From NCBI GenBank assembly GCA_964621195.1, contig CAZULJ010000002.1, positions 83,665-147,664 on the forward strand: 64,000 bases of DNA. The letters run 5' to 3'. Positions 1-64,000 of the stretch are shown here, piece by piece. Position 1 is the first letter of the stretch. Every line of letters starts with the position of its first letter. The translations under genes and the position numbers were made by a program. Origin of the DNA: an uncultured Candidatus Saccharibacteria bacterium (GTDB lineage: Bacteria > Patescibacteriota > Dojkabacteria > SC72). The notes under the pieces were generated by a model. It did no database searches. It was not told the origin of the DNA and was given only the letters and a program-made list of their open reading frames with translations.

Positions 1-448
1 ATGATGCATTCCCCCAGTTAACTCCATGTTGGTTAGATGCTGCAAATATGTAGTTATACTGTGTGAAGTATTTACCATACTCTAGTAGGTCTTGCATAAA
101 TGGATCTCCCATATTCTGAGTAACAGTAGTATTAGATCCATGGCTATAGATTATTAATATTGGTGGATTCTTACTATCAATATCTGAGGGAACTACAACA
201 TATGCCTGTTGATCATCGATTATTGGAAAATACTCTTTGTATGGTTCTCCTTCTTCTAAAACAATTTCTTCTGGTTGTGGAGTGGGTAAGGTTTCTTCCT
301 CTTTTACTACTTCCTGTGTATTTGTTTGGGAATCTTGTGTGTTTACGAGAAATACTTTGTAGCACATGTATGCAGGAATGACCAAGAGTAATACAAGTAC
401 TATGAATAGTAGTATGTTTATTAAAACATCTTTTATATTACTTCTCAT
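1..448 (-). CDS. membrane-anchored alpha/beta-hydrolase-like protein (5' part only; gene runs off window start)
   Basis: Manual minus-strand translation from ATG at 448-446: MRSNIKDVLINILLFIVLVLLLVIPAYMCYKVFLV... N-terminal TM helix, then PILIIYSHGSNTT (HG-type oxyanion motif typical of esterase/lipase-fold hydrolases). Frame stays open to coordinate 1. Absent from ORF track because no stop codon lies within the window. Confidence 0.4.
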   Translation of the reverse strand, partial: MRSNIKDVLINILLFIVLVLLLVIPAYMCYKVFLVNTQDSQTNTQEVVKEEETLPTPQPEEIVLEEGEPYKEYFPIIDDQQAYVVVPSDIDSKNPPILIIYSHGSNTTVTQNMGDPFMQDLLEYGKYFTQYNYIFAASNQHGVNWGNAS

Positions 449-558
449 ATATTGCCCCACCTAACTTAGTATATCATATCAAGAATTGACATACTTAGTT
501 AATTGAAATATTATTTTATTTAATTGCCCTCGATTTAATATATTATTCTATATACCCA

Positions 559-1314
559 ATGCCTAAAGAAAAGAGTACGGCCCAAGAGAGCAGTAAGGAG
601 ATAGTGTTGAACTTAGACTCATTTGTAGTTCCAATGTCTATCGTTCTTGCTGGTGTAATTATTGCAGGTGCAATATTTTTAACTAACAACAAAGGTACTA
701 CACCAGAGGTTGAGGGTACAAATGATGGTACAAACAATGCAGCACAGGAAGAATTTCCTGCAGCAGAGACTACTATTGCAGATGCTCCATATGCTGGAGA
801 CAAGAGTAAAGCTAAGGTAGCTATTGTTGAATTTACAGATTATCAGTGTCCATATTGCCAAAGGCATGATCAGGAAACAAAGGCAGATATTATCAAGAAC
901 TATGTAGATACTGGAGATGCTATCTATGTATTTAGAGAGTTCCCATTGGATTTCCATGGTCAGATTGCAATTGATAGTGCAAATGCAGCTCTTTGTGTGA
1001 ATGAGATTGCTGGATTTGATAAATTCTATGAGTATCATACAAAAGCCTTTATGGTTGCATCTAAAGATGCTTTAGTAACATTAGCACAGGATATGGGTGT
1101 TGATATGAACAAGTTTAATACATGTTTAACCGAGAACAGATATCAAGATGCAATTGATCAAGGGTTAGAGGATGGTATAGCTGCTGGTGTACAGGGTACT
1201 CCAGGATTTGTAATTGGTGTTTTAGGTAAGGATGGTTCTGTTAAAGGTAAGTTAGTTGCTGGTGCATATCCATATGATTCATTTGCTCAAATTATTGATG
1301 AGTATTTGAAGTAA
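559..1314 (+). CDS. DsbA/BdbD-family thiol:disulfide oxidoreductase (thioredoxin fold, CPYC active site), N-terminal TM anchor
   Basis: 251-aa ORF; N-terminal hydrophobic segment, VAIVEFTDYQCPYCQRH active-site motif, thioredoxin-like length and layout. Confidence 0.8.
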   Translation: MPKEKSTAQESSKEIVLNLDSFVVPMSIVLAGVIIAGAIFLTNNKGTTPEVEGTNDGTNNAAQEEFPAAETTIADAPYAGDKSKAKVAIVEFTDYQCPYCQRHDQETKADIIKNYVDTGDAIYVFREFPLDFHGQIAIDSANAALCVNEIAGFDKFYEYHTKAFMVASKDALVTLAQDMGVDMNKFNTCLTENRYQDAIDQGLEDGIAAGVQGTPGFVIGVLGKDGSVKGKLVAGAYPYDSFAQIIDEYLK

Positions 1315-1333
1315 GGGATATTTCTTGTATATG

Positions 1334-1363
1334 AAAAAGGGGGCGTATGCCCCCTTTTGTTTT
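1334..1363. terminator. bidirectional rho-independent terminator between convergent genes
   Basis: AAAAA-GGGGGC-GTAT-GCCCCC-TTTTGTTTT: perfect 6-bp GC stem, 4-nt loop, flanked by an A-tract on one side and a T-tract on the other. Lies between the stops of 559..1314(+) and 1379..2530(-). Confidence 0.65.
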
Positions 1364-1378
1364 CTAGTGTAATATCTG

Positions 1379-2530
1379 TTACTTCTTTTTGCTTACTACC
1401 TTTTTCTTTGGTGTACTGTTTGTCTTACTTGCTACAAATGCATCATATTTCATTCTAACTACAGCACCTACAGTTACCATACTAAGAAGTAATGAATAGA
1501 AGCCATTTATTAACGGTATGAGTTTTACTACAGAGGTTATCAATCTTCCTACCAGTAATGAAAGATATCTATGGCTGTCTTTCTGATTAAAAAGCTCTAA
1601 GACTTTGTGTCCAATGGCTGCTTCTGTCCAAAGTGTTCCAAAGGTTACTAGGAATACTAATATTCCTGTAATTAGGAATGCTAATGGTGCTCCTACGAGT
1701 GTTAATACTAGTATGAAGAGTGGTAGTGGGATCATGAAGAGTATTAGTAATCCTACTGCAAAGCTTTTAAGTAACTCTTCCCAAGAGGTTACAATCTTCT
1801 TTTCTATCCCCAATGTTTTAACCGGTGCAGAGTAGATTAGTAATACACCTACTATGTACATACCTACAAAACTGATCATTGCTAAACCTAAGTTAAAACC
1901 AAGAAGATCACCCCTTTTGATATCTACTGTTGGTTGTACATTTACCTTTTGGTTGTTTGTTGTTACTACAAAGTCTCCTGCGATATTCTCTTCACTTAGT
2001 GTGTAGCTTTCGGTAGAGAGTAGCATATCTCCAGCAATTTCAGCTTCAGATGAGAGTTGTCCAGTCGCTACTCTTGCGTCATCTCCAATACTTCCCATTA
2101 GCTTTGTTGTTCCAGACGCTATATTTAAATCCTTACCAATATTTGCATCTAGGTCTACCATCATTCCTGCTAGATATACATTCTGTCCTAATGTTCCTTT
2201 TACACTTACATTTGAGCCTGCCGATATTACATTCCCATATATACTCCCCGCGATACTTACAGAGTTACCAAATACATACAGATCTCCTGTTACAGTCCCA
2301 TCTATAGTTATGGTTTGTCCCATGACTATTAAATCTCCATCTACTACTCCTTTTACAATTATATTGTCTCCTGTTACATACAGATCCTCTTCTACTACAG
2401 ATTCTGTGTCTAGTGTATAGTCTCCTGTTTCAAATTGTGCTGCATATGTTTGTATTGGGAGTAATGTTCCTATGGCTACTGCCAATATGGGTAAAAGTAT
2501 GTATTTTTTTATCATTTGATAAATTAACAA
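1379..2530 (-). CDS. beta-helical repeat (bactofilin-like / polymer-forming) protein with signal peptide and C-terminal polytopic membrane domain
   Basis: 383 aa. N-terminal signal-like segment, then about 150 aa of reiterated G-x-V-x-V-x-G-x-(I/V) short repeats (VKGVVDGDLIVMGQTITIDGTVTGDLYVFGNSVSIAGSIYGNVISAGSNVSVKG) typical of bactofilin-type beta-helices. C-terminal third is strongly hydrophobic (about 4 TM). Confidence 0.45.
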   Translation of the reverse strand: MLIYQMIKKYILLPILAVAIGTLLPIQTYAAQFETGDYTLDTESVVEEDLYVTGDNIIVKGVVDGDLIVMGQTITIDGTVTGDLYVFGNSVSIAGSIYGNVISAGSNVSVKGTLGQNVYLAGMMVDLDANIGKDLNIASGTTKLMGSIGDDARVATGQLSSEAEIAGDMLLSTESYTLSEENIAGDFVVTTNNQKVNVQPTVDIKRGDLLGFNLGLAMISFVGMYIVGVLLIYSAPVKTLGIEKKIVTSWEELLKSFAVGLLILFMIPLPLFILVLTLVGAPLAFLITGILVFLVTFGTLWTEAAIGHKVLELFNQKDSHRYLSLLVGRLITSVVKLIPLINGFYSLLLSMVTVGAVVRMKYDAFVASKTNSTPKKKVVSKKK

Positions 2531-2627
2531 AATTTATTTTCCCTTCTAAAATATATCATATATTTTTTACAAAAATATATATGAACAAATTGATATGCGT
2601 AAATCTTCTCAGTAAAATATTACTAAG

Positions 2628-2885
2628 ATGAAAAATAGAAAGTATACAAAGACAGAATTTAGTAAAGGTCCTTCTGAAGCAATTTCTTTTGTAAGAGATG
2701 GTGCAACTCTACATGTTAGTTACAAAAGTACAAAGGAACCAATTCCCGTTATTTCTACTAGTAAGAAAGTCTCTAAGAGAAGTAAAAGGGCTTTTACCTA
2801 CGAGAATTTAAAACATTTAATTGTATCCGAACCTAGGTTTGGTAATAGTGCTGAATATTTTCATAAAGAAAGAAGGAAAATATGA
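2628..2885 (+). CDS. putative type II antitoxin (VapB-like) of vapBC-like pair
   Basis: 85-aa basic ORF whose stop overlaps the downstream PIN-domain gene by ATGA (2882-2885). Gene order and size fit an antitoxin; no fold assignment possible by eye. Confidence 0.45.
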   Translation: MKNRKYTKTEFSKGPSEAISFVRDGATLHVSYKSTKEPIPVISTSKKVSKRSKRAFTYENLKHLIVSEPRFGNSAEYFHKERRKI

Positions 2886-3250
2886 ACGGGTATGTTTTAG
2901 ATACTAGTTTTGTAAGTGCCTTTGGGAATAAAGCAGACTCTAACCATGAAACAGCATTAGAAATTGTAAAAGAATTTGATACAAATTTGCTTATTTTAAT
3001 TCCTGTAGTAGTTCTGGCGGAGATATCACGTATTAAGATATCTAATCTTAGGGAAAGGGCTCTTGATGTATGCTTAGAAACATTTGATAGTATACTTGAG
3101 GTAGAAGAATCAAATATTGAAGAATATTTGGATTCCTCAAAGAAATTACCAAAAAGCTGTACAGCTATTGATTCTCTCCTGTTGTATTTTGCAATTGCAT
3201 ATGATTGTAATTTAGTTACATTTGATAAAGGTTTGTTGAGATTAGTATAA
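2882..3250 (+). CDS. vapC: PIN-domain ribonuclease toxin (VapC-like)
   Basis: 122 aa. MNGYVLDTSFV (first acidic residue), LAEISRI (Glu), AIDSLLL and VTFDKGLL (later Asp residues) match the four-acidic-residue PIN signature. Translationally coupled to the upstream small ORF. Confidence 0.75.
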   Translation: MNGYVLDTSFVSAFGNKADSNHETALEIVKEFDTNLLILIPVVVLAEISRIKISNLRERALDVCLETFDSILEVEESNIEEYLDSSKKLPKSCTAIDSLLLYFAIAYDCNLVTFDKGLLRLV

Positions 3251-3282
3251 TGGGGGAGTAATTAATGTAATTGAGGTGAGAT

Positions 3283-4230
3283 ATGAAATTAGTTATATAT
3301 ATGCCTGCATTGAATGAAGAGGAAGGAATATCTGATGTAATACAGTCATTACCAAAGGATATTGAGGGTATTGAGGAGGTAAAGGTATTGGTTGTTGATG
3401 ATGGTAGTACAGATGATACTGCTAAGATTGCAAGGAGTAGTGGTGCTGATGTAGTTAGTCATGGTGTGAACAAGGGTGTTGGTAGTGCTTTTCAGAGTGC
3501 TGTACAGTATGCGTTGGAAAATGGTGTAGATATATTGGTAAGTATTGATGCTGATAGGCAGTTTAACAGTGATCAGATCCCTCAAATTATTAAACCTCTT
3601 TTAGAAGATAGAGCTGATATGGTAACGGGTAATAGGTTTGAGAAGGGTATTCCTGAGAATATGCCTAAGAGTAAGTATTGGGGTAATGAGCAGATGTCCA
3701 AACTTATCTCTTTAATTAGTGGTCAAAGATTTAGGGATGTATCCTGTGGTTTTAGGGCATACAACAGAGAGGCATTGATGAGATTGAATTTGTTTGGGGC
3801 TTTTACATATACACAAGAGACTATCTTAGATATGGTTTTTAAGGGTTTAAGGGTAGTAGAGTTTCCTGTAGATGTAATATATTTTAAAGAGAGGAAGTCT
3901 AGGGTAGCTGGTAGTATTGTTAAGTATGCTCTTAGAACGTCTAAGATAATTCTAAAGACTTTAAGGGATTACAAGCCTATGCTTTTCTTTGGTGGTATGG
4001 GTGGGATACTGATTGTAATTGGATTGGTTATGGAGATTGGTTTGGGTGTTCATTTTCTTTTGTCAGGGGATTTTACTCCTTACAAGTTTATTGGTTTTAC
4101 TGGGTTTGGGTTTTTAGTTTTTGGTTTACTGTTAGTTATAGTTGGTTTACTTGCAGATATGTTTAACAGAGTAAGGGTTAATCAAGAGAGAATACTGTAT
4201 GAGTTAAAGAGAGAGAGGTATGATGAGTAA
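3283..4230 (+). CDS. GT2 polyprenyl-phosphate glycosyltransferase (DPM1/GtrB/ArnC-like) with C-terminal TM helices
   Basis: 315 aa. LVVDDGSTDDT, SIDADRQF (DxD-type region), C-terminal two hydrophobic helices as in dolichol/undecaprenyl-phosphate sugar synthases. Confidence 0.8.
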   Translation: MKLVIYMPALNEEEGISDVIQSLPKDIEGIEEVKVLVVDDGSTDDTAKIARSSGADVVSHGVNKGVGSAFQSAVQYALENGVDILVSIDADRQFNSDQIPQIIKPLLEDRADMVTGNRFEKGIPENMPKSKYWGNEQMSKLISLISGQRFRDVSCGFRAYNREALMRLNLFGAFTYTQETILDMVFKGLRVVEFPVDVIYFKERKSRVAGSIVKYALRTSKIILKTLRDYKPMLFFGGMGGILIVIGLVMEIGLGVHFLLSGDFTPYKFIGFTGFGFLVFGLLLVIVGLLADMFNRVRVNQERILYELKRERYDE

Positions 4231-5083
4231 TATGAAAATTCTAATAGTTATTGTTAGTTACAATGGTTTAGACTTACTAAAGAGACATTTACCCTCAGTT
4301 CTAAAAACAAATTATCCAGAATACGATGTTTTAGTTGTTGATAACGGGTCTGTAGACGATTCAGTCTCTTTTCTTAAGAAAGAGTATCCCAAGGTAAAGA
4401 TAGTAGAGAATGGAGAAAATTTAGGTTTTGGAAGGGGTAATAACCGGGGAGTATATGAGTATCCAGATTATGATGCCTACGTATTTATAAACAATGATAT
4501 GTCCGTAGAGAGGAATTGGTTAACGGAGTTAGTTAATGTTGTTAAAAAAGAGAAGAATGTCGGAGCTATTGGCCCAAAGATACTCTATTCAAAAAAGAAG
4601 AATGGGAAGTATGTAATAAACTCTGCAGGCATAGAGCTTGATAACCATTTCATGGGTTATGATAGATATGATGGGGAATATGATGATGCAAAGTACAATG
4701 TAATAGAGGAGGTAGAAGCTATATGTGGTGGTGCACTTTTTGTTACGAAGAAGGCTTGGGATATGATTGGAGGTTTTAATTCGCATATGTTTATGTACTA
4801 TGAGGATGTAGATTTATCTCTCAGAATTAAAGATTTTGGATTTAAACTCTTTTATTGTGGAAAGAGTACTGTATATCACGATCATATGGCCTCTTCGGGG
4901 AGCATTGGTAATTTTAGAAGAAACCTTATGAGTATGAGGAATAGGTTTATCAGCATTGTAACTAGACTTGGATTTCTGGTAGGATTAACGGAAACCATTT
5001 GGTATCTTTACCATTGGTTTACTTGGAAATTTATATACTCTAAAAAATTTACTCTAAGGGAATATTTAGGAAAAAAACAATGA
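4220..5083 (+). CDS. GT2 family glycosyltransferase
   Basis: 287 aa. ILIVIVSYNGLDLLKRHLPSV...VVDNGSVDDS GT2 N-terminal signature. Start overlaps the upstream gene. Confidence 0.8.
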   Translation: MMSNMKILIVIVSYNGLDLLKRHLPSVLKTNYPEYDVLVVDNGSVDDSVSFLKKEYPKVKIVENGENLGFGRGNNRGVYEYPDYDAYVFINNDMSVERNWLTELVNVVKKEKNVGAIGPKILYSKKKNGKYVINSAGIELDNHFMGYDRYDGEYDDAKYNVIEEVEAICGGALFVTKKAWDMIGGFNSHMFMYYEDVDLSLRIKDFGFKLFYCGKSTVYHDHMASSGSIGNFRRNLMSMRNRFISIVTRLGFLVGLTETIWYLYHWFTWKFIYSKKFTLREYLGKKQ

Positions 5084-5853
5084 ACAGAAACGATTTAGAT
5101 CTATACAAGCAGTTTGTGAAGACTATCTTCAAGATGAGGTACAAAGGCTCTATACTTGGGTTCCTTTGGGTATTGTTGAAACCCTTCTTTATGTTCTTAA
5201 TTCTGTTTGTCGTTTTCTCTTCTGTCTCCGGGCAAGTAGGAGATCTTTCATCCAAACAATACGCGGTATATCTGTTATCTGGGTTAATCATATATACATT
5301 CTTTAATGAAGGTATTACTTGGGGAATGAATTCTATTATGGAGAGGGCAGATTTGATAGTTAAGATTAACTTCAAAAGAGAGATTGTTTTAATTAGTGCT
5401 CTTACAATGTCTTTGATCAATTTCTGTATTAACTTACTGATAATAGCTATTGTTGCACTTGTATTGAATGTCCAATTCTCACTACTTGGTGTAGGGTATA
5501 TTCTTCTCATCTGTTTAACTATGTTCATTGGTATGTATGGTATAGCCTTTTTTACAAGTATCTGGATGGTCCATCTAAGGGATTTGGCTCATATTTCAGA
5601 GCTGTTACTCCAACTTATGTTCTATGCATCTGCAGTATTCTTCCCAATAGCTATGGTTCCAGAGAAATATCGCTTTATCGTTGAATACAATCCAATAGCC
5701 GTATATATACAATCAGTAAGAGAGGCTTTAATACATCAAGAGATTACAAACTTGACCTTTGTATTAGGTTCACTTCTTCTGGCAGTTGTATTAGTAATTG
5801 TTGGGAAATGGTATTTTAAGAAAAATATTTTAAAAATAGCGGAGTACTTCTAG
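5080..5853 (+). CDS. wzm: ABC-2 type polysaccharide/teichoic-acid export permease (Wzm/TagG-like)
   Basis: 257 aa, 6 predicted TM. N-terminus MNRNDLDLYKQFVKTIFKMRYKGSILGFLWVLLKPFF is classic ABC-2 (Wzm/KpsM/TagG). Immediately followed by the ATPase gene. Confidence 0.8.
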   Translation: MNRNDLDLYKQFVKTIFKMRYKGSILGFLWVLLKPFFMFLILFVVFSSVSGQVGDLSSKQYAVYLLSGLIIYTFFNEGITWGMNSIMERADLIVKINFKREIVLISALTMSLINFCINLLIIAIVALVLNVQFSLLGVGYILLICLTMFIGMYGIAFFTSIWMVHLRDLAHISELLLQLMFYASAVFFPIAMVPEKYRFIVEYNPIAVYIQSVREALIHQEITNLTFVLGSLLLAVVLVIVGKWYFKKNILKIAEYF

Positions 5854-5854
5854 T

Positions 5855-6586
5855 ATGGAGAATACAGCAATTAGTGTAAAAAATGTCAGCAAAGGTTTTA
5901 AAATTCCAGTGAGTGGACATAGTAATACTTTGCAAGAGAGATTTCTTAATCCTTTTAGAAAGATTGAGTACAGAGAATTTCATGCATTAAAGAATCTTTC
6001 CTTTGATGTGGCAAAGGGTGAGTTTTTTAGTGTAATAGGGCCCAATGGTGCAGGCAAATCAACATTACTAAAAATAGTTTCTCAAATATATGTTCCAGAT
6101 GAAGGAAAAGTTGAGGTTAACGGTAAATTGGTACCATTCTTGGAGTTGGGTGTAGGTTTTAATCCAGACTTGAGTGCAAAAGAGAATGTATATCTTAACG
6201 GCACGATCTTAGGTTTAACAAAAAGAGAATTAGATGAATATATTGACGATATCTTTGGCTTTGCAGAGCTAAGAGAGTTTGCAAATATGTCTATAAAGAA
6301 TTTCTCCTCGGGTATGCAGGTCAGATTAGCATTCTCAATAGCTATTAGAGTTAAATCAGATATTCTAATACTAGATGAAGTACTTGCAGTAGGAGATGGG
6401 GAATTCCAAAAGAAGTGTTACAAATATTTTGAAGATATTAGAGGAAAGAAGACAATACTTTTTGTCTCTCATGGGTTGGAGTCTGTTAAGAAGTATTCTG
6501 ATAGGGTTTTGTGGTTGAAGGAGGACAAGACGTATGAGATTGGTTCTGCAGAAGAGATGGTAGAGGGATATAGTAAAACATTTTAA
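5855..6586 (+). CDS. wzt: ABC transporter ATP-binding protein (Wzt/TagH-like) of glycan exporter
   Basis: 243 aa. Walker A GPNGAGKST, signature-like FSSGMQVRLAFS, Walker B ILILDEVLAVGD. Confidence 0.85.
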   Translation: MENTAISVKNVSKGFKIPVSGHSNTLQERFLNPFRKIEYREFHALKNLSFDVAKGEFFSVIGPNGAGKSTLLKIVSQIYVPDEGKVEVNGKLVPFLELGVGFNPDLSAKENVYLNGTILGLTKRELDEYIDDIFGFAELREFANMSIKNFSSGMQVRLAFSIAIRVKSDILILDEVLAVGDGEFQKKCYKYFEDIRGKKTILFVSHGLESVKKYSDRVLWLKEDKTYEIGSAEEMVEGYSKTF

Positions 6587-6597
6587 CTGTACAATCT

Positions 6598-8469
6598 ATG
6601 AAGGTTATAGATATTTTCCAAAGGGTAGTTAATAGATTACCAATATATTTTACTCAGTTTAAAACCCTGGTTAAAAAGCAAGGACTATTTTTCACACTTA
6701 AAAAAGTTTTTAAGAAGATATTTAGGTTTGTTGTTAGTGGTGGTAAAGCATCAAAACTCTTAGATCTTACATATGGTGAATGGATGAGTAATGTTGAGAG
6801 TAAGTATCTAAACACAGAGAGTATGTTAGATGATTTAAAAGAACTCAAGGTTAAACCAAAGTTTAGTGTGATATTTCCTGTTTGGAATAAGTCTGAGGAT
6901 ATGCTTTCTGAGGCTCTGGACTCTATTGTGAACCAAGTTTATGAGAATTGGGAGATATGTATTTCAGATGGATCTACTAAGCGTGTAGAAGAGACTAGGG
7001 AGTTTTTAAGGGAGTTTCAGAGTAAGTACAAGGGCAAGGTTAAGTTCTCAACCATTGATGTAGAGGGTATCAATATTATTGAGAACAGTAACAAGGCTCT
7101 TTCTTTGGCAACTGGAGATTATGTTGTATTTATGGATTGTGATGATGAGATATCTGTTAATTGTTTACTTGAATTAGCTAAAAGTATTAATGAGAATCCT
7201 AAGGTCGAGTTCTTGTACAGTGATTTTGACAAGATAGATGAGAAGGGTAAGAGGTTTGATCCTTCTTTCTGGCCTGATTGGTCTCCACATACTTTAACTG
7301 CACAGATGTATACAACTCATGTAACTTGTTACAAAAAAGAAGTAGTAGAAGAGTTAGGTGGATTAGTTAAGGGTACGGAAGGTGCTCAGGATTGGGATTT
7401 AGTACTTAGGTATGTAACTAGAGGTAAGTGGAATGTAGTACATATTCCTAAGATTCTTTATCATTGGAGAGTGTATCCTGGTTCTACGGCATTGGCTAAT
7501 AGTGGTGCTAAGGATTGGGCGTATGAGAATCAAAGAAAGGTATTAGAGAGGTATTTAGAGAGAAGGAAGTTAAAGGGTAAGGTACTAGAGGGTCCTTTTG
7601 AGGGTAGCTGGAGAGTTAAGTTTGATATTAAAGATAATCCTAAAGTTAGTATTGTTATTCCTACTAAGGACAAGGTTGAGTATTTAAGTAAGGCTATAGA
7701 GAGTATTAAAGAGCATACTAAGTATGGTAACTATGAGATTGTGATTGTAAACAATAGGTCAGAGGAGGAAGAGACACTAGAGTATTTTAAGGAGATTAGT
7801 AAGGAAGAGAATATTAGAGTTATTGATTTTAATCAGCCTTTTCATTTTGGGAAGTTGTATAACTGGGCTAGTAAGGAAGTTGATGGTGAATATATGTTGA
7901 TACTTAATAATGATATTAAGGTGTTAAATGATGGTTGGTTAGAATCTATGTTAGAGTTTGGACAATTACCTGAGGTAGGTAGTGTAGGAGCTCGGTTATA
8001 CTATGAGGATGGTCGGATACAGCATGCGGGTGTAATTGTTGGTGCAGGGGGGGCTGCTGCACATAGTCATAGGTTATGTGATGGTAATGATTTTGGCTAC
8101 AATGGTGCTATTGTTAATGTTAGAAACTATTTAGCTGTTACTGGGGCTTGTGTAATGGTAAACAGAAAGAGGTTTATTGATATTGGTGGTTTTGATACTC
8201 AGTTTGATCCTGCTTATCAGGATGTAGATTTGGGTATTAGGCTTTATGAGATGGGTTTATACAATGTCTATACTCCTTATGCAGAACTTATACATTACGA
8301 ATCTATTACAAGATTTAGTACTAAGGAGAAGTTAGAAAGAGATGAGGAGAATGCACTAAAGTTAAGAAAGAGATGGCCACAATATATTGAATATATGGGT
8401 GGAGATGATCCGTTTTTTAATCCTAATTTTTCATATGCACATGAAGATTTTAGGATTAGAGCTGAGTAA
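6598..8469 (+). CDS. two-domain GT2 glycosyltransferase (tandem GT2 modules; O-antigen/teichoic-type chain-extending enzyme)
   Basis: 623 aa. First GT2 module FSVIFPVWNKSEDMLSEALDSIVNQVYENWEICISDGST...FMDCDDE; second module VSIVIPTKDKVEYLSKAIESIKEHTKYGNYEIVIVNN...LNNDIKV. Paralog of the gene at 14256..16109. Confidence 0.8.
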   Translation: MKVIDIFQRVVNRLPIYFTQFKTLVKKQGLFFTLKKVFKKIFRFVVSGGKASKLLDLTYGEWMSNVESKYLNTESMLDDLKELKVKPKFSVIFPVWNKSEDMLSEALDSIVNQVYENWEICISDGSTKRVEETREFLREFQSKYKGKVKFSTIDVEGINIIENSNKALSLATGDYVVFMDCDDEISVNCLLELAKSINENPKVEFLYSDFDKIDEKGKRFDPSFWPDWSPHTLTAQMYTTHVTCYKKEVVEELGGLVKGTEGAQDWDLVLRYVTRGKWNVVHIPKILYHWRVYPGSTALANSGAKDWAYENQRKVLERYLERRKLKGKVLEGPFEGSWRVKFDIKDNPKVSIVIPTKDKVEYLSKAIESIKEHTKYGNYEIVIVNNRSEEEETLEYFKEISKEENIRVIDFNQPFHFGKLYNWASKEVDGEYMLILNNDIKVLNDGWLESMLEFGQLPEVGSVGARLYYEDGRIQHAGVIVGAGGAAAHSHRLCDGNDFGYNGAIVNVRNYLAVTGACVMVNRKRFIDIGGFDTQFDPAYQDVDLGIRLYEMGLYNVYTPYAELIHYESITRFSTKEKLERDEENALKLRKRWPQYIEYMGGDDPFFNPNFSYAHEDFRIRAE

Positions 8470-8497
8470 AGAATCGACTAAGTTATTACATTCTTAT

Positions 8498-9952
8498 ATG
8501 TATAAAATTATTGAGAATATTAAAAAAGTAGAGTCAAATCATAAAGAGATCCTACTGTTCATTCCTATCTTTTTAATGGGAATTATTTTTACCCTAATCG
8601 TCCCACCATTTCAGAAGGCCGATGAAACTGCTCATTTTTTGAGATCTGTTACGGTTTCACGCGGGCAATTGGTTTGCATGGAGAGTGAAGATGGGAAGAA
8701 GTATTTTGAGTTACCTCAAAAATATTTTGATTACATTAGGAACACAGAAACAAACAGAGTAGCTTTTCATTACGAAGAGAAGTTTCATTTTACAAACCTT
8801 ATCAATGCAGAGAAGAAGGGGCAATCTTCGGAGAAAGAATCGATTTGGGAAGGTTATTGTATGCTACCTTTCATACCATATCTCCCTTCTGCATCTATGA
8901 TTTTTGTAGGTGAAATATTTAATTCGATATCGACATCTTTTTATCTTGGTCGTTTCTCTTCATTTCTGTTATTTTTTTTGTCATTGACTTGGTCATATCA
9001 AAAAATAAAAAAATCGAAGCTAAAGTGGATATTATTTGCTTACGCTCTCATACCGATGGTGTTACATCAAGTTACTGGTATCGGCTATGATAGTACACAA
9101 TTATCGTTGATAACAATTATTTTTGCTTTAAATGTACATTTTGTTGAGAATAAGAATTCAAGCAAAGGAGATTTTAGAATATACATAGTATCTATGATCT
9201 TACTATTGTTAGTAAAGCCTGGATTCTACTTCCTATCCTTGTTATATCTACTTATACCTGCAAAAAAAATTCATAATGATAGAAAGTTTTATATTTTTTT
9301 TACTGTTATTTATTTTGTTTTAAGTTTTGGCTCTGCAGTTTTATTTACCAAGTATTATAGCGAAACAGGTTTATTGGAGGGAACTGGAGGAACAGATCCT
9401 CTGGAGCAACTGAAGTTAGTTTCGGATCCCTCTTTCTTAATCTTCTTAATTAAAAATACTATAGAAACATATTCAGATTTCTACATAAAAAGTTTTATTG
9501 GATTGTTTGGTTGGTTGGATTATGGACTTCATGCTATAACATACATTTTATTTCTGCTATTTTGGATTCTCGTTGCGAGAGAACTTAGAAATTCCGAGTT
9601 TTTCACAAAGCTGAAGTCAAAGATCTTTCTTCTAGGATTGATTCTTTTTTTGTCCATTGGATTTATATTTGGAAGTATATATCTATCTTGGAATACAGTA
9701 GGAAATCCAGTAATCAGTGGTGTTCAAGGGAGATACTTCTTAGTTTTATTTCCATTTGTATTGGTCTTTATTTCTGGAATGATGAAAGTTTTTGAAATGA
9801 ATAAAAGATTTAAATTTTTCTTCATATTACTCGTATTTATTTACCTTCTTCTTGAAATCACGTATGTTATTTATGATAGGTACTACGATTATTCATTACA
9901 GAATATGCATCTTGAGACTTATTCTTTGTGCTTGAACTGTTCCAATGAGTAG
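8498..9952 (+). CDS. polytopic integral membrane protein, possibly GT-C-type glycosyltransferase (DUF2142-like)
   Basis: ORF track gives 8387..9952, but that start overlaps the preceding gene; in-frame ATG at 8498 (MYKIIENIKK...) is the likely start. More than 10 predicted TM segments; periplasmic loop PPFQKADETAHFLRS resembles DUF2142-type membrane proteins that accompany GT clusters. Confidence 0.45.
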   Translation: MYKIIENIKKVESNHKEILLFIPIFLMGIIFTLIVPPFQKADETAHFLRSVTVSRGQLVCMESEDGKKYFELPQKYFDYIRNTETNRVAFHYEEKFHFTNLINAEKKGQSSEKESIWEGYCMLPFIPYLPSASMIFVGEIFNSISTSFYLGRFSSFLLFFLSLTWSYQKIKKSKLKWILFAYALIPMVLHQVTGIGYDSTQLSLITIIFALNVHFVENKNSSKGDFRIYIVSMILLLLVKPGFYFLSLLYLLIPAKKIHNDRKFYIFFTVIYFVLSFGSAVLFTKYYSETGLLEGTGGTDPLEQLKLVSDPSFLIFLIKNTIETYSDFYIKSFIGLFGWLDYGLHAITYILFLLFWILVARELRNSEFFTKLKSKIFLLGLILFLSIGFIFGSIYLSWNTVGNPVISGVQGRYFLVLFPFVLVFISGMMKVFEMNKRFKFFFILLVFIYLLLEITYVIYDRYYDYSLQNMHLETYSLCLNCSNE

Positions 9953-9986
9953 GCTAAGGAATTATTATATTTTAAAATAATATTGA

Positions 9987-10769
9987 ATGAGAATGAAAAA
10001 ACAAACCGTCGAACGTATAAAGCCATTACTATTCCTGTATAGAATTCTATTACCCTTCGTCGATATGAACAAGTTCCTAGCTTCCTTATATGGGATCTTC
10101 TGGTACACAAAAGATCTATTCAAATATATGATTAAATCTAGAACTTGGTTAATAAATCTCGACCTTTATCCAATACTGGATGAAAAAACAAAAATTACAG
10201 GAGTAGATTACCAATATCTATATCAACAGCTTTGGGTGTTCAATAACGTTAATAAAATTAAACCAAAGGATCACTACGATATTAGCTCCACATATCAAAT
10301 GAGCGGTTACTTAGCAGGTATTACGAATGCTCACTTCTTAGATATCAGACCTGTCCAAGCTGATATAGAAAATTTAGAGCTACTTGAAGGAGAGATTGAG
10401 AATCTTCCTTTTGAAGACAATTCTCTTGAATCTGTATCTTGTCTTCATGTTATTGAGCATATAGGCCTTGGAAGGTACGGTGATCGATTAAATATTGATG
10501 GACCAGAGATCGCATGCAGAGAGTTATCGAGAGTTGTTAAACCTGGAGGATATCTCTATTTATCAACACCGATAGGGAGGGAAAGAATCTGTTTTAATGC
10601 TCATCATGTTTTCAATCCTTACACAATCTTGGATTATTGCGAAGGTCTTGAATTAGTGGAGTTTAATGTCGTAGATGATTTAGGGAAATTGCATAAGGAT
10701 ATAAAGATCCGTGATTACAAGCAAAATGAATATTCTCTAGGAATGTTCAAATTTAGGAAGAAGAAATAA
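9987..10769 (+). CDS. class I SAM-dependent methyltransferase (probable sugar O-methyltransferase)
   Basis: 260 aa. SCLHVIEHIGLGRYGD and VKPGGYLYLSTPIG motifs of Methyltransf_11-like enzymes. Confidence 0.6.
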   Translation: MRMKKQTVERIKPLLFLYRILLPFVDMNKFLASLYGIFWYTKDLFKYMIKSRTWLINLDLYPILDEKTKITGVDYQYLYQQLWVFNNVNKIKPKDHYDISSTYQMSGYLAGITNAHFLDIRPVQADIENLELLEGEIENLPFEDNSLESVSCLHVIEHIGLGRYGDRLNIDGPEIACRELSRVVKPGGYLYLSTPIGRERICFNAHHVFNPYTILDYCEGLELVEFNVVDDLGKLHKDIKIRDYKQNEYSLGMFKFRKKK

Positions 10770-10778
10770 AAATTTTAA

Positions 10779-11633
10779 CTATCTCTTCTTAAAATAGGCA
10801 ATATTGAAAAGAAGCCTTTTTATAAATACGGGAATTGTGTACATACTTAACAATTGTATTAATCTCCATACCTGATCTCCAAGCCTAGGTTTAAATTTGT
10901 ACTCAAACTCAGCCTTAAATGATAGGTATATAGTAACAGCTTGCATATACCTCATTCGGGCATTAGTGGCAGATTTTCTATGTATTCTATACTTTACTAA
11001 TTCGTCTTCAATATTCGCTAAATCCCCAAACTGAGAAATATCAAGGGTAATAGCATAATCTTCAGAAATACCAAGTTTGCTGGGGTATCCATTTGTTTTA
11101 TCTATAGCTTCCTTTCTCCATATTGAGGCTGGGTGAGGAACAGGATCAAACCTTAATATTATATTTCTTATATCAGCATCAGAGAGTGGATAACTTCTAC
11201 TTCCCATGATATTTAAATCTTCGTCGCATATTACCATTGATCCACCTGATACAACGACATCAGGATTGTTCTCCATAAATTCGATCTGTTTTTCTATTCT
11301 ATAAGGGAAGCTCCAATCATCTGCGTCCATTCTCACAACATATTTTCCTTTGCAAAGTTTTAAACCTTTGTTTGATGATCCTCCTGCATTTAAATTTGAA
11401 TCATTCCTCGTAGCAATAATCCGTTTATCTTGTTTTGCATATCTCTCAATGATCTCCCAAGTATTATCCTTGGAACAATCTTCTACTATTATAAATTCAA
11501 AGTTCTTATATGTTTGTTCTAAGATGCTCTCAATTGCTAAACCTATGTATTTCTCAGCGTTGTATGCTGTCATCAATACTGAGACTAGGGGGTTATTTTT
11601 CTTTTGCATTCTCCTTTGCGACCTCTCTAACAA
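10779..11633 (-). CDS. GT2 family glycosyltransferase
   Basis: VSVLMTAYNAEKYIGLAIESILEQTYKNFEFIIVEDCSKDNT ... VVRMDADD. True start is probably the internal MQKK (about 11609) given overlap with the upstream ORF. Confidence 0.8.
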   Translation of the reverse strand: MLERSQRRMQKKNNPLVSVLMTAYNAEKYIGLAIESILEQTYKNFEFIIVEDCSKDNTWEIIERYAKQDKRIIATRNDSNLNAGGSSNKGLKLCKGKYVVRMDADDWSFPYRIEKQIEFMENNPDVVVSGGSMVICDEDLNIMGSRSYPLSDADIRNIILRFDPVPHPASIWRKEAIDKTNGYPSKLGISEDYAITLDISQFGDLANIEDELVKYRIHRKSATNARMRYMQAVTIYLSFKAEFEYKFKPRLGDQVWRLIQLLSMYTIPVFIKRLLFNIAYFKKR

Positions 11634-11955
11634 TTTTAGTTATTTGTTTATTCAAATTATCAATTTTTGTATTTTGATTAAAAAGAAAAAAGAATAAAAA
11701 TATAATTGATAGATAAATTAACACATCCACACCTCTTCCAACTCCAGAGACTTGTCCAATTTGCCAGATTATTTCTGGAAACCACACTACAAATAAGGCA
11801 ATACCCCAGAAGGTCATCCAAACAAGAATCTTTCCAAATATTACTTTATCTTTATAGAACTTGATAAAGAGCTGGATCATGAATAATGCGATGATGAATG
11901 TTGCGATATATTGGATAGCCATTATTCCCTTAATTTTGCAGAAATTAATCTCCAC
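11593..11955 (-). CDS. small 3-4 TM membrane protein, DUF2304-like (GT2 partner)
   Basis: 120 aa, hydrophobic with QIGQVSGVGRGVDVLIYLSIIF motif and charged C-tail. Sits directly downstream of a DPM-synthase-like GT2, the usual DUF2304 context. Confidence 0.45.
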   Translation of the reverse strand: MEINFCKIKGIMAIQYIATFIIALFMIQLFIKFYKDKVIFGKILVWMTFWGIALFVVWFPEIIWQIGQVSGVGRGVDVLIYLSIIFLFFFLFNQNTKIDNLNKQITKIVREVAKENAKEK

Positions 11956-12605
11956 GCAATATTTATACTGTTAAATACGCTCTGTCCTTTCGCCATTGAG
12001 TATTCTGTGTAATGTATTGTAACGGGTACTTCTGTATATTTAAGATCTAGTATTTTTATCTTATCTAATATTTCTGAAGCATGTTCCATTCTGTCGTGTT
12101 GAATGTTTAACTTCTTTGCAGTTTCTGATGTCATAGCTCTTAGACCATTGTGTACATCAGTTAACCATATTCTAGAGAGTAGGTATGTAAATATTATTGC
12201 TCCTTTAAGAAGTATTTTCTTTTTTAATGGGATATCATTCTCTTGTAAGAATCTAGATCCTAATACAATATCGTATTTACCTTTTATTAATGTATCTAGC
12301 ATTGTATCTAGGTCTTTTACATCGTGTTGCCCATCAGAATCAAAGTTGATTATATATTTTGCTCCCCTTTCTATTGCTATTTCCATTCCTGTTTGCAATG
12401 CTGCTCCCTGTCCTCTGTTTATTATATGTTTTGCAATTATTACATTGGTATTCCTTTTTACTACCTCATATCCATTATCTTTACTTCCATCATCTACTAC
12501 TACAATATTTTTATATCCATTATCTTGAAGAGACTTTATTACTTTGAGAATCATTTTCTCATCATTGTAGAGTGGGATTGTTATGTATGTTTGGGATTTG
12601 TTCAT
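11922..12605 (-). CDS. GT2 polyprenyl-phosphate hexosyltransferase (DPM synthase/GtrB-like, soluble catalytic domain)
   Basis: 227 aa. ITIPLYNDEKMILKVIKSL...VVVDDGSKDN...NFDSDGQHD motifs. Confidence 0.8.
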   Translation of the reverse strand: MNKSQTYITIPLYNDEKMILKVIKSLQDNGYKNIVVVDDGSKDNGYEVVKRNTNVIIAKHIINRGQGAALQTGMEIAIERGAKYIINFDSDGQHDVKDLDTMLDTLIKGKYDIVLGSRFLQENDIPLKKKILLKGAIIFTYLLSRIWLTDVHNGLRAMTSETAKKLNIQHDRMEHASEILDKIKILDLKYTEVPVTIHYTEYSMAKGQSVFNSINIAWRLISAKLRE

Positions 12606-12686
12606 TGAGAGGATTATACAGGATTTATTTTTAAAAAACTATATGTATAATAAAGGAGTTATTAATATAAAATTATCTTCAATAAT

Positions 12687-13379
12687 ATGTCTTTTTTAAT
12701 GAATCAGAGAGAAAGTGCATATCGGCAGAATAGCAAAAATATTTTAGATATTTACGAAAAAAATAAAGACGCTAAGTTTGTAGATTTAGGGTGTGACAAC
12801 GGTAAATGGACAATGAAAATGGCAGAGAGAATAGGGACCAAGGACGTTCATGGGACTGAAATTCTTGAAAGGACTGCCAAATTAGCAAAAAAGAATGGAG
12901 TTAATGTCTCAATTGGCGACCTAAATAAAAGATTACCCTACAAGGATGGAATGTTTGATGTTGTTCATGCTAATCAAGTGATTGAACATCTGAATAATAC
13001 TGATATGTTTATGGATGAAATATATAGAATACTCAAACCTGGGGGCTACGCTGTAATCTCAACAGAGAATCTTTCTAGTTGGCACAATATCCTTGCTCTG
13101 GTTCTTGGCTTTATGCCTTTTTCATTAACAAATATTTCTACAAAGAAAGCAGCAATTGGTAATCCGTTTGCTCCACATGCAGGGAAGGAAGCTACGATAG
13201 AAAGCTCTTGGCAACACATGAGAATTTTTACGATATATGGATTAAAAGAACTAAGTAAAGAAGTCGGATTCACTATTGAAAAAGTATTGGCTTCTGGATA
13301 TTACCCATTAGGAAATTGGTTTAGTAAGATTGATCCCAATCATTCTCATTTCTTTGTCTTAAAGCTAAGGAAAGAATAA
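12687..13379 (+). CDS. class I SAM-dependent methyltransferase
   Basis: 230 aa. VDLGCDNGKWT (motif I), VVHANQVIEHL, LKPGGYAVISTEN. Confidence 0.75.
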   Translation: MSFLMNQRESAYRQNSKNILDIYEKNKDAKFVDLGCDNGKWTMKMAERIGTKDVHGTEILERTAKLAKKNGVNVSIGDLNKRLPYKDGMFDVVHANQVIEHLNNTDMFMDEIYRILKPGGYAVISTENLSSWHNILALVLGFMPFSLTNISTKKAAIGNPFAPHAGKEATIESSWQHMRIFTIYGLKELSKEVGFTIEKVLASGYYPLGNWFSKIDPNHSHFFVLKLRKE

Positions 13380-13387
13380 ATTTGCTC

Positions 13388-14251
13388 CTATATCCTGTTC
13401 CAAGTCCTTGGAGTAATGCCTGTATTTACGGCTAATAGACTTTGGGTCCATCTTTTGGGAGCTACGACCTCCTTATCTTTATTTTTATTTAACCAAGCCC
13501 CCCACCAGGAAAAGGAACTATTCGCAATAATGTTATTCTTGCATAAACTCATTAGAATTATTTCTTGCGCAGAGTTAAAATTATGCTTTGATACAAAGTA
13601 AGTATCTTTAGGCAAAAATGTGAAATTTTCTTTAACCCAGTCTATATCATCAGAAAAGATATAAATTCTTGGATTTTTTAAAGCTATCGTTTGAAGGGCT
13701 TGCTTATAATACTCAACCCCGAGTATTCCATGATGTTTTTTAGCTTTTATATCCGTAACATAATCTCCTCTCCGAATATGCATAGAAACGGTATCGTTAT
13801 CATTTTCTATTATTTTTGCAACTTCAAGATATTCTTTTGTCTGTTGATCTTTTGTTAAAGAGAATTCTCTTAATATTTCTTGTCTATATTTTTTGAAAAA
13901 ATTATCACTCTGGAAATATCCGTCTAAGTATAGATTTTCTACACCTAGATATTTTTCTATTGGATAAATACCAGTAAAAATCGTATAAAATTTGGAACAT
14001 ATTTCATCAAGTTGTTTTGTAAATCTATTCCTTGGGCCTCTGAATCTTTTTACTTCGGAATCTTTTGCAGCAGGTGTGGTAATATTAAAGAGGGATAATT
14101 CGAAAGACCTCTTAGTATGAGAAGATGGGATAGAGGAGTAATAGGAAATATCTAGCTTGTAGATACTTTTATAATCCTTTGCAAGAGCATAGCCACAAGC
14201 GTACTGGAACATTTGATTTCCAAGTCCTCCTTTTAAGTGTGTAATGATCAT
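13388..14251 (-). CDS. GT11 family alpha-1,2-fucosyltransferase
   Basis: 287 aa. N-terminus MIITHLKGGLGNQMFQYACGYALA and the HIRRGDY motif are hallmarks of GT11 (FutC/WbsJ-type) fucosyltransferases. Confidence 0.8.
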   Translation of the reverse strand: MIITHLKGGLGNQMFQYACGYALAKDYKSIYKLDISYYSSIPSSHTKRSFELSLFNITTPAAKDSEVKRFRGPRNRFTKQLDEICSKFYTIFTGIYPIEKYLGVENLYLDGYFQSDNFFKKYRQEILREFSLTKDQQTKEYLEVAKIIENDNDTVSMHIRRGDYVTDIKAKKHHGILGVEYYKQALQTIALKNPRIYIFSDDIDWVKENFTFLPKDTYFVSKHNFNSAQEIILMSLCKNNIIANSSFSWWGAWLNKNKDKEVVAPKRWTQSLLAVNTGITPRTWNRI

Positions 14252-14255
14252 ATTT

Positions 14256-16109
14256 TTAAACTAATATCTTAAAATCTTCAGATTTATTGCTTAAATTCTT
14301 GTTATAAAATTTATCATTCAAAATATTCTCTTCCCATTTTTCATATATTAAATCGATCTCTTTACTAAACTCATCGTTATCCCTGGTCTTCGCCTCTGGT
14401 GTACCTACTGAGATAGATTCGTGGTGATATAACTCTACATAGGGCGTATAGACATTGTAATATCCTTTCTTAAGTAATTTAAGACAAAAATCTACATCAT
14501 TGAATGCTATTCTAAAACTTTTCTCCAGACCTTTAACCTCTTCGTACTTCTTCTTACTTACCATTAGGCATGCAGCTGTAACAGCAGAGTAGTTTTTAAT
14601 AATATCTTTTTGAACGGGAAACCCTTGAATCTCCCTTGGAAAGAATTTAAAAGCATGTCCGGCAACACCTTTACCTGTACCCCCATTTATACCAAGTATT
14701 ACTCCTGCATGTTGAATTGTGTTATTGGGATAGAATAGTTTTACTCCGACAGCACCGACTTCTTCTCTTTGTGCATGTTCAAGCATTCCCTCTATCCAAT
14801 TGGGAGAGAGAACCTCTGTATCATTATTTAAAAGTACAATATATTCTCCTTTAGAATTCTTTACTCCAAAGTTATTCACTGCTGAATAGTTAAATTTCTC
14901 TTTCCATTCTAAAATTTTTATCCTACTATCTTGTTTTAAGTCTTCGTAATAATCCAAAACTTTTTGTTCTTTACTGCCAGTATCAATTATTATAATCTCA
15001 ATATTTTTGTATGTAGTTTTTTCAAGTAAGGAGGAAATACACCTCTCTATATATTCATATTTGTCTAGAGTAGGGATTAATATACTAACTAGGGGGGAGC
15101 CCTTAATTTTATATTTCACTCTAAAGGAACCTGGAAAGAGACCATCATATACTTCACCCTTTAGATTTCTTCTCTTTAAAGCATCTGCTAATGCTTTGAT
15201 AGTAGTTTCCTTTGCATATCCCTTATCTGAATATTCAGAAGAAGTTGAGCCTGGAATCTTTCTCCAAGAGTAGAGTACTTCTGGTATATGTTCAATCTTG
15301 TTTGTTTTTTCCGTTATTCTTAAAAAGAGATCATAGTCTTGAGAACCTTCATATCCTTTTCTAAAACCCCCAACTTCATCAACGAGCTTTTTTCTTATAA
15401 CTGAAAGGTGGGACATATAGTTTGTTGACATAAATAGATCTGGTGACCAATCGGGTTTGAAAAATGGTTCAACTCTTTTACCACTCATATCAATCTTATC
15501 CTCATCTGAATATATAAAGTCAGTATCTGGTTTCTCATTGAGCAACTTCACTACTTCTGCTAATGAATGTGGTTGTATTATGTCATCGTTATCCATTAGT
15601 GCAACATATTCTCCTTCTGCTAATTCTAATGCAGTATTAGATGCTTCGGATATATGTCCATTCTTTTTTCTAAAGGTAACTTTTATTCTAGGACTTTTAG
15701 AGATTCTATGAAGGTAGCTTATAAGCTTTGGATCTGTAGAAGCATCATCTGCTATGCATAGTTCCCAATTTGTATATATTTGTTTCTTTATTGATTTAAT
15801 AGCCTCTTTTATCCACTTAACATCAACATTGTATACGGGCATAATAATACTTATGAGGGGTTTGTATTCTAAGTTTCCTAATTCTTTTTTTATTTGAGAT
15901 CTTTTATTAAGAGTAATTTCATTTCTTTTTAACCAGTATTTGTATATATTTGTTTCTTTGTTTAGTTGTTTCCGATACTCGATTGTATGCCTTATTCTTT
16001 TAAAGATTCGTTTAAAAGTAATAATTGGACCATCTTTTATTATATTTATAAAAAAATTCTTAAAATATTTTTTTAACTTTTTCTTCATCATTACTCTTTT
16101 TTTATACAA
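14256..16109 (-). CDS. two-domain GT2 glycosyltransferase (paralog of 6598..8469)
   Basis: 617 aa. Module 1 LISIIMPVYNVDVKWIKEAIKSIKKQIYTNWELCIADDASTD...MDNDD; module 2 VSILIPTLDKYEYIERCISSLLEKTTYKNIEIIIIDTGS...LNNDTEV. Same architecture as the 623-aa protein with about 40% identity by eye. True start may be internal. Confidence 0.8.
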   Translation of the reverse strand: MYKKRVMMKKKLKKYFKNFFINIIKDGPIITFKRIFKRIRHTIEYRKQLNKETNIYKYWLKRNEITLNKRSQIKKELGNLEYKPLISIIMPVYNVDVKWIKEAIKSIKKQIYTNWELCIADDASTDPKLISYLHRISKSPRIKVTFRKKNGHISEASNTALELAEGEYVALMDNDDIIQPHSLAEVVKLLNEKPDTDFIYSDEDKIDMSGKRVEPFFKPDWSPDLFMSTNYMSHLSVIRKKLVDEVGGFRKGYEGSQDYDLFLRITEKTNKIEHIPEVLYSWRKIPGSTSSEYSDKGYAKETTIKALADALKRRNLKGEVYDGLFPGSFRVKYKIKGSPLVSILIPTLDKYEYIERCISSLLEKTTYKNIEIIIIDTGSKEQKVLDYYEDLKQDSRIKILEWKEKFNYSAVNNFGVKNSKGEYIVLLNNDTEVLSPNWIEGMLEHAQREEVGAVGVKLFYPNNTIQHAGVILGINGGTGKGVAGHAFKFFPREIQGFPVQKDIIKNYSAVTAACLMVSKKKYEEVKGLEKSFRIAFNDVDFCLKLLKKGYYNVYTPYVELYHHESISVGTPEAKTRDNDEFSKEIDLIYEKWEENILNDKFYNKNLSNKSEDFKILV

Positions 16110-16209
16110 TTTTGAATCATCATTCAGGGTTGAATACCGTTTAATTCTAGACGTTTATATATTTCTTTACAACCATCTCATTTACTTAAGAGTTTCTTGC
16201 ATATAAAAT

Positions 16210-17403
16210 ATGGCTATGAAAATACTCATCTCAACCGTAAGTCTATCTACTTACGCAGGAACAGATCTGTACACAGCAAGTTTAGGCAGACATCTTTTTG
16301 GATTAGGTCACGAAGTTACTATTTATTCTCCTCTGCTTGGTGAAATCTCTAGTAAAATAAAATCTTCAACTTCTATTAAAATAACTGATAATCTTGAGGA
16401 GATAAAAGAAGAGAAGTTTGATGTGTTACATATGCAGCACAATGTAAATGCCTGGATGTTACGAGCATATTTCCCGGATACTCCTGCAATAATGGCTGTT
16501 CATGGTATTCTACCTGATTTCGAACAACCACCTAGAATGGACCTTGGAATATTTAAATATCTTGTAGTTAGTGAAGGTGTTAGAGAACACTTAGTTAAGA
16601 ACCATGACATCCCTACAAGTAAGATTGAAGTACTAAACAACTGGGTAGATACAAAAAGGTTTCGTAAAAAGGCAGAAATAAACGAGAAGCCGAAGAAGCT
16701 TCTAGTCCTCTCCAACCATATGGCCAAGGAACATGAAAAGATATATTTAGAAGAGTGTAAAAAGAGAGATATTGAGATGATTCATGTGGGCCTACCAGAG
16801 AATCCTGTAAAAGACGTTGAAAAGTACATTAATATGGTTGATGTTGTGGTTACAGTTGGCAGAGGAGCTATGGAGTCTATGGCTTGTGGTAGAAACGTTA
16901 TTGTCTCAGATATAAATGGGATAGATGGGATGGTAACACCAGACACTTTCAATGAACTAATGAAGAATAATTTCTCTGGGCATAGATATCACAGAGAGGT
17001 AACAAAGAAAGCCTTTGCACAAGAACTAGACAAATACTCTTCTGAGTATTCTGAATGGCTAATAAAAGCAGTGCAGGAAAGATTTTCACCGGATTTTATC
17101 ATCGGGGAAATAGTAGAGATATATAAAGAGGCCTCAAGTACCAAAGTGATTACAGATAAAAAATATAAAGATGCAATATTTGAAATCACAATGCTTGCTA
17201 AGCTTCTTAAAGATAAAGATATTCATATACGAAATATTGAGAGCGAACTTCAAGACCTAAAAACTAAGAATGCCGATTATGAACTTTTGAAAAAACAATA
17301 TAAGCAATTAAAGAGTGATTACTTAAGTTTCTTAAATTCAAAAGCAGGGAGATTTGCTAGAAAAATACAAAGCCTAAAGCATAATCTAAGAGAGAAATTC
17401 TAA
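16210..17403 (+). CDS. GT4 family glycosyltransferase with C-terminal coiled-coil extension
   Basis: 397 aa. N-terminus MAMKILISTVSLSTYAGTDLYTASLGRHLFGLGHEVTIYSP (GT4 N-domain); VGRGAMESMACGRNVIVSD (GT4 C-domain). Last about 80 aa heptad-rich (IRNIESELQDLKTKNADYELLKKQYKQLKSDYLSF). Confidence 0.65.
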   Translation: MAMKILISTVSLSTYAGTDLYTASLGRHLFGLGHEVTIYSPLLGEISSKIKSSTSIKITDNLEEIKEEKFDVLHMQHNVNAWMLRAYFPDTPAIMAVHGILPDFEQPPRMDLGIFKYLVVSEGVREHLVKNHDIPTSKIEVLNNWVDTKRFRKKAEINEKPKKLLVLSNHMAKEHEKIYLEECKKRDIEMIHVGLPENPVKDVEKYINMVDVVVTVGRGAMESMACGRNVIVSDINGIDGMVTPDTFNELMKNNFSGHRYHREVTKKAFAQELDKYSSEYSEWLIKAVQERFSPDFIIGEIVEIYKEASSTKVITDKKYKDAIFEITMLAKLLKDKDIHIRNIESELQDLKTKNADYELLKKQYKQLKSDYLSFLNSKAGRFARKIQSLKHNLREKF

Positions 17404-17508
17404 AAAAGATATAATAAATTCAAGCTTTAGGTCAATCTTTCAATTTCATACCAAATATTGTACCCTATGCACAATACAGCCCATATTAATTTGTAATTGT
17501 ATTAATAT

Positions 17509-18522
17509 ATGAAATTACTAGTTACAGGTGGTGCAGGATTCATAGGATCTAACTTCATTAGATATTGGTTAGAGAAATATCCTGAAGACCATATTACAAA
17601 TCTAGATAAGCTAACATATGCAGGAAATCTAGAAAACCTTAAGGACATTGAAAACAATCCCAACTATAAATTTGTTAAAGGAGATATCTGTGATAAAGAG
17701 TTAGTAATGGATATCACTAAGGGAATGGATTTAATAGTTCACTTCGCAGCAGAATCCCACGTAGATAGAAGTATAGAAGGACCTGAAGAATTTGTTAAAA
17801 CAAATGTAGAAGGAACACTAAACTTACTAGAAGCAGCATTAGCTAATGGAGGTATTAGATTCCATCATGTATCTACAGATGAGGTATTTGGAGAACTACC
17901 TTTAGATGATCCTAAAGCTAAATTCAATGAATATATGGCATATGCACCAAAGAGTGTATACTCTGCATCTAAGGCATCCTCAGATCATCTAGTAAGAGCA
18001 TATTTCCATACACACAAACTACCTATTACAATCTCTAACTGTTCTAACAATTACGGACCATATCAATTCCCAGAGAAATTAATACCATTGATAATTACAA
18101 GGGCAATAATGGATGAAGAATTACCAGTATATGGAGATGGTATGCAAGTAAGAGATTGGATCCATGTAGAGGATCACTGTAGAGGTATAGAGTTATGTAT
18201 TAAGAAAGGAAAGATAGGGGAAACATATCTCTTTGGAGGTAATGGTGAAAAACCAAATATATGGATTGTAAAGAAGATACTAGAGTATCTTAAGAAACCA
18301 GAATCACTCATAGTGCATGTAGGTGATAGGAAGGGACACGACCTTAGATACGCTATAGACTATTCTAAAGCACAAAAAGAATTAGGATATGAACCAAGCA
18401 AATCTGTAGATGATTGGCTAAAGGATACCATTGATTGGTATGTAAACAATCAAGATTGGTGGAAACCACTTAAGCCTAAAGCAGATATACAAGCAGAGAA
18501 ATATCTTTCTAAAAGAATTTAA
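17509..18522 (+). CDS. rfbB: dTDP-glucose 4,6-dehydratase
   Basis: 337 aa. MKLLVTGGAGFIGSNF Rossmann motif, YSASKASSDHL (YxxxK), WIHVEDHCRGI; typical RmlB length. Confidence 0.9.
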   Translation: MKLLVTGGAGFIGSNFIRYWLEKYPEDHITNLDKLTYAGNLENLKDIENNPNYKFVKGDICDKELVMDITKGMDLIVHFAAESHVDRSIEGPEEFVKTNVEGTLNLLEAALANGGIRFHHVSTDEVFGELPLDDPKAKFNEYMAYAPKSVYSASKASSDHLVRAYFHTHKLPITISNCSNNYGPYQFPEKLIPLIITRAIMDEELPVYGDGMQVRDWIHVEDHCRGIELCIKKGKIGETYLFGGNGEKPNIWIVKKILEYLKKPESLIVHVGDRKGHDLRYAIDYSKAQKELGYEPSKSVDDWLKDTIDWYVNNQDWWKPLKPKADIQAEKYLSKRI

Positions 18523-18544
18523 ATTAATATATATTCTTTAAACA

Positions 18545-19627
18545 ATGAAAGCATTAATACTAGCAGGAGGAAGAGGAACAAGACTAAGACCTCTTACACA
18601 TACTAAGAACAAACATGCTCTACCAATTGGTAATAGGCCAATGATAGAGAGGATAATATTAGATGCAGTGGATTTAGGAATAAAGGATGTAATCATCAAT
18701 GTAAATGTAGGCGATACTGAAATGAGAGAGCTCTTAGGTGATGGTAAAAGATTTGGGTGTAAGATTTCTTACATTGAACAACCAGAACCAAATGGAATGA
18801 TGTATCCAATTAAGTTAGCAGAGAAATTAATCGGGGATGATGAATTTCTCTTCTCAGCAGGAGACAATATCCTAACAGGTGGTCTTAAACAACACTATGA
18901 AGATTTTAAAAAGAAAAAATCAGATGCTCATGTATTAGTAGTTAAAAGACCTGACTATCAAAACTTTGGTGTAGCTGTAATGAAGGATGGAAAGATAGTA
19001 AAGACAGTAGAGAAACCTAAAGAGTTTGTAAGTGATTTGGTCCTTTCTGCAATATATTTCTTTACACCTGCGGTATTCAAAGCCTTTGATCATGTAAAAC
19101 CAATAGATCCTAAAGGAACAGGAAAACCAGAATACTATCCGCCAGTAATTAACAACTGGATGATAGAGAATGGATATACAATGACAGCATCAGAAGTAAC
19201 AGGGTGGTGGAAAGATACAGGGGCACCAGAAGATTTAATACTTGCTAATAGACTAATACTTGAAAGAGAGGTGTTAGACATATGTGATGGTAAAGTAATA
19301 GATTCACATATAGAGGGAAGTGTAGAGATAAAGAATGGTGCAAAAGTAAAAAATAGTACCTTAAGAGGTCCTATCTCCATTGCAGAGAATGCAATAGTAG
19401 AAGATTCATACATAGGACCTTTTACATCAATTGGTGAAGGCTGTGTAGTTAAAAATGTTGAGATAGAAAACAGTATCCTAATGGGAAACTGTAATGTCCA
19501 TGATTTAGACAGAAGATTAGATAGCTGTTTAATAGGATGGAATGCAGAAGTAACAAGTAAAAATGGTCATCCTAAAGCAGACAGACTCTTCATCGGAGAT
19601 GATTCGAAAGTTGAAATTCATAAATAA
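18545..19627 (+). CDS. rmlA: sugar-1-phosphate nucleotidyltransferase (RmlA-like, long form with C-terminal left-handed beta-helix)
   Basis: 360 aa. MKALILAGGRGTRLRPLT nucleotidyltransferase signature. C-terminal 120 aa has hexapeptide-repeat character (archaeal/long-type G1P thymidylyltransferase layout). Position within the rmlBACD block. Confidence 0.75.
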   Translation: MKALILAGGRGTRLRPLTHTKNKHALPIGNRPMIERIILDAVDLGIKDVIINVNVGDTEMRELLGDGKRFGCKISYIEQPEPNGMMYPIKLAEKLIGDDEFLFSAGDNILTGGLKQHYEDFKKKKSDAHVLVVKRPDYQNFGVAVMKDGKIVKTVEKPKEFVSDLVLSAIYFFTPAVFKAFDHVKPIDPKGTGKPEYYPPVINNWMIENGYTMTASEVTGWWKDTGAPEDLILANRLILEREVLDICDGKVIDSHIEGSVEIKNGAKVKNSTLRGPISIAENAIVEDSYIGPFTSIGEGCVVKNVEIENSILMGNCNVHDLDRRLDSCLIGWNAEVTSKNGHPKADRLFIGDDSKVEIHK

Positions 19628-19644
19628 ATTGATATAGAAAGAGG

Positions 19645-20193
19645 ATGGAATTTAAAAGATTAAGTATTCCAGATTTAGTGTTGATTACTCCTAATATATT
19701 TGGTGATAATAGAGGATTTTTTAAGGAAACATACAATGAGAAGATTTTTAAAGAGAATGGTATAGATATTAAATGGGTACAGGATAATCACTCTAGATCC
19801 TCCAAGGGAGTCTTAAGAGGTCTTCATTGGCAAAAGGGTGAATTTGCTCAGGATAAACTCGTAAGAGTTGCAACGGGAAAGGTACTTGATGTTGCTGTAG
19901 ATATTAGAAGGGATTCTCCAACTTTTGGTAAGTATGAAGCAGTTGAGCTGTCCGATGAAAACCACTTTGTATTCCTTGTTCCTAAGGGTTTTGCACATGG
20001 TTTTTTAGTTTTGAGTGAAATTGCGGACTTTGAATACAAAGTAAGTAATTTTTACTCTAAAGAAAATGAAGGTGCCCTTCTTTGGAATGACCCTGATATT
20101 GGAGTAGATTGGCAAATAGGGAATCCTGTACTCTCTGAAAAGGATAAAGGGAATCCAGTTCTTAAGGATATAAATCCTGACGACCTATTCTAA
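19645..20193 (+). CDS. rfbC: dTDP-4-dehydrorhamnose 3,5-epimerase
   Basis: 182 aa. GDNRGFFKETY, RGLHWQ, FLVPKGFAHGF cupin motifs of RmlC. Confidence 0.9.
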   Translation: MEFKRLSIPDLVLITPNIFGDNRGFFKETYNEKIFKENGIDIKWVQDNHSRSSKGVLRGLHWQKGEFAQDKLVRVATGKVLDVAVDIRRDSPTFGKYEAVELSDENHFVFLVPKGFAHGFLVLSEIADFEYKVSNFYSKENEGALLWNDPDIGVDWQIGNPVLSEKDKGNPVLKDINPDDLF

Positions 20194-20210
20194 TTTCTAA
20201 GCTATTAACA

Positions 20211-21047
20211 ATGAAAAAGGTTTTAATATTTGGTTCTAGTGGAATGCTTGGGAGTTTTCTCTCTTCCTTTCTTGAAGAAAAAGGGTATGAGATAGAGAGA
20301 AATGATAGGGCGGATGGGGGTATTGATATTACCTTGGAGGATGAAGTAAAAAGGGTTGTCTTAGAATCTAATCCTGACTTTGTAGTGAATTGCAGTGCAT
20401 ATACAAATGTTGAAAAGGCCGAAGAAGAAAAAGAGATAGCTTTTGAAGTAAATGCAAATGCCCCTAAGTATATGGCACAGGTTTGTAAGGGGTTAGATAT
20501 CCCTTTTGTGCATATATCCACAGACTATGTATTTGGTGAAAATCGAAAGGAAGGATATAAAGAAGACTACAAAAATTTTAAACCACTTAATGTATATGGT
20601 GAATCCAAATTAATGGGAGAGAAGAATATCTTAGAAGTGGGAGGGAAGATATATATTTTTAGAACATCGTGGTTGTTTGGTCCCAATGCTACAAATTTCA
20701 TAGACAAGATTACTAAATATGCTAAGGAGTTACCAGAACTAAAGGTTGTTACAGATGAAGTAGGTTGTCCGACATATGTAGGAGATTTGAGTCAATCTAT
20801 TCTTTCTGCAATTCAGGGTGACATTAAACCAGATATTTACCACATATCAAGTAGGGATACATGTTCAAGAAATGAATTTGCAAAGGAAATATTAAATATG
20901 CAAGGTATAAAAACACCTGTAAAAGAGTCTAAGTTAAAAGATTTTGGAAGGAAGGCAGTAGTGCCAAATAGGTCTCAATTAATTAATACAAAATTACCTG
21001 AAATGAGATCATGGAGAGAGATGTTAAAAGAATATTTGGGTGAATAA
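20211..21047 (+). CDS. rfbD: dTDP-4-dehydrorhamnose reductase
   Basis: 278 aa. MKKVLIFGSSGMLGS Rossmann motif, ISTDYVFGE, characteristic RmlD length. Confidence 0.9.
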   Translation: MKKVLIFGSSGMLGSFLSSFLEEKGYEIERNDRADGGIDITLEDEVKRVVLESNPDFVVNCSAYTNVEKAEEEKEIAFEVNANAPKYMAQVCKGLDIPFVHISTDYVFGENRKEGYKEDYKNFKPLNVYGESKLMGEKNILEVGGKIYIFRTSWLFGPNATNFIDKITKYAKELPELKVVTDEVGCPTYVGDLSQSILSAIQGDIKPDIYHISSRDTCSRNEFAKEILNMQGIKTPVKESKLKDFGRKAVVPNRSQLINTKLPEMRSWREMLKEYLGE

Positions 21048-21058
21048 TAATTAGTAGT

Positions 21059-21087
21059 TTGGAATTCCAAGAAAATATCGTTAAAAT
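21059..21087 (+). promoter_or_regulatory. sigma70-like promoter (TTGGAA-17 bp-TAAAAT) driving the GC-rich leader/RNA element
   Basis: TTGGAA at 21059-21064, 17-nt spacer, TAAAAT at 21082-21087, in the AT-rich stretch immediately 5' of the GC-rich element. Predicted TSS about 21094. Confidence 0.35.
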
Positions 21088-21093
21088 AGGGTT

Positions 21094-21250
21094 GTACAGA
21101 AGCGAAAGCTTCTGTAGGGTGCTGTGAGGATAGGACTCACCATGTACGAAGTGCAAGTCTTCCACCCTAGGTCGAGACCTCCCTACCTCGCTTGGGAAAC
21201 CTCGGGGGTAGGGACACCTCTTGGTACTAATACCCCCATCTGCTAATATA
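21094..21250 (+). ncRNA. GC-rich (~55%) structured RNA element: candidate riboswitch/cis-regulatory leader of the downstream GT4 gene, or independent small RNA (unclassified)
   Basis: About 155 nt of roughly 55% GC in a roughly 33% GC genome, non-coding. Consecutive hairpins: CAGAAGC-GAAA-GCTTCTG (7-bp stem, GNRA loop); TAGGGTG...CACCCTA enclosing GTGAG-GATAGGA-CTCAC; CCTCCCTACC...GGTAGGGA(C)ACC with GGGAAACC tetraloop-like core; alternative pairing GGGGGTA...TACCCCC overlapping the previous helix. Ends 6 nt before the ATG at 21257. Confidence 0.4.
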
Positions 21251-21256
21251 TATACC

Positions 21257-22453
21257 ATGCATTTAATAATTGATTGTACAACTACTCAAAATCAACTTAA
21301 ATACAATGGTATTGGTCAATATACTAAGCACATTGTAAGTAGAATACTAGAAAAGAAAGATATAGATATAACGTTACTCATGTTTGATGGGGAATCTACA
21401 CTAGATCCATACCTTAAAGGAAAGAATATACACATACACAGATTAGGAAAAGTAAAACCCTCTGATTACAAAAATTTTCTTACATATACATTCAAAATAC
21501 TCCCCGCTATTAAACAGTACAAAAAAGAAGACAGTATATATTTCTGTCCTTACTTCTGGATAGGGGTACCATCACTACATATACCCACAGTACTAATGGT
21601 ACATGATTTCATATTACCAATATTCAATATATATTCTGAGCAAAGTATATTTCACAATATATTTAGAGGTATACAGTATTGGATGGAGATGTACAAAGCT
21701 AAATATTGTAAAGCCATAATTACAAACTCCAAATATACAGCAAAAGACTTTATGAAATACTTCCCTAAATACCCTAAACAGAATATATATCCAATATATC
21801 TAGATGGAGAAGTACAAGACTCTAAAGATATACAAGGATGGGATTCTTTCTTACCTAAAGATTACAAAAAGAGAGGATATTTCATATATATGGGAGGAAC
21901 ACTAGGATATAACAAGAATTCAGAAGGAGTAGTAAAAGGATACAGAGAGTTTCTTGCTAAAGTAAAACATGATAGTAAGGCTCCATACTTGGTAATTGCT
22001 GGAAAGAACTTTGCTAAAGAGGTTGATAAAAGGGTCGTAAAGTTTAGAGAGAAGATTGAATGTTTGGGACTAAAAGAAAATGTAATCTTTACAGGCTTCT
22101 ATGAAGATTCTCATATAAAACCACTCCTTAGTAACTCCATCTCTTTTATACATCTCTCATTGTATGAAGGTTTTGGTATTGCATTAGTAGAAGCAATGAA
22201 ATCAGGTACACCTGTAATAGCTCACAATGGATCTTGCTATCCTGAAGTGCTCGAAGATGCAGGAATACTTGTTAACGGTCAGAACCCTAAAGAGGTAGGA
22301 GAGAGCATGTACAAAATATACAAAGACAGGAAGCTTAGAGATGAATTAATAAAAAAAGGTTTACAAAGAGGTAAAGAATTTTCCTGGGAAAATACTACTG
22401 ATATGACAATTGAGGTTTTTAAATCTGTTTACAAAGAATTTTCAATCAAGTAA
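21257..22453 (+). CDS. GT4 family glycosyltransferase
   Basis: ORF track start 21221 is a TTG inside the GC-rich element; ATG at 21257 (MHLIIDCTT...) preferred. C-terminal EGFGIALVEAMKSGTPVIAHNGSCYPEVL is the GT4 E-x7-E region. Confidence 0.8.
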   Translation: MHLIIDCTTTQNQLKYNGIGQYTKHIVSRILEKKDIDITLLMFDGESTLDPYLKGKNIHIHRLGKVKPSDYKNFLTYTFKILPAIKQYKKEDSIYFCPYFWIGVPSLHIPTVLMVHDFILPIFNIYSEQSIFHNIFRGIQYWMEMYKAKYCKAIITNSKYTAKDFMKYFPKYPKQNIYPIYLDGEVQDSKDIQGWDSFLPKDYKKRGYFIYMGGTLGYNKNSEGVVKGYREFLAKVKHDSKAPYLVIAGKNFAKEVDKRVVKFREKIECLGLKENVIFTGFYEDSHIKPLLSNSISFIHLSLYEGFGIALVEAMKSGTPVIAHNGSCYPEVLEDAGILVNGQNPKEVGESMYKIYKDRKLRDELIKKGLQRGKEFSWENTTDMTIEVFKSVYKEFSIK

Positions 22454-22503
22454 GATACCTGTATGTTGTGTTCTTACTTTACATATATGATTGGAAAGTA
22501 CAA

Positions 22504-23778
22504 ATGAATATTCTTTTTACACCTATCACTAGTAGTTCTATAGCTCATGTTATTAGAAGTTTTGCATTAGCAGAAGAATTCCTTAAAAATGGAGACAAAG
22601 TGTATTTCACATCCTGTACAAGTAAGGCAAGTTTTATCGAAAACCAAGGATATGAAATTGTAAAAACATACAAACCTTTTAATCTTAATGACCCTAAAGA
22701 TCAATCTGTAAACTATTTAGCAACACACAAAGAAGAAATGATTGATTGGTTGGGTGCAGAAATAGAGGCAGCAAAACAAGTTAAAGCAGATGTTGTGATT
22801 ACTTCACCTGGATTTTTTGGTCCTCAAGTAGCATTTGCAACTGAAATACCTGTAGTAGCTTTAATGAATGGACAATATCTACCTAAGTCTAAAGGTTTAA
22901 TGGGTATTTCCTTGGCTACTGATAGTACAAAACACAAAATTTTGAGAAAATTACTTAATCCTGTATTTAAGAAATCTTTTGTTAAGAACTATCTTTCTGA
23001 AATATTAGATGCTTACAGGAAATTGGGTATAACCCAAGAGATAAAGAGTAGAGAAGAGCTTTATGCTCCAATGCATATACTCATACCTGGTGATGACGAA
23101 TTTGAACCACAGCTAGAATTAGATGGAAGAACTAAATATGTCGGACCTATATTCTGGAATGGTTTCGAAAAGATGAAAACAGATTTAACAGAAAAAAAAC
23201 TTGAGGAATTCAAGGGAAACTCAAAATTGGTGCTTATAAACTTTGGAGGTAGTGTATTTGAATTAGAAACATATCGTAGAATTCTTAATTTCATTAAAGA
23301 CTTAGATGCAAAGGTAATTGTTGCTCTTGGTCCAAATTTCCCAAGGGAAAAATTCCAGAAGGACAATGATAGTTTGATAATAAGGACTTATATTCCAGGA
23401 TTAAGAGTTTCTAAATACGCAGATGTGATTGTAAATACGGGTTCTCAGGGGGCAATAATGCAAGCATTAGAAAATGGTAAGCCAGTTGTATCATTCCCAG
23501 TAGGTATAGATCAGGCATATTTTGCAAACAGATTAGAAGAAATGGGCTTAGGTATTAATGTAAACAAAACTAGTATATTGAAGTTTTCTAAAAGAGAAAG
23601 CTATCAAATAAAGGATGATACTGTTCCAGCAAAAATATTGGAAGCAGTATCAGAGATATTAAAAAATCCAGTATATACAAAGAATGCATATGAATATTCA
23701 TTAAGATTAAAGGCAAAGAATTACAAACCAAGAAAAACTGTTGTACAATTTATATATGATTTAGTTGAAAAGAAATGA
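22504..23778 (+). CDS. GT1 family (UDP-glycosyltransferase/MGT-like) glycosyltransferase
   Basis: Start taken at MNILFTPITSSS (internal ATG at 22504). C-terminal NTGSQGAIMQALENGKPVVSFPVGIDQAYFANRLEEMGLG matches the GT1 UDP-sugar binding signature region. Confidence 0.7.
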   Translation: MNILFTPITSSSIAHVIRSFALAEEFLKNGDKVYFTSCTSKASFIENQGYEIVKTYKPFNLNDPKDQSVNYLATHKEEMIDWLGAEIEAAKQVKADVVITSPGFFGPQVAFATEIPVVALMNGQYLPKSKGLMGISLATDSTKHKILRKLLNPVFKKSFVKNYLSEILDAYRKLGITQEIKSREELYAPMHILIPGDDEFEPQLELDGRTKYVGPIFWNGFEKMKTDLTEKKLEEFKGNSKLVLINFGGSVFELETYRRILNFIKDLDAKVIVALGPNFPREKFQKDNDSLIIRTYIPGLRVSKYADVIVNTGSQGAIMQALENGKPVVSFPVGIDQAYFANRLEEMGLGINVNKTSILKFSKRESYQIKDDTVPAKILEAVSEILKNPVYTKNAYEYSLRLKAKNYKPRKTVVQFIYDLVEKK

Positions 23779-25982
23779 TATTAGGATTTATATCGTTATT
23801 TATAATCATTCTCCTTTGTACTTTTATTATTTACAAAGTACTTAAAGAAAAGAGTCTCTCTAATGCAGAGAAAAGGCAAACCTTCTCGATATTAGTCTTT
23901 TGGGTTATACTTTGGTCACTATCTATTTTAGTTACAGATCTCTTTAGCCAGAACCACACAGTGGCTCTTTGGGCGTCTAGATTTTCATTTGTAACCTCTG
24001 CCCTTATTGGATATTGGTACTATCTTTTCGTAAGAACTTACTATGAAGGGAAACACGCTCTTCTTGGAAAGATTTTTTGGGGTATTATTTCTTTTGTATT
24101 TGTAATTCTTTCAATTACGGACGGAATAGTTAAGGATGTTGTATATTCCGAAAATCACCTACAATCAATTAGAGGTGACTTTAATATATATTTCGTCATC
24201 TATACAGGAATAATTTTCTGTTACTCTGCAATCTTGTTCTTCGCAGCTTACAAAAGAGAGCAGAACCTTGTAACAAAAGCACAAATATTCTACATCTTCC
24301 TTGGTTCTATGCTTTCTATACTTAGTTCCTTTAGTACAAACTTAATATTTCCAATACTTGAATTTAACGAAATTAGAGCATTAGGACCATTAAGCCTAAT
24401 TTTTTTCATCCTTGCAACCTACTATGCAATTTTAAGATATCGATTTCCAAGTACAAAACTAATAGTGAGTAAACTGGTATATGTTCTCTTTATCTCGATT
24501 GTACCATATGCAATATTTCATCTTGTTTCCTTTGTGCAAAATATCGTTTGGGGTGGAATATATGAACCCGAAGCATTGGTAACAGGATATTTGTACTCTG
24601 CACTTTTTGTTTTCCTTTTTGTATTTGCGAATGAGAAATTAGATGTAATAGTTAAGAAAGTTTTTTACGATTACAATATTGATATTCAAGAGGAAAAGGA
24701 GAAACTAATCATTGTTTTCAATGATACCTTAGATGTAAGTGTAATTCTTGATAGAACTCAAAATTTACTTAAAAGAATATTTAATTCTCCAACAAAGATT
24801 TTGATAACGAAAAACGGTAAAATATTGGAGGATTTTAAATCGTATGGGCTTTCGTTGAATGATATTGCAGATTTAGAACTCTTAGAGACAATTAAACAAC
24901 CATTAATAAAAGATGAGCTAATGCATGTTGATGGGAAAGAATCATTCAGACATCTCTTTGAGAAATATAATCTTCGAGTAATTTTTCCAATCCAAAAATC
25001 TAGCCTAATTGACTGGAATGTGTATATTACAATTGAAGATGGTAAAGCAGCAAAAACATACTCTATTCAGGATTTAGAATATATTAGATCAGTTGGATCT
25101 TCTATGGCAATCTCTTTGCAAAGAGCTTTCTTGTATCAAGAAGTTGAAGTATTTAATAAGTCTCTTCAAGAGAAAGTAAATGAACAAACCAAAGAATTAC
25201 AAATTAAGGTTAAAGAATTAGAAGAAGCAAGAAGGAAAGAAGCAGATATGATAGATATAATGGGGCATGAATTAAGAACACCCGCTACTGTTGTAAAACT
25301 AAATGTTGAACTTCTTGAGAAATTTATTGAGAGTAATCCTGCAGAATTTAAAAAATATATAGACAGAATCAAGAAGTCTGTAGAAACCGAAATAGGATTA
25401 ATCAATACATTGCTTACATCTGCTAAATTAGAAGGGAATAAGGTTGAGATAAGACATGATAATGTAGATATTAAAGCAGAAATAGAAATGGCTGTTCATG
25501 GTCATGAGATTGATTTTGAAGAGAAGGGTATTCAATTTAATAACAATGTAAATCCAAATACTCCTAATGTATATGTGGATAAGGTAAGAGTAGTAGAAAT
25601 CCTTAATAACTTAATTAGTAATGCAATTAAATATACTCAAAAGGGGAATGTAACTGTGTCTACTAAGTATGATGATAATTTTGTTACAGTAAGTATTCAG
25701 GATACTGGAAAAGGAATACCTAGAGAGAATCTACCGAAATTAGGAGAAAAATTCTATAGAGTAGATAACTACCTTGGTTCTGAAATAGTAAGACCTGGTG
25801 GTACGGGACTTGGTTTGTATGTTACATTTGGTCTTGTAAGGCTTATGGGTGGTGATATGTGGGTAGAGAGTGAGATAGGTAAGGGTAGTACATTTTCTTT
25901 TACTTTGCCAATATATAAAGGGCAAAAGATTGGAAGTAGTGATTCAAGAAATATGTTTGAAAAGCTAGGACTAAAGAAATAG
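23775..25982 (+). CDS. sensor histidine kinase with N-terminal polytopic (about 7 TM) sensor domain; no cognate response regulator nearby
   Basis: 735 aa. N-terminal 250 aa with about 7 hydrophobic helices, central region, H-box IMGHELRTPATVV, N-box LISNAIKYT, G-boxes DTGKGIP and GGTGLGLY. Confidence 0.8.
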   Translation: MILGFISLFIIILLCTFIIYKVLKEKSLSNAEKRQTFSILVFWVILWSLSILVTDLFSQNHTVALWASRFSFVTSALIGYWYYLFVRTYYEGKHALLGKIFWGIISFVFVILSITDGIVKDVVYSENHLQSIRGDFNIYFVIYTGIIFCYSAILFFAAYKREQNLVTKAQIFYIFLGSMLSILSSFSTNLIFPILEFNEIRALGPLSLIFFILATYYAILRYRFPSTKLIVSKLVYVLFISIVPYAIFHLVSFVQNIVWGGIYEPEALVTGYLYSALFVFLFVFANEKLDVIVKKVFYDYNIDIQEEKEKLIIVFNDTLDVSVILDRTQNLLKRIFNSPTKILITKNGKILEDFKSYGLSLNDIADLELLETIKQPLIKDELMHVDGKESFRHLFEKYNLRVIFPIQKSSLIDWNVYITIEDGKAAKTYSIQDLEYIRSVGSSMAISLQRAFLYQEVEVFNKSLQEKVNEQTKELQIKVKELEEARRKEADMIDIMGHELRTPATVVKLNVELLEKFIESNPAEFKKYIDRIKKSVETEIGLINTLLTSAKLEGNKVEIRHDNVDIKAEIEMAVHGHEIDFEEKGIQFNNNVNPNTPNVYVDKVRVVEILNNLISNAIKYTQKGNVTVSTKYDDNFVTVSIQDTGKGIPRENLPKLGEKFYRVDNYLGSEIVRPGGTGLGLYVTFGLVRLMGGDMWVESEIGKGSTFSFTLPIYKGQKIGSSDSRNMFEKLGLKK

Positions 25983-26109
25983 CGGTATTACTGGAGCATT
26001 TATATTGAGATTCTAAGGTTTTTTTTGTAAAATCTTCTCAAAGATACACCAACTATGGTGTTTGCTCTTTCAAGGAATGGTCAGAATCTGCAAGGAAAGG
26101 AGATCTTTT

Positions 26110-26331
26110 ATGGCACCGAAGACTAAGGTCGGAAGTAGTAAACAGGTAGAGGAAAGCAAAGGTAGTGAAGTCTCAGGGGGACCAGTTCGTCGCATTATTA
26201 GCGAAAGCTATTATGACGATGGCTCGAAGCATACGACAGAGTCTGTTGTGACTACTGGAGGAAGTCGCAGAATGTCTTGGGACACAGATTCTAACGGAAA
26301 AGCTTCTGACTTTCACTCGAAGGAGAACTGA
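26110..26331 (+). CDS. small hydrophilic protein of unknown function
   Basis: Strong SD AAGGAAAGGAG 7-8 nt before ATG at 26110 (MAPKTKVGSS...). 73 aa, Ser/Gly/Glu-rich, no hydrophobic segment. Local GC higher than surroundings. Confidence 0.4.
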   Translation: MAPKTKVGSSKQVEESKGSEVSGGPVRRIISESYYDDGSKHTTESVVTTGGSRRMSWDTDSNGKASDFHSKEN

Positions 26332-26370
26332 CAATAAATTCCCCTTCATCTAACTTTTTATTTCACAACA

Positions 26371-26625
26371 ATGAAATATAGTATATCTGTAGATAAGGAT
26401 AATGGTGAAGGAAGCAAAAAGTTTGAGGTGGATTTCTCAGTCAAATATTACTTTCCTCTTACAAAGAAAGACGAAGAAAAAATATACCGTGTTGTTAGAA
26501 TAATAGATTCTCTTGGACAGGATGAAGTAGAGGAAACTAGCGATAAAGATTACAGATTCCAGCATGATGAGGATAGTGGAGAGAATCTGCTAGATGGAGT
26601 AGTAGAAGATTGTACCAAGCTGTAG
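26371..26625 (+). CDS. small acidic hypothetical protein
   Basis: 84-aa ORF, acidic (DEVEETSDKDYRFQHDEDSGENLLDG), in same orientation as neighbours. No recognizable motif. Confidence 0.35.
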   Translation: MKYSISVDKDNGEGSKKFEVDFSVKYYFPLTKKDEEKIYRVVRIIDSLGQDEVEETSDKDYRFQHDEDSGENLLDGVVEDCTKL

Positions 26626-26634
26626 AATGTCTTA

Positions 26635-27912
26635 ATGCATATTAAAGAGTTCTTAATTACCAAATACAAAAACAACAGAGAATTGTCCTCCTCATTTGTA
26701 TGGAGATTAATCCAAATATTAAGTAAGCAGGGTACTAGTGCATTAATGTTTTTCATTGCAACATTCTTTCTTACTAAACAGGATATGGGTATCTACAACT
26801 ATATGTCCTCTGCACTTTTTTTAATGATTGCCTTCTCGGATTTTGGTATATCTACTGCAACATCAAAGTATGTAGCACAATACAATACCTCTGAAAAAAA
26901 GAAGGTAAGAAGAGTACTTTTTAACTCCGGTTTACTAATATTTGTAATCTCCTGCATAGTAATTACATTCATGGCAATATTTGCAAAGAGAATATTCCCT
27001 GATCACTACATATATCTGTACTATGCACTACCCTTCATCTTCATATATCCTCTAACATCTCTACTAGATGGTATGTATCGGGGTTTAAAAAAATTTAAAA
27101 CCCTTGCAATTGTTTCAATATTAAACGGAATATTAGGAGTTCTCTTTTCATATATTTTTGTTACCAATTGGGGATTAATAGGGGCGGTATTAACACAGGT
27201 ATGTTTCTTCTCTACATATTCAATAGCTCTTTTAATACTTAATAGAAAGATAGAATTTAAGATTGATAAAGGGATATTAAAAGATATCGCTAGTTACTCC
27301 GTATATTTTGGTATAGCTACAGTAGGATACTTCCTTCTTTCAAAGGTTAATATATTAATTCTAGGTCAGTACAATCTTTTGGAGGAGATTGCTGTATATG
27401 AGCTTCTAAACAAGATATTTACAATATATCTAATACCATTTACCGTATTAGGCCAAGTTCTAGCACCTAATATTGTTGAAATGTTTACACTAAAAAAGTA
27501 CGTAAATGTAATATCCCTTTTCAAAAGAATCTTAATATACTCTCTTGGATTAACAATACTGTTCATACCACTCTCTATGTTACTCACCAATCTCGCTTTA
27601 CATATTGTATTCCCAGAGTATGTAAACGATGTAATGTATCTCCTTCTACTACCGGTTTCTTTAACATTTGCAAAGGCAATACCTGTTGTAATAATCAATA
27701 CGGCAATGATTACCTCTACCGGCCATGCTAGATATATGGCAGTAGAAAATGTTTTAGTAGGAATTCTTAATGTAACCTTGAATATATTCGTAGTAAAGGT
27801 CTATGGATACTTAGGTGTAGTATGGGTAACTCTTGTATTACAAACAATATCTCTAATTGTTTTGTACTCAGTATATTACTCTGCACTTCTTAAAAAGAGT
27901 AAAGAAGTGTAA
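26635..27912 (+). CDS. wzx: polysaccharide biosynthesis protein / Wzx-like MOP-family flippase
   Basis: 425 aa, about 12 TM. N-terminal region WRLIQILSKQGTSALMFFIATFFLTKQDMGIYNYMSSALFLMIAFSDFGISTATSKYVAQY typical of PST/Wzx flippases. Confidence 0.75.
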   Translation: MHIKEFLITKYKNNRELSSSFVWRLIQILSKQGTSALMFFIATFFLTKQDMGIYNYMSSALFLMIAFSDFGISTATSKYVAQYNTSEKKKVRRVLFNSGLLIFVISCIVITFMAIFAKRIFPDHYIYLYYALPFIFIYPLTSLLDGMYRGLKKFKTLAIVSILNGILGVLFSYIFVTNWGLIGAVLTQVCFFSTYSIALLILNRKIEFKIDKGILKDIASYSVYFGIATVGYFLLSKVNILILGQYNLLEEIAVYELLNKIFTIYLIPFTVLGQVLAPNIVEMFTLKKYVNVISLFKRILIYSLGLTILFIPLSMLLTNLALHIVFPEYVNDVMYLLLLPVSLTFAKAIPVVIINTAMITSTGHARYMAVENVLVGILNVTLNIFVVKVYGYLGVVWVTLVLQTISLIVLYSVYYSALLKKSKEV

Positions 27913-27923
27913 AATATATCACT

Positions 27924-28403
27924 ATGGATATATTAATATACATATTAGTAGGAATACTCTTTCTTGCAGGCATTGTACTTACAGTATTAACTCTACCAGG
28001 AGTTTGGTTGGTATATATTGGAGTATTGCTACTTTCTGCTCTTGATAGCTTCGAAGTCATATCACCTTCAATATTAGTTGTCCTTTTCATCCTCTCTCTC
28101 CTTTCAACATTCGTAGACAACATTGTGGTTGCATTGGGAGCAAAGAAGTTTGGGGGATCCAATTGGGGAATGGTAGGTGCAATAGTAGGTGGAATTGTTG
28201 GATTAATACTTGGAAGCTTTGTAGGAATGTTCCTTGGTCCAATATTGGGTGCAACAATTTTTGAAATCATATTCGCAAGGAAAGATTTAAAGAATGCATT
28301 CAAAGCAGGTATTGGTTCTTTCATTGGTATCATTGTAAGCATACTGCTTAAGATTGGGTTTACTATTGGTATGGCAGTATATGCAATCTCTCTTGTTGTT
28401 TAA
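27924..28403 (+). CDS. DUF456-family small membrane protein
   Basis: 159 aa, 4 TM, GAKKFGGSNWGMVGAIVGGIVG motif characteristic of DUF456. Confidence 0.55.
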   Translation: MDILIYILVGILFLAGIVLTVLTLPGVWLVYIGVLLLSALDSFEVISPSILVVLFILSLLSTFVDNIVVALGAKKFGGSNWGMVGAIVGGIVGLILGSFVGMFLGPILGATIFEIIFARKDLKNAFKAGIGSFIGIIVSILLKIGFTIGMAVYAISLVV

Positions 28404-28938
28404 GATATATCTTTAGGAAGTTTCTCTCTCCCATTAAGATCAAATATCTTTCTCCAACAGATATGTTCTTCTCTTGTTTTTTGTACTCACTCAATCGTCC
28501 ATCTGTAGTATCCAAGTAGTAACTTTTCTGCTCAAGGAATGAGTATGCACTCTTTAGTAAAAGAAAATCTTTTTTACAAAGAGTAGGGAGTACAGTAGGA
28601 AAAAGATCTTTTTGAAATACAATTTCTTCATTTGAGTTGTATACGTATATCGTAGTACTAAACTCTTCACTGCTCTCTATCTCCCTATGAACATACTCGC
28701 ATCTAACAATCTCTCCATCATACCCGTATATACAATTCGTACACTCTTCTAAGGTATTCCTTGCTCTGTTTTCTAAATTAACAATCTCCGCTTTGTTTCG
28801 ATATGAGATTAAGATATTGTTTTCTGATATCCAATATATATTTAAAGGAGAACTTTCAACGGGTAAGACATACTCAAAAGCAAAAGACTTTTCAGTATTT
28901 AGAAATGAAAGTAGGAAGAGAAATAGCTCTTTAATCAT
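28363..28938 (-). CDS. secreted hypothetical protein (signal peptide)
   Basis: 191 aa. N-terminal MIKELFLFLLSFLNTEKSFA signal-like segment. No recognizable catalytic motif. 3' end overlaps convergent gene by about 40 bp. Confidence 0.4.
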   Translation of the reverse strand: MIKELFLFLLSFLNTEKSFAFEYVLPVESSPLNIYWISENNILISYRNKAEIVNLENRARNTLEECTNCIYGYDGEIVRCEYVHREIESSEEFSTTIYVYNSNEEIVFQKDLFPTVLPTLCKKDFLLLKSAYSFLEQKSYYLDTTDGRLSEYKKQEKNISVGERYLILMGERNFLKIYLKQQERLHILPYQ

Positions 28939-28948
28939 CTTAATATAT

Positions 28949-30388
28949 TTAGAAATTAGGATGAGGATTTTCCCCGCTCAATCTATCCGGAAAGACATCT
29001 TTTCCCAATGTCGGGATCATATTCCAATCTATATCAATGTACCCAACAGGATTAACATGAGTAGAGGAAGATTGTCCCTTTCTTGTCTCAAAGTGCAAAT
29101 GATATCCCAACTTCTGACAATTCCATTTCCCTGTATTACCACTAACACCAAGCAGATCTCCCTTCTTTACTGTACTACCAACCTGTACTTTGTAGTGATC
29201 TAAATGGAAGTAGGTTGTATGCATACCATTGGTATGCTTAACAATTACATAGTTACCACCCTGATTACACTCTCCACCATATTTGTCATATCCTACCTTT
29301 GTAACAGTTCCATCTCCTACAGATATTACCCTGTTTAATCTTGCCCCAAAATCTATACCTTTGTGAGGACACTGATACTTTGTACAACCGTACCACTGTG
29401 TTACACCAATATCTCTGTCAATTGGAAATCCAAAGGGTTTCTTCTCTATACTTTTCTCGGATATCTCAACGGGTATCCTTACCTTTCTTCTTAAATCTAT
29501 CCACTCCTTCCCGTTCAATATTGAAATATATTCGATAAAGGAAAGAGAGACTTGCTCTTCCGAAGGATCTTCTTTTGTAAGAGTTGAAAGAAAGAACTCA
29601 CTCTCTTTGAAACTAAAGTTGTAATTCCTTTGCCATCTCCCACCTATGTATATATTCCCAGTATATACAAGTAATACCTCAGACCTGTACTTCCTTAAGA
29701 GTACTTTCTTGCACTTACCCCAAGTAGAAAAATCTCTCAAAGAAAATTTCTTGCAGGAATATATCGAAATATTAGCATCAATATCTTTTAAATATGTACC
29801 AGAGATCTCTGTTGAGTAATATTTCCCCCAGTTAATATATATCGAGGATGTAACTGAGGTACTCTCTTTGCAATCCCAATTTAATATCTCATATGAAGAG
29901 CCCCTTTTTAATATCGAAATATTGCAGAGATTTTCCTCTGTATCTTGTATACCAAGAACCTCTGTATCCATGCTCTCCCTTTCATTGAATATCTCCTTGG
30001 GCTTTGCGGGTAAAGGGGGGATTTCTTCTTCCAATATCTCCTGCTCTTGGGTGGTCTCCTCTTGTACGGGAGGGATATATTCAGAATCAAAGTAGAAACA
30101 ATCAAGGTTTTTGTATGAATACCCTTCAGTACCAATCTCTCTGTATCTTAACCTTCTACAGTAGAATTTGTTCTGTAATGATTGGGTATATTCATATGTA
30201 TTTGTTGTTGGCCAATGGGATATTTCAATATATCGAAAATCTTGTGTAAAAGAGTATTGAAGCTCGTACTCAATGTTTTCTCCAAGGGAATCCCACTCTG
30301 TCTTTAACGGTAATTGGGAGTATGTTGTGAAGATAGTTGAAAATATTAGTGGTATCATATATACATTGTTACACCCCAAAGTTAACAA
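28949..30388 (-). CDS. M23/LytM-family peptidoglycan endopeptidase with long N-terminal domain
   Basis: C-terminal HKGIDFGA...GNYVIVKHTNGMHTTYFHLDHYKVQVGSTVKKGDLLGVSGNTGKWNCQKLGYHLHFE contains the HxxxD and HxH zinc-ligand motifs of peptidase M23. N-terminal hydrophobic signal (start may be internal MIPLIF...). Confidence 0.8.
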   Translation of the reverse strand: MLTLGCNNVYMIPLIFSTIFTTYSQLPLKTEWDSLGENIEYELQYSFTQDFRYIEISHWPTTNTYEYTQSLQNKFYCRRLRYREIGTEGYSYKNLDCFYFDSEYIPPVQEETTQEQEILEEEIPPLPAKPKEIFNERESMDTEVLGIQDTEENLCNISILKRGSSYEILNWDCKESTSVTSSIYINWGKYYSTEISGTYLKDIDANISIYSCKKFSLRDFSTWGKCKKVLLRKYRSEVLLVYTGNIYIGGRWQRNYNFSFKESEFFLSTLTKEDPSEEQVSLSFIEYISILNGKEWIDLRRKVRIPVEISEKSIEKKPFGFPIDRDIGVTQWYGCTKYQCPHKGIDFGARLNRVISVGDGTVTKVGYDKYGGECNQGGNYVIVKHTNGMHTTYFHLDHYKVQVGSTVKKGDLLGVSGNTGKWNCQKLGYHLHFETRKGQSSSTHVNPVGYIDIDWNMIPTLGKDVFPDRLSGENPHPNF

Positions 30389-30442
30389 ATCTTTACACTT
30401 AAAGGTTTGTACTCATCTTAAATATTGATATAATCGAGAGCT

Positions 30443-33379
30443 ATGCTAAAACTACTAGAAGGTCTGTTTGACTCAAACGAAAAACAATTAAAAAAGATCC
30501 AAGTAACTGTGGATCAAGTAACCGCTTTAGAGGAAGAGATTAGTAAGCTCTCCGATGAAGAGCTACGGAAAAAAACCCAAGAGTTTAGAAATATCCTCAA
30601 TGTTGATTTAGAGAATGCTAGAAAAGAGTTTAATCAATTAGGGAAAGGTGATCTAAAGAGAAGATTAGAGGATGAGAAAAAAGTACTAAGAGAGATATTA
30701 CCGGAAGCTTTTGCAGTAATTCGAGAGGCATCTAAAAGAGTTGCAAATCATAGGCACTTTGATGTTCAGGTTATGGCAGGATATGTACTGTTTGATAACA
30801 AAGTGGCAGAGCTTTTCACTGGTGAAGGAAAAACATTGGCAGCTAATATGCCTCTTTACCTGTATGCACTAACAGGTAGAGGTGCACATTTAGTTACAGT
30901 AAATGATTACTTGGCAAGAAGAGATGCAGAATGGAATGGCCATATCTTAAACAGTTTAGGAATGACTGTAGCAGCAATTAACTCAGGTATCCAGTACAGA
31001 TATATTACTGACGAAGAGGTTATTAAGTTAAAGGGTGATGATGGAAAGAAGTTAATTGAAGAAAGAGAGAAGAAAGCAAAAGAGGCTGGAAGATTAAAGT
31101 ATGATCATATGAGTGGTGTTAATCTAATTGAATGTAGTAAGAGAGAGGCATATGATTGCGATGTAGTATATGGCACCAACAACGAATATGGCTTCGACTA
31201 TCTTAGAGACAATATGGTTTCTAGTTTAGATGAGAGAGTTCAAGGACCTAGATACTTTGCAATTGTAGACGAGGCTGACTCCATTTTGATTGATGAAGCT
31301 CGTACTCCATTAATTATTTCTACTAGTGCCCAAGCTTCCAATGAGATGTACAAGCAGTTTGCCAATATTGTTAACTCTTTACAAAGAGAGAAGCATTACT
31401 CTGTAGATGAGAAATCTAACTCAGTATCTTTAAATGATGAGGGTATTGATGCTGTAGAGAAAGCATTGAAGGTAAAGAACATATATGAGAATGCACAGCT
31501 TGCATATCATTTGGATAATGCATTGAAAGCAAAAGAGCTCTACAAATTGGATGATGAATATATGATTAGGGATGGAGAGGTCTTAATCGTTGATGAGTTT
31601 ACAGGAAGAGCATTACCTGGAAGAAGGTATAGCGAGGGGTTGCATCAAGCTATCGAAGCTAAAGAGGGGGTTGAGGTTAAGAGAGAGAGTAGGACAATGG
31701 CAACCATTACTTTGCAAAACTACTTCAGGTTGTATTCATATCTTTCCGGTATGACAGGTACAGCATTAACAGAGGCAGAAGAGTTCTCCTCTATTTACAA
31801 CCTCGACACTATCGTTGTTCCAACTAACAAGCCTGTTGTAAGAAAGGATTACAATGATGTTGTTTACAGAACAATGATGGGTAAATTCCAAGCTATCGTT
31901 GAAGATATTAAGGAACACAATGAGAAGGGACAACCTGTATTAGTAGGTACTACCTCTGTAGAGAAGTCTGAGGCCATCTCTATGCTCCTTTCCAAAGAAG
32001 GGGTTGCTCATGAGGTATTAAATGCCAAACATCACGAGAGAGAGGCTAAGATCGTCTCAGAAGCGGGTCAAAAAGGTGCAGTTACAATTGCAACTAATAT
32101 GGCAGGTAGGGGGACAGACATTGCTCTAGGAGAAGGGGTAAAAGAACTTGGAGGCTTGTATATCATTGGATCTGAAAGGCATGAATCAAGAAGAATCGAC
32201 AATCAGTTGAGAGGAAGAGCCGGAAGGCAGGGTGACCCCGGAGAATCTAGGTTCTATGTATCATTCGAAGATGATCTAATGAGACTCTTTGGTGGTGACA
32301 GAATGAAAATGATTATGACCCAAGCCGGTTTAGATGATGATATGCCAATATCTATTGGTATATTGGGTAGAACGATAGAGAATGCTCAAAAGAAAGTGGA
32401 ATCTCACAACTATGATATTCGTAAGAGACTTGTTGAATATGACGATGTCCTAAATCAACAAAGGAATATCATATATGATCTAAGATCGAAAATACTTGAG
32501 ATATCACAAGATCTTAAAACAGTTTCGGAGATATCTCTTAAAGATGATCTCAAATATATTTTAGATTTGGATATTGAAAAATTACAAGATGACCTAGATG
32601 GTTTTGGTTTAACAAGAAGAGACTCATGGGGAATTGAGCTCTTAGAGGGTTTGAAGTTTAAACTTAATCCTTTAGATATATCAATATTAAAGAAGCTTCT
32701 GGATCATACCGATATGCTTGTTGAATCTCAATTAGAGGATGATATGCGTATCGACAATATTGAGGAGAGAAACTTGTATATACAGATAAAGAATTTGCTT
32801 ACAGAGGAGCTTTTTGAAAGAAGTGTAAAAGATCTCTTATTTAAAAACAGTATTGAATACTTTAGATCTCTGGAGGGAAGTAGCTCTGCAGATATATCAA
32901 GAGAATTAAAAAAATTAATACTTGTTGGATACATAGAGCATATATATGCAATTGGGGCAGAACCTATGAGAGAGCTCTCAAAAGTATTAATACTTCAGGG
33001 TATCGATAGATTCTGGATGGAGCATTTAGACAATATGCAGGATCTTAGAGAAGGTATATCTTTGCGTAATTTAGCTCAGAGAGATCCTTTGGTTGAATAC
33101 AAAAATGAAGGATTTAGACTTTTTGATACGATGCTTGCAAGCATAGATGAAAATACTGTAACAAGATTCTTTAAGGTAAGGGTAGTAAGAAATTCTTCTC
33201 CACTTACTGCACCAATGCAAACAGAAAAAGAGGAAGCAAAGAGTATCTCTGACTCAAGACCTGGGAATGTCAGTAAGCAACAAACTGTTAAGAAAGGGTC
33301 TAAAGTAGGGAGGAATGATCCATGTCCATGTGGTAGTGGAAAGAAGTACAAGAAGTGCTGTTATCCCAAATTTGAATAG
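30443..33379 (+). CDS. secA: preprotein translocase ATPase SecA
   Basis: 978 aa. Walker A FTGEGKTLAA, DEAD-like VDEADSILIDEARTPLIIS, GRQGDPGESRFYVSFEDDLMRLFG, C-terminal zinc finger CPCGSGKKYKKCC. Confidence 0.95.
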   Translation: MLKLLEGLFDSNEKQLKKIQVTVDQVTALEEEISKLSDEELRKKTQEFRNILNVDLENARKEFNQLGKGDLKRRLEDEKKVLREILPEAFAVIREASKRVANHRHFDVQVMAGYVLFDNKVAELFTGEGKTLAANMPLYLYALTGRGAHLVTVNDYLARRDAEWNGHILNSLGMTVAAINSGIQYRYITDEEVIKLKGDDGKKLIEEREKKAKEAGRLKYDHMSGVNLIECSKREAYDCDVVYGTNNEYGFDYLRDNMVSSLDERVQGPRYFAIVDEADSILIDEARTPLIISTSAQASNEMYKQFANIVNSLQREKHYSVDEKSNSVSLNDEGIDAVEKALKVKNIYENAQLAYHLDNALKAKELYKLDDEYMIRDGEVLIVDEFTGRALPGRRYSEGLHQAIEAKEGVEVKRESRTMATITLQNYFRLYSYLSGMTGTALTEAEEFSSIYNLDTIVVPTNKPVVRKDYNDVVYRTMMGKFQAIVEDIKEHNEKGQPVLVGTTSVEKSEAISMLLSKEGVAHEVLNAKHHEREAKIVSEAGQKGAVTIATNMAGRGTDIALGEGVKELGGLYIIGSERHESRRIDNQLRGRAGRQGDPGESRFYVSFEDDLMRLFGGDRMKMIMTQAGLDDDMPISIGILGRTIENAQKKVESHNYDIRKRLVEYDDVLNQQRNIIYDLRSKILEISQDLKTVSEISLKDDLKYILDLDIEKLQDDLDGFGLTRRDSWGIELLEGLKFKLNPLDISILKKLLDHTDMLVESQLEDDMRIDNIEERNLYIQIKNLLTEELFERSVKDLLFKNSIEYFRSLEGSSSADISRELKKLILVGYIEHIYAIGAEPMRELSKVLILQGIDRFWMEHLDNMQDLREGISLRNLAQRDPLVEYKNEGFRLFDTMLASIDENTVTRFFKVRVVRNSSPLTAPMQTEKEEAKSISDSRPGNVSKQQTVKKGSKVGRNDPCPCGSGKKYKKCCYPKFE

Positions 33380-33396
33380 CTATTATTATGGGTTTC

Positions 33397-33423
33397 TTGA
33401 CCTATCTCTCTTAATTGTAATAT
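33397..33423 (+). promoter_or_regulatory. possible sigma70-like promoter downstream of secA (TTGACC-15 bp-TAATAT)
   Basis: TTGACC at 33397-33402 and TAATAT at 33418-33423 upstream of the 33456 gene; spacer only 15 nt, so weak call. Confidence 0.2.
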
Positions 33424-33455
33424 CCTAGATTACTGTAATCAGTTAAAGTTGAATT

Positions 33456-33953
33456 ATGTCAAAACTAGAAAATACAAAGAAGGTTGTTACTCAGAGGCAA
33501 AGTGTACATGTTGTTTTCTTCTCGTGTCCTGACTGTGGTGAAGAGACTGAACATATTCATTTCTGTCCAGATTGTTCCAAACCTATGCGCGTGATAGATG
33601 TTGTCGAGAAATTTGGTAAAGAAGCTGATGAATTTCTTAAAAAGATTCAAGAAAAAGTAGAGAATGGTAAATTAAAAAAGGATGACTTAGTTACTGTTGC
33701 TGATGAGGATGAACAACCAAATGTAATCGTACTAGCTGATGAAGACTCCTTGGATGATGGTGCTGTTGTTGATGATGGTGTTGATACCTTAAGTGACATC
33801 TTCCCTGATGATGAAGATGAAGAAAAGGTTACCTCTTCTGTCCCAGAGGCGCTGACAGATCTTGATGATATTGTCGCAGAATTAGATAAGGAAGAGGATG
33901 ACGAGTTCCCATTGGTTGATGATCTTGGGGACGAAGGTCTTCCAGAGCTTTAA
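33456..33953 (+). CDS. zinc-ribbon protein with highly acidic C-terminal tail
   Basis: 165 aa. CPDCGEETEHIHFCPDCSKPM (C-x2-C ... C-x2-C zinc ribbon) followed by about 80 aa that are more than 40% Asp/Glu (ADEDEQPNVIVLADEDSLDDGAVVDDGVD...). Confidence 0.5.
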   Translation: MSKLENTKKVVTQRQSVHVVFFSCPDCGEETEHIHFCPDCSKPMRVIDVVEKFGKEADEFLKKIQEKVENGKLKKDDLVTVADEDEQPNVIVLADEDSLDDGAVVDDGVDTLSDIFPDDEDEEKVTSSVPEALTDLDDIVAELDKEEDDEFPLVDDLGDEGLPEL

Positions 33954-35101
33954 TGCAGGAAAAAAATTTCAAAAAGATTGCCGTTATCGCTGATCAAATG
34001 ACTTCCTTTGGAGGAGCTGATAGAGAGATGTTCTCTATGCTAAAGCTGTTTCCCAACGCTGATATATATACCATAGCTTTTAACCAAGATGCATATGGTA
34101 ATATTCCTCAGAAGGTATATACAAGCTTTGTACAAAGAATTCCTAAACCTAAGAGTTTCTACAGGCATTTAAAGATCCTCTCTCCATTTGCATACGAGAG
34201 CTTTAACTTAGAAGGGTATGATCTTGTAATTAGTATATCTGCAGGTCCTGCAAGAGGAGTGATTACAGGTATATATCAACCTCATGTCGCAATGGTAATG
34301 ACACCACCTAGAAGTCTTTGGGATCATGAGTTGAATGTACGATCTTCAAAATTAAAGAATATCTACAAACCAATCTCTACTTTTCTTAATACATACATGC
34401 GTATATGGGATTACTCAATATCAAAAAGAGTAGATTACTGGACTGCAAATTCAGAATATATCGCAAGAAAGATTAAAAAGAGATATGGAGTAAACGCTAC
34501 TGTAATATATCCAGGAATATCTAAAGAGTGTTTTGAGAATATATCTCAGGAGAGAAAAGATTTAGTAAAGAAAAAATATGACATAGAAGGGGAGTTTGTA
34601 TTAGTGGTTTCAAGATTGTATGACTACAAAAGAATAGATTGGGCAATTAGAGCATGCATATCTTCAGGTAAACAGCTAGTTATAGTTGGTGATGGTCCTG
34701 ATCTTAAATATCTCAAAGATGTTGCGAAAGGTAATTCCCTTGTAAAATTCCTTGGATTTGTTAAAGATGATTCTGAAGTTAGAGTCCTTTTTAATATCTC
34801 TGAAGTATTACTTTTCTGTGGTATCGAAGACTTTGGTTTAGTACCGGTAGAAGCTATGGCTCAGGGAACTCCCGTTTTTGCATATTCAGAGGGTGGTGTT
34901 CTTGAAACTGTTAAGGAGGGTATATGCGGAGAGTTTTTTAAGAATGAAGAGGAATTGTTAGAATTACTTAAGAAATTTGAGAAGAGGGGGTATAATCCTA
35001 GAGAGATTGTTAAAAGGGCAAAAGATTTTACTGAAGAAAAGTTCTTAGATAACCTGGAAAGATATTTATCAAAAGTATATGACACAGAAAGAAAAAAGTA
35101 G
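33953..35101 (+). CDS. GT4 family glycosyltransferase
   Basis: 382 aa. EDFGLVPVEAMAQGTPVFAYSEGG GT4 C-domain motif. Tandem paralog of the next gene. Confidence 0.8.
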   Translation: MQEKNFKKIAVIADQMTSFGGADREMFSMLKLFPNADIYTIAFNQDAYGNIPQKVYTSFVQRIPKPKSFYRHLKILSPFAYESFNLEGYDLVISISAGPARGVITGIYQPHVAMVMTPPRSLWDHELNVRSSKLKNIYKPISTFLNTYMRIWDYSISKRVDYWTANSEYIARKIKKRYGVNATVIYPGISKECFENISQERKDLVKKKYDIEGEFVLVVSRLYDYKRIDWAIRACISSGKQLVIVGDGPDLKYLKDVAKGNSLVKFLGFVKDDSEVRVLFNISEVLLFCGIEDFGLVPVEAMAQGTPVFAYSEGGVLETVKEGICGEFFKNEEELLELLKKFEKRGYNPREIVKRAKDFTEEKFLDNLERYLSKVYDTERKK

Positions 35102-36251
35102 CACATACAAAATAGCGATTGTTTCAGATCCATTGTACAAATATGGAGGAGCAGAAAAACAGTTGGGAGATATGATAAAAGCATTCCCTAACTCTACCCT
35201 GTATACAGCATTCTGTGATAGAGATTTTGTAAAGAAGACATTCCCAAATATTGAAGTTAAAACATCCTTTATGCAATATATTCCTGGTAAGTTTAAATTC
35301 CGATACTTTTTACAATTAATCCAACCCCTTGCATACAGATCATTTAACTTTAAAGGATATGATGCAATACTTTCACTCTCCATCGCATTCGCGAAATTCT
35401 CGAAGGGAAATATCCCACATATTAATATCTGTATGTCACCTACAAAGTTTTTCTGGGAGAAAGAGGGAAGATCTCTAAAAGATCATCAACAGTTAAAGGG
35501 TATAAACAGGTTACTGTTTAGATTCTATGCATTCTTCATGAATACCTTTTTAGAAGATATTTGGAAAGGTTGGGATAGGGGGGCAGCTCAAAGAATTGAT
35601 AGGATGATAGCGATATCAAATGTAGTACAGAAAAGAATCAAAAAATACTATGAAAGAGATAGCGATGTCATATATCCTCCAGTAGAAGTTAAAGCAATAG
35701 GTGAGATTACTAAAGTAAACAGAAAAGAGAATTGGTTTCTGTATTTAGGTCGTGTAGAAACATACAAAGGTGTTGAGTTAGCGATAAGAGCGGCTCACGA
35801 GGCAAAGGTGCCTCTTAAGATTGCAGGTACAGGAGATGATCTTGAGAGAATGAAAGAGCTTGTTAAAGATCTAAATGCGAAGGGTTATGTAAAATTTTTA
35901 GGTTTTGTTTCAGAAGAAGAGAAATTAGAACTACTATCCAAAGCAAAAGCCTTAATATTTCCTGTTCAAGGAGAAGATTTCGGTATTGTACCTGTAGAAG
36001 CAAATGCAGCTGGTACCCCAGTGATTGCATACAGAGAGGGTGGGGTGACCGAAACTATTTCAGATATTAACCCAAAGAGTGGAGAGTTTTTTACTAAATA
36101 TGATTACAAATCTCTTGCAAAGATTCTTAAAAAATTTGATGGAAGACAGTACAAGAGTGATAACTGTAGAAAGCAGGCTAGTAACTTTGCTGTAGAGATA
36201 TTCATTTACAAACTACAAAGGTATGTAGAAGATGCTATACAGAATAGTTAA
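35079..36251 (+). CDS. GT4 family glycosyltransferase (tandem paralog)
   Basis: 390 aa. EDFGIVPVEANAAGTPVIAYREGG; N-terminal region co-linear with the preceding GT4. Confidence 0.8.
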   Translation: MTQKEKSSTYKIAIVSDPLYKYGGAEKQLGDMIKAFPNSTLYTAFCDRDFVKKTFPNIEVKTSFMQYIPGKFKFRYFLQLIQPLAYRSFNFKGYDAILSLSIAFAKFSKGNIPHINICMSPTKFFWEKEGRSLKDHQQLKGINRLLFRFYAFFMNTFLEDIWKGWDRGAAQRIDRMIAISNVVQKRIKKYYERDSDVIYPPVEVKAIGEITKVNRKENWFLYLGRVETYKGVELAIRAAHEAKVPLKIAGTGDDLERMKELVKDLNAKGYVKFLGFVSEEEKLELLSKAKALIFPVQGEDFGIVPVEANAAGTPVIAYREGGVTETISDINPKSGEFFTKYDYKSLAKILKKFDGRQYKSDNCRKQASNFAVEIFIYKLQRYVEDAIQNS

Positions 36252-36870
36252 GAGAACAATAGACCTATTCCTCTCAATTATTCTTTGGATATTAACTTCC
36301 CCATTGATGTTAGTAATTGCACTTGCAATTAAACTCTCTGATGGCGGTGAAGTATTTGTTGGTACTCCAGTAAGATATGGAAGAGAGGGTAAGTCTTTCT
36401 TTATGTACAAATTCCGCACAATGATACCCAATGCTCATGAGTTAGCTATGAAAGATAGTAAGGTAAAAGGTGAGCTTTTAGGAAATCATAAATTAGAAAA
36501 GGATCTACGCGTTACAAGGGTAGGTAGGATCTTAAGAAATACAGACCTAGATGAATTACCACAGTTGATTAACATTGTACTTGGACAAATGAGTATGGTA
36601 GGTCCACGTCCCTTCTACACTGAAGAGATTGAGGAGCATCTGAGTAAGTATCCTAAAGATAGTAAATATTTCAAGGAGATATTTTCTGTAAAGCCTGGAT
36701 TAACAGGAATGTGGCAGATATCAGGAAGAAACGAAATACCATTTAGAGATCGATTGGTTATAGATACTGAATATGCAAAGCACCCCTCATTGTTAACAGA
36801 TCTATATATACTTTTTAAAACACCCTGGGTTGTTCTTTCAAGGAAAGGAGTAAAGGGTAGAGATGTCTAA
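36232..36870 (+). CDS. polyprenyl-phosphate sugar-1-phosphate transferase (bacterial sugar transferase family, WbaP/WcaJ C-terminal-domain type; initiating phosphoglycosyltransferase)
   Basis: 212 aa. N-terminal TM helix, KFRTM, RVTRVGRILRNTDLDELPQLINIVLGQMSMVGPRP motifs of the PF02397 family. Confidence 0.85.
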   Translation: MLYRIVKRTIDLFLSIILWILTSPLMLVIALAIKLSDGGEVFVGTPVRYGREGKSFFMYKFRTMIPNAHELAMKDSKVKGELLGNHKLEKDLRVTRVGRILRNTDLDELPQLINIVLGQMSMVGPRPFYTEEIEEHLSKYPKDSKYFKEIFSVKPGLTGMWQISGRNEIPFRDRLVIDTEYAKHPSLLTDLYILFKTPWVVLSRKGVKGRDV

Positions 36871-37480
36871 AGATATTGTGATAGTTATAAAATCGGTAAA
36901 TTACTCTGAAGCAGACAAGATTCTTACTGTATTTGGCAAAGGACTTGGTAAGTTCACTCTCTTTGCAAAGAGTATTAGGAAGATAAATAGTAAGAACAGG
37001 GGTAATATGCAAACTCTTTGTATAAGTGAAGTATCCTTCTATGAAGGTAAGGGATTGCCTGTATTAACAGAATCTCAGCTTACACTCTCTCCTAATACTG
37101 ATGTGCTAAAAAATAGGGTAGAGAATCTTAATAGGGTCTTAGTTATGCTAAACAAAATCCTTGCTGAGTATGATCCTAATGAGAGGGTTTTTGATATGAT
37201 GCAGAGTGTCTTGAAAAAGGATTTTAATACAGAATCCGTTAATCGTTTTAGAGTTCTCTTTTTAAAAGAGATGGGTTTTCTTCAAGATTTTACTTTGTGT
37301 AATATCTGTGGAAGTGATAAAGATCTTGAATATATGGATGTTTCTAACTTTGCTCTTCTGTGTAAAAACTGTTACAGTAAAGTTGGAAAGTATTACAAAC
37401 TAGGTAAAAATCCGTATACAGAAAAATTCTTTACACAGGCCTTAGATATATATGTTAAGAGAGTAATTGAAGAGATATAG
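36863..37480 (+). CDS. recO: DNA repair protein RecO
   Basis: 205 aa. N-terminal OB-fold-like region (VIVIKSVNYSEADKILTVF) and C-terminal zinc finger C-x2-C...C-x2-C (CNICGSDKD...CKNCYS) as in RecO. Confidence 0.65.
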   Translation: MSKDIVIVIKSVNYSEADKILTVFGKGLGKFTLFAKSIRKINSKNRGNMQTLCISEVSFYEGKGLPVLTESQLTLSPNTDVLKNRVENLNRVLVMLNKILAEYDPNERVFDMMQSVLKKDFNTESVNRFRVLFLKEMGFLQDFTLCNICGSDKDLEYMDVSNFALLCKNCYSKVGKYYKLGKNPYTEKFFTQALDIYVKRVIEEI

Positions 37481-37482
37481 CC

Positions 37483-39558
37483 ATGAAATATACTGCTGCC
37501 CTAAAATACATATTTCTCTTTCTTTTCACCCTTTTACTTGCACCAAATGTCTACTCACAAGGTTCATTTGAATCAATGCAGGAGGATGTAACTGTTGAGG
37601 CGAATATTACAGTTGATTTTTACTCTACAGTCAATGTTAATCCAATAACGGTAGAAATATATCAACCAAGTAATGTTGAGATAAGGGTACTATCACCTAG
37701 CGGATTGGGTATTCCTGGAAGGCAGATTGTAATACTTGCTCCTGGTTTAACGGTTACTCAACCTATTACCCTTACAAATGCGACTGGTAGAACGAACGGT
37801 TCTGTATATTCTGCTACCCCTGGTACATATACAGTGTGCGCAAAGGATACTACCTTTGGATATGATATTACGATTCAAAACTGTAGAACCTTGTATGTTG
37901 TGCCTGTCCCAATACCAAATATGTTACCGGAGCCTCAGTACACAAAGGGTTTGAGTAATATTGTTCTTTGGAGTAGCTTGGGTGCAAATTACACATACAA
38001 TGTTCAAGCGAGCGAATATTCCGATTTTAGTTCAGTATTAAGTGAATCTGGATATACCACAAACACATCCCATGAGTTTACTGGTTTAGAGGATGCCAAG
38101 ATGTATTTCTACAGAGTTCGTGCTCAAAATCAGTATGGTGGAACAGGTGCATGGTCTAATATCGTTTACAGCGTTCAGGACAATCAACCCCCAGTTATTG
38201 AAGTCCTAGATATTGGAGATGTAGGTCAAAATGATACTGTGAATTGGAGCAGTACTCATGTTGTTACAATGCTTTTTAGAGTTAGTGATAACCTTCAATT
38301 GGCGAGTACACAATTCTTCTGTCTTAATACTGGAGATAACCTAGTTGCATGTACAGATGATTACTCCTTCGAGGGGGATATTTTTACTGTTAATGTTAGA
38401 CTTGGTGATTTGGAGAGAATATCGGGTGTTTACCTTAAAGAGAGGTATGGGTTTTGTGTAGAGGCTAGTGATACAGCAACAAATATTACACGAGTATGTG
38501 ATATTTACCTTGATATTCCTAAAGGAGAGTATCCAGTAGAACCAGAGAACCCTCCAATTATTGATAGGATCGAGAAGGGTTTAGAGGATTTAGATGTAAT
38601 ACTTGATGATACAATTGGTCAATTGGATCCTAAGGATTTAGATCGTGTTACTACAACTACCTCTGTTGTGACTGCAACTTCTGCAATAGCTATCGCTGCT
38701 GGAGGTCTTGGTAGTTTGCCTTACTTCCTTCTTCAACTCTTCCTTAATCTTCTATCTTTACTTGGTTTTAGAAAGGGTGCTAAACCTGTGGGTTTTGTAT
38801 ATGATTCTGTTACAAAAGATCCAATATCACAAGCTATCGTTAGAATCTTTGATATGAACAATCGTATTGTATGGTCTGATGTAACAGATAGTAGGGGGTA
38901 TTTCAGTGCTAGATTAAAAGATGGTAGATACAGAATTTTAGTAAGGGCTCCTAGATATGCATTCCCTTCTAATGTTGTTTTTGGAAAAGAGGACTATCCT
39001 TTAACTAATGTATATCATGGTGAAGAGTTCGATATTACTTCCAATGTAGAAGCGAACTATGCAGTACCTATGGATCCTCTTGAAGTTTCGAAACTTCGTC
39101 TTTCATTGGAAACTTTCTGGGCTAGAATTAAATTCCTTGTTAATATGCTTCTCATAGTTTTATTCCTTTTAGGTTTGATATTTGCCTTCTATTCCTATTA
39201 CAACAATCCGTCCTTGTTCTCATTAATCGTATTACTCCTCTTTGTACCAACATTCTTCTTTATACTTAGAAACATATTAAGTAAAGTAGATGATTACGGT
39301 ATCGTAAGAAACAAAGAAGGTGAAAGACTTGAAGGAGTAGTTATTGGATTGAGAGAATCAGAGTTTGACAAGATAGTGGCGAAAAGGGTTACGGATATTA
39401 GGGGTAGGTATAGATTCTTTGTAGGTGAGGGTAGATACTATATTGAAATTTTAGATACTGGATACAGGGTTGAGGATATTGAAGATGGTGATGAGGTGTA
39501 TCTTAAGAAGGAGAGTTTGATTCAAAGGGATATAGTATTAACAAGGATAAAGAAGTGA
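37483..39558 (+). CDS. secreted cell-surface protein: signal peptide, Fn3-like domain(s), C-terminal membrane-anchor module shared with the 2286-aa protein
   Basis: 691 aa. Signal peptide MKYTAALKYIFLFLFTLLLAPNVYSQG; Fn3-like segment YTYNVQASEYSDFS...MYFYRVRAQNQYGGTGAWSN; Thr-rich linker, TM helix, LGFRKGAKPVGFVYDSVTKDPISQAIVRIFD (transthyretin/CarboxypepD_reg-like beta-sandwich), two further TM helices, second beta-sandwich with DKIVAKRVTDIRGRYRF. Confidence 0.6.
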   Translation: MKYTAALKYIFLFLFTLLLAPNVYSQGSFESMQEDVTVEANITVDFYSTVNVNPITVEIYQPSNVEIRVLSPSGLGIPGRQIVILAPGLTVTQPITLTNATGRTNGSVYSATPGTYTVCAKDTTFGYDITIQNCRTLYVVPVPIPNMLPEPQYTKGLSNIVLWSSLGANYTYNVQASEYSDFSSVLSESGYTTNTSHEFTGLEDAKMYFYRVRAQNQYGGTGAWSNIVYSVQDNQPPVIEVLDIGDVGQNDTVNWSSTHVVTMLFRVSDNLQLASTQFFCLNTGDNLVACTDDYSFEGDIFTVNVRLGDLERISGVYLKERYGFCVEASDTATNITRVCDIYLDIPKGEYPVEPENPPIIDRIEKGLEDLDVILDDTIGQLDPKDLDRVTTTTSVVTATSAIAIAAGGLGSLPYFLLQLFLNLLSLLGFRKGAKPVGFVYDSVTKDPISQAIVRIFDMNNRIVWSDVTDSRGYFSARLKDGRYRILVRAPRYAFPSNVVFGKEDYPLTNVYHGEEFDITSNVEANYAVPMDPLEVSKLRLSLETFWARIKFLVNMLLIVLFLLGLIFAFYSYYNNPSLFSLIVLLLFVPTFFFILRNILSKVDDYGIVRNKEGERLEGVVIGLRESEFDKIVAKRVTDIRGRYRFFVGEGRYYIEILDTGYRVEDIEDGDEVYLKKESLIQRDIVLTRIKK

Positions 39559-39613
39559 TTTGTATTGAAAAATCTTTAATCTACTGGTATTATTCTTTGT
39601 TTATATCTGAACT

Positions 39614-39686
39614 GGGTGTATAGCTCAATTGGTAGAGCAAACGGCTCTTAACCGTTAGGTTCAGGGTTCGAGCCCCTGTACACCCA
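39614..39686 (+). tRNA. tRNA-Lys (anticodon CUU), CCA not encoded
   Basis: Manual cloverleaf: acceptor GGGTGTA/TACACCC, D-arm GCTC-AATTGGTA-GAGC, anticodon stem AACGG/CCGTT with loop C-T-CTT-A-A (U33, A37), 5-nt variable loop, T-arm CAGGG-TTCGAGC-CCCTG, discriminator A. Confidence 0.9.
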
Positions 39687-39697
39687 TTTCCTCTTTT

Positions 39698-40177
39698 CTA
39701 GTGAACTATAAATGATTCTATGATAGGTTTAATATCTTCTGTATTATATTGAGGTTTAACTTTTACGACAAAAAGAGGTAGGCCAACATTTTTTAAAAGA
39801 ATATCAACAAAACTATCTCTTGTCTGTCTAGTAGGGTTTAAATGTGAAGATCCATTAAGTTCAATTACTGCTTTTATTTCAGAATTTTCATTATTTATTA
39901 GAACAAAATCAACGTGTTTAGCTATTACTCTGTTCTTATCACTTGTATAAGATTTTCCTTTCGATATTGGTTTTACAATATCAATTAGCCTAACTTTACA
40001 CATTATGGATATTGAAGAGGGAAGATTCTGAAAAAGAAATTTGTAAAAAGTTAGCTCTGAATGATTAAGTAGATATTGATTCTTTTGAAATTCAGGAACA
40101 GGTTCTTTTTTTAATAATTCGGCTATTATAAAAATGGCAATAAACAAAACAATTGGGATAATATAATATATTTCCAT
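39698..40177 (-). CDS. DUF2726-like PD-(D/E)xK nuclease-fold protein with N-terminal TM anchor
   Basis: 159 aa. N-terminal TM helix, then VDFVLINNENSEIKAVIELNGSSH, which matches the D...(I/V)ExxG..H core of DUF2726/PD-(D/E)xK proteins. Stop codon 11 bp from the tRNA 3' end. Confidence 0.5.
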   Translation of the reverse strand: MEIYYIIPIVLFIAIFIIAELLKKEPVPEFQKNQYLLNHSELTFYKFLFQNLPSSISIMCKVRLIDIVKPISKGKSYTSDKNRVIAKHVDFVLINNENSEIKAVIELNGSSHLNPTRQTRDSFVDILLKNVGLPLFVVKVKPQYNTEDIKPIIESFIVH

Positions 40178-40248
40178 GAGTCAAGTATACAAATACTAAA
40201 TATCGTGGTCAACGTTCATTAATCTTCTGATACTTTGCAGTATACTGT

Positions 40249-40282
40249 TTAGGTTCGACATCCATCCCTGGACCCCCATTTT
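40249..40282 (+). repeat. degenerate direct repeat of the tRNA-Lys 3' end (att-like remnant)
   Basis: TTAGGTTCgacatccaTCCCTGgACCCCCATTT vs tRNA 39655-39689 TTAGGTTCagggttcgagCCCCTGtACACCCATTT: identical first 8 nt and 14/17 matches over the last 17 nt. Confidence 0.35.
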
Positions 40283-40283
40283 G

Positions 40284-40736
40284 CTAGCTTATTGGTATAC
40301 TCTCTTTCTCTTGATAATCTTCTTGGAATATCAGTTCAGGGTTTTCCCTTAATTCATTGTATAGCTGTTCTCTCGTGTATTGCCTAATTTCTGTTGGTGT
40401 TTGCTCTTCTGTGCAGTACCACTCTCCTGACTCACGAATATATTCCCAATTACCTTCATCTTTAGAGAAGGTAAATATGTATACTGTCTCGTCCATCAAT
40501 TTCTGATCTGGACGGTCATAAAGCATAACCCTTAGTTTCTTGTTATCTTCTGAAGGGATCGTTCCGAAAGAACAGACTCCTCTTAGTGCTGCGAATATCT
40601 TGGCATTAATCTCAGAGTCAGACGCAAAAATTACTCCACTAGGAGTTGAGCTAGGAAATTTGTGAATGTCATCGGGGTGTACAGGTTGTGGTTGGAACGG
40701 ACTCATATGTAGTTTGCTTCCTTTGTAGAGATTCAT
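40284..40736 (-). CDS. hypothetical protein (orphan, elevated GC)
   Basis: 150-aa ORF. Codon composition noticeably GC-richer than the flanking genes. No recognizable motif. Confidence 0.4.
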   Translation of the reverse strand: MNLYKGSKLHMSPFQPQPVHPDDIHKFPSSTPSGVIFASDSEINAKIFAALRGVCSFGTIPSEDNKKLRVMLYDRPDQKLMDETVYIFTFSKDEGNWEYIRESGEWYCTEEQTPTEIRQYTREQLYNELRENPELIFQEDYQEKESIPIS

Positions 40737-40829
40737 TTATTCGAAATATTGCAAAATTAACTTTCTAAATTATACATAATTTGTTCTTCTATTCTTTACC
40801 AAGAACTTCCTTGTATGTAGAATATCATT

Positions 40830-41873
40830 ATGAATGGAGAAAAACCGTATGATCATAGTGATAACTATTTTAGGGAGGATGATAGCCCAAAACATTACGA
40901 TTCTCCCCTCTCAAGACGAACAATCAAAGAGGTTATTTCGCAAGAGAATAGCTTAAATTCCTCTGAGGATGACTTCCGTGCATCTGCGAATAAATCAAAA
41001 GAATTGTTACAACGTTACTATTCAGATCCTGCATACAGAGAATCATTAGAGGGTGCAAGGGCTTCTACGGATATCAGGGAGGGTGAAAAGTCTCCCCTCC
41101 TTATCTGTGAGGACGGTATCATTAGGAGTCGCGAGCATGCGAAGAATACTAATGGTGTCTATCTTCCTGGGGGATCCTCTCAAAGACTTGGGTATGGCCC
41201 TAAAGACATTCTTTCTGAGTCTACACCTTGGCTTCATATGTTTAGTGGTATTGAGTTTCGAAGCAACGCACAGGACCGATATTCAAAAGAACTTATAAGG
41301 TACTTAGGTGGAGTAATACCTATTGTTGTTCATGGGGAGGTAATTTCGGATAGAGTTTTAGAAAGGATTGAGATATCTGACAAATTGAGAGAAAGATTAC
41401 AAAGTACAGAAGCAGGACGCTTGATGCTTTCTTTATGTACCGTTTTACCAGCGGATATCATATCGTTGATTGAACTTGAAGATGATGTGCTATTAACCCC
41501 CAAGGAACCTACAAAAATGAAAGAAACCAAACCTAATAGAAATATATATTTCTTATCTATGAATAGCGGAGCCTTTGCTGTTAATCCCTCTGGCGTAGAA
41601 GAAACTAATTCTCTTACCCAACCATATTGTTTGAGGGATATTGTTAATCAGTATACTGAACAAATAGAAAAAGAGGGAGGTATTCCAGGAGATGGATGGG
41701 AACCTAGAAATACTGCATATGGAACAGTTGTCATGTTTGGAAATGCTGTCTTAGAGGAAGTCTTTGGGAATGGAAGATCTTTTGAAGACATCGAGGAAAA
41801 AGATCGTTTTCTTAATATCTTAATTGGAAAATATATTGCCCTAAAAGAAAGAAGCATGGTTGTTGAGTCTTAA
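40830..41873 (+). CDS. hypothetical protein (orphan, elevated GC)
   Basis: 347-aa ORF divergent from the preceding gene, GC around 42% by eye vs about 33% around. No recognizable catalytic motif. 3' end overlaps the elp3-like gene by 4 bp. Confidence 0.4.
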   Translation: MNGEKPYDHSDNYFREDDSPKHYDSPLSRRTIKEVISQENSLNSSEDDFRASANKSKELLQRYYSDPAYRESLEGARASTDIREGEKSPLLICEDGIIRSREHAKNTNGVYLPGGSSQRLGYGPKDILSESTPWLHMFSGIEFRSNAQDRYSKELIRYLGGVIPIVVHGEVISDRVLERIEISDKLRERLQSTEAGRLMLSLCTVLPADIISLIELEDDVLLTPKEPTKMKETKPNRNIYFLSMNSGAFAVNPSGVEETNSLTQPYCLRDIVNQYTEQIEKEGGIPGDGWEPRNTAYGTVVMFGNAVLEEVFGNGRSFEDIEEKDRFLNILIGKYIALKERSMVVES

Positions 41874-43465
41874 AGATCTTTCTTCATATAGAGTTTTTCA
41901 TCCTTAAACCCTCTCTTTCTATAGTACTCCCTTGTTCCTATTGCAGATATCACAGAAAGGCTAAGATAATTCTCTTTTTTTGCAATATCTTCTGCAATTT
42001 GAATCATCTTTTTACCAAGACCCAAATGTTGTGATTCACCAGAACTATTTTCACCAATATTAACTAAAGAACCGTATACATGTACCTCCCTTATCATTGC
42101 ACTACCTTTTATTTCATCTAGAAAAGAATCTTTTTTTGGTAGTGATAATCTTAGGAATGAGCATATCCTATCAGTAATTTTAGTTTTGTAAGATATGAAA
42201 TATTCTTTAGAAACGGTAGTCTCATACTCTATTACTTCTAAATCTAAATCTTCCCACCTAGCTACTTCATCCTTTATCTCTCTACTTCTAATATCCTCGA
42301 TATTCTTTCCCAAGCTTTCAATTTCTTTCTCTGCTATCTGTCTAAAGTTTGTACTTTTGTTTCCATCAATAATCTCATTAGAGGGAATATCTCTCACTAT
42401 TCTTGTTAATCTACAATACCTAGGAGTAGAGGGTAGAATATTTACAAACAATGTTAGTAATTCTTCTCTTGTGTACGGTTTGTATTTACCCTCTCTGTAA
42501 TATTTTTCTAGTATGGTATTTTCAATGATTGAAGTAGGGTAGATCTTAAGTTCATCGGGAATATATTCTTTGTTCCAGAGTTTTTTGTAATCTTGTATAT
42601 CTTTTTCTACAGAGGATCCATATAGATTTGGCATCCAATGTGCGTGTATTTTAAATCCTGCTAATCTAAGTAATTCAAATGCTTTTTTGGTTTCCTTTAT
42701 TGTATGTCCTCTCCTATTTAATTCTAGTATTTCGTTATCTAGACTCTGTATACCTATTTGTATTTTTGTTGCACCAAGTTTTCTTAATCTGATTATTTCC
42801 TCTTCTGTTATGTAATCAGGTCTAGTTTCAAGTACTAGACCAACATTTCTACATACGGTTGTTTCATTTATTCTTTGTGATTCAAAGAGATCTTCCCAAG
42901 ATATATTCTCTATACCCCTATCGTCTGAATAGTTGGTATTTCCGAAGCTATTCATTGCATCAAAACATCTTTTTACAAACCATATGATGTACTGTTCTGG
43001 ATAGAAGGAACATGTTCCTCCAAGTATTATTAACTCTATCTTGTCTGTATTATGTCCAATGTTTTGTAATGCCTTTATACGATTGTATGTTTGATTGAAG
43101 GGGTCAAATTCATTCTTTAAAGCTCTCTGTGCCCCTGGTTCACTAGAGATATATGATTTAGGCATATTCATATCATTTGGGCAGAATATACACTGTCCTG
43201 GGCATGCAAAGGGCTTCATGAGTACAGTGACAGTAGCTACCCCAGACTGAGTTCTAGTAGGTTTCATCCTAATTCTTTCCTCTATCTTTTTGTTAGGAAT
43301 GACATCTTTGTCACTTACCAATCTCTTGTACATTTCTACTAACTCATCGTGCCTATACAACCCCTTACCATCTTTGGGATATCTCTTAAGTATTGTTTGA
43401 AGGGAGTTCTCTCTCCATGTTTTTGTATTTTCTATTTGTTCAAAAATCTCTTTGAAATCTTGCAT
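41870..43465 (-). CDS. elp3: Elp3-like radical SAM + GNAT enzyme (tRNA wobble uridine carboxymethyl-modification family)
   Basis: 531 aa. KPTRTQSGVATVTVLMKPFACPGQCIFCPN (radical-SAM C-x3-C-x2-C in the Elp3 context), central TIM-barrel region, C-terminal GNAT with QHLGLGKKMIQIAEDIA acetyl-CoA binding motif. Confidence 0.8.
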   Translation of the reverse strand: MQDFKEIFEQIENTKTWRENSLQTILKRYPKDGKGLYRHDELVEMYKRLVSDKDVIPNKKIEERIRMKPTRTQSGVATVTVLMKPFACPGQCIFCPNDMNMPKSYISSEPGAQRALKNEFDPFNQTYNRIKALQNIGHNTDKIELIILGGTCSFYPEQYIIWFVKRCFDAMNSFGNTNYSDDRGIENISWEDLFESQRINETTVCRNVGLVLETRPDYITEEEIIRLRKLGATKIQIGIQSLDNEILELNRRGHTIKETKKAFELLRLAGFKIHAHWMPNLYGSSVEKDIQDYKKLWNKEYIPDELKIYPTSIIENTILEKYYREGKYKPYTREELLTLFVNILPSTPRYCRLTRIVRDIPSNEIIDGNKSTNFRQIAEKEIESLGKNIEDIRSREIKDEVARWEDLDLEVIEYETTVSKEYFISYKTKITDRICSFLRLSLPKKDSFLDEIKGSAMIREVHVYGSLVNIGENSSGESQHLGLGKKMIQIAEDIAKKENYLSLSVISAIGTREYYRKRGFKDEKLYMKKDL

Positions 43466-43476
43466 CCTGTATTATA

Positions 43477-44697
43477 CTACGACCTTGCAGCTAAAATCCC
43501 TGTACTCCAACATATTTGTAAATTGTATCCACCAGTTGGACCATATACATCAATTATCTCTCCTGCGAAGTAAAGATTTTTAACAATCTTAGATTGCATA
43601 GTTTTAGGATCAATTTCTTTAATATTTACTCCCCCTGCTGTAACTATCGCTTTATCCCAAGAGCCTATCTCTTGAACGGTTAACCTAAAATCTTTCAAAA
43701 GTGTAAGTATCTTTAGACGATCATCTCTAGTTATCTCAAATCCCTGTTTTGAGGAAGGGATTTCGCTTCTTTCAATCACAATGGGTATTAAGGATGAAGG
43801 TAAGAGTTCTTTCAGTATTGTTCTTAAATTTTTCTTACTATTTATCCTTAACTCCTCCTGTAATCTGGTATCTAGCTCTTGTGTAGGTATAGCGGGTTTA
43901 AAGTCTATGCTTAACTCTACTTCGCCTTGTTCTAGTGCATCCCCAACAATTCTAGACATATCTATTACAATTGGTCCACTCAAACCTTCGTGAGTAAAGA
44001 GTGCTTCTCCAAATTTACTAATGATTCTTTTCTCTGCTTGGTATGCTGATATTGTCACATATTTTAATGAGAGGCCAGCAAGGTCTTTAACCCAATTTTC
44101 TTTACAAAGAATGGGTACAAGAGCTGGCTTTGGTTGTACAATTGTATGCCCGACACTTTGTGCAAGTGTATATCCATCACCATTTGATCCTGTTACTGGG
44201 TATGATTTCCCTCCTGTAGCTAATATATATTTCTTTGCTTTAAATTCTCCTTTGTATGTATTTACAGAGGTTATTGCTTCTCCCTCCATATTGAAATTGA
44301 GTACTGAGGTATTAGGTAGGATATTCTCTCCTACAAGATGCTGAAATGCATATACAATATCTACGGCTTTGTCACTTTCGGGAAATACCCTTTTTCCTCT
44401 TTCTACCTTTAGTGGTACTTTAAGTACTTCTTCAAAGTATTGGAGAGTATCTTTTACAGTAAATCTTGAGAAAGCTCCGTAGAGGAATTTCCCATTTCTT
44501 TGATATTTGGATATTAGATCATCTAAATCAAGATTGTAGTTTGTTACGTTACATCTACCTTTGCCTGTTAGTACTATCTTTTTACCAGGCCTAGGATTTC
44601 TCTCGATTATTAGAAAGTTCTCGCCTCTCCTTTTACATTCAACACCAGCCATTAAGCCTGCAGCTCCTCCCCCAATTATTATTGTGTCGTATATCAT
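43477..44697 (-). CDS. HI0933/YhiN-family FAD-dependent oxidoreductase (aminoacetone oxidase family)
   Basis: 406 aa. MIYDTIIIGGGAAGLMAG dinucleotide-binding motif, ...GKGRCNVTN typical of the HI0933-like family. Confidence 0.8.
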   Translation of the reverse strand: MIYDTIIIGGGAAGLMAGVECKRRGENFLIIERNPRPGKKIVLTGKGRCNVTNYNLDLDDLISKYQRNGKFLYGAFSRFTVKDTLQYFEEVLKVPLKVERGKRVFPESDKAVDIVYAFQHLVGENILPNTSVLNFNMEGEAITSVNTYKGEFKAKKYILATGGKSYPVTGSNGDGYTLAQSVGHTIVQPKPALVPILCKENWVKDLAGLSLKYVTISAYQAEKRIISKFGEALFTHEGLSGPIVIDMSRIVGDALEQGEVELSIDFKPAIPTQELDTRLQEELRINSKKNLRTILKELLPSSLIPIVIERSEIPSSKQGFEITRDDRLKILTLLKDFRLTVQEIGSWDKAIVTAGGVNIKEIDPKTMQSKIVKNLYFAGEIIDVYGPTGGYNLQICWSTGILAARS

Positions 44698-44780
44698 CTT
44701 GCAATTATACTATTTATTTCTGTTGATGGTGGTAAACATATGTATTAGAATTAGTGAATAACTTGAGAGAAGAAAGATTC

Positions 44781-45380
44781 ATGATCGAGAAGAACAAGGA
44801 AAAAACTCTAGTAGTATTTAAACCAGATATTTTACAAAGACAGATAGTGGGGGATATTATCTCCAGATTTGAAAGAAAAGGGTTTAAGATTGTAGGAATG
44901 AAGATGTTAACACCAAGTAGAGAGTTAGTAGGTAAGCATTATGAAGACAAGAAAGAGTATTTAATGGAAACTGGTGAGAAGGCAAAGAAAGGCGCTATTG
45001 CAAGGGGGGAAGATGTAAGTAATTGGGATTCTCTTGCTCACGGTAAATGGATTAGGGAATCTAATATCAACTATCTAACATGTGGTCCCGTTTTAGCTAT
45101 CGTACTGCAAGGTTTTGGGGTAATTACAGGTGTAAGAAAGATGTTGGGTAGTACTAGTCCTGCAGATGGTGATGTTGGAACAATTCGTGCAGATTTTTCT
45201 CTTGATTGTTTTGCATTAGCAAATGAACAGGGTAGGGTTACAAGGAGTATGGTACATGCTTCTGATAGTGTTGAGAGCGCAGAAAGGGAGATTGGTTTGT
45301 GGTTTAATCCAACAGAAATTTCTGAATATGAGACTGCTGCTGAAAAAATATTCTATGATGTTGGTTGGAGTAATAGCTAG
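44781..45380 (+). CDS. ndk: nucleoside diphosphate kinase with about 50-aa insertion
   Basis: Start at internal ATG 44781 (MIEKNKEKTLVVFKPD...). ERTLVVFKPD-like N-terminus, GFKIVGMKM, catalytic-His region MVHASDSVESAEREIGLWF. The 199-aa length exceeds the usual 140-150 because of an insert between the head and Kpn-loop regions. Confidence 0.8.
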   Translation: MIEKNKEKTLVVFKPDILQRQIVGDIISRFERKGFKIVGMKMLTPSRELVGKHYEDKKEYLMETGEKAKKGAIARGEDVSNWDSLAHGKWIRESNINYLTCGPVLAIVLQGFGVITGVRKMLGSTSPADGDVGTIRADFSLDCFALANEQGRVTRSMVHASDSVESAEREIGLWFNPTEISEYETAAEKIFYDVGWSNS

Positions 45381-46030
45381 AGTTTTAAGATGTCTTCTAC
45401 AAGAGACTTTTTTTCTTTGTTAAGGGTTGAGTTGCTAATCTTAACCTCTATTTCTTGTATAGATATTTTTCCTTCAAAGAACATTTTTAATCTCTCAAAA
45501 TCCTTTTCTAAGGTTGATTTCAAGGTAGGGTTATACAATGCTACCGCAGGATGATACATTGGAAAGATAGGGATGCCGGTACTGTGTTTGTATGCTTGTC
45601 CATGAGCTACGGAGATCTTTAAATCAGGTATGAATCTTTCTAGGGCATGTTTTCCAAGTGGGATTATGATCCTTGGTTGTATATACAAAAGTTCTGCATT
45701 AACCCATGTTCTGCATGCCTCCTTTTCTTCTGGAAGAGGATCTCTGTTTGCAGGAGGTCTGTACTTTACAACATTTGTTACATATACATCTTCTCTTTTG
45801 TATCCTACTATTCCAAGTAGTTCATCCAGTAAATGACCTGCTGCTCCTACAAATGGTCTTCCCTGTTTGTCTTCATTCATACCTGGTGCTTCACCTACAA
45901 AAACTATTCCTGAAGTAGGTTTTTTAAGTTCATATACCGGTTGTGTAGCACTTCTTTTAAGTGCACATCTGTTATGTACTGAGAAATATTCGTGTATTTC
46001 TTTTAGACTTTTAAAATCTTCTATTTTCAT
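45377..46030 (-). CDS. family 4 uracil-DNA glycosylase
   Basis: 217 aa. GIVFVGEAPGMNEDKQGRPFVGAAGHLLDELL (GEAPG motif A), C-terminal MYHPAVALYNP (motif B). Confidence 0.8.
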   Translation of the reverse strand: MKIEDFKSLKEIHEYFSVHNRCALKRSATQPVYELKKPTSGIVFVGEAPGMNEDKQGRPFVGAAGHLLDELLGIVGYKREDVYVTNVVKYRPPANRDPLPEEKEACRTWVNAELLYIQPRIIIPLGKHALERFIPDLKISVAHGQAYKHSTGIPIFPMYHPAVALYNPTLKSTLEKDFERLKMFFEGKISIQEIEVKISNSTLNKEKKSLVEDILKL

Positions 46031-46106
46031 CTCTTCTTGATTATATCAATTAATGTAGGGATATTTTTGTAGTATAATCGGGGGAAGTTATTTTTTTAAG
46101 GATAAT

Positions 46107-47114
46107 ATGAAAAAAGTTGAATACAAAGTAGAGGTTTTTACAGGTATTAGACCATCTGGTGGTCTTACTATTGCTAATGCTATTGGTGCTGTAAACCCTA
46201 TTGTAAAACTACAAAATGAAGAAGAGATAGGTAATACGATGGTATTTGTAGCAGACTTACATGCTTTAACTGATGGTGAACCAAATGAGACACAGGGTCA
46301 TGTATTGGATGTTGTTAAGGACTATATCGCACTGGGTTTGGATCCTAAAAGAAACAGTATATTTGTACAATCCTCTTTAATTCAGGAGATCGGTGAATTA
46401 AATTTATATCTTTCAAGACTAGTAACTATTGCCGAGTTAATGAGAGTACCAACATTAAAGGAGAAGATAAAGAAGGGGCAGAATGAGAGTAATGCCAATT
46501 CTCTTTTAGCTATGTACCCTATTATGATGGCATCTGATATTCTTTTGCAAAGATCTGAGTATGTACCTGTTGGTGAGGATCAGGTTGCTCATATTGAGAT
46601 TACTAGAGTATTAGCACAAAAATTTAACAAGAAGTATGGTGAGACATTACCATTGCCAAAGGTTTTATCCTTAGGTGCACCAGTGAGAGTAAAGTCTTTA
46701 AATGGTAACGGTAAGATGAGTAAGAGTGATCCTAGTGGAGCAATACTGCTTGATGATCCAATAGAAGTATCCCTTAACAAGATTAAGAGAGCTCAGACAG
46801 CATTCGCGAAGGAGAGCTCAGATTCTCTAGATGCTTTAATTATGATTGGTGAGTATGTTTCAAATGAGGAGGAGAAAGAGCAGTTGAAGGGAATAATTAA
46901 GAGGCATTATGAAGGTGAGAATGTTATGGGTGAATTTAAATCTGCTTTGAGTATTCCATTAGAGAGATTCTTAACAGAGTTCCAATCTAAAAAGAATGAG
47001 ATTAGTAACCAGGATATTGAAAAGAAAATTATAGAGGATTGTGCAATAGCGAAAAAGAATGCTCAAGAAACTATCTCTATGGTTCGCAAGGCAATGGGTT
47101 TAAGATATATCTAA
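46107..47114 (+). CDS. trpS: tryptophan--tRNA ligase
   Basis: 335 aa. FTGIRPSGGLTIANAIGAV (TrpRS-type HIGH region), GKMSKSDPSG (KMSKS), typical TrpRS length. Confidence 0.85.
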   Translation: MKKVEYKVEVFTGIRPSGGLTIANAIGAVNPIVKLQNEEEIGNTMVFVADLHALTDGEPNETQGHVLDVVKDYIALGLDPKRNSIFVQSSLIQEIGELNLYLSRLVTIAELMRVPTLKEKIKKGQNESNANSLLAMYPIMMASDILLQRSEYVPVGEDQVAHIEITRVLAQKFNKKYGETLPLPKVLSLGAPVRVKSLNGNGKMSKSDPSGAILLDDPIEVSLNKIKRAQTAFAKESSDSLDALIMIGEYVSNEEEKEQLKGIIKRHYEGENVMGEFKSALSIPLERFLTEFQSKKNEISNQDIEKKIIEDCAIAKKNAQETISMVRKAMGLRYI

Positions 47115-50100
47115 ATCTTTTGAATCTTTAATTTCCTGCTTACAAGCATCTTTCCTTTGGACTCTATTTCTGTATTACCTTCAACAATTTTTACACTGTT
47201 GTCTGTTGTTTCTATTACAAATTCCCCTTTCTCAGAGATATCAAATGAGTACTTTCCATTTTCATCTGTAACTCTCTTTGCAACAATTTTGTCAAAATCT
47301 TTGTCTTTAAGTACCAAGGTAATATTTGAAGCTGGTGTTCCATCGGTATATGTTACCTTTCCGGATTTCTTACCCAAAGAGGTGAAGCTTTTAATCAAGA
47401 CATAGGTTGTTGGTATGTACAGGAGTAGGAGTGCAAGATTTGCTAGGCTTGATTCTTTGTTGTATACGTAGAGTGCTGTAGTTACTCCTGCCAAGAAGAG
47501 TATGCTGTTTAGGAATGGTAGTATCAAAGAGATTCCACTTCTAATTACTGTCAATGTTTTTTGGTTGGAGAGATCCTTTTTGGGATCCATGGGTATTACT
47601 ACATTGATCTCATTTTCTAACAATCTAATCTTTTCTCCGTGGTATACATTTGAAAGTGGGTAGTCTTCTCTTCCAATTATTAATCTTGATGGGAATGAGA
47701 AGTTTCTTTTCTTAACTTCGAGTATGTAATCTCCTGCTTCTAAACCAACTCTAAAGAGACCTTGCCCATCTGTCACACTGGTTTCTACAAGTTTCTCGGA
47801 TAGATCATATATTCTAACTATAGCTTGTTGAAGTGGGGCTCTTGTGACTGAATCATATACATATCCTGATGGGAATCTTTTTCTCCTAAACCCTAATGTA
47901 CTCAGTATATTTATTACAACTTGTGAAATTGAGTATCCAAGCTGTCCAATATTTCCTAGTACAGAGGCTAAACTTACAGATACTGTTACTGCAGTTGTTG
48001 TTGCTGCAACTGTTGTAAGTTGTTCCTGTTCAATATTCCCCAGTGGTGTTTGATCCAAACTCTCAATTGTTTTTGTAATTGCTCCTTCTACTGCTTGGGT
48101 TATTACTTTTGTTACACTACTTTGTGGTGTACTTGTGGGAGTTTCTTTTTCCTGGGTAATAATTACTTCTCCTTGTCCACCAGTTCCTACTAAACCATCT
48201 GCAATCCAATACATTACTCCTGATACGCTTGCTTGGGAGACTGTTACATCAGATCCTTCGACTTTTTGTTTTTGTGGGAATGTCCCAGTATAGAGGACTC
48301 CATTTGGACAATCTTGTGATACTTCTTCTAATGTAGTGGCTTCTGGACATATTCTAAAACCGTTATCACTGTCTTTCTTTACAACATACATTGTAAATTT
48401 GTCTGTTAAACCGTGTGTTTGATTAATTTTAACAACACTCTTTCCCTCGGATGGGGATGATTTGATTATTGCATTACTCCAATCTCTGTTGTCTGTAAAT
48501 GAAATAGGGAGATCGGCGACTATATACTCATCTGTAAGTACCCTTACTTTTTGTGTTCCTGTTTGTGCTCCATCTATAGTACTAACATCTATTTGTGTAT
48601 TATCTACAAGTGCTGTTGTTATTTCTTCTGGCTTGTTTACAATTATGGAGTATGTTTTACCAGTGTTACTCTCTACATAGTTTGTTTCTACATTAGAACT
48701 GTTTATAGCCTTTGCTCTGAAGGAGTACTGAACCCCTGGTTCTAGATTCCTAAATATTATCCCACTAGTACCACCCCAAGAGGTATAGCTTCCCCAGACT
48801 GGACTATCGACTAATGTTTGGGTTGAGTAATCAAGATATTTCCCGCTGTTCTTTTCCTGTATTGCGAATCTAGTCGAGGAGGGATTTGTATTTCTATCAA
48901 ATTTGATCCTACCAGTACTTCCTCCAATTGTCTCAAATGTAAGATCTTTTGGTGTATTTGCCCATGTTGTAACTGTTACATTTTCAGACCATTGAGAGTA
49001 TACATTATCTGAATTTACTGTTCTGACTTTGAATGTATATGTTGTATTGGGTGGTAGATTAGAGAGTGTGAAATTACTTGTTACCCTTGTATCTGTGTGC
49101 AATACAGTACTGTTTGTAAACCTGTTCTCATTATCTATATTACCATTTGTAGTGACTTCCAGTAGTTGGTAGGTAGTATTTGTTGGGTTACCATTCTTGT
49201 TCACAGTGATCTCAATTGATGATGAGCCTGTTACCCTTGTTGTTAATGTAGATGTCTTTGAGAGTGTATATGCACTTAAGCTTTGTGAGCATGGTGTTTG
49301 TATATTTTCAATATTCTTTGCTTTTACACAGAATGTATACAAGGTATTGGGAGATAGGTTTTGAATATTTAACCCAGTAAATCCTCCAATTTCTTCATAT
49401 GTTTTCCAAAGAGTTTGCGATGTCAAAGATGCACTATCTACACTCTTGTTGCTGATTGTTTCTAGAAGATTGTAAAGTGTTGTATCGTTGTTTCCTCCGT
49501 TGTTTACTACTACCTTTACTGTTGTTGTATCAATTGCCTCTACAGATACTATGCTTGGTGAGTTTGAGAGTGTAGTAACAGTTTGTTCTCCGCTAAATGC
49601 AGTATCAACAAGATCGATGTTTTGAGCTTTTGCTCTGAAGGTGTATGTAATATTAGGATTAAGACCATATATTGTAATTCCATCTGTAAGTCCTAGCTGT
49701 GTGTATGTTGAGTAGTAGGGGGACTCTTGTAGTAATTGTGTTTCAGAGTTAAGGTAGAGGCCGGAAGTTTTCTCTTCTATGAGATATTTTGTAACTTCTG
49801 GATTTTCTTTGATATCTATCTTTACTGTTATACTCTCTGCGTCATAGTTTCCTTGTTGTATATCAAATATTGCAGGTGTTTGAGCGAATGTGCTGCCCTG
49901 TACTGTGTTTGAGAAATCACTCTCTGCAATATTGTTGTAGATCTTAAATTTGCGAGTATATGTTGTATTTGTTTGTAAAGAATCCTCTGTACATGAGGTT
50001 ATACCATCACCTAAACATGTTTTAAGTAAATCTCCGCTTTCATTGTAGACTTTTATACCTAATACTGTGTCTGAGTAAGCAGAAATTCTCCATGTTATCT

Positions 50101-53100
50101 GGCTATCTGAATTTACTGTTGGTGTTAAAGCTGTGATATTTGAAAGTGCTGTTGTAGAAGATTGTGTTGCTGAGTAAGCTGTCTCTATGAGATCCATATT
50201 TCTTGCTTTTACTCTGAATGTATATGTAATACCTGATTGTAGTCCAGATACTGTTATTGTAGGTGTTAAACCATCTAAATGTCCCCATACTGGTGTAGGT
50301 TCAAGTAATCCTGTTGAAAGGTTTACATACATTCCTGAGTAAGTTTCCTGTAAGAGGAGCTCTGTGTGGTTGGGATTTGTTTCTTTGTTAATTTGTACAT
50401 CTATTTGTGAGCTGTTTAATGTTGTTGCATTCTCAATACTTGGGACAACTGCTAAGGTCCATGCGGCTACTTCTGAGGAGTAACTTGTTTCTTCCCCTGT
50501 ATAGTTTCGAGCTTTTACTCTAAAAGAGTACTCACTGTTTGGTTGAAGATTGATTGCAACATCTGTAGTACTTTTAACCCAATCTTGTATACCAGTGTCA
50601 CACTCCTCTATTGTGCAGTCAAAGAATATTCCAGAGTCTCCTGCTGATAGATTTTGAACTCCTGTCCCACTAAGCGAAATTGATGTTGTTGAGAGTGGTC
50701 CTGCTGTTAATGTTGGTATTGGTGCGTGAGTATATATATTTAGATCTGTGGAGTAACTTGTTTCAATATTGTCATTGTTTCTAGCTTTTACTCTGAATGT
50801 GTATCCAGTATTGTTTGTTAGTCCTGTTACATTGGCACTGTTTGTTGTTGTCCATGTATTAAGGTTTGTATCACAATCTCCCTCGCAATCAAAGTAGAGT
50901 TCTCCTCCGTTTACTGGCTGAGAGGCCAGTATCGTTATCGATGAAGAAGTTTTACTGCCTTGGTATTGTAGAGTAGGGACAGATATTAATGTGTAGACAG
51001 AATCTGTGTTTGATCCACTACTATCTGCTTCTGTATTGTAAGCTACAGCATATCTAGTATATTGTGTGTTTTCTGAAAGTGTTGTTTCATCGCAGTATGT
51101 AATGTTTTCTCCTGTACATGTCTTAACTAAGGTATTGTCCTGATCATATATCTTAATACCCTGTTCTCCATTTGCGTTATCTGTAAATGACCAACGGATC
51201 GAAGTTGTAGAAAGTGCTTGTCCAACCAAGTTAGTTGGTGTCCCTGGTAGGTCTAATGTTCTAAATGTATTTGTTGCAGACCAATTACTTACTGATCCTG
51301 ATGTATCCCAGAATCTAATTCTCCAGTAGTAAGTGGTTCCATCTTGATTAAGTGTACTACCATTGTAAGTAATTGCTGAGGATCTTAAATTGTTTATGAG
51401 ATTTGGCATAGATATTTGCCCAGAATCCCACATTACTGTTCCAGTAAAAGAGGAGTTTGTATTGACTTCTACTTCGTAGTAATTTGCAGGATCATTGTCT
51501 GCATCAGTGTGTATTGCTGTAAATGACGGAGTTAAATTTGTAAGTTGTGTCGGATTTACAAGTCCATCTGTTTGTAGAGAGGATGGAGCATCAGGTACCC
51601 TGTTCATTGTAAAAGATCCTCCGTTTGTCCAGTTACTTACAGTGTTATTGCTATCCCAGAATCTAATTCTCCAGTAATATGTTGTACCGTTTAATGTCAG
51701 TGGTACACCATTGTAAGGTATATCAGTACTTCTACTTCCACTTGCAATCGGTGTTGTAGCAATTTGCCCCGAATCCCACATTACTGTTCCAGTAAAAGAG
51801 GAATTAGTATTAACCTCTATTTCGTAGTAATTACCTGTGTCTCCATCGGGATCTGAAAAGAGTGCTGAAAATTCCGGAGTTGTGTCGATTACTCTCGTTG
51901 GAGAGAATACACCTTCGACAAATGGTGTTAGAGGAGAGTTCGGAGTTGTATTCATTCTGAAATTTGCAACTGTAGACCAGCTACTTACTGTCCCATGGTT
52001 ATCTGTAAACCTAATCCTCCAGTAATATGTTGTACCGTTTAATACTAATAGTGTCCCATTGTATGGTATATCTGGACTTTTTGTTCCGCTTGCGGTTGGT
52101 GTCATTGCTGTTTGTCCGGAAGACCACATAACGGTTCCTGTAAAGGAGGGGTTTGTATTTACATCTATTTCATAGTATACCCCCATGTCACCAATATCTA
52201 AGTCGTCAAATTCTGCACTAAATTCTGGTGTGAGATCTGTAACTCTTGTAGGATTGTTAACACCTTCTGTCAAAAGGGTTGTTGGAATGCCTGGAGTAGT
52301 GTTCATATTGAAATTCGCGGTAGAAGACCAAGATCCAACTGTACCATAGTTGTCGGTAAATCTAATTCTCCAGTAATATGTGGATCCATTTAGTGAAAGT
52401 GCCGATCCTGAATATGAGACATCAGGGCTTCTTGCTCCGATTGCAATTGAAAGCATTGGTACCTGTCCGGTGTCCCACATCACTGTTCCAGTAAATGAGG
52501 AGTTTGTATTTACCTCTATTTCGTAGTAGCTTGCGGTATTTCCAGAGTTTGGATCGTTAAAGATTGCGCTAAACTCAGGTGTAGTATCTGTTATCCCCGT
52601 AGGATTTGTTGCAGCTTCAATTAAAAGGGAAGTTGGAGCACTAGGTGCTGTATTCATGGCAAAAGTCGCTGTAGATGACCAGGACCCTACGGTCCCATGG
52701 CTATCTGTAAATCTAATTCTCCAGTAATATGTTGTACCGTTTAATGTAAGTGCGATTCCTGTATATGAAAAGTCTGGACTCCTTGAGCCTATTGCTGTTG
52801 AAACCATTGGAACTTGACCAGAGTCCCACATTACTGTTCCTGTAAAAGAGGAGTTTGTATTTACCTCTATTTCGTAGAAATCTGCAGTATTACCAGAGTT
52901 TGAATCATTAAAGATTGCACTAAATTCTGGAGTGGTATCTGTTACACCAACTGGATTTGTAGCTCCTTCTGAAAGTAGTGATGTTGGTGCTGCTGGAGCT
53001 GTGTTCATTGTGAAGTTTGCAACAGATGACCAAGTGCCTACCGCTCCATAATTATCTGTAAATCTAATTCTCCAGTAATATGTAGTTCCATTTAGTGAAA

Positions 53101-53971
53101 GTTCAGTGCCTGCATACGTGATATTTGGACTTCTAGCACCTATTGCCGTGGAAGTCATAGATACCTGTCCAGAATCCCACATGACAGTCCCGGTAAAAGA
53201 GGAATTCGTGTTTACCTCTATCTCGTAGTAAGTACCAGTATTTCCTGCATTGCTGTCATTAAAGATGGCACTAAACTCAGGTGTAGTATCAGTGACTCCT
53301 GTTGGATTCGTAGCTCCCTCTGCAAGAAGAGATGTCGGTGCTGTTGGTGCTGTGTTCACTAATACAAAGGTGGCATTAAAAGAGAGATTCGCTGTGACAT
53401 CGGTTTCAATTCTTGGGTTTGCTGTAGATCCATCGCTCCATTGTGAAAATGCATATCCACCATTTGGAACTGCAGTGACTGCTGTACCATTGCTACCTCT
53501 ACATACCGATTGAGATGTCGTTCCAGAGAGTGTTCCTCCAGCACTTGCTGTATATGTTAGGGTGTACTTTAGAAGCCAGAATGTCCATGTTGTAGTTCCA
53601 CATGATCCACATCCATCATATCTAGTACATGAGTTTGTAGTTGAAGAACAACCTGTGTTTGTTGTTGTATATCCTGATGGGGTAGAAGGTGTGCAGCTAC
53701 CACACGAGCCACAATCAGGTTCGCATATATCACAGCAGTATCCAAACCCAGCATCAAACTCACTTGCATAGCAGCTTACTCTAGATACACATCCCCCTGG
53801 TCCTGTACAAACATTTAGTGGTACATTTGCTTCACACCCACTCGGGCATGTTAATGCTTCTACAGGAGTTGATGCAAAGTTGAGAAAAAAGAGTGAAAGT
53901 AATGATACAAAGAGGGATATTCCAGAAAAAAAGAGTAATCTTCTACTATTATTAGTCTTTATCTTTATCAT
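47111..53971 (-). CDS. giant (2286 aa) secreted cell-surface protein: signal peptide, Cys-rich N-terminal region, 7 tandem 117-aa Fn3-like repeats, further diverged Ig/Fn3-like domains, C-terminal membrane-anchor module
   Basis: Single uninterrupted ORF. N-terminal signal/TM. About 20 Cys in residues 35-140 (CPSGCEANVPLNVCTGPGGC...CCDICEPDCGSCGSC). Repeats TAPxAPTSLL..GATNPTGVTDTTPEFSAIFND...YYEIEVNTNSSFTGTVMWDSGQ...YYWRIRFTD...W. C-terminal LGFRRKRFPSGYVYDSVTRAPLQQAIVRIYD ... DKIVAKRVTDENGKYSF homologous to the C-terminus of 37483..39558. Confidence 0.7.
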   Translation of the reverse strand: MIKIKTNNSRRLLFFSGISLFVSLLSLFFLNFASTPVEALTCPSGCEANVPLNVCTGPGGCVSRVSCYASEFDAGFGYCCDICEPDCGSCGSCTPSTPSGYTTTNTGCSSTTNSCTRYDGCGSCGTTTWTFWLLKYTLTYTASAGGTLSGTTSQSVCRGSNGTAVTAVPNGGYAFSQWSDGSTANPRIETDVTANLSFNATFVLVNTAPTAPTSLLAEGATNPTGVTDTTPEFSAIFNDSNAGNTGTYYEIEVNTNSSFTGTVMWDSGQVSMTSTAIGARSPNITYAGTELSLNGTTYYWRIRFTDNYGAVGTWSSVANFTMNTAPAAPTSLLSEGATNPVGVTDTTPEFSAIFNDSNSGNTADFYEIEVNTNSSFTGTVMWDSGQVPMVSTAIGSRSPDFSYTGIALTLNGTTYYWRIRFTDSHGTVGSWSSTATFAMNTAPSAPTSLLIEAATNPTGITDTTPEFSAIFNDPNSGNTASYYEIEVNTNSSFTGTVMWDTGQVPMLSIAIGARSPDVSYSGSALSLNGSTYYWRIRFTDNYGTVGSWSSTANFNMNTTPGIPTTLLTEGVNNPTRVTDLTPEFSAEFDDLDIGDMGVYYEIDVNTNPSFTGTVMWSSGQTAMTPTASGTKSPDIPYNGTLLVLNGTTYYWRIRFTDNHGTVSSWSTVANFRMNTTPNSPLTPFVEGVFSPTRVIDTTPEFSALFSDPDGDTGNYYEIEVNTNSSFTGTVMWDSGQIATTPIASGSRSTDIPYNGVPLTLNGTTYYWRIRFWDSNNTVSNWTNGGSFTMNRVPDAPSSLQTDGLVNPTQLTNLTPSFTAIHTDADNDPANYYEVEVNTNSSFTGTVMWDSGQISMPNLINNLRSSAITYNGSTLNQDGTTYYWRIRFWDTSGSVSNWSATNTFRTLDLPGTPTNLVGQALSTTSIRWSFTDNANGEQGIKIYDQDNTLVKTCTGENITYCDETTLSENTQYTRYAVAYNTEADSSGSNTDSVYTLISVPTLQYQGSKTSSSITILASQPVNGGELYFDCEGDCDTNLNTWTTTNSANVTGLTNNTGYTFRVKARNNDNIETSYSTDLNIYTHAPIPTLTAGPLSTTSISLSGTGVQNLSAGDSGIFFDCTIEECDTGIQDWVKSTTDVAINLQPNSEYSFRVKARNYTGEETSYSSEVAAWTLAVVPSIENATTLNSSQIDVQINKETNPNHTELLLQETYSGMYVNLSTGLLEPTPVWGHLDGLTPTITVSGLQSGITYTFRVKARNMDLIETAYSATQSSTTALSNITALTPTVNSDSQITWRISAYSDTVLGIKVYNESGDLLKTCLGDGITSCTEDSLQTNTTYTRKFKIYNNIAESDFSNTVQGSTFAQTPAIFDIQQGNYDAESITVKIDIKENPEVTKYLIEEKTSGLYLNSETQLLQESPYYSTYTQLGLTDGITIYGLNPNITYTFRAKAQNIDLVDTAFSGEQTVTTLSNSPSIVSVEAIDTTTVKVVVNNGGNNDTTLYNLLETISNKSVDSASLTSQTLWKTYEEIGGFTGLNIQNLSPNTLYTFCVKAKNIENIQTPCSQSLSAYTLSKTSTLTTRVTGSSSIEITVNKNGNPTNTTYQLLEVTTNGNIDNENRFTNSTVLHTDTRVTSNFTLSNLPPNTTYTFKVRTVNSDNVYSQWSENVTVTTWANTPKDLTFETIGGSTGRIKFDRNTNPSSTRFAIQEKNSGKYLDYSTQTLVDSPVWGSYTSWGGTSGIIFRNLEPGVQYSFRAKAINSSNVETNYVESNTGKTYSIIVNKPEEITTALVDNTQIDVSTIDGAQTGTQKVRVLTDEYIVADLPISFTDNRDWSNAIIKSSPSEGKSVVKINQTHGLTDKFTMYVVKKDSDNGFRICPEATTLEEVSQDCPNGVLYTGTFPQKQKVEGSDVTVSQASVSGVMYWIADGLVGTGGQGEVIITQEKETPTSTPQSSVTKVITQAVEGAITKTIESLDQTPLGNIEQEQLTTVAATTTAVTVSVSLASVLGNIGQLGYSISQVVINILSTLGFRRKRFPSGYVYDSVTRAPLQQAIVRIYDLSEKLVETSVTDGQGLFRVGLEAGDYILEVKKRNFSFPSRLIIGREDYPLSNVYHGEKIRLLENEINVVIPMDPKKDLSNQKTLTVIRSGISLILPFLNSILFLAGVTTALYVYNKESSLANLALLLLYIPTTYVLIKSFTSLGKKSGKVTYTDGTPASNITLVLKDKDFDKIVAKRVTDENGKYSFDISEKGEFVIETTDNSVKIVEGNTEIESKGKMLVSRKLKIQKI
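51030..53360 (-). repeat. in-frame coding tandem repeat, 7 copies, 351-bp period (one copy 328 bp)
   Basis: Recurring AATCTAATTCTCCAGTAATATG anchor at 53061, 52710, 52359, 52008 (variant), 51660, 51332 on the + strand; protein-level repeats more than 70% identical. Confidence 0.75.
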
Positions 53972-54519
53972 TCCTTTTTGTTAATATCTTTTCTTCTCTC
54001 GTTGTATGTACCTAAAAACCAACCTGCAACAAGAAGGATGGGAACCAATACTACAATTATTGCCGTCTTAATATCGATATCAACTCTCTCTGTAACCTCA
54101 TCTTCTTCTCCTACTGTTGTTGCAGATTTAACTTCTTTAACAGAGAGAGTAATTAACTCTTCCTTCTCTCTTTCTCCAACCTTAATCTCAACTGTATGAT
54201 CTTTCTCTTCTAAATTCTGAATACTAAAAAGTACAAACCAATTACCACTAGCATCTACCCTTGTTTCATAGGTCTGTTCTTCTATGTATATATTGATTAG
54301 TTCTTCAGGAGTTCCCAATCCAGCTATTTTTACTGTATCTTGATCGTTTACAGATATTGTCCCACTCTCTACAGAAACATTCTCATTGTTTATGGCTATG
54401 TAATCTAGATTCGGGTGTTTTGTATATGAGAGCTCTTGGGCATTAACGGTATTTATACTGAACAGGAGTAGTGTAAGGGTTAGTAGGTATGTAAAAATAT
54501 TTTTTCTTTCTTTTTGCAT
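53968..54519 (-). CDS. small bitopic membrane protein translationally coupled to the giant surface protein gene
   Basis: 183 aa. N-terminal signal/TM (FTYLLTLTLLLFSINTVNA), C-terminal TM (IIVVLVPILLVAGWFLGTY) plus basic tail. Stop overlaps the giant gene start (ATGA arrangement at 53968-53971). Confidence 0.45.
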   Translation of the reverse strand: MQKERKNIFTYLLTLTLLLFSINTVNAQELSYTKHPNLDYIAINNENVSVESGTISVNDQDTVKIAGLGTPEELINIYIEEQTYETRVDASGNWFVLFSIQNLEEKDHTVEIKVGEREKEELITLSVKEVKSATTVGEEDEVTERVDIDIKTAIIVVLVPILLVAGWFLGTYNERRKDINKKE

Positions 54520-54735
54520 TTATATATATTTAAAAAATATACAGATCTCAAAGTACAAAAAAGATACATATCCTGTAAGTAATTAGGTTGTACTTTTTTC
54601 TTGAGATTTAAAAATATTGACAGTTTTCACTAGTAATAGTTAAACAGAATTTTGTATTCGTATCAACCTTTTGTCTCTCTATCCAACTATGAGATACCTT
54701 GCAATATCCAAGAATTTTTGGTCTAATCTCTAGCA

Positions 54736-55848
54736 ATGAAAAAGATACTTATTGTAATTGGTGATGCTGGTGGGGGGCATATCTCATGTGCAAGGGCTAT
54801 GAAGGAGGCTTTTATTAAAGATTGTAAAGGGTATGACATTGAAATTGTAGATTTATTCAAGCTTTCAAAATTCACTAAATATTACGACTATTTCTATTAC
54901 TTAGTGAGTACATATCCTTTCTTTGAATTCTTCTACAATATCGGATATATGTTAATCGACAAAAGTGCATTTCTTGCAAAGATTTTGGAAATACCTACAG
55001 CGAGATCATTGTACAGACCGACGATGAAACTTCTAAAGGAGAAGAATCCAGATTTGGTTCTTACTAACAGTTGCTTGACTACACTTGTATTGAGAAAGTG
55101 CAAAAAGAAGAGAGATTTCAATTATGTAATAACGGTTTCAGATCTAATACCTGTTTCAAGATGGTGGGCTGATTCTTCTGCAGACATTATTTTCTGTCCA
55201 ACAAAGGATGCGAGTAAGAAGATAAAGGGGTATAATTCGGAGTGTAATACACAAGACTCTTACTATCCATTGAGAGAGGTTGAAAAATATTCGAAAGAGA
55301 AAAAGAGTGAGGTAAAGGAGAGGATCTTTAAAAAGTACAAACTTAAAAGGGATATTCCAACAGTTTTAATTACAGGGTGTGGTATTGCAACTAGAAATAT
55401 TGTTAAGAGTATGGAGGAATTTATAAAGGGGTCTAAGTATCAATTTTTAATTCTTACTGGTAAGGATGAAAGATTGAAAAAGTATCTAGAAAGAAAGTAT
55501 ATAGATGAGAGTAGAGTGTCTGTACTTGGTTTTACAAAAGAAATAGTGGATCTGTTTTACTCTTCGGATATTGTTTTAGCTAAACCTGGACCAGCAACTC
55601 TTCTTGAAATTGAAGAAGTTGGCAAGAGGGCGGTTTTTACAAGAGCCGTTGGGTATCAGGAGTGGGGTAATGTTGAATATTTAGAAAAGAATCCGAACTT
55701 TTCATATGTAGGTTCTAATTACAGTAGTATACCAGCCCTTCTGAAAAGTAATCTTGAAAAGCCTTCTGTGCAATTCAAGAGTACAATCCTTGGGTCTAGT
55801 GCAATTGTAAGTAAGATTAAGGAGTACTACGGACTAAACAAAAGTTAG
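54736..55848 (+). CDS. GT28 family diacylglycerol glycosyltransferase (MGDG synthase/UgtP-like glycolipid synthase)
   Basis: 370 aa. N-terminus MKKILIVIGDAGGGHISCARAMKEAF matches the MGDG_synth N-domain signature (GGGH). Confidence 0.6.
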   Translation: MKKILIVIGDAGGGHISCARAMKEAFIKDCKGYDIEIVDLFKLSKFTKYYDYFYYLVSTYPFFEFFYNIGYMLIDKSAFLAKILEIPTARSLYRPTMKLLKEKNPDLVLTNSCLTTLVLRKCKKKRDFNYVITVSDLIPVSRWWADSSADIIFCPTKDASKKIKGYNSECNTQDSYYPLREVEKYSKEKKSEVKERIFKKYKLKRDIPTVLITGCGIATRNIVKSMEEFIKGSKYQFLILTGKDERLKKYLERKYIDESRVSVLGFTKEIVDLFYSSDIVLAKPGPATLLEIEEVGKRAVFTRAVGYQEWGNVEYLEKNPNFSYVGSNYSSIPALLKSNLEKPSVQFKSTILGSSAIVSKIKEYYGLNKS

Positions 55849-57067
55849 TGCAAATCCTTTTTTACCTGCTCTTCCTGTTCTACCTATTCTATGTATGTAA
55901 TCATCGTAATTTTCTGGCATATCGTAGTTTATTACATGTGTAATATTGTTAACGTCTAAGCCTCTTGATGCTACATCTGTTGCAATTAAGATATTTATTT
56001 GGTCTTTCTTAAAGGCATCTATGATTCTTGATCTTTGTGCTTGTCTTTTATCTCCGTGTAGAGCATTTACCCTAACACCAGTTTCATACAATTTCTTTGA
56101 AAGAGATTCTGCCTCTCTTTTTGTTCTTGTAAAGATTAAGACCTTTTTAAAATCATCTTTCTTTATATATTGAGAGAGTTACTCCAAATTTGTTCTCTCC
56201 TTCTTTGAGTCTAATGACATCTTGATCTACATTCTTACCTGGAGCCTGTTTCTCTACCTCTATCCTTACTGGGTTCTTTAAAAGTGTGTTCGCAATCTCT
56301 TCTGATTTTCTATTCATAGTTGCAGAAAAGAAAAGTGATTGTCTATTTTCGTTTAAGCGGGAAGTTATATACCTAATATCGTCAATGAATACCATATCTA
56401 ACATTCTATCTACTTCATCTAATATGACATTGTTTATATCCTTTAGGTATATAGCACCCCTCTCTGAAACATCCTTTAATCTACCTGGTGTTGCAATTAC
56501 AAATGCTGGATCTCTTCTTAATATCCCAATTTGTGCTCCTATGCTATTTCCACCAATTATTAATACTGATCTAAGTCCTGTATTTCTTGCTAATTGCATA
56601 AATTCATCTTGTATTTGCATTGCAAGCTCTCTTGTTGGAACTACTATTAAAAATCTTTGAGACCTATCCTGTACACCTTTGTTTATCATTGGTATGAGGA
56701 AGGCTGCTGTTTTACCAGAGCCTGTACTTGCTAATCCTAAGATATCTTTTCCTTTTAGTATTTTTGGAATGGCTTCGTGCTGAATCTTGGTAGGGCTTGT
56801 ATACTTTTTAAAAGTAATATTCTTTTTAAGCTCCTTTACCAAGTTAAGTTCTAAAAGATTGTGATCTAATACATATATACTTGGTAGATCTTCGTATACA
56901 GCTTTTGCTATTAGCTGGTTTACATTGATCCTAGTACCTCTTCTGTTATATCCACCGCCTCTTCTGCTATTGCTATATGAGGAGCTTCTATATGAAGGTC
57001 TTCTTCTACTGTTATTTCTATTGTAACGGTCATTATGGTCGTAATTTCTTCTGGAAGTGTTTTCCAT
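55834..57067 (-). pseudogene. DEAD-box ATP-dependent RNA helicase interrupted by a frameshift near 56160-56172
   Basis: N-terminal ORF 56153..57067 carries Q-motif, Walker A ASTGSGKTAAF, PTRELA, DEVD, SAT. C-terminal ORF 55834..56091 carries ALHGD, ILIATDVASRGLD, HRIGRTGRAGKKG. Manual retranslation shows the helicase continues in the +1 frame from ...YKE as KDDFKKVLIFTRTKREAESLSKKLYETGVRV.... N-terminal 60 aa is an Arg/Ser/Asn-rich low-complexity extension. Confidence 0.75.
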
Positions 57068-57278
57068 GTAAGTAAATATTTAATTTTATTTTCAGTTCAT
57101 ATAGAGGTAACCGAAAATAAAAGATATTTAACCTTATGGATTGGGGCGATTATTTCGTTTAAATCTACATCAAACAAGAAGCTATTATAGCACAGAAGTT
57201 TCTGTTTGGCTAATTACTCCTTCTCAATACCATTTGAGTTAGCCTCTTCATAGTCTAAGTAGCCTTGGGCTAGTTCTC

Positions 57279-57521
57279 TTAACTCATTAGGATCCACATC
57301 TCTACTGTTGCAGCATTTCTACCGATTGCCTCTTCCAGTTCTTTCTCTGTTATTATTCCTTTCTTAAACATATTTATACTTCTAGAAGTTGAAGCAATTG
57401 TTCTTTTTTGTCGAACTTCTAAAGAGTCTCTTTGAGTCCTAGGGTTGCCTACATGTGTAGCTGGTTTCTGCTCACCTTGGTACCATTTCGTTCCTCCGTT
57501 TGGGTTTATTATTGTTGGCAT
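57279..57521 (-). CDS. hypothetical small protein
   Basis: 80-aa ORF. Reading is protein-like (NMFKKGIITEKELEEAIGRN) but has no recognizable motif. Confidence 0.3.
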   Translation of the reverse strand: MPTIINPNGGTKWYQGEQKPATHVGNPRTQRDSLEVRQKRTIASTSRSINMFKKGIITEKELEEAIGRNAATVEMWILMS

Positions 57522-57660
57522 ATTATTTCTTTAAACATGTTATTAGAGTACCGATTATATCAAATACCTTTTACTTATGCACTCTTTAAGAATGGGGTTT
57601 GTATCTTTTTTGTTGTGCAGTGTAATATGTATGGATATATTACTTGGTCTTGTACTGCTC

Positions 57661-58641
57661 ATGAAATTAATTACAGGTGCTACTGGTAGGATAGGGTATG
57701 TATTGGTTATGGAGTTAAATACCAAAGGAGAGAAGGTAAAGGTATTGGTTAGGGAGGGTTCTAGTAGGGAATCTTTGAAAAATTTCAATTGTGAATATAT
57801 AGAGGGGGATATATTAGATACTTCAAAATGGGAGGATGCATTGGAAGGAGTTGATACAATATTCCACCTTGCGGGGCATATAAATATATCAAGTAAGGGT
57901 AAGGATTTGACCTTTGATACAAATATTCAGGGTACTAAAAATATTGTAGATTTGTGTTTGAAAAAGGGTATCAATTTAGTATATACCTCTTCTATACATG
58001 CACTCTCTGCGCCCGAGGATGGCTCGTTGATTACAGAAGATACTCCTTCATGTGTAGAGGCTAAAGAGAAGAGAGGTTTGTATGATTGTTCCAAAGCTAT
58101 TGCTACCCAGTATGTAACAGATGCAATGAAGCACGGACTTAAGGCTATTGTTGTACATCCTACAGGTGTAATTGGTCCATATGATATCCGTCCATCTTTC
58201 TTTGGTCGGGGAATGATTGATCTTATTAAATCTGGAGCAAAGGTCACGATCGGTGGTAAATATGATTATGTTGATGTAAGAGATGTTGTAGATGGGATGC
58301 TTCGTGCTTTAGAGAAGGGAAAATTCGGAAAGAGATATATTCTCTCTGGTGAAGTATTGGATATGTTGGACTATGTTAAATATGTCAAAGAGTTTACGGG
58401 TCTCACGAATGAAACAAAAGTTTTAGGTTACACCTTAAGCTTACTGTTAGGATATATTTCATCTCTTTTGAGTAAGGAATCTCAGATTACTCCGTATAGC
58501 GTAAAGACATTGTATAGTAATTGTAATATATCTCATGAGAAGGCGACTAAGGAGCTTGGATATTCTCCGAGATCTGTTAGGGAGTCCCTTTTGGATCAAT
58601 ATAAATGGTTTAAAATTAATGGATATTTAGATGAGAAGTAG
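57661..58641 (+). CDS. NAD-dependent epimerase/dehydratase family protein (extended SDR)
   Basis: Internal ATG at 57661 gives MKLITGATGRIGYVLV (GxxGxxG). Later YDCSKA (YxxxK). 326 aa. Confidence 0.75.
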   Translation: MKLITGATGRIGYVLVMELNTKGEKVKVLVREGSSRESLKNFNCEYIEGDILDTSKWEDALEGVDTIFHLAGHINISSKGKDLTFDTNIQGTKNIVDLCLKKGINLVYTSSIHALSAPEDGSLITEDTPSCVEAKEKRGLYDCSKAIATQYVTDAMKHGLKAIVVHPTGVIGPYDIRPSFFGRGMIDLIKSGAKVTIGGKYDYVDVRDVVDGMLRALEKGKFGKRYILSGEVLDMLDYVKYVKEFTGLTNETKVLGYTLSLLLGYISSLLSKESQITPYSVKTLYSNCNISHEKATKELGYSPRSVRESLLDQYKWFKINGYLDEK

Positions 58642-59326
58642 AATAGGTATAGATATTGCAAAGATGCAAGTAGAACAGTCGAAGGCTTTTCTTTTTGACT
58701 TTGATGGTACTTTGGTAAATCTTGATAAGTTGAATGTTGATGCTTTTCATATTGTTTTCAAAGAGATGTTTAACTTGGATTTTACTAGGGAAGACTTTAT
58801 GAGGTATGTTTCTGGTAGGGGATCGGAGAATGGATTGAGAGAGTATCTTGGGGTTCATGGTGTTGTTGATTTCTCAGTAAAAGATATCAATGATCTTTTC
58901 TATGTACATAAGAATAGGTTAATAGAGGAGAGGTTGGAAGATGAGGTATATCTTCTTCCGGGCATCGTTGAATTTTTAGCTCATTTTGAAAATAGTGGTA
59001 AGAGAAATATCGTTGTGACATCGTCTAGGAAAGAGCATGTAAAAAAAATGTTAACCCATTTCGGTATATATAATAGGTTTGAAGAGGTATTTGATAGATA
59101 TACAGTTGTAAAGGGGAAGCCAGATCCAGAACCATTTGAAAGAGGTTTAAAATATCTAGGTATTGATAGGAGAGAGTGTCTTGCTTTTGAGGATTCTTTC
59201 TATGGTTTGCAATCTGCAAAGGGGGCAGAGCTGTTTACGGTGGGAATTTTAAATCCTGGTTGGAATGATGACTTTGTATATGATCTTGCCGATACTGTCG
59301 TGGAAAGCTATATCGATTTACTTTAA
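58631..59326 (+). CDS. HAD-superfamily hydrolase, subfamily IA (beta-phosphoglucomutase/phosphatase-like)
   Basis: FLFDFDGTLV (motif I DxD), TSSRKEHV (motif II), GKPDPEPF and AFEDSFYGLQSAKGAG (motifs III/IV). Confidence 0.75.
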   Translation: MRSRIGIDIAKMQVEQSKAFLFDFDGTLVNLDKLNVDAFHIVFKEMFNLDFTREDFMRYVSGRGSENGLREYLGVHGVVDFSVKDINDLFYVHKNRLIEERLEDEVYLLPGIVEFLAHFENSGKRNIVVTSSRKEHVKKMLTHFGIYNRFEEVFDRYTVVKGKPDPEPFERGLKYLGIDRRECLAFEDSFYGLQSAKGAELFTVGILNPGWNDDFVYDLADTVVESYIDLL

Positions 59327-59346
59327 TTTTTGATATCTTTGTATAT

Positions 59347-59991
59347 ATGGATAGATTCGAAGCATTAAGAAAAGCTCAGGAGGGTACCCTTGAAAAAACT
59401 CCTTTCACACCTGAAGATCAGCTAGAAGCCGTTTCTAATGCAGAGAAAAATTCTAGAGTTATGACATGTGAGGAGAAAAGGGCAAAGATCCTGAATATGA
59501 TTCTTTTGATAATAGTTTCTGCTCTTATAGGGGTATTTGTATATCTGTTTTTTACAGATAGATTGTTAATAGGTGTTGAGAATCCTCTGTCGAAGGGGGA
59601 GGTTGTGGATATACAGGAGAAGGAAGAAGAGGAGGAGGTCCTCGCGCAGGATCAGGAAGAGTTCCGTTTGTTTAAGAATACAAGGGAGATCTTAGACTCT
59701 GAGGGCAATGTTGTTGGGAATCAAGAGCTAACAGTAAAGTTTTTTACTAACGGGGGGAGATTTGAAATGGATATTCAAAATGCATTAGGTAATGGTGTTG
59801 TAGTAGAGGGCACTTATGTAGAGGAGGCTGATAGGATACTGCTTTCATTTGCGAGTGGTAAATTTGGTCTTGAAACTGATGGCTCACTCGAGTTTAAGTC
59901 TGTATCTGAGGATGGAACTGTTTTAGAGTACTCTGGAAGTGACTTTGGGGATACTCTTCCTGATGAGGGAGATAGATATTTATTGTATTAA
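59347..59991 (+). CDS. hypothetical membrane-anchored protein
   Basis: 214 aa. One TM helix (ILNMILLIIVSALIGVFVYLFF), then an acidic stretch and a beta-rich C-terminus. No motif. Confidence 0.4.
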   Translation: MDRFEALRKAQEGTLEKTPFTPEDQLEAVSNAEKNSRVMTCEEKRAKILNMILLIIVSALIGVFVYLFFTDRLLIGVENPLSKGEVVDIQEKEEEEEVLAQDQEEFRLFKNTREILDSEGNVVGNQELTVKFFTNGGRFEMDIQNALGNGVVVEGTYVEEADRILLSFASGKFGLETDGSLEFKSVSEDGTVLEYSGSDFGDTLPDEGDRYLLY

Positions 59992-61103
59992 TCAATATAT
60001 ATTCTAGGAACCCTTTCGCTAATACCACACAGGAGGTCATAGATAGATCTGTCCGATTCATCGGATATTTTAAATAGGGAGATCTTTTCTCCCCAAAGTT
60101 CGACATCATCTCCTACGTATGCCTCTCCCTGTGGTGTAATATCTACCATGGTTTGGTCCATACAGACTCTTCCTGCTACTGGGTAGAAATTTTCATTTAA
60201 AAATACTTCTCCAGTATTGGATAGTGATCTTGGGTATCCATCGGCATATCCTACTGGAAGAGTTACAATACGTGTTCTTTCCTTTGTGGTGTATGTTCTG
60301 TCATATCCAATAGTTAGACCTTCTTCTAAGACCTTGAAGTAGGATACTTTTGTTTTGAATTTCATCACAGGTTTCAGTAATTTCTGTATATCAGGGTTGT
60401 ATGAGTATCCATACAGCATTAATCCCGGTCTTATCATATCAAAAAAGGCCTCCTCAATATTGTTAAAAACAGATCCTGAGTTACCTAAATGTACTAGATT
60501 AGGAAGAGTATATTTCTCTTCAATGTAACTTAATACACTCTTGAATCTTTTAATTTGTTCTTTTGTATATTCAATATCATCGGTAGAATTGGCAAAGTGA
60601 GAATATATCCCTACAATATTTAAATTCGGAAGAGAGTATGCCTTCTCTACGAATGTTTCTTTCCTATCCCATTGAACTCCTATTCTTCCCATTCCGGTGT
60701 CTATCTTAATGTGTACATTTGCTTTAATATTCATTTGAGTTGCGACCCTTGATATTTCTTCCAACTTTTCAATAGAGGAGCCGGGTATATCGATATCGTT
60801 CTATAGAAAGAGGGGTATCTGAGAATTATCTATTGCCCCTAATACCAAGATTGGAACCTTAATAGAGTTCTTTCTTAAAAAGAGTGCTTCCTCGATATAT
60901 GCCACTCCCAGGTAATCAATCTTAAGGGATTGTAACTTTGTTGCTACTTCTACAAGCCCATGTCCATATGCATTGGCCTTCACAACACCTAATATCTTTG
61001 TAGAACCAATAATATCTCTTACAACTTTAAGGTTGTTTTCCAAATTTGAGAGAGATATTTCGACTCTTGTTGGTCTGTTGTTAAATATTGGATCCTTAAA
61101 CAT
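59988..61103 (-). pseudogene. alr: alanine racemase interrupted by a single in-frame TAG (stop codon at 60801-60803)
   Basis: ORFs 60801..61103 (PLP-lysine motif GVVKANAYGHG) and 59988..60764 (KIDTGMGRIG, C-terminal domain) are in the same frame. Manual translation reads ...QIPLFL-TAG-NDIDIPGSSIEKLEEISRV... with no other disruption. Confidence 0.75.
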
Positions 61104-61107
61104 ATGA

Positions 61108-62103
61108 TTAGGCGTTTTCTATATAGAAGGTGATAAGGTGGGTATAGGATATCCCTATGGCTTGAGCTTCCTGGGGAATGAGTGAGGTTGAGGTCATGCC
61201 AGGGAGAGTGTTTGTTTCAAGATAGTAGATTCTTTCTCCTTGTATTAGAAAGTCTGATCTACTGTAAAGTCTACATCCAAGTATGTTATGTATTTGTGCA
61301 GATATGTTTGAGATTTGTTGTCTTTGCTCCTCTGTAATCCCTATCGCGGGTATTCTTTCTAACGAACCTCCTTTTGTATATTTTGCTTTGTAATCAAAAA
61401 ACTCGGAGCTTTGAGGAATAATCTCTATTGGTGGTAGTTGTAATATTGTATGATCTTTTTTCTCTAAGCATCCACAACTTACTTCAACTTTTTGATCTAT
61501 TAATTCTTGTATTAATATTTCATCTTTATCTTTATGATGTTTGTAAAATTCTTCTAAAAGAGTGTCAATATTTTCTAAGTTCTTAACTACGAAAGAGCAT
61601 ACACTCGATCCGTTTTTGTTTGGTTTTACAAAGACAGGGAGCGATATTTTTGATAAGGTATCTTTGAGATTTATTAATCGAACTAACTGTGTCTTAGGAG
61701 TTAGGATACCTGTTGTTGCATGCACAAGGATACTTGATCTGTATTTATCCATTGCTAATCGGCTCGCATATGAATCTGAACCTGTGAATACAATGCCATT
61801 TTCTTCGAGGTATGTTTATAAGACTCCGTCTTCTCCAAATTGTCCGTGGGTACCAAGTAGTACTGTGTCGTAGGATTTTAATTTTTCAAGTGTTTCTTCA
61901 AGTGAGTACTTTCCTTTTTGTAGTTTGGTGATATCTGTTTTCTGTTTTATTCTTTCAATATTGCTTCTCCTATCTTTTCCGATTATACAAATGCTTACTT
62001 CATATTTTGAGTAATCAATATTGTCAATTATTGATTGTGAAGAAGAAAGGGATGCTTCATATTCGCTTGAGGGGCCTCCACACACTACTATTACTTTTTT
62101 CAT
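61108..62103 (-). pseudogene. ddl: D-alanine--D-alanine ligase interrupted by a single in-frame TAA (stop codon at 61816-61818)
   Basis: ORFs 61816..62121 (N-domain ...LLGTHGQFGEDGVL) and 61108..61752 (ATP-grasp C-domain) are in the same frame: ...GEDGVL-TAA-TYLEENGIVFTGSDSYASRLAMDKY... The stop falls where Ddl homologs carry Gln (E. coli GEDGTLQG). Stop is 4 bp upstream of the alr start. Confidence 0.75.
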
Positions 62104-62215
62104 AGTATTTTGAGTATACAATTGTGTTAAATGAAGGGCAACAGGATATGACTTTACCTTGAAAACACGGGTTTCAAAAACACTTTCGTGTCTTCAAGGT
62201 ATTGTCGTTGTTAAT

Positions 62216-62981
62216 CTACCAATCTTTAGGGTCCCTCCACTCTGGTCTTGCCATAAGGCTGAATTCGCGACCGTTTTCGTCCGCCATAACCAGGGCACAT
62301 GGAGAGTTGGGGTTTCTTTCCCATGTCTGTGCTTCCAGACCGGAATTGTCGGCAATGAACTCAATCCATGCGCTCCGGGTCTGAAGTAGCTACATCCCAA
62401 TGCAATCCGGGGGTCCAATCGTTAGGCCAGAGCTGATGCTCTACCCAGTAGATCCCATTGGGGGATCGATTGGTCCGAACGGGGATGTAGTTCCTCTCGT
62501 GGTCTGGCGCTGGCTTTGGTTCTGCCCAGGTCTGGTACCGTTCTTCGTCGCGCTGAACCGCAAGGTTTCGAGCATCCCTATCAGGGTGGCGGAAGCCAAC
62601 GTGATGGAAGCGAACCTCATGGTCCATGCTCCAATAGCGAAGGAGAGCAAACATAAGATCGATCTGATCATTCTCCCATGCAGAGCATGAAACGATCAAA
62701 TGATCCTCGCGATAGCCTCCAGCCCAGGGGCGGCCCTCGTCAAGAGGGGTCTTGCTGATTCCTCGCTTGTTCCCTCCAGCAAGGAGAGAAAAAGCCTTCC
62801 AGGGTCCATACATTGCTGGTCCTGGGTTTGATCCGATGCCTCCCGCCCACTGCGCAGAAAATTCTGCTACGTCATAGCCTGTGTGATCGGCCTCGATAAA
62901 CGTGACGTAAGTGGGCGTTCCTGCTGACCCAAACATAAGGTCAGCAAGGTTATACGTACTGCGAAACTGATCGAGAATCAT
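62216..62981 (-). pseudogene. GC-rich (~55%) foreign gene of unknown function, frameshifted near its 3' end
   Basis: Strong SD GGAGGAAAAC before ATG at 62981. 206-aa frame ends ...HWDVATSDPERMD*, but another frame stays open from there (...RSAWIEFIADNSGLEAQTWERNPNSPCALVMADENGREFSLMARPEWRDPKDW*) to 62216. Base composition is sharply different from the rest of the window. Confidence 0.45.
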
Positions 62982-63080
62982 GTTTTCCTCCGAAAAAAGG
63001 TTTTGGTGTTTTACACCTACTGTTAACGAACAAAGAGGTTATACTATAAGACAAAAATAGAGGCAAGAAACCCTTTCCTG

Positions 63081-64000
63081 ATGGACCTTTCCACTCGCTA
63101 TGTAACCTTGGCATATGACGATGTATATGTTAATCTGGAAGATAGAATGAAAAATGCTCTCAAAATGAAATTTGATGCTTGTATAGACAGAAAAATAGTA
63201 CTAAAAAGAATATTAACAGTGGTATCTTTGTTTGTTATTTCAGCCCTATCTAGTAGCTTTGCCTTTTCCGCAGAGCTTTCGGTTCAAGGTGATTCTGAAT
63301 TAAGGTCAGGTACTCTATTTAATGCAAGAGAATCTGAAAATGGTACAGGAGTAAAGCTTGAATCCGATGGGACATGGGGAGCATTAACTTGGCAGACTCC
63401 TGATAAAACTTTGGGAGTTGGTTCTGCTTTTACATCTGATGGTGAGTACATTTATGTGGTTCGTGGGCTTGGAGATATATTACTCTGGAGATACTCATAT
63501 CAAACAGATAGCTGGGATACTCTTACCAAGATGCCATATGGTGCATATTACGGATCTGACCTACAGTACTTAAATGGATATCTGTACGTTCTTTTCGGTG
63601 GATATCAAAACTCTTTTGCTAGATATTCTATTGCGGATGATAGCTGGGAGATATTAACTGTTTATCCTGAATTGGTATTTCAGGGGGCGAGCATGGCTAC
63701 GAATGGTACTGATATTTTTGTTATTACTTCAAACAATACTCAAAGTTTCTATAGATACTCTGTAGCAAATGATTCTTGGATTTCTCTTACAGGTGCGCCT
63801 GGCACATTAAGAACAGGCTCTGATTTGGAGCATGTAGGTGGGTATATATATACTCCCAGAGGGAACAATACGAATACTTTCTACCGATATGAGATATCTA
63901 CAAATACATGGGCTACGATGGCAAATATGCCTGGTACTATGAATGATGATGTAGATATTACTAGTGCAAATGGATACATATATGTTGCAAGGCAGAACAA
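63081..64000 (+). CDS. Kelch-repeat beta-propeller protein with N-terminal signal peptide (3' end beyond window)
   Basis: Open frame to window end. Hydrophobic signal (ILTVVSLFVISALSSSFAFSAE; alternative start ATG 63147). At least four repeats of the GxYIYVxxG...YRYxxxxDxW Kelch-like pattern. Confidence 0.55.
   Translation, partial: MDLSTRYVTLAYDDVYVNLEDRMKNALKMKFDACIDRKIVLKRILTVVSLFVISALSSSFAFSAELSVQGDSELRSGTLFNARESENGTGVKLESDGTWGALTWQTPDKTLGVGSAFTSDGEYIYVVRGLGDILLWRYSYQTDSWDTLTKMPYGAYYGSDLQYLNGYLYVLFGGYQNSFARYSIADDSWEILTVYPELVFQGASMATNGTDIFVITSNNTQSFYRYSVANDSWISLTGAPGTLRTGSDLEHVGGYIYTPRGNNTNTFYRYEISTNTWATMANMPGTMNDDVDITSANGYIYVARQN

Follow-up and report, generated by a model that had tools for sequence, protein, structure and literature searches.

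The genes for D-alanine–D-alanine ligase (ddl) and alanine racemase (alr) lie side by side in a metagenome-assembled genome (MAG) of candidate division WS6/Ca. Dojkabacteria (CPR/Patescibacteria), which uses the standard genetic code, and each is interrupted by one in-frame stop codon. The two stops are probably genuine, very recent loss-of-function mutations in the ddl–alr operon of one Ca. Dojkabacteria strain, and its ddl and alr are most likely fresh pseudogenes. That the knock-outs are real is most likely because ddl and alr are also broken, by other lesions, in related strains and species. The whole stretch of DNA that was analysed, 64,000 nucleotides of one contig, is referred to below as the window.

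Layout of the ddl–alr operon and its internal stops

The features discussed are collected in Table 1. The first-pass annotation of this DNA had given the positions of the two genes, one stop in each, reading frames otherwise open and a spacing of 4 nt, and translation bears all of this out: the last nucleotide of the ddl stop codon is 61108, and alr opens with the ATG at 61103. The start of ddl was corrected from TTG 62121 to ATG 62103, which gives a protein beginning MKKV and matching its homologues. By consensus match only, the sigma-70-like site just upstream is a possible operon promoter; as such sites are rarer in this region than in shuffled sequence, the match is weak evidence.

Table 1 Features of the window in and around the ddl–alr operon (asterisk, stop codon)
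Feature	Position	Strand	Description	Evidence
ddl (D-alanine–D-alanine ligase)	61108..62103	-	331 codons, one internal stop	translation, Pfam, sister protein P0121
TAA in ddl, codon 96	61816..61818	-	context GEDGVL*TYLEE	translation
alr (alanine racemase)	59988..61103	-	371 codons, one internal stop	translation, Pfam, sister protein P0127
TAG in alr, codon 101	60801..60803	-	context IPLFL*NDIDIPG	translation
sigma-70-like promoter match, weak	62113..62141	-	just 5' of ddl	9/12 consensus positions
gene 5' of ddl, VOC/glyoxalase-fold	62216..62981	-	+1 frameshift, extra G at 62367	indels vs sister strain L004
DEAD-box helicase	55834-57067	-	frameshifted; frameshift common to other assemblies	
divergent block	61140..63004	.	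~10% nucleotide divergence vs otherwise near-identical L004	mismatch density, site list

Pfam matches run across the stop in each of the two genes: Dala_Dala_lig_N (PF01820, E = 2.8e-20) and the C-terminal ATP-grasp family Dala_Dala_lig_C (PF07478, E = 2e-37) in ddl, and Ala_racemase_N (PF01168, E = 3.5e-64) and Ala_racemase_C (PF00842, E = 4.8e-41) in alr. The intact sister Ddl (P0121, 331 aa) matches solved Ddl structures (3r23, 2dln and others, E down to 1.8e-44) and the intact sister Alr (P0127) aligns to solved Alr structures (4y2w, 1sft and others). The translation of alr, an enzyme of PLP fold type III, contains both VVKANAYGHG, the motif of the PLP lysine, and GYADG, the region of the catalytic tyrosine, roles that are well established for Alr. 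In a 14-sequence alignment of Dojkabacteria-type Ddl (A2), the window ddl keeps 89 of the 90 invariant columns, and the only one lost is Q96, the site of the stop itself; the suggestion made from the sequence alone that the stop replaces a conserved Gln is thus correct. An uninterrupted frame of ~331 aa for Ddl or ~371 aa for Alr is absent from the window, on account of the two stops. At NCBI the window ddl has been deposited as two proteins of 95 and 214 aa, and this MAG is the only source of the fragment proteins P0024, P0128, P0122, P0126 and P0134.

With Q96* the Ddl chain would end after the N-terminal domain and the entire ATP-grasp part would be missing; with E101* Alr would break off some three strands into the PLP barrel and would lack the rest of that barrel as well as the GYADG-bearing C-terminal domain. 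Judged from sequence, neither fragment should be active, so that no D-Ala or D-Ala-D-Ala would be expected from these genes in this strain.

Full-length Ddl and Alr could still be made if the stops were read through, by a suppressor tRNA or by programmed readthrough, as the first-pass annotation had also suggested. The frames do stay intact 3' of both stops, but the stops are not conserved, orthologues having sense codons there, and TAA, TAG and TGA terminate 31, 18 and 6 genes of the window, respectively. No suppressor tRNA or known RNA element was found within the window, the sole tRNA of which is Lys-CUU, and at neither stop is there a 3' RNA structure more stable than in shuffled controls (z-scores +0.97 and +0.23). 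As two different stop codons replace Gln and Glu, two suppressors would be required, and UAA is the least leaky stop codon in bacteria. Nor could readthrough rescue the frameshifts and deletions found in relatives (see below). Readthrough is therefore extremely improbable. An alternative genetic code was rejected since all three stop codons end genes normally, in agreement with the earlier view that global recoding is unlikely. The only other in-frame stop candidate in the window, TAG 26623-26625, was rejected: it ends a small gene in the ordinary way, and the flippase gene that follows happens to share its frame.

Ancestral codons and the age of the lesions

An intact version of the operon is that of the sister strain L004 (Logan SRR33038822), which is 96.9% identical over the 10 kb of window positions 54000-64000. 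Both of its genes are intact (Ddl, 331 aa; Alr, 371 aa), with CAA (Gln) and GAG (Glu) at the sites of the two stops. GAG is found at alr codon 101 in five assemblies (L004, L005, L008, L009 and L010) and also in L096. The ddl change is therefore C>T on the coding strand, the one-step change from CAA to TAA that had been proposed, and the alr change is a G>T transversion. The earlier suggestion of C>T damage or error consequently fits ddl by type of substitution but not alr.

Both lesions are thus absent from close orthologues, in L004 and in other assemblies, as is expected of unitary pseudogenes. When JGI metagenomes were scanned for the alr site, one match was obtained; it had GAG together with a 1-nt deletion, and the TAG allele was not found. 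An IMG/VR scan for the ddl site gave nothing. The TAA and TAG alleles, like the extra G at 62367 in the gene upstream of ddl, have been seen in this NCBI MAG only.

The selection that has acted on the two genes was examined through dN/dS. This was 0.06 for ddl overall (0.03 on the 5' side of the stop and 0.07 on the 3' side) and 0.10 for alr. Over 1116 nt, only 3 sites distinguish the window alr from that of L009/L096, and relative to L009 there are just two substitutions. Signs of relaxed selection, that is dN/dS near 1 or further lesions, were seen in neither gene, and there is no second lesion in either. Low dN/dS together with a single lesion fits only a very recent event or an error. On sequence grounds, both lesions are young, with no decay beyond the stops themselves.

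The two genes are not the only ones nearby with a lesion, as the gene 5' of ddl and the DEAD-box helicase are both frameshifted. The former is 13 codons shorter than its sister-strain versions, and deleting the G at 62367, which turns G into GG, restores an ORF of 254 aa. It belongs to a family of ~99 representatives, and its product was modelled with high confidence (AF2 pLDDT 94.4), Foldseek giving distant matches to methylmalonyl-CoA epimerase and glyoxalase folds. It had no Pfam match and no PDB sequence match, and with only this distant VOC/glyoxalase fold to go on it was rejected as part of a D-Ala module; in species 2 (see below) the gene 5' of ddl is PP2C-like and not homologous to it. 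Approximately 50 other genes, at 1-55 kb of the window, appear intact.

Comparison with L004 also revealed the divergent block of Table 1, which covers ddl and the gene 5' of it but not the alr TAG. Synonymous divergence is 0.45 in ddl, 0.03 in alr and 0 in several neighbouring genes, and by sequence the block resembles an allele acquired by recombination. The three lesions that are specific to this assembly (60802, 61817 and 62367) fall within 1.6 kb, for which the chance is ~0.002 if three events are placed uniformly over 64 kb; this clustering speaks for genuine loss.

Three adjacent genes with a single lesion each and no other decay are a pattern that a locally poor consensus would also leave, and it could be that ddl and alr are intact in the organism, the two substitutions and the extra G having arisen artificially in a part of the MAG with low coverage or mixed strains. 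This, the main rival explanation, is rather unlikely. It would agree with the restriction of the lesions to this MAG, with the JGI match carrying the GAG allele only, and with the finding of one lesion per gene in sequence that purifying selection otherwise constrains strongly. Two of the lesions, the TAA and the extra G, moreover lie in the hypervariable block, which is hard to assemble and where the coverage of the haplotype may be low, and the extra G merely extends G to GG. Against this, ~55 kb of the same contig contain no disrupted gene apart from the helicase, the frameshift of which is common to other assemblies, and the alr TAG is outside the variable block. About 1 in 20 random substitutions is estimated to give a stop, so two nonsense errors imply many more silent ones; these are missing, as the near-identity of alr with L009 shows. 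The two substitutions also differ in type and follow no motif-linked error pattern, and chance alone would have to account for the robust multi-sample lesions that ddl and alr have in relatives. A systematic basecalling error at CTAG/TCTAGA, a site of the kind that GAG>TAG destroys, was rejected: of the 26 CTAG sites shared with L004, 21 are retained, those lost are confined to divergent patches, and the window still has 159 CTAG sites. Should the stops be errors nevertheless, MAG annotation has silently converted single-base errors into four deposited fragment "proteins" (P0024, P0128, P0122 and P0126).

Disruption of ddl and alr in related strains and species

Orthologues had been proposed as a check on the stops, and they gave a mixed picture: L004 is intact with sense codons, while other strains and species carry independent lesions in ddl or alr. 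In alr, three assemblies that are 99% identical (L009, L010 and L096) have a 1-nt deletion near codon 26, although these may stem from the same reads and one has a k-mer coverage of only ~2. In L005-L008 (95% identical, from at least nine samples) unrelated sequence stands in place of the 5' end of alr; its foreign 49-mer gave no match in an IMG/VR scan and occurs neither in the window nor at any other locus. In another lineage (L102-L104, 7 contigs) an A9>A8 frameshift in alr lies beside an intact murB. Across the set, the alr lesions are at three positions, codons ~26, ~91-101 and ~262.

In ddl, two other Dojkabacteria species have 5' deletions: species 2 (L001-L003) lacks codons 1-117 and two upstream genes when compared with the intact L093-L095, and species 3 (L014 and P0163-P0171) has a 287-nt deletion that removes codons ~3-100 when compared with the intact L098-L101. 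The deletion in species 3 is present in at least 15 contigs and 7 sequence variants, and L014 is a GTDB representative MAG. Nine neighbouring genes of the window were used as controls, and their 90%-identity clusters had no lesion alleles; short members of these clusters either came from contigs no longer than 1.7 kb or reflected differences in the start-codon call. Two further truncations were only apparent: P0027 runs off the end of its contig, and P0301 has a mis-called start, alr being intact in L105.

Of the explanations first put forward, very recent inactivation is therefore the best supported, by the sense codons in close relatives, the lack of further decay and the independent disruptions elsewhere. 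The surprise expressed there at a loss of D-Ala-D-Ala synthesis is tempered both by the recurrence of ddl and alr loss in the clade and by the frequency of pseudogenes in the CPR MAGs that have been analysed, ~5-10% of genes (PMC11188291). The literature searched contained no account of ddl or alr being lost in CPR.

Another reading is that the split genes still work. The fragments, or the C-terminal ATP-grasp piece of Ddl alone, could keep the original function or gain a new one. Three species keep an uninterrupted C-terminal Ddl ORF of 214-277 aa after loss of the N-terminal third, and the truncated allele of species 3 has no further stops in any of its 7 sequence variants. Its C-terminal dN/dS against an intact allele is 0.14, on only 9 synonymous and 5 non-synonymous differences, and this low value proves little because most of the divergence probably predates the deletions. 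Against a split function, the N-domain takes part in binding the substrate in Ddl enzymes of solved structure; residues 97-117 are absent from any pair of Ddl fragments encoded in the window, and the internal ATGs have no convincing ribosome-binding site or promoter. As the alr lesions lie at three different positions, no common Alr fragment is conserved. Working split genes are accordingly very unlikely.

Genuine loss is the preferred reading, although Ddl is normally essential, which counts against it. In these host-dependent bacteria, selection on an endogenous supply of D-Ala-D-Ala may be relaxed. A host or the community may provide the dipeptide, D-Ala or muropeptides, or the function may be taken over by a gene encoded elsewhere in the genome. 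With ddl dead, alr would have been left without a role and might have been lost next.

A wider proposal can be put forward tentatively: that endogenous synthesis of D-Ala and D-Ala-D-Ala is conditionally dispensable in Ca. Dojkabacteria, with recurrent ddl and alr null alleles segregating alongside intact ones in several species, or that the C-terminal ATP-grasp fragment of Ddl has a function of its own. If dispensability holds, these episymbionts would obtain D-Ala-D-Ala or ready-made muropeptide from the host or community. If the stops are real, this strain would be without the D-Ala-D-Ala dipeptide needed by MurF, and sister populations would be losing the same through other mutations. One CPR lineage would then rely on a host or the community for its supply of D-Ala-D-Ala. 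This dependency would be concrete and testable, and it could guide cultivation, by supplementation with D-Ala-D-Ala or D-Ala, and studies of host interaction.

Comparison with known systems

An in-frame stop inside a conserved gene is also a feature of programmed readthrough and codon reassignment (Sec, Pyl, genetic codes 4 and 25). Unlike in those systems, the stops here are unconserved and replace Gln and Glu, all three stop codons terminate genes, and neither a recoding element nor a suppressor tRNA was found in the window. Frameshifts in poly(A) tracts of endosymbionts are reportedly rescued by transcriptional slippage, as is said to have been described by Tamas et al. in 2008. The alr lesion of L102-L104, a 1-nt loss in an A9 tract, resembles these cases, but the stop substitutions of the window are not rescuable by slippage.

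Laboratory alr dadX or ddl mutants are auxotrophic for D-Ala or D-Ala-D-Ala and are rescued by external supply, and the Black Queen-type loss of a leaky function has reportedly been set out by Morris et al. in 2012. The present case may be alike, in that loss would be tolerable if neighbours or the host supply the product, and in that intact and null alleles co-exist.

The closest parallel may be the unitary pseudogenes that nonsense or frameshift mutation has produced in the reductive evolution of host-dependent bacteria, e.g. Buchnera and Blochmannia, along with the ~5-10% pseudogene load of CPR MAGs (PMC11188291; PMC9116674; PMC4389277). The lesions here differ from those in being too young for any relaxation of selection to be detectable (dN/dS 0.06-0.10) and in appearing polymorphic within species, beside intact alleles. 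The genes concerned are also ones that the making of peptidoglycan precursors normally requires, and this clade is believed to have retained its peptidoglycan. In common with the Buchnera- and Blochmannia-type cases, one point mutation disables a gene that is otherwise conserved, the genome is small, orthologues in close relatives are intact and related lineages have lost the pathway in parallel.

Single stop codons in ddl and alr

The genes for D-alanine–D-alanine ligase (ddl) and alanine racemase (alr) lie next to each other on the minus strand. Translation upheld the first-pass annotation, in which each gene carried one in-frame stop codon in an otherwise open frame, and the spacing of 4 nt also given there follows from the coordinates 61108 and 61103. 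Pfam families PF01820 and PF07478 (Ddl) matched on both sides of the TAA, spanning ddl, and PF01168 and PF00842 (Alr) likewise on both sides of the TAG, spanning alr. Truncation leaves 95 aa of Ddl and 100 aa of Alr, neither with its catalytic part, so no activity is expected from either product. When all six frames were scanned for long open stretches interrupted by one stop, no other such gene turned up in the window; a look-alike at 26623 was an ordinary terminator between two genes. Fragments arising from the stops and a frameshift have been deposited publicly as separate proteins of the NCBI MAG (P0024, P0128, P0122, P0126 and P0134), for example a 214-aa "Ddl" starting at Met118 and a 248-aa "Alr" starting at Met124.

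Coordinates of the interrupted genes and their lesions (window positions unless a contig is named)
Feature	Position	Strand	Detail
ddl	ATG 62103 to stop 61110-61108	minus	331 codons, from translation
ddl internal TAA	61816-61818	minus	codon 96
alr	ATG 61103 to stop 59990-59988	minus	371 codons, from translation
alr internal TAG	60801-60803	minus	codon 101
DEAD-box helicase gene, frameshifted	55834-57067	minus	frameshift near 56165-56175, beside a CTCTCT run
Gene upstream of ddl, frameshifted	62216-62981	minus	one extra G at 62367 (+1)
alr of another lineage, frameshifted	L102:3001-4117 (also L103, L104)		pieces of 262 aa and 57-59 aa

The sister strain L004 (Logan SRR33038822, an independent assembly) is 96.9% identical across 54000-64000 and has the same gene order, with intact Ddl (P0121, 331 aa) and Alr (P0127, 371 aa) that match solved Ddl and Alr structures. 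The proposed check of sister-genome orthologues thus returned sense codons at both sites. In ddl the corresponding codon of L004 is CAA (Gln), which makes the window's change C>T; Gln96 was invariant in 14 of 14 aligned Dojkabacteria-type Ddl sequences, in agreement with the conserved Gln first assigned to this site. All of the other invariant Ddl positions (89/89) are kept. The alr codon reads GAG (Glu) in L004 and in five further assemblies, and the change is therefore G>T. C to T change, suggested at first as a cause of both stops, fits ddl but not alr.

The window's contig (158,534 bp, NCBI MAG) has a G+C content of about 34%, and the closest named homologues among the matches listed were from candidate division WS6/Candidatus Dojkabacteria, within CPR/Patescibacteria. 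Counting only genes with 100 codons or more, 31 end in TAA, 18 in TAG and 6 in TGA. As all three terminate genes, the genetic code is standard, and global recoding is as unlikely as was first thought. Readthrough or suppression at these two stops, which had been left as an option, is highly improbable: it failed each test run (tRNAs in the window, orthologue codons, terminator usage and RNA structure 3′ of the stops). The sole RNA gene found in the window was tRNA-Lys(CUU), relatives have sense codons and no structure was found 3′ of the stops.

Age and surroundings of the lesions

Compared with L004, ddl as a whole had dS 0.45 and dN/dS 0.06, with values of 0.48 and 0.03 before the stop and 0.44 and 0.07 after it; for alr they were 0.034 and 0.10. 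The window's alr differs from that of the nearest strain (L009/L096) at 3 sites in 1116 nt, namely the TAG, one further SNP and a 1-nt deletion belonging to L009/L096. The stops are either of very recent origin or not real.

The gene disruptions are located at the right-hand end of the window. In Pfam scans some 50 further genes in 1-55 kb, including those for SecA, RecO, an M23 peptidase, a TrpRS/TyrRS-type synthetase, NDK and UDG, gave full-length domain matches with no split genes. Among these genes is a large cell-surface polysaccharide cluster (3283-37480 and 47111-53971), apparently intact, with many GT2/GT4 glycosyltransferases, rmlABCD-type dTDP-rhamnose genes, an ABC-2 exporter, a Wzx-like flippase and a Bac_transf priming transferase. 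Also encoded in this region, and apparently intact, is a surface protein of 2286 aa that carries Ig, fn3 and CarboxypepD_reg repeats.

A frameshift divides the helicase gene into two pieces, one of 304 aa with the DEAD part and one of 85 aa, in a different frame, with Helicase_C. L004 and the related strain L005 share the split with the window, so it predates the stops in ddl and alr; on L105, a related contig from Dojkabacteria, the helicase is intact at 393 aa. In the gene upstream of ddl, deletion of the extra G in silico restored a 254-aa ORF; the gene is 13 codons shorter in the window than in sister strains. Its Trp-rich protein had no match in Pfam and PDB sequence searches; the family is small, with 99 representatives at E ≤ 1e-3. 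An AF2 model (pLDDT 94) showed a distant VOC/glyoxalase-type fold, and conserved His, Glu and Asp residues suggest a putative metal site. The surrounding 2 kb has a G+C content of about 43.5%, against about 34% for the genome.

Differences from L004 are mosaic. There are essentially none across 54000-57500 and 63000-64000, smaller divergent patches occur at about 57500-58000 and 59600-60050, and the block 61140-63004, holding ddl and the upstream gene, shows about 10% nucleotide divergence (dS 0.45, dN/dS 0.06-0.12) from the otherwise near-identical strain. On this pattern the block looks like a recombined allele, acquired from a diverged lineage by homologous recombination. A like identity step occurs at ddl between L098 and L014, contigs of another Dojkabacteria species (species 3): 98% upstream, 87% from ddl on.

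The three assembly-specific lesions (60802, 61817 and 62367) lie within 1.6 kb, for which our own arithmetic gives a chance of about 0.002 with three events uniform over 64 kb. Sequencing or assembly error, making the stops and the extra G unreal, would fit their known occurrence in this MAG only, a JGI scan that gave only the GAG allele at the alr site, and the location of two of the three in the divergent, hard-to-assemble block. It is nevertheless rather unlikely, as the contig's other 55 kb or so is clean, alr otherwise departs very little from that of its closest relative, the two substitutions differ in type (C>T and G>T) and no motif-linked error pattern was found.

The same genes in related lineages

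Assemblies L009, L010 and L096 match the window at about 99% identity; they may share reads, and coverage is about 2 in one. They keep GAG, and a 1-nt deletion (AAA>AA) near alr codon 26 shifts the frame. In L005-L008 (about 95% identical, at least 9 samples) 49 nt of unrelated sequence replaces the alr 5′ end. The junction corresponds to window position 60832 (alr codon ~91), and every contig ends at exactly that point. The 49-mer (positions 1-49) contains a perfect hairpin, CACATT-TAT-AATGTG, and was found nowhere else among all loci of this analysis and IMG/VR; the change may be an insertion, a deletion or a rearrangement. In another lineage (L102-L104, Alr 65% identical, 7 contigs) alr is frameshifted at codon ~262 by an A9>A8 tract, with an intact murB directly downstream. 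Transcriptional slippage can rescue poly(A) tracts of such length in endosymbionts, and by analogy this allele might keep partial function.

For ddl, a second species has an intact Ddl (P0133, on L093-L095) and a variant, L001-L003 (three samples), in which two genes upstream of ddl are missing together with codons 1-117 of ddl itself. Species 3 has intact Ddl (P0015 and P0161, on L098-L101) and an allele that has lost 287 nt (ddl codons ~3-100; L014:9975-10025 compared with L098:1284-1600), with ATGAA(A/G)A microhomologies at the breakpoints, at the start codon and codon ~100. This allele is found in the GTDB representative MAG (L014) and in at least 7 protein variants and at least 15 contigs, one of 146 kb. 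An open frame upstream runs on in frame into what is left of ddl, so that the C-terminal part of Ddl is annotated within "proteins" of 257 or 277 aa whose hydrophobic N-terminus is new. That an ORF for the Ddl C-terminal part has stayed open more than once hints, on small counts, that the gene fragments are functional, but alr lesion positions differ between lineages and this explanation is improbable.

As a control, nine neighbouring genes of the window were examined through their clusters at 90% identity; every member was full-length except for fragments at contig edges and one case of a different start codon. Intact ddl-alr operons occur in other Dojkabacteria too (L105) and Alr is widespread in the clade (57-73% identity); the two genes are therefore normally kept and not accessory.

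Probable loss of D-Ala-D-Ala synthesis

The best explanation is that the ddl and alr stops are probably real and that function was lost very recently. Lesions in both genes are recurrent, independent and partly multi-sample, which argues that endogenous D-Ala-D-Ala synthesis may be under relaxed selection in this host-dependent clade. That this synthesis is conditionally dispensable in Ca. Dojkabacteria is a tentative proposal.

No report of recurrent within-species ddl/alr null alleles in one CPR class was found in the literature searched, and such a pattern would merit a dedicated, controlled population survey. Inactivating a gene by point mutation is itself a known kind of event in bacteria with reduced genomes, and the disrupted genes of the window (4 of about 62) are inside the range of about 5-10% pseudogenes reported for CPR MAGs (PMC11188291).
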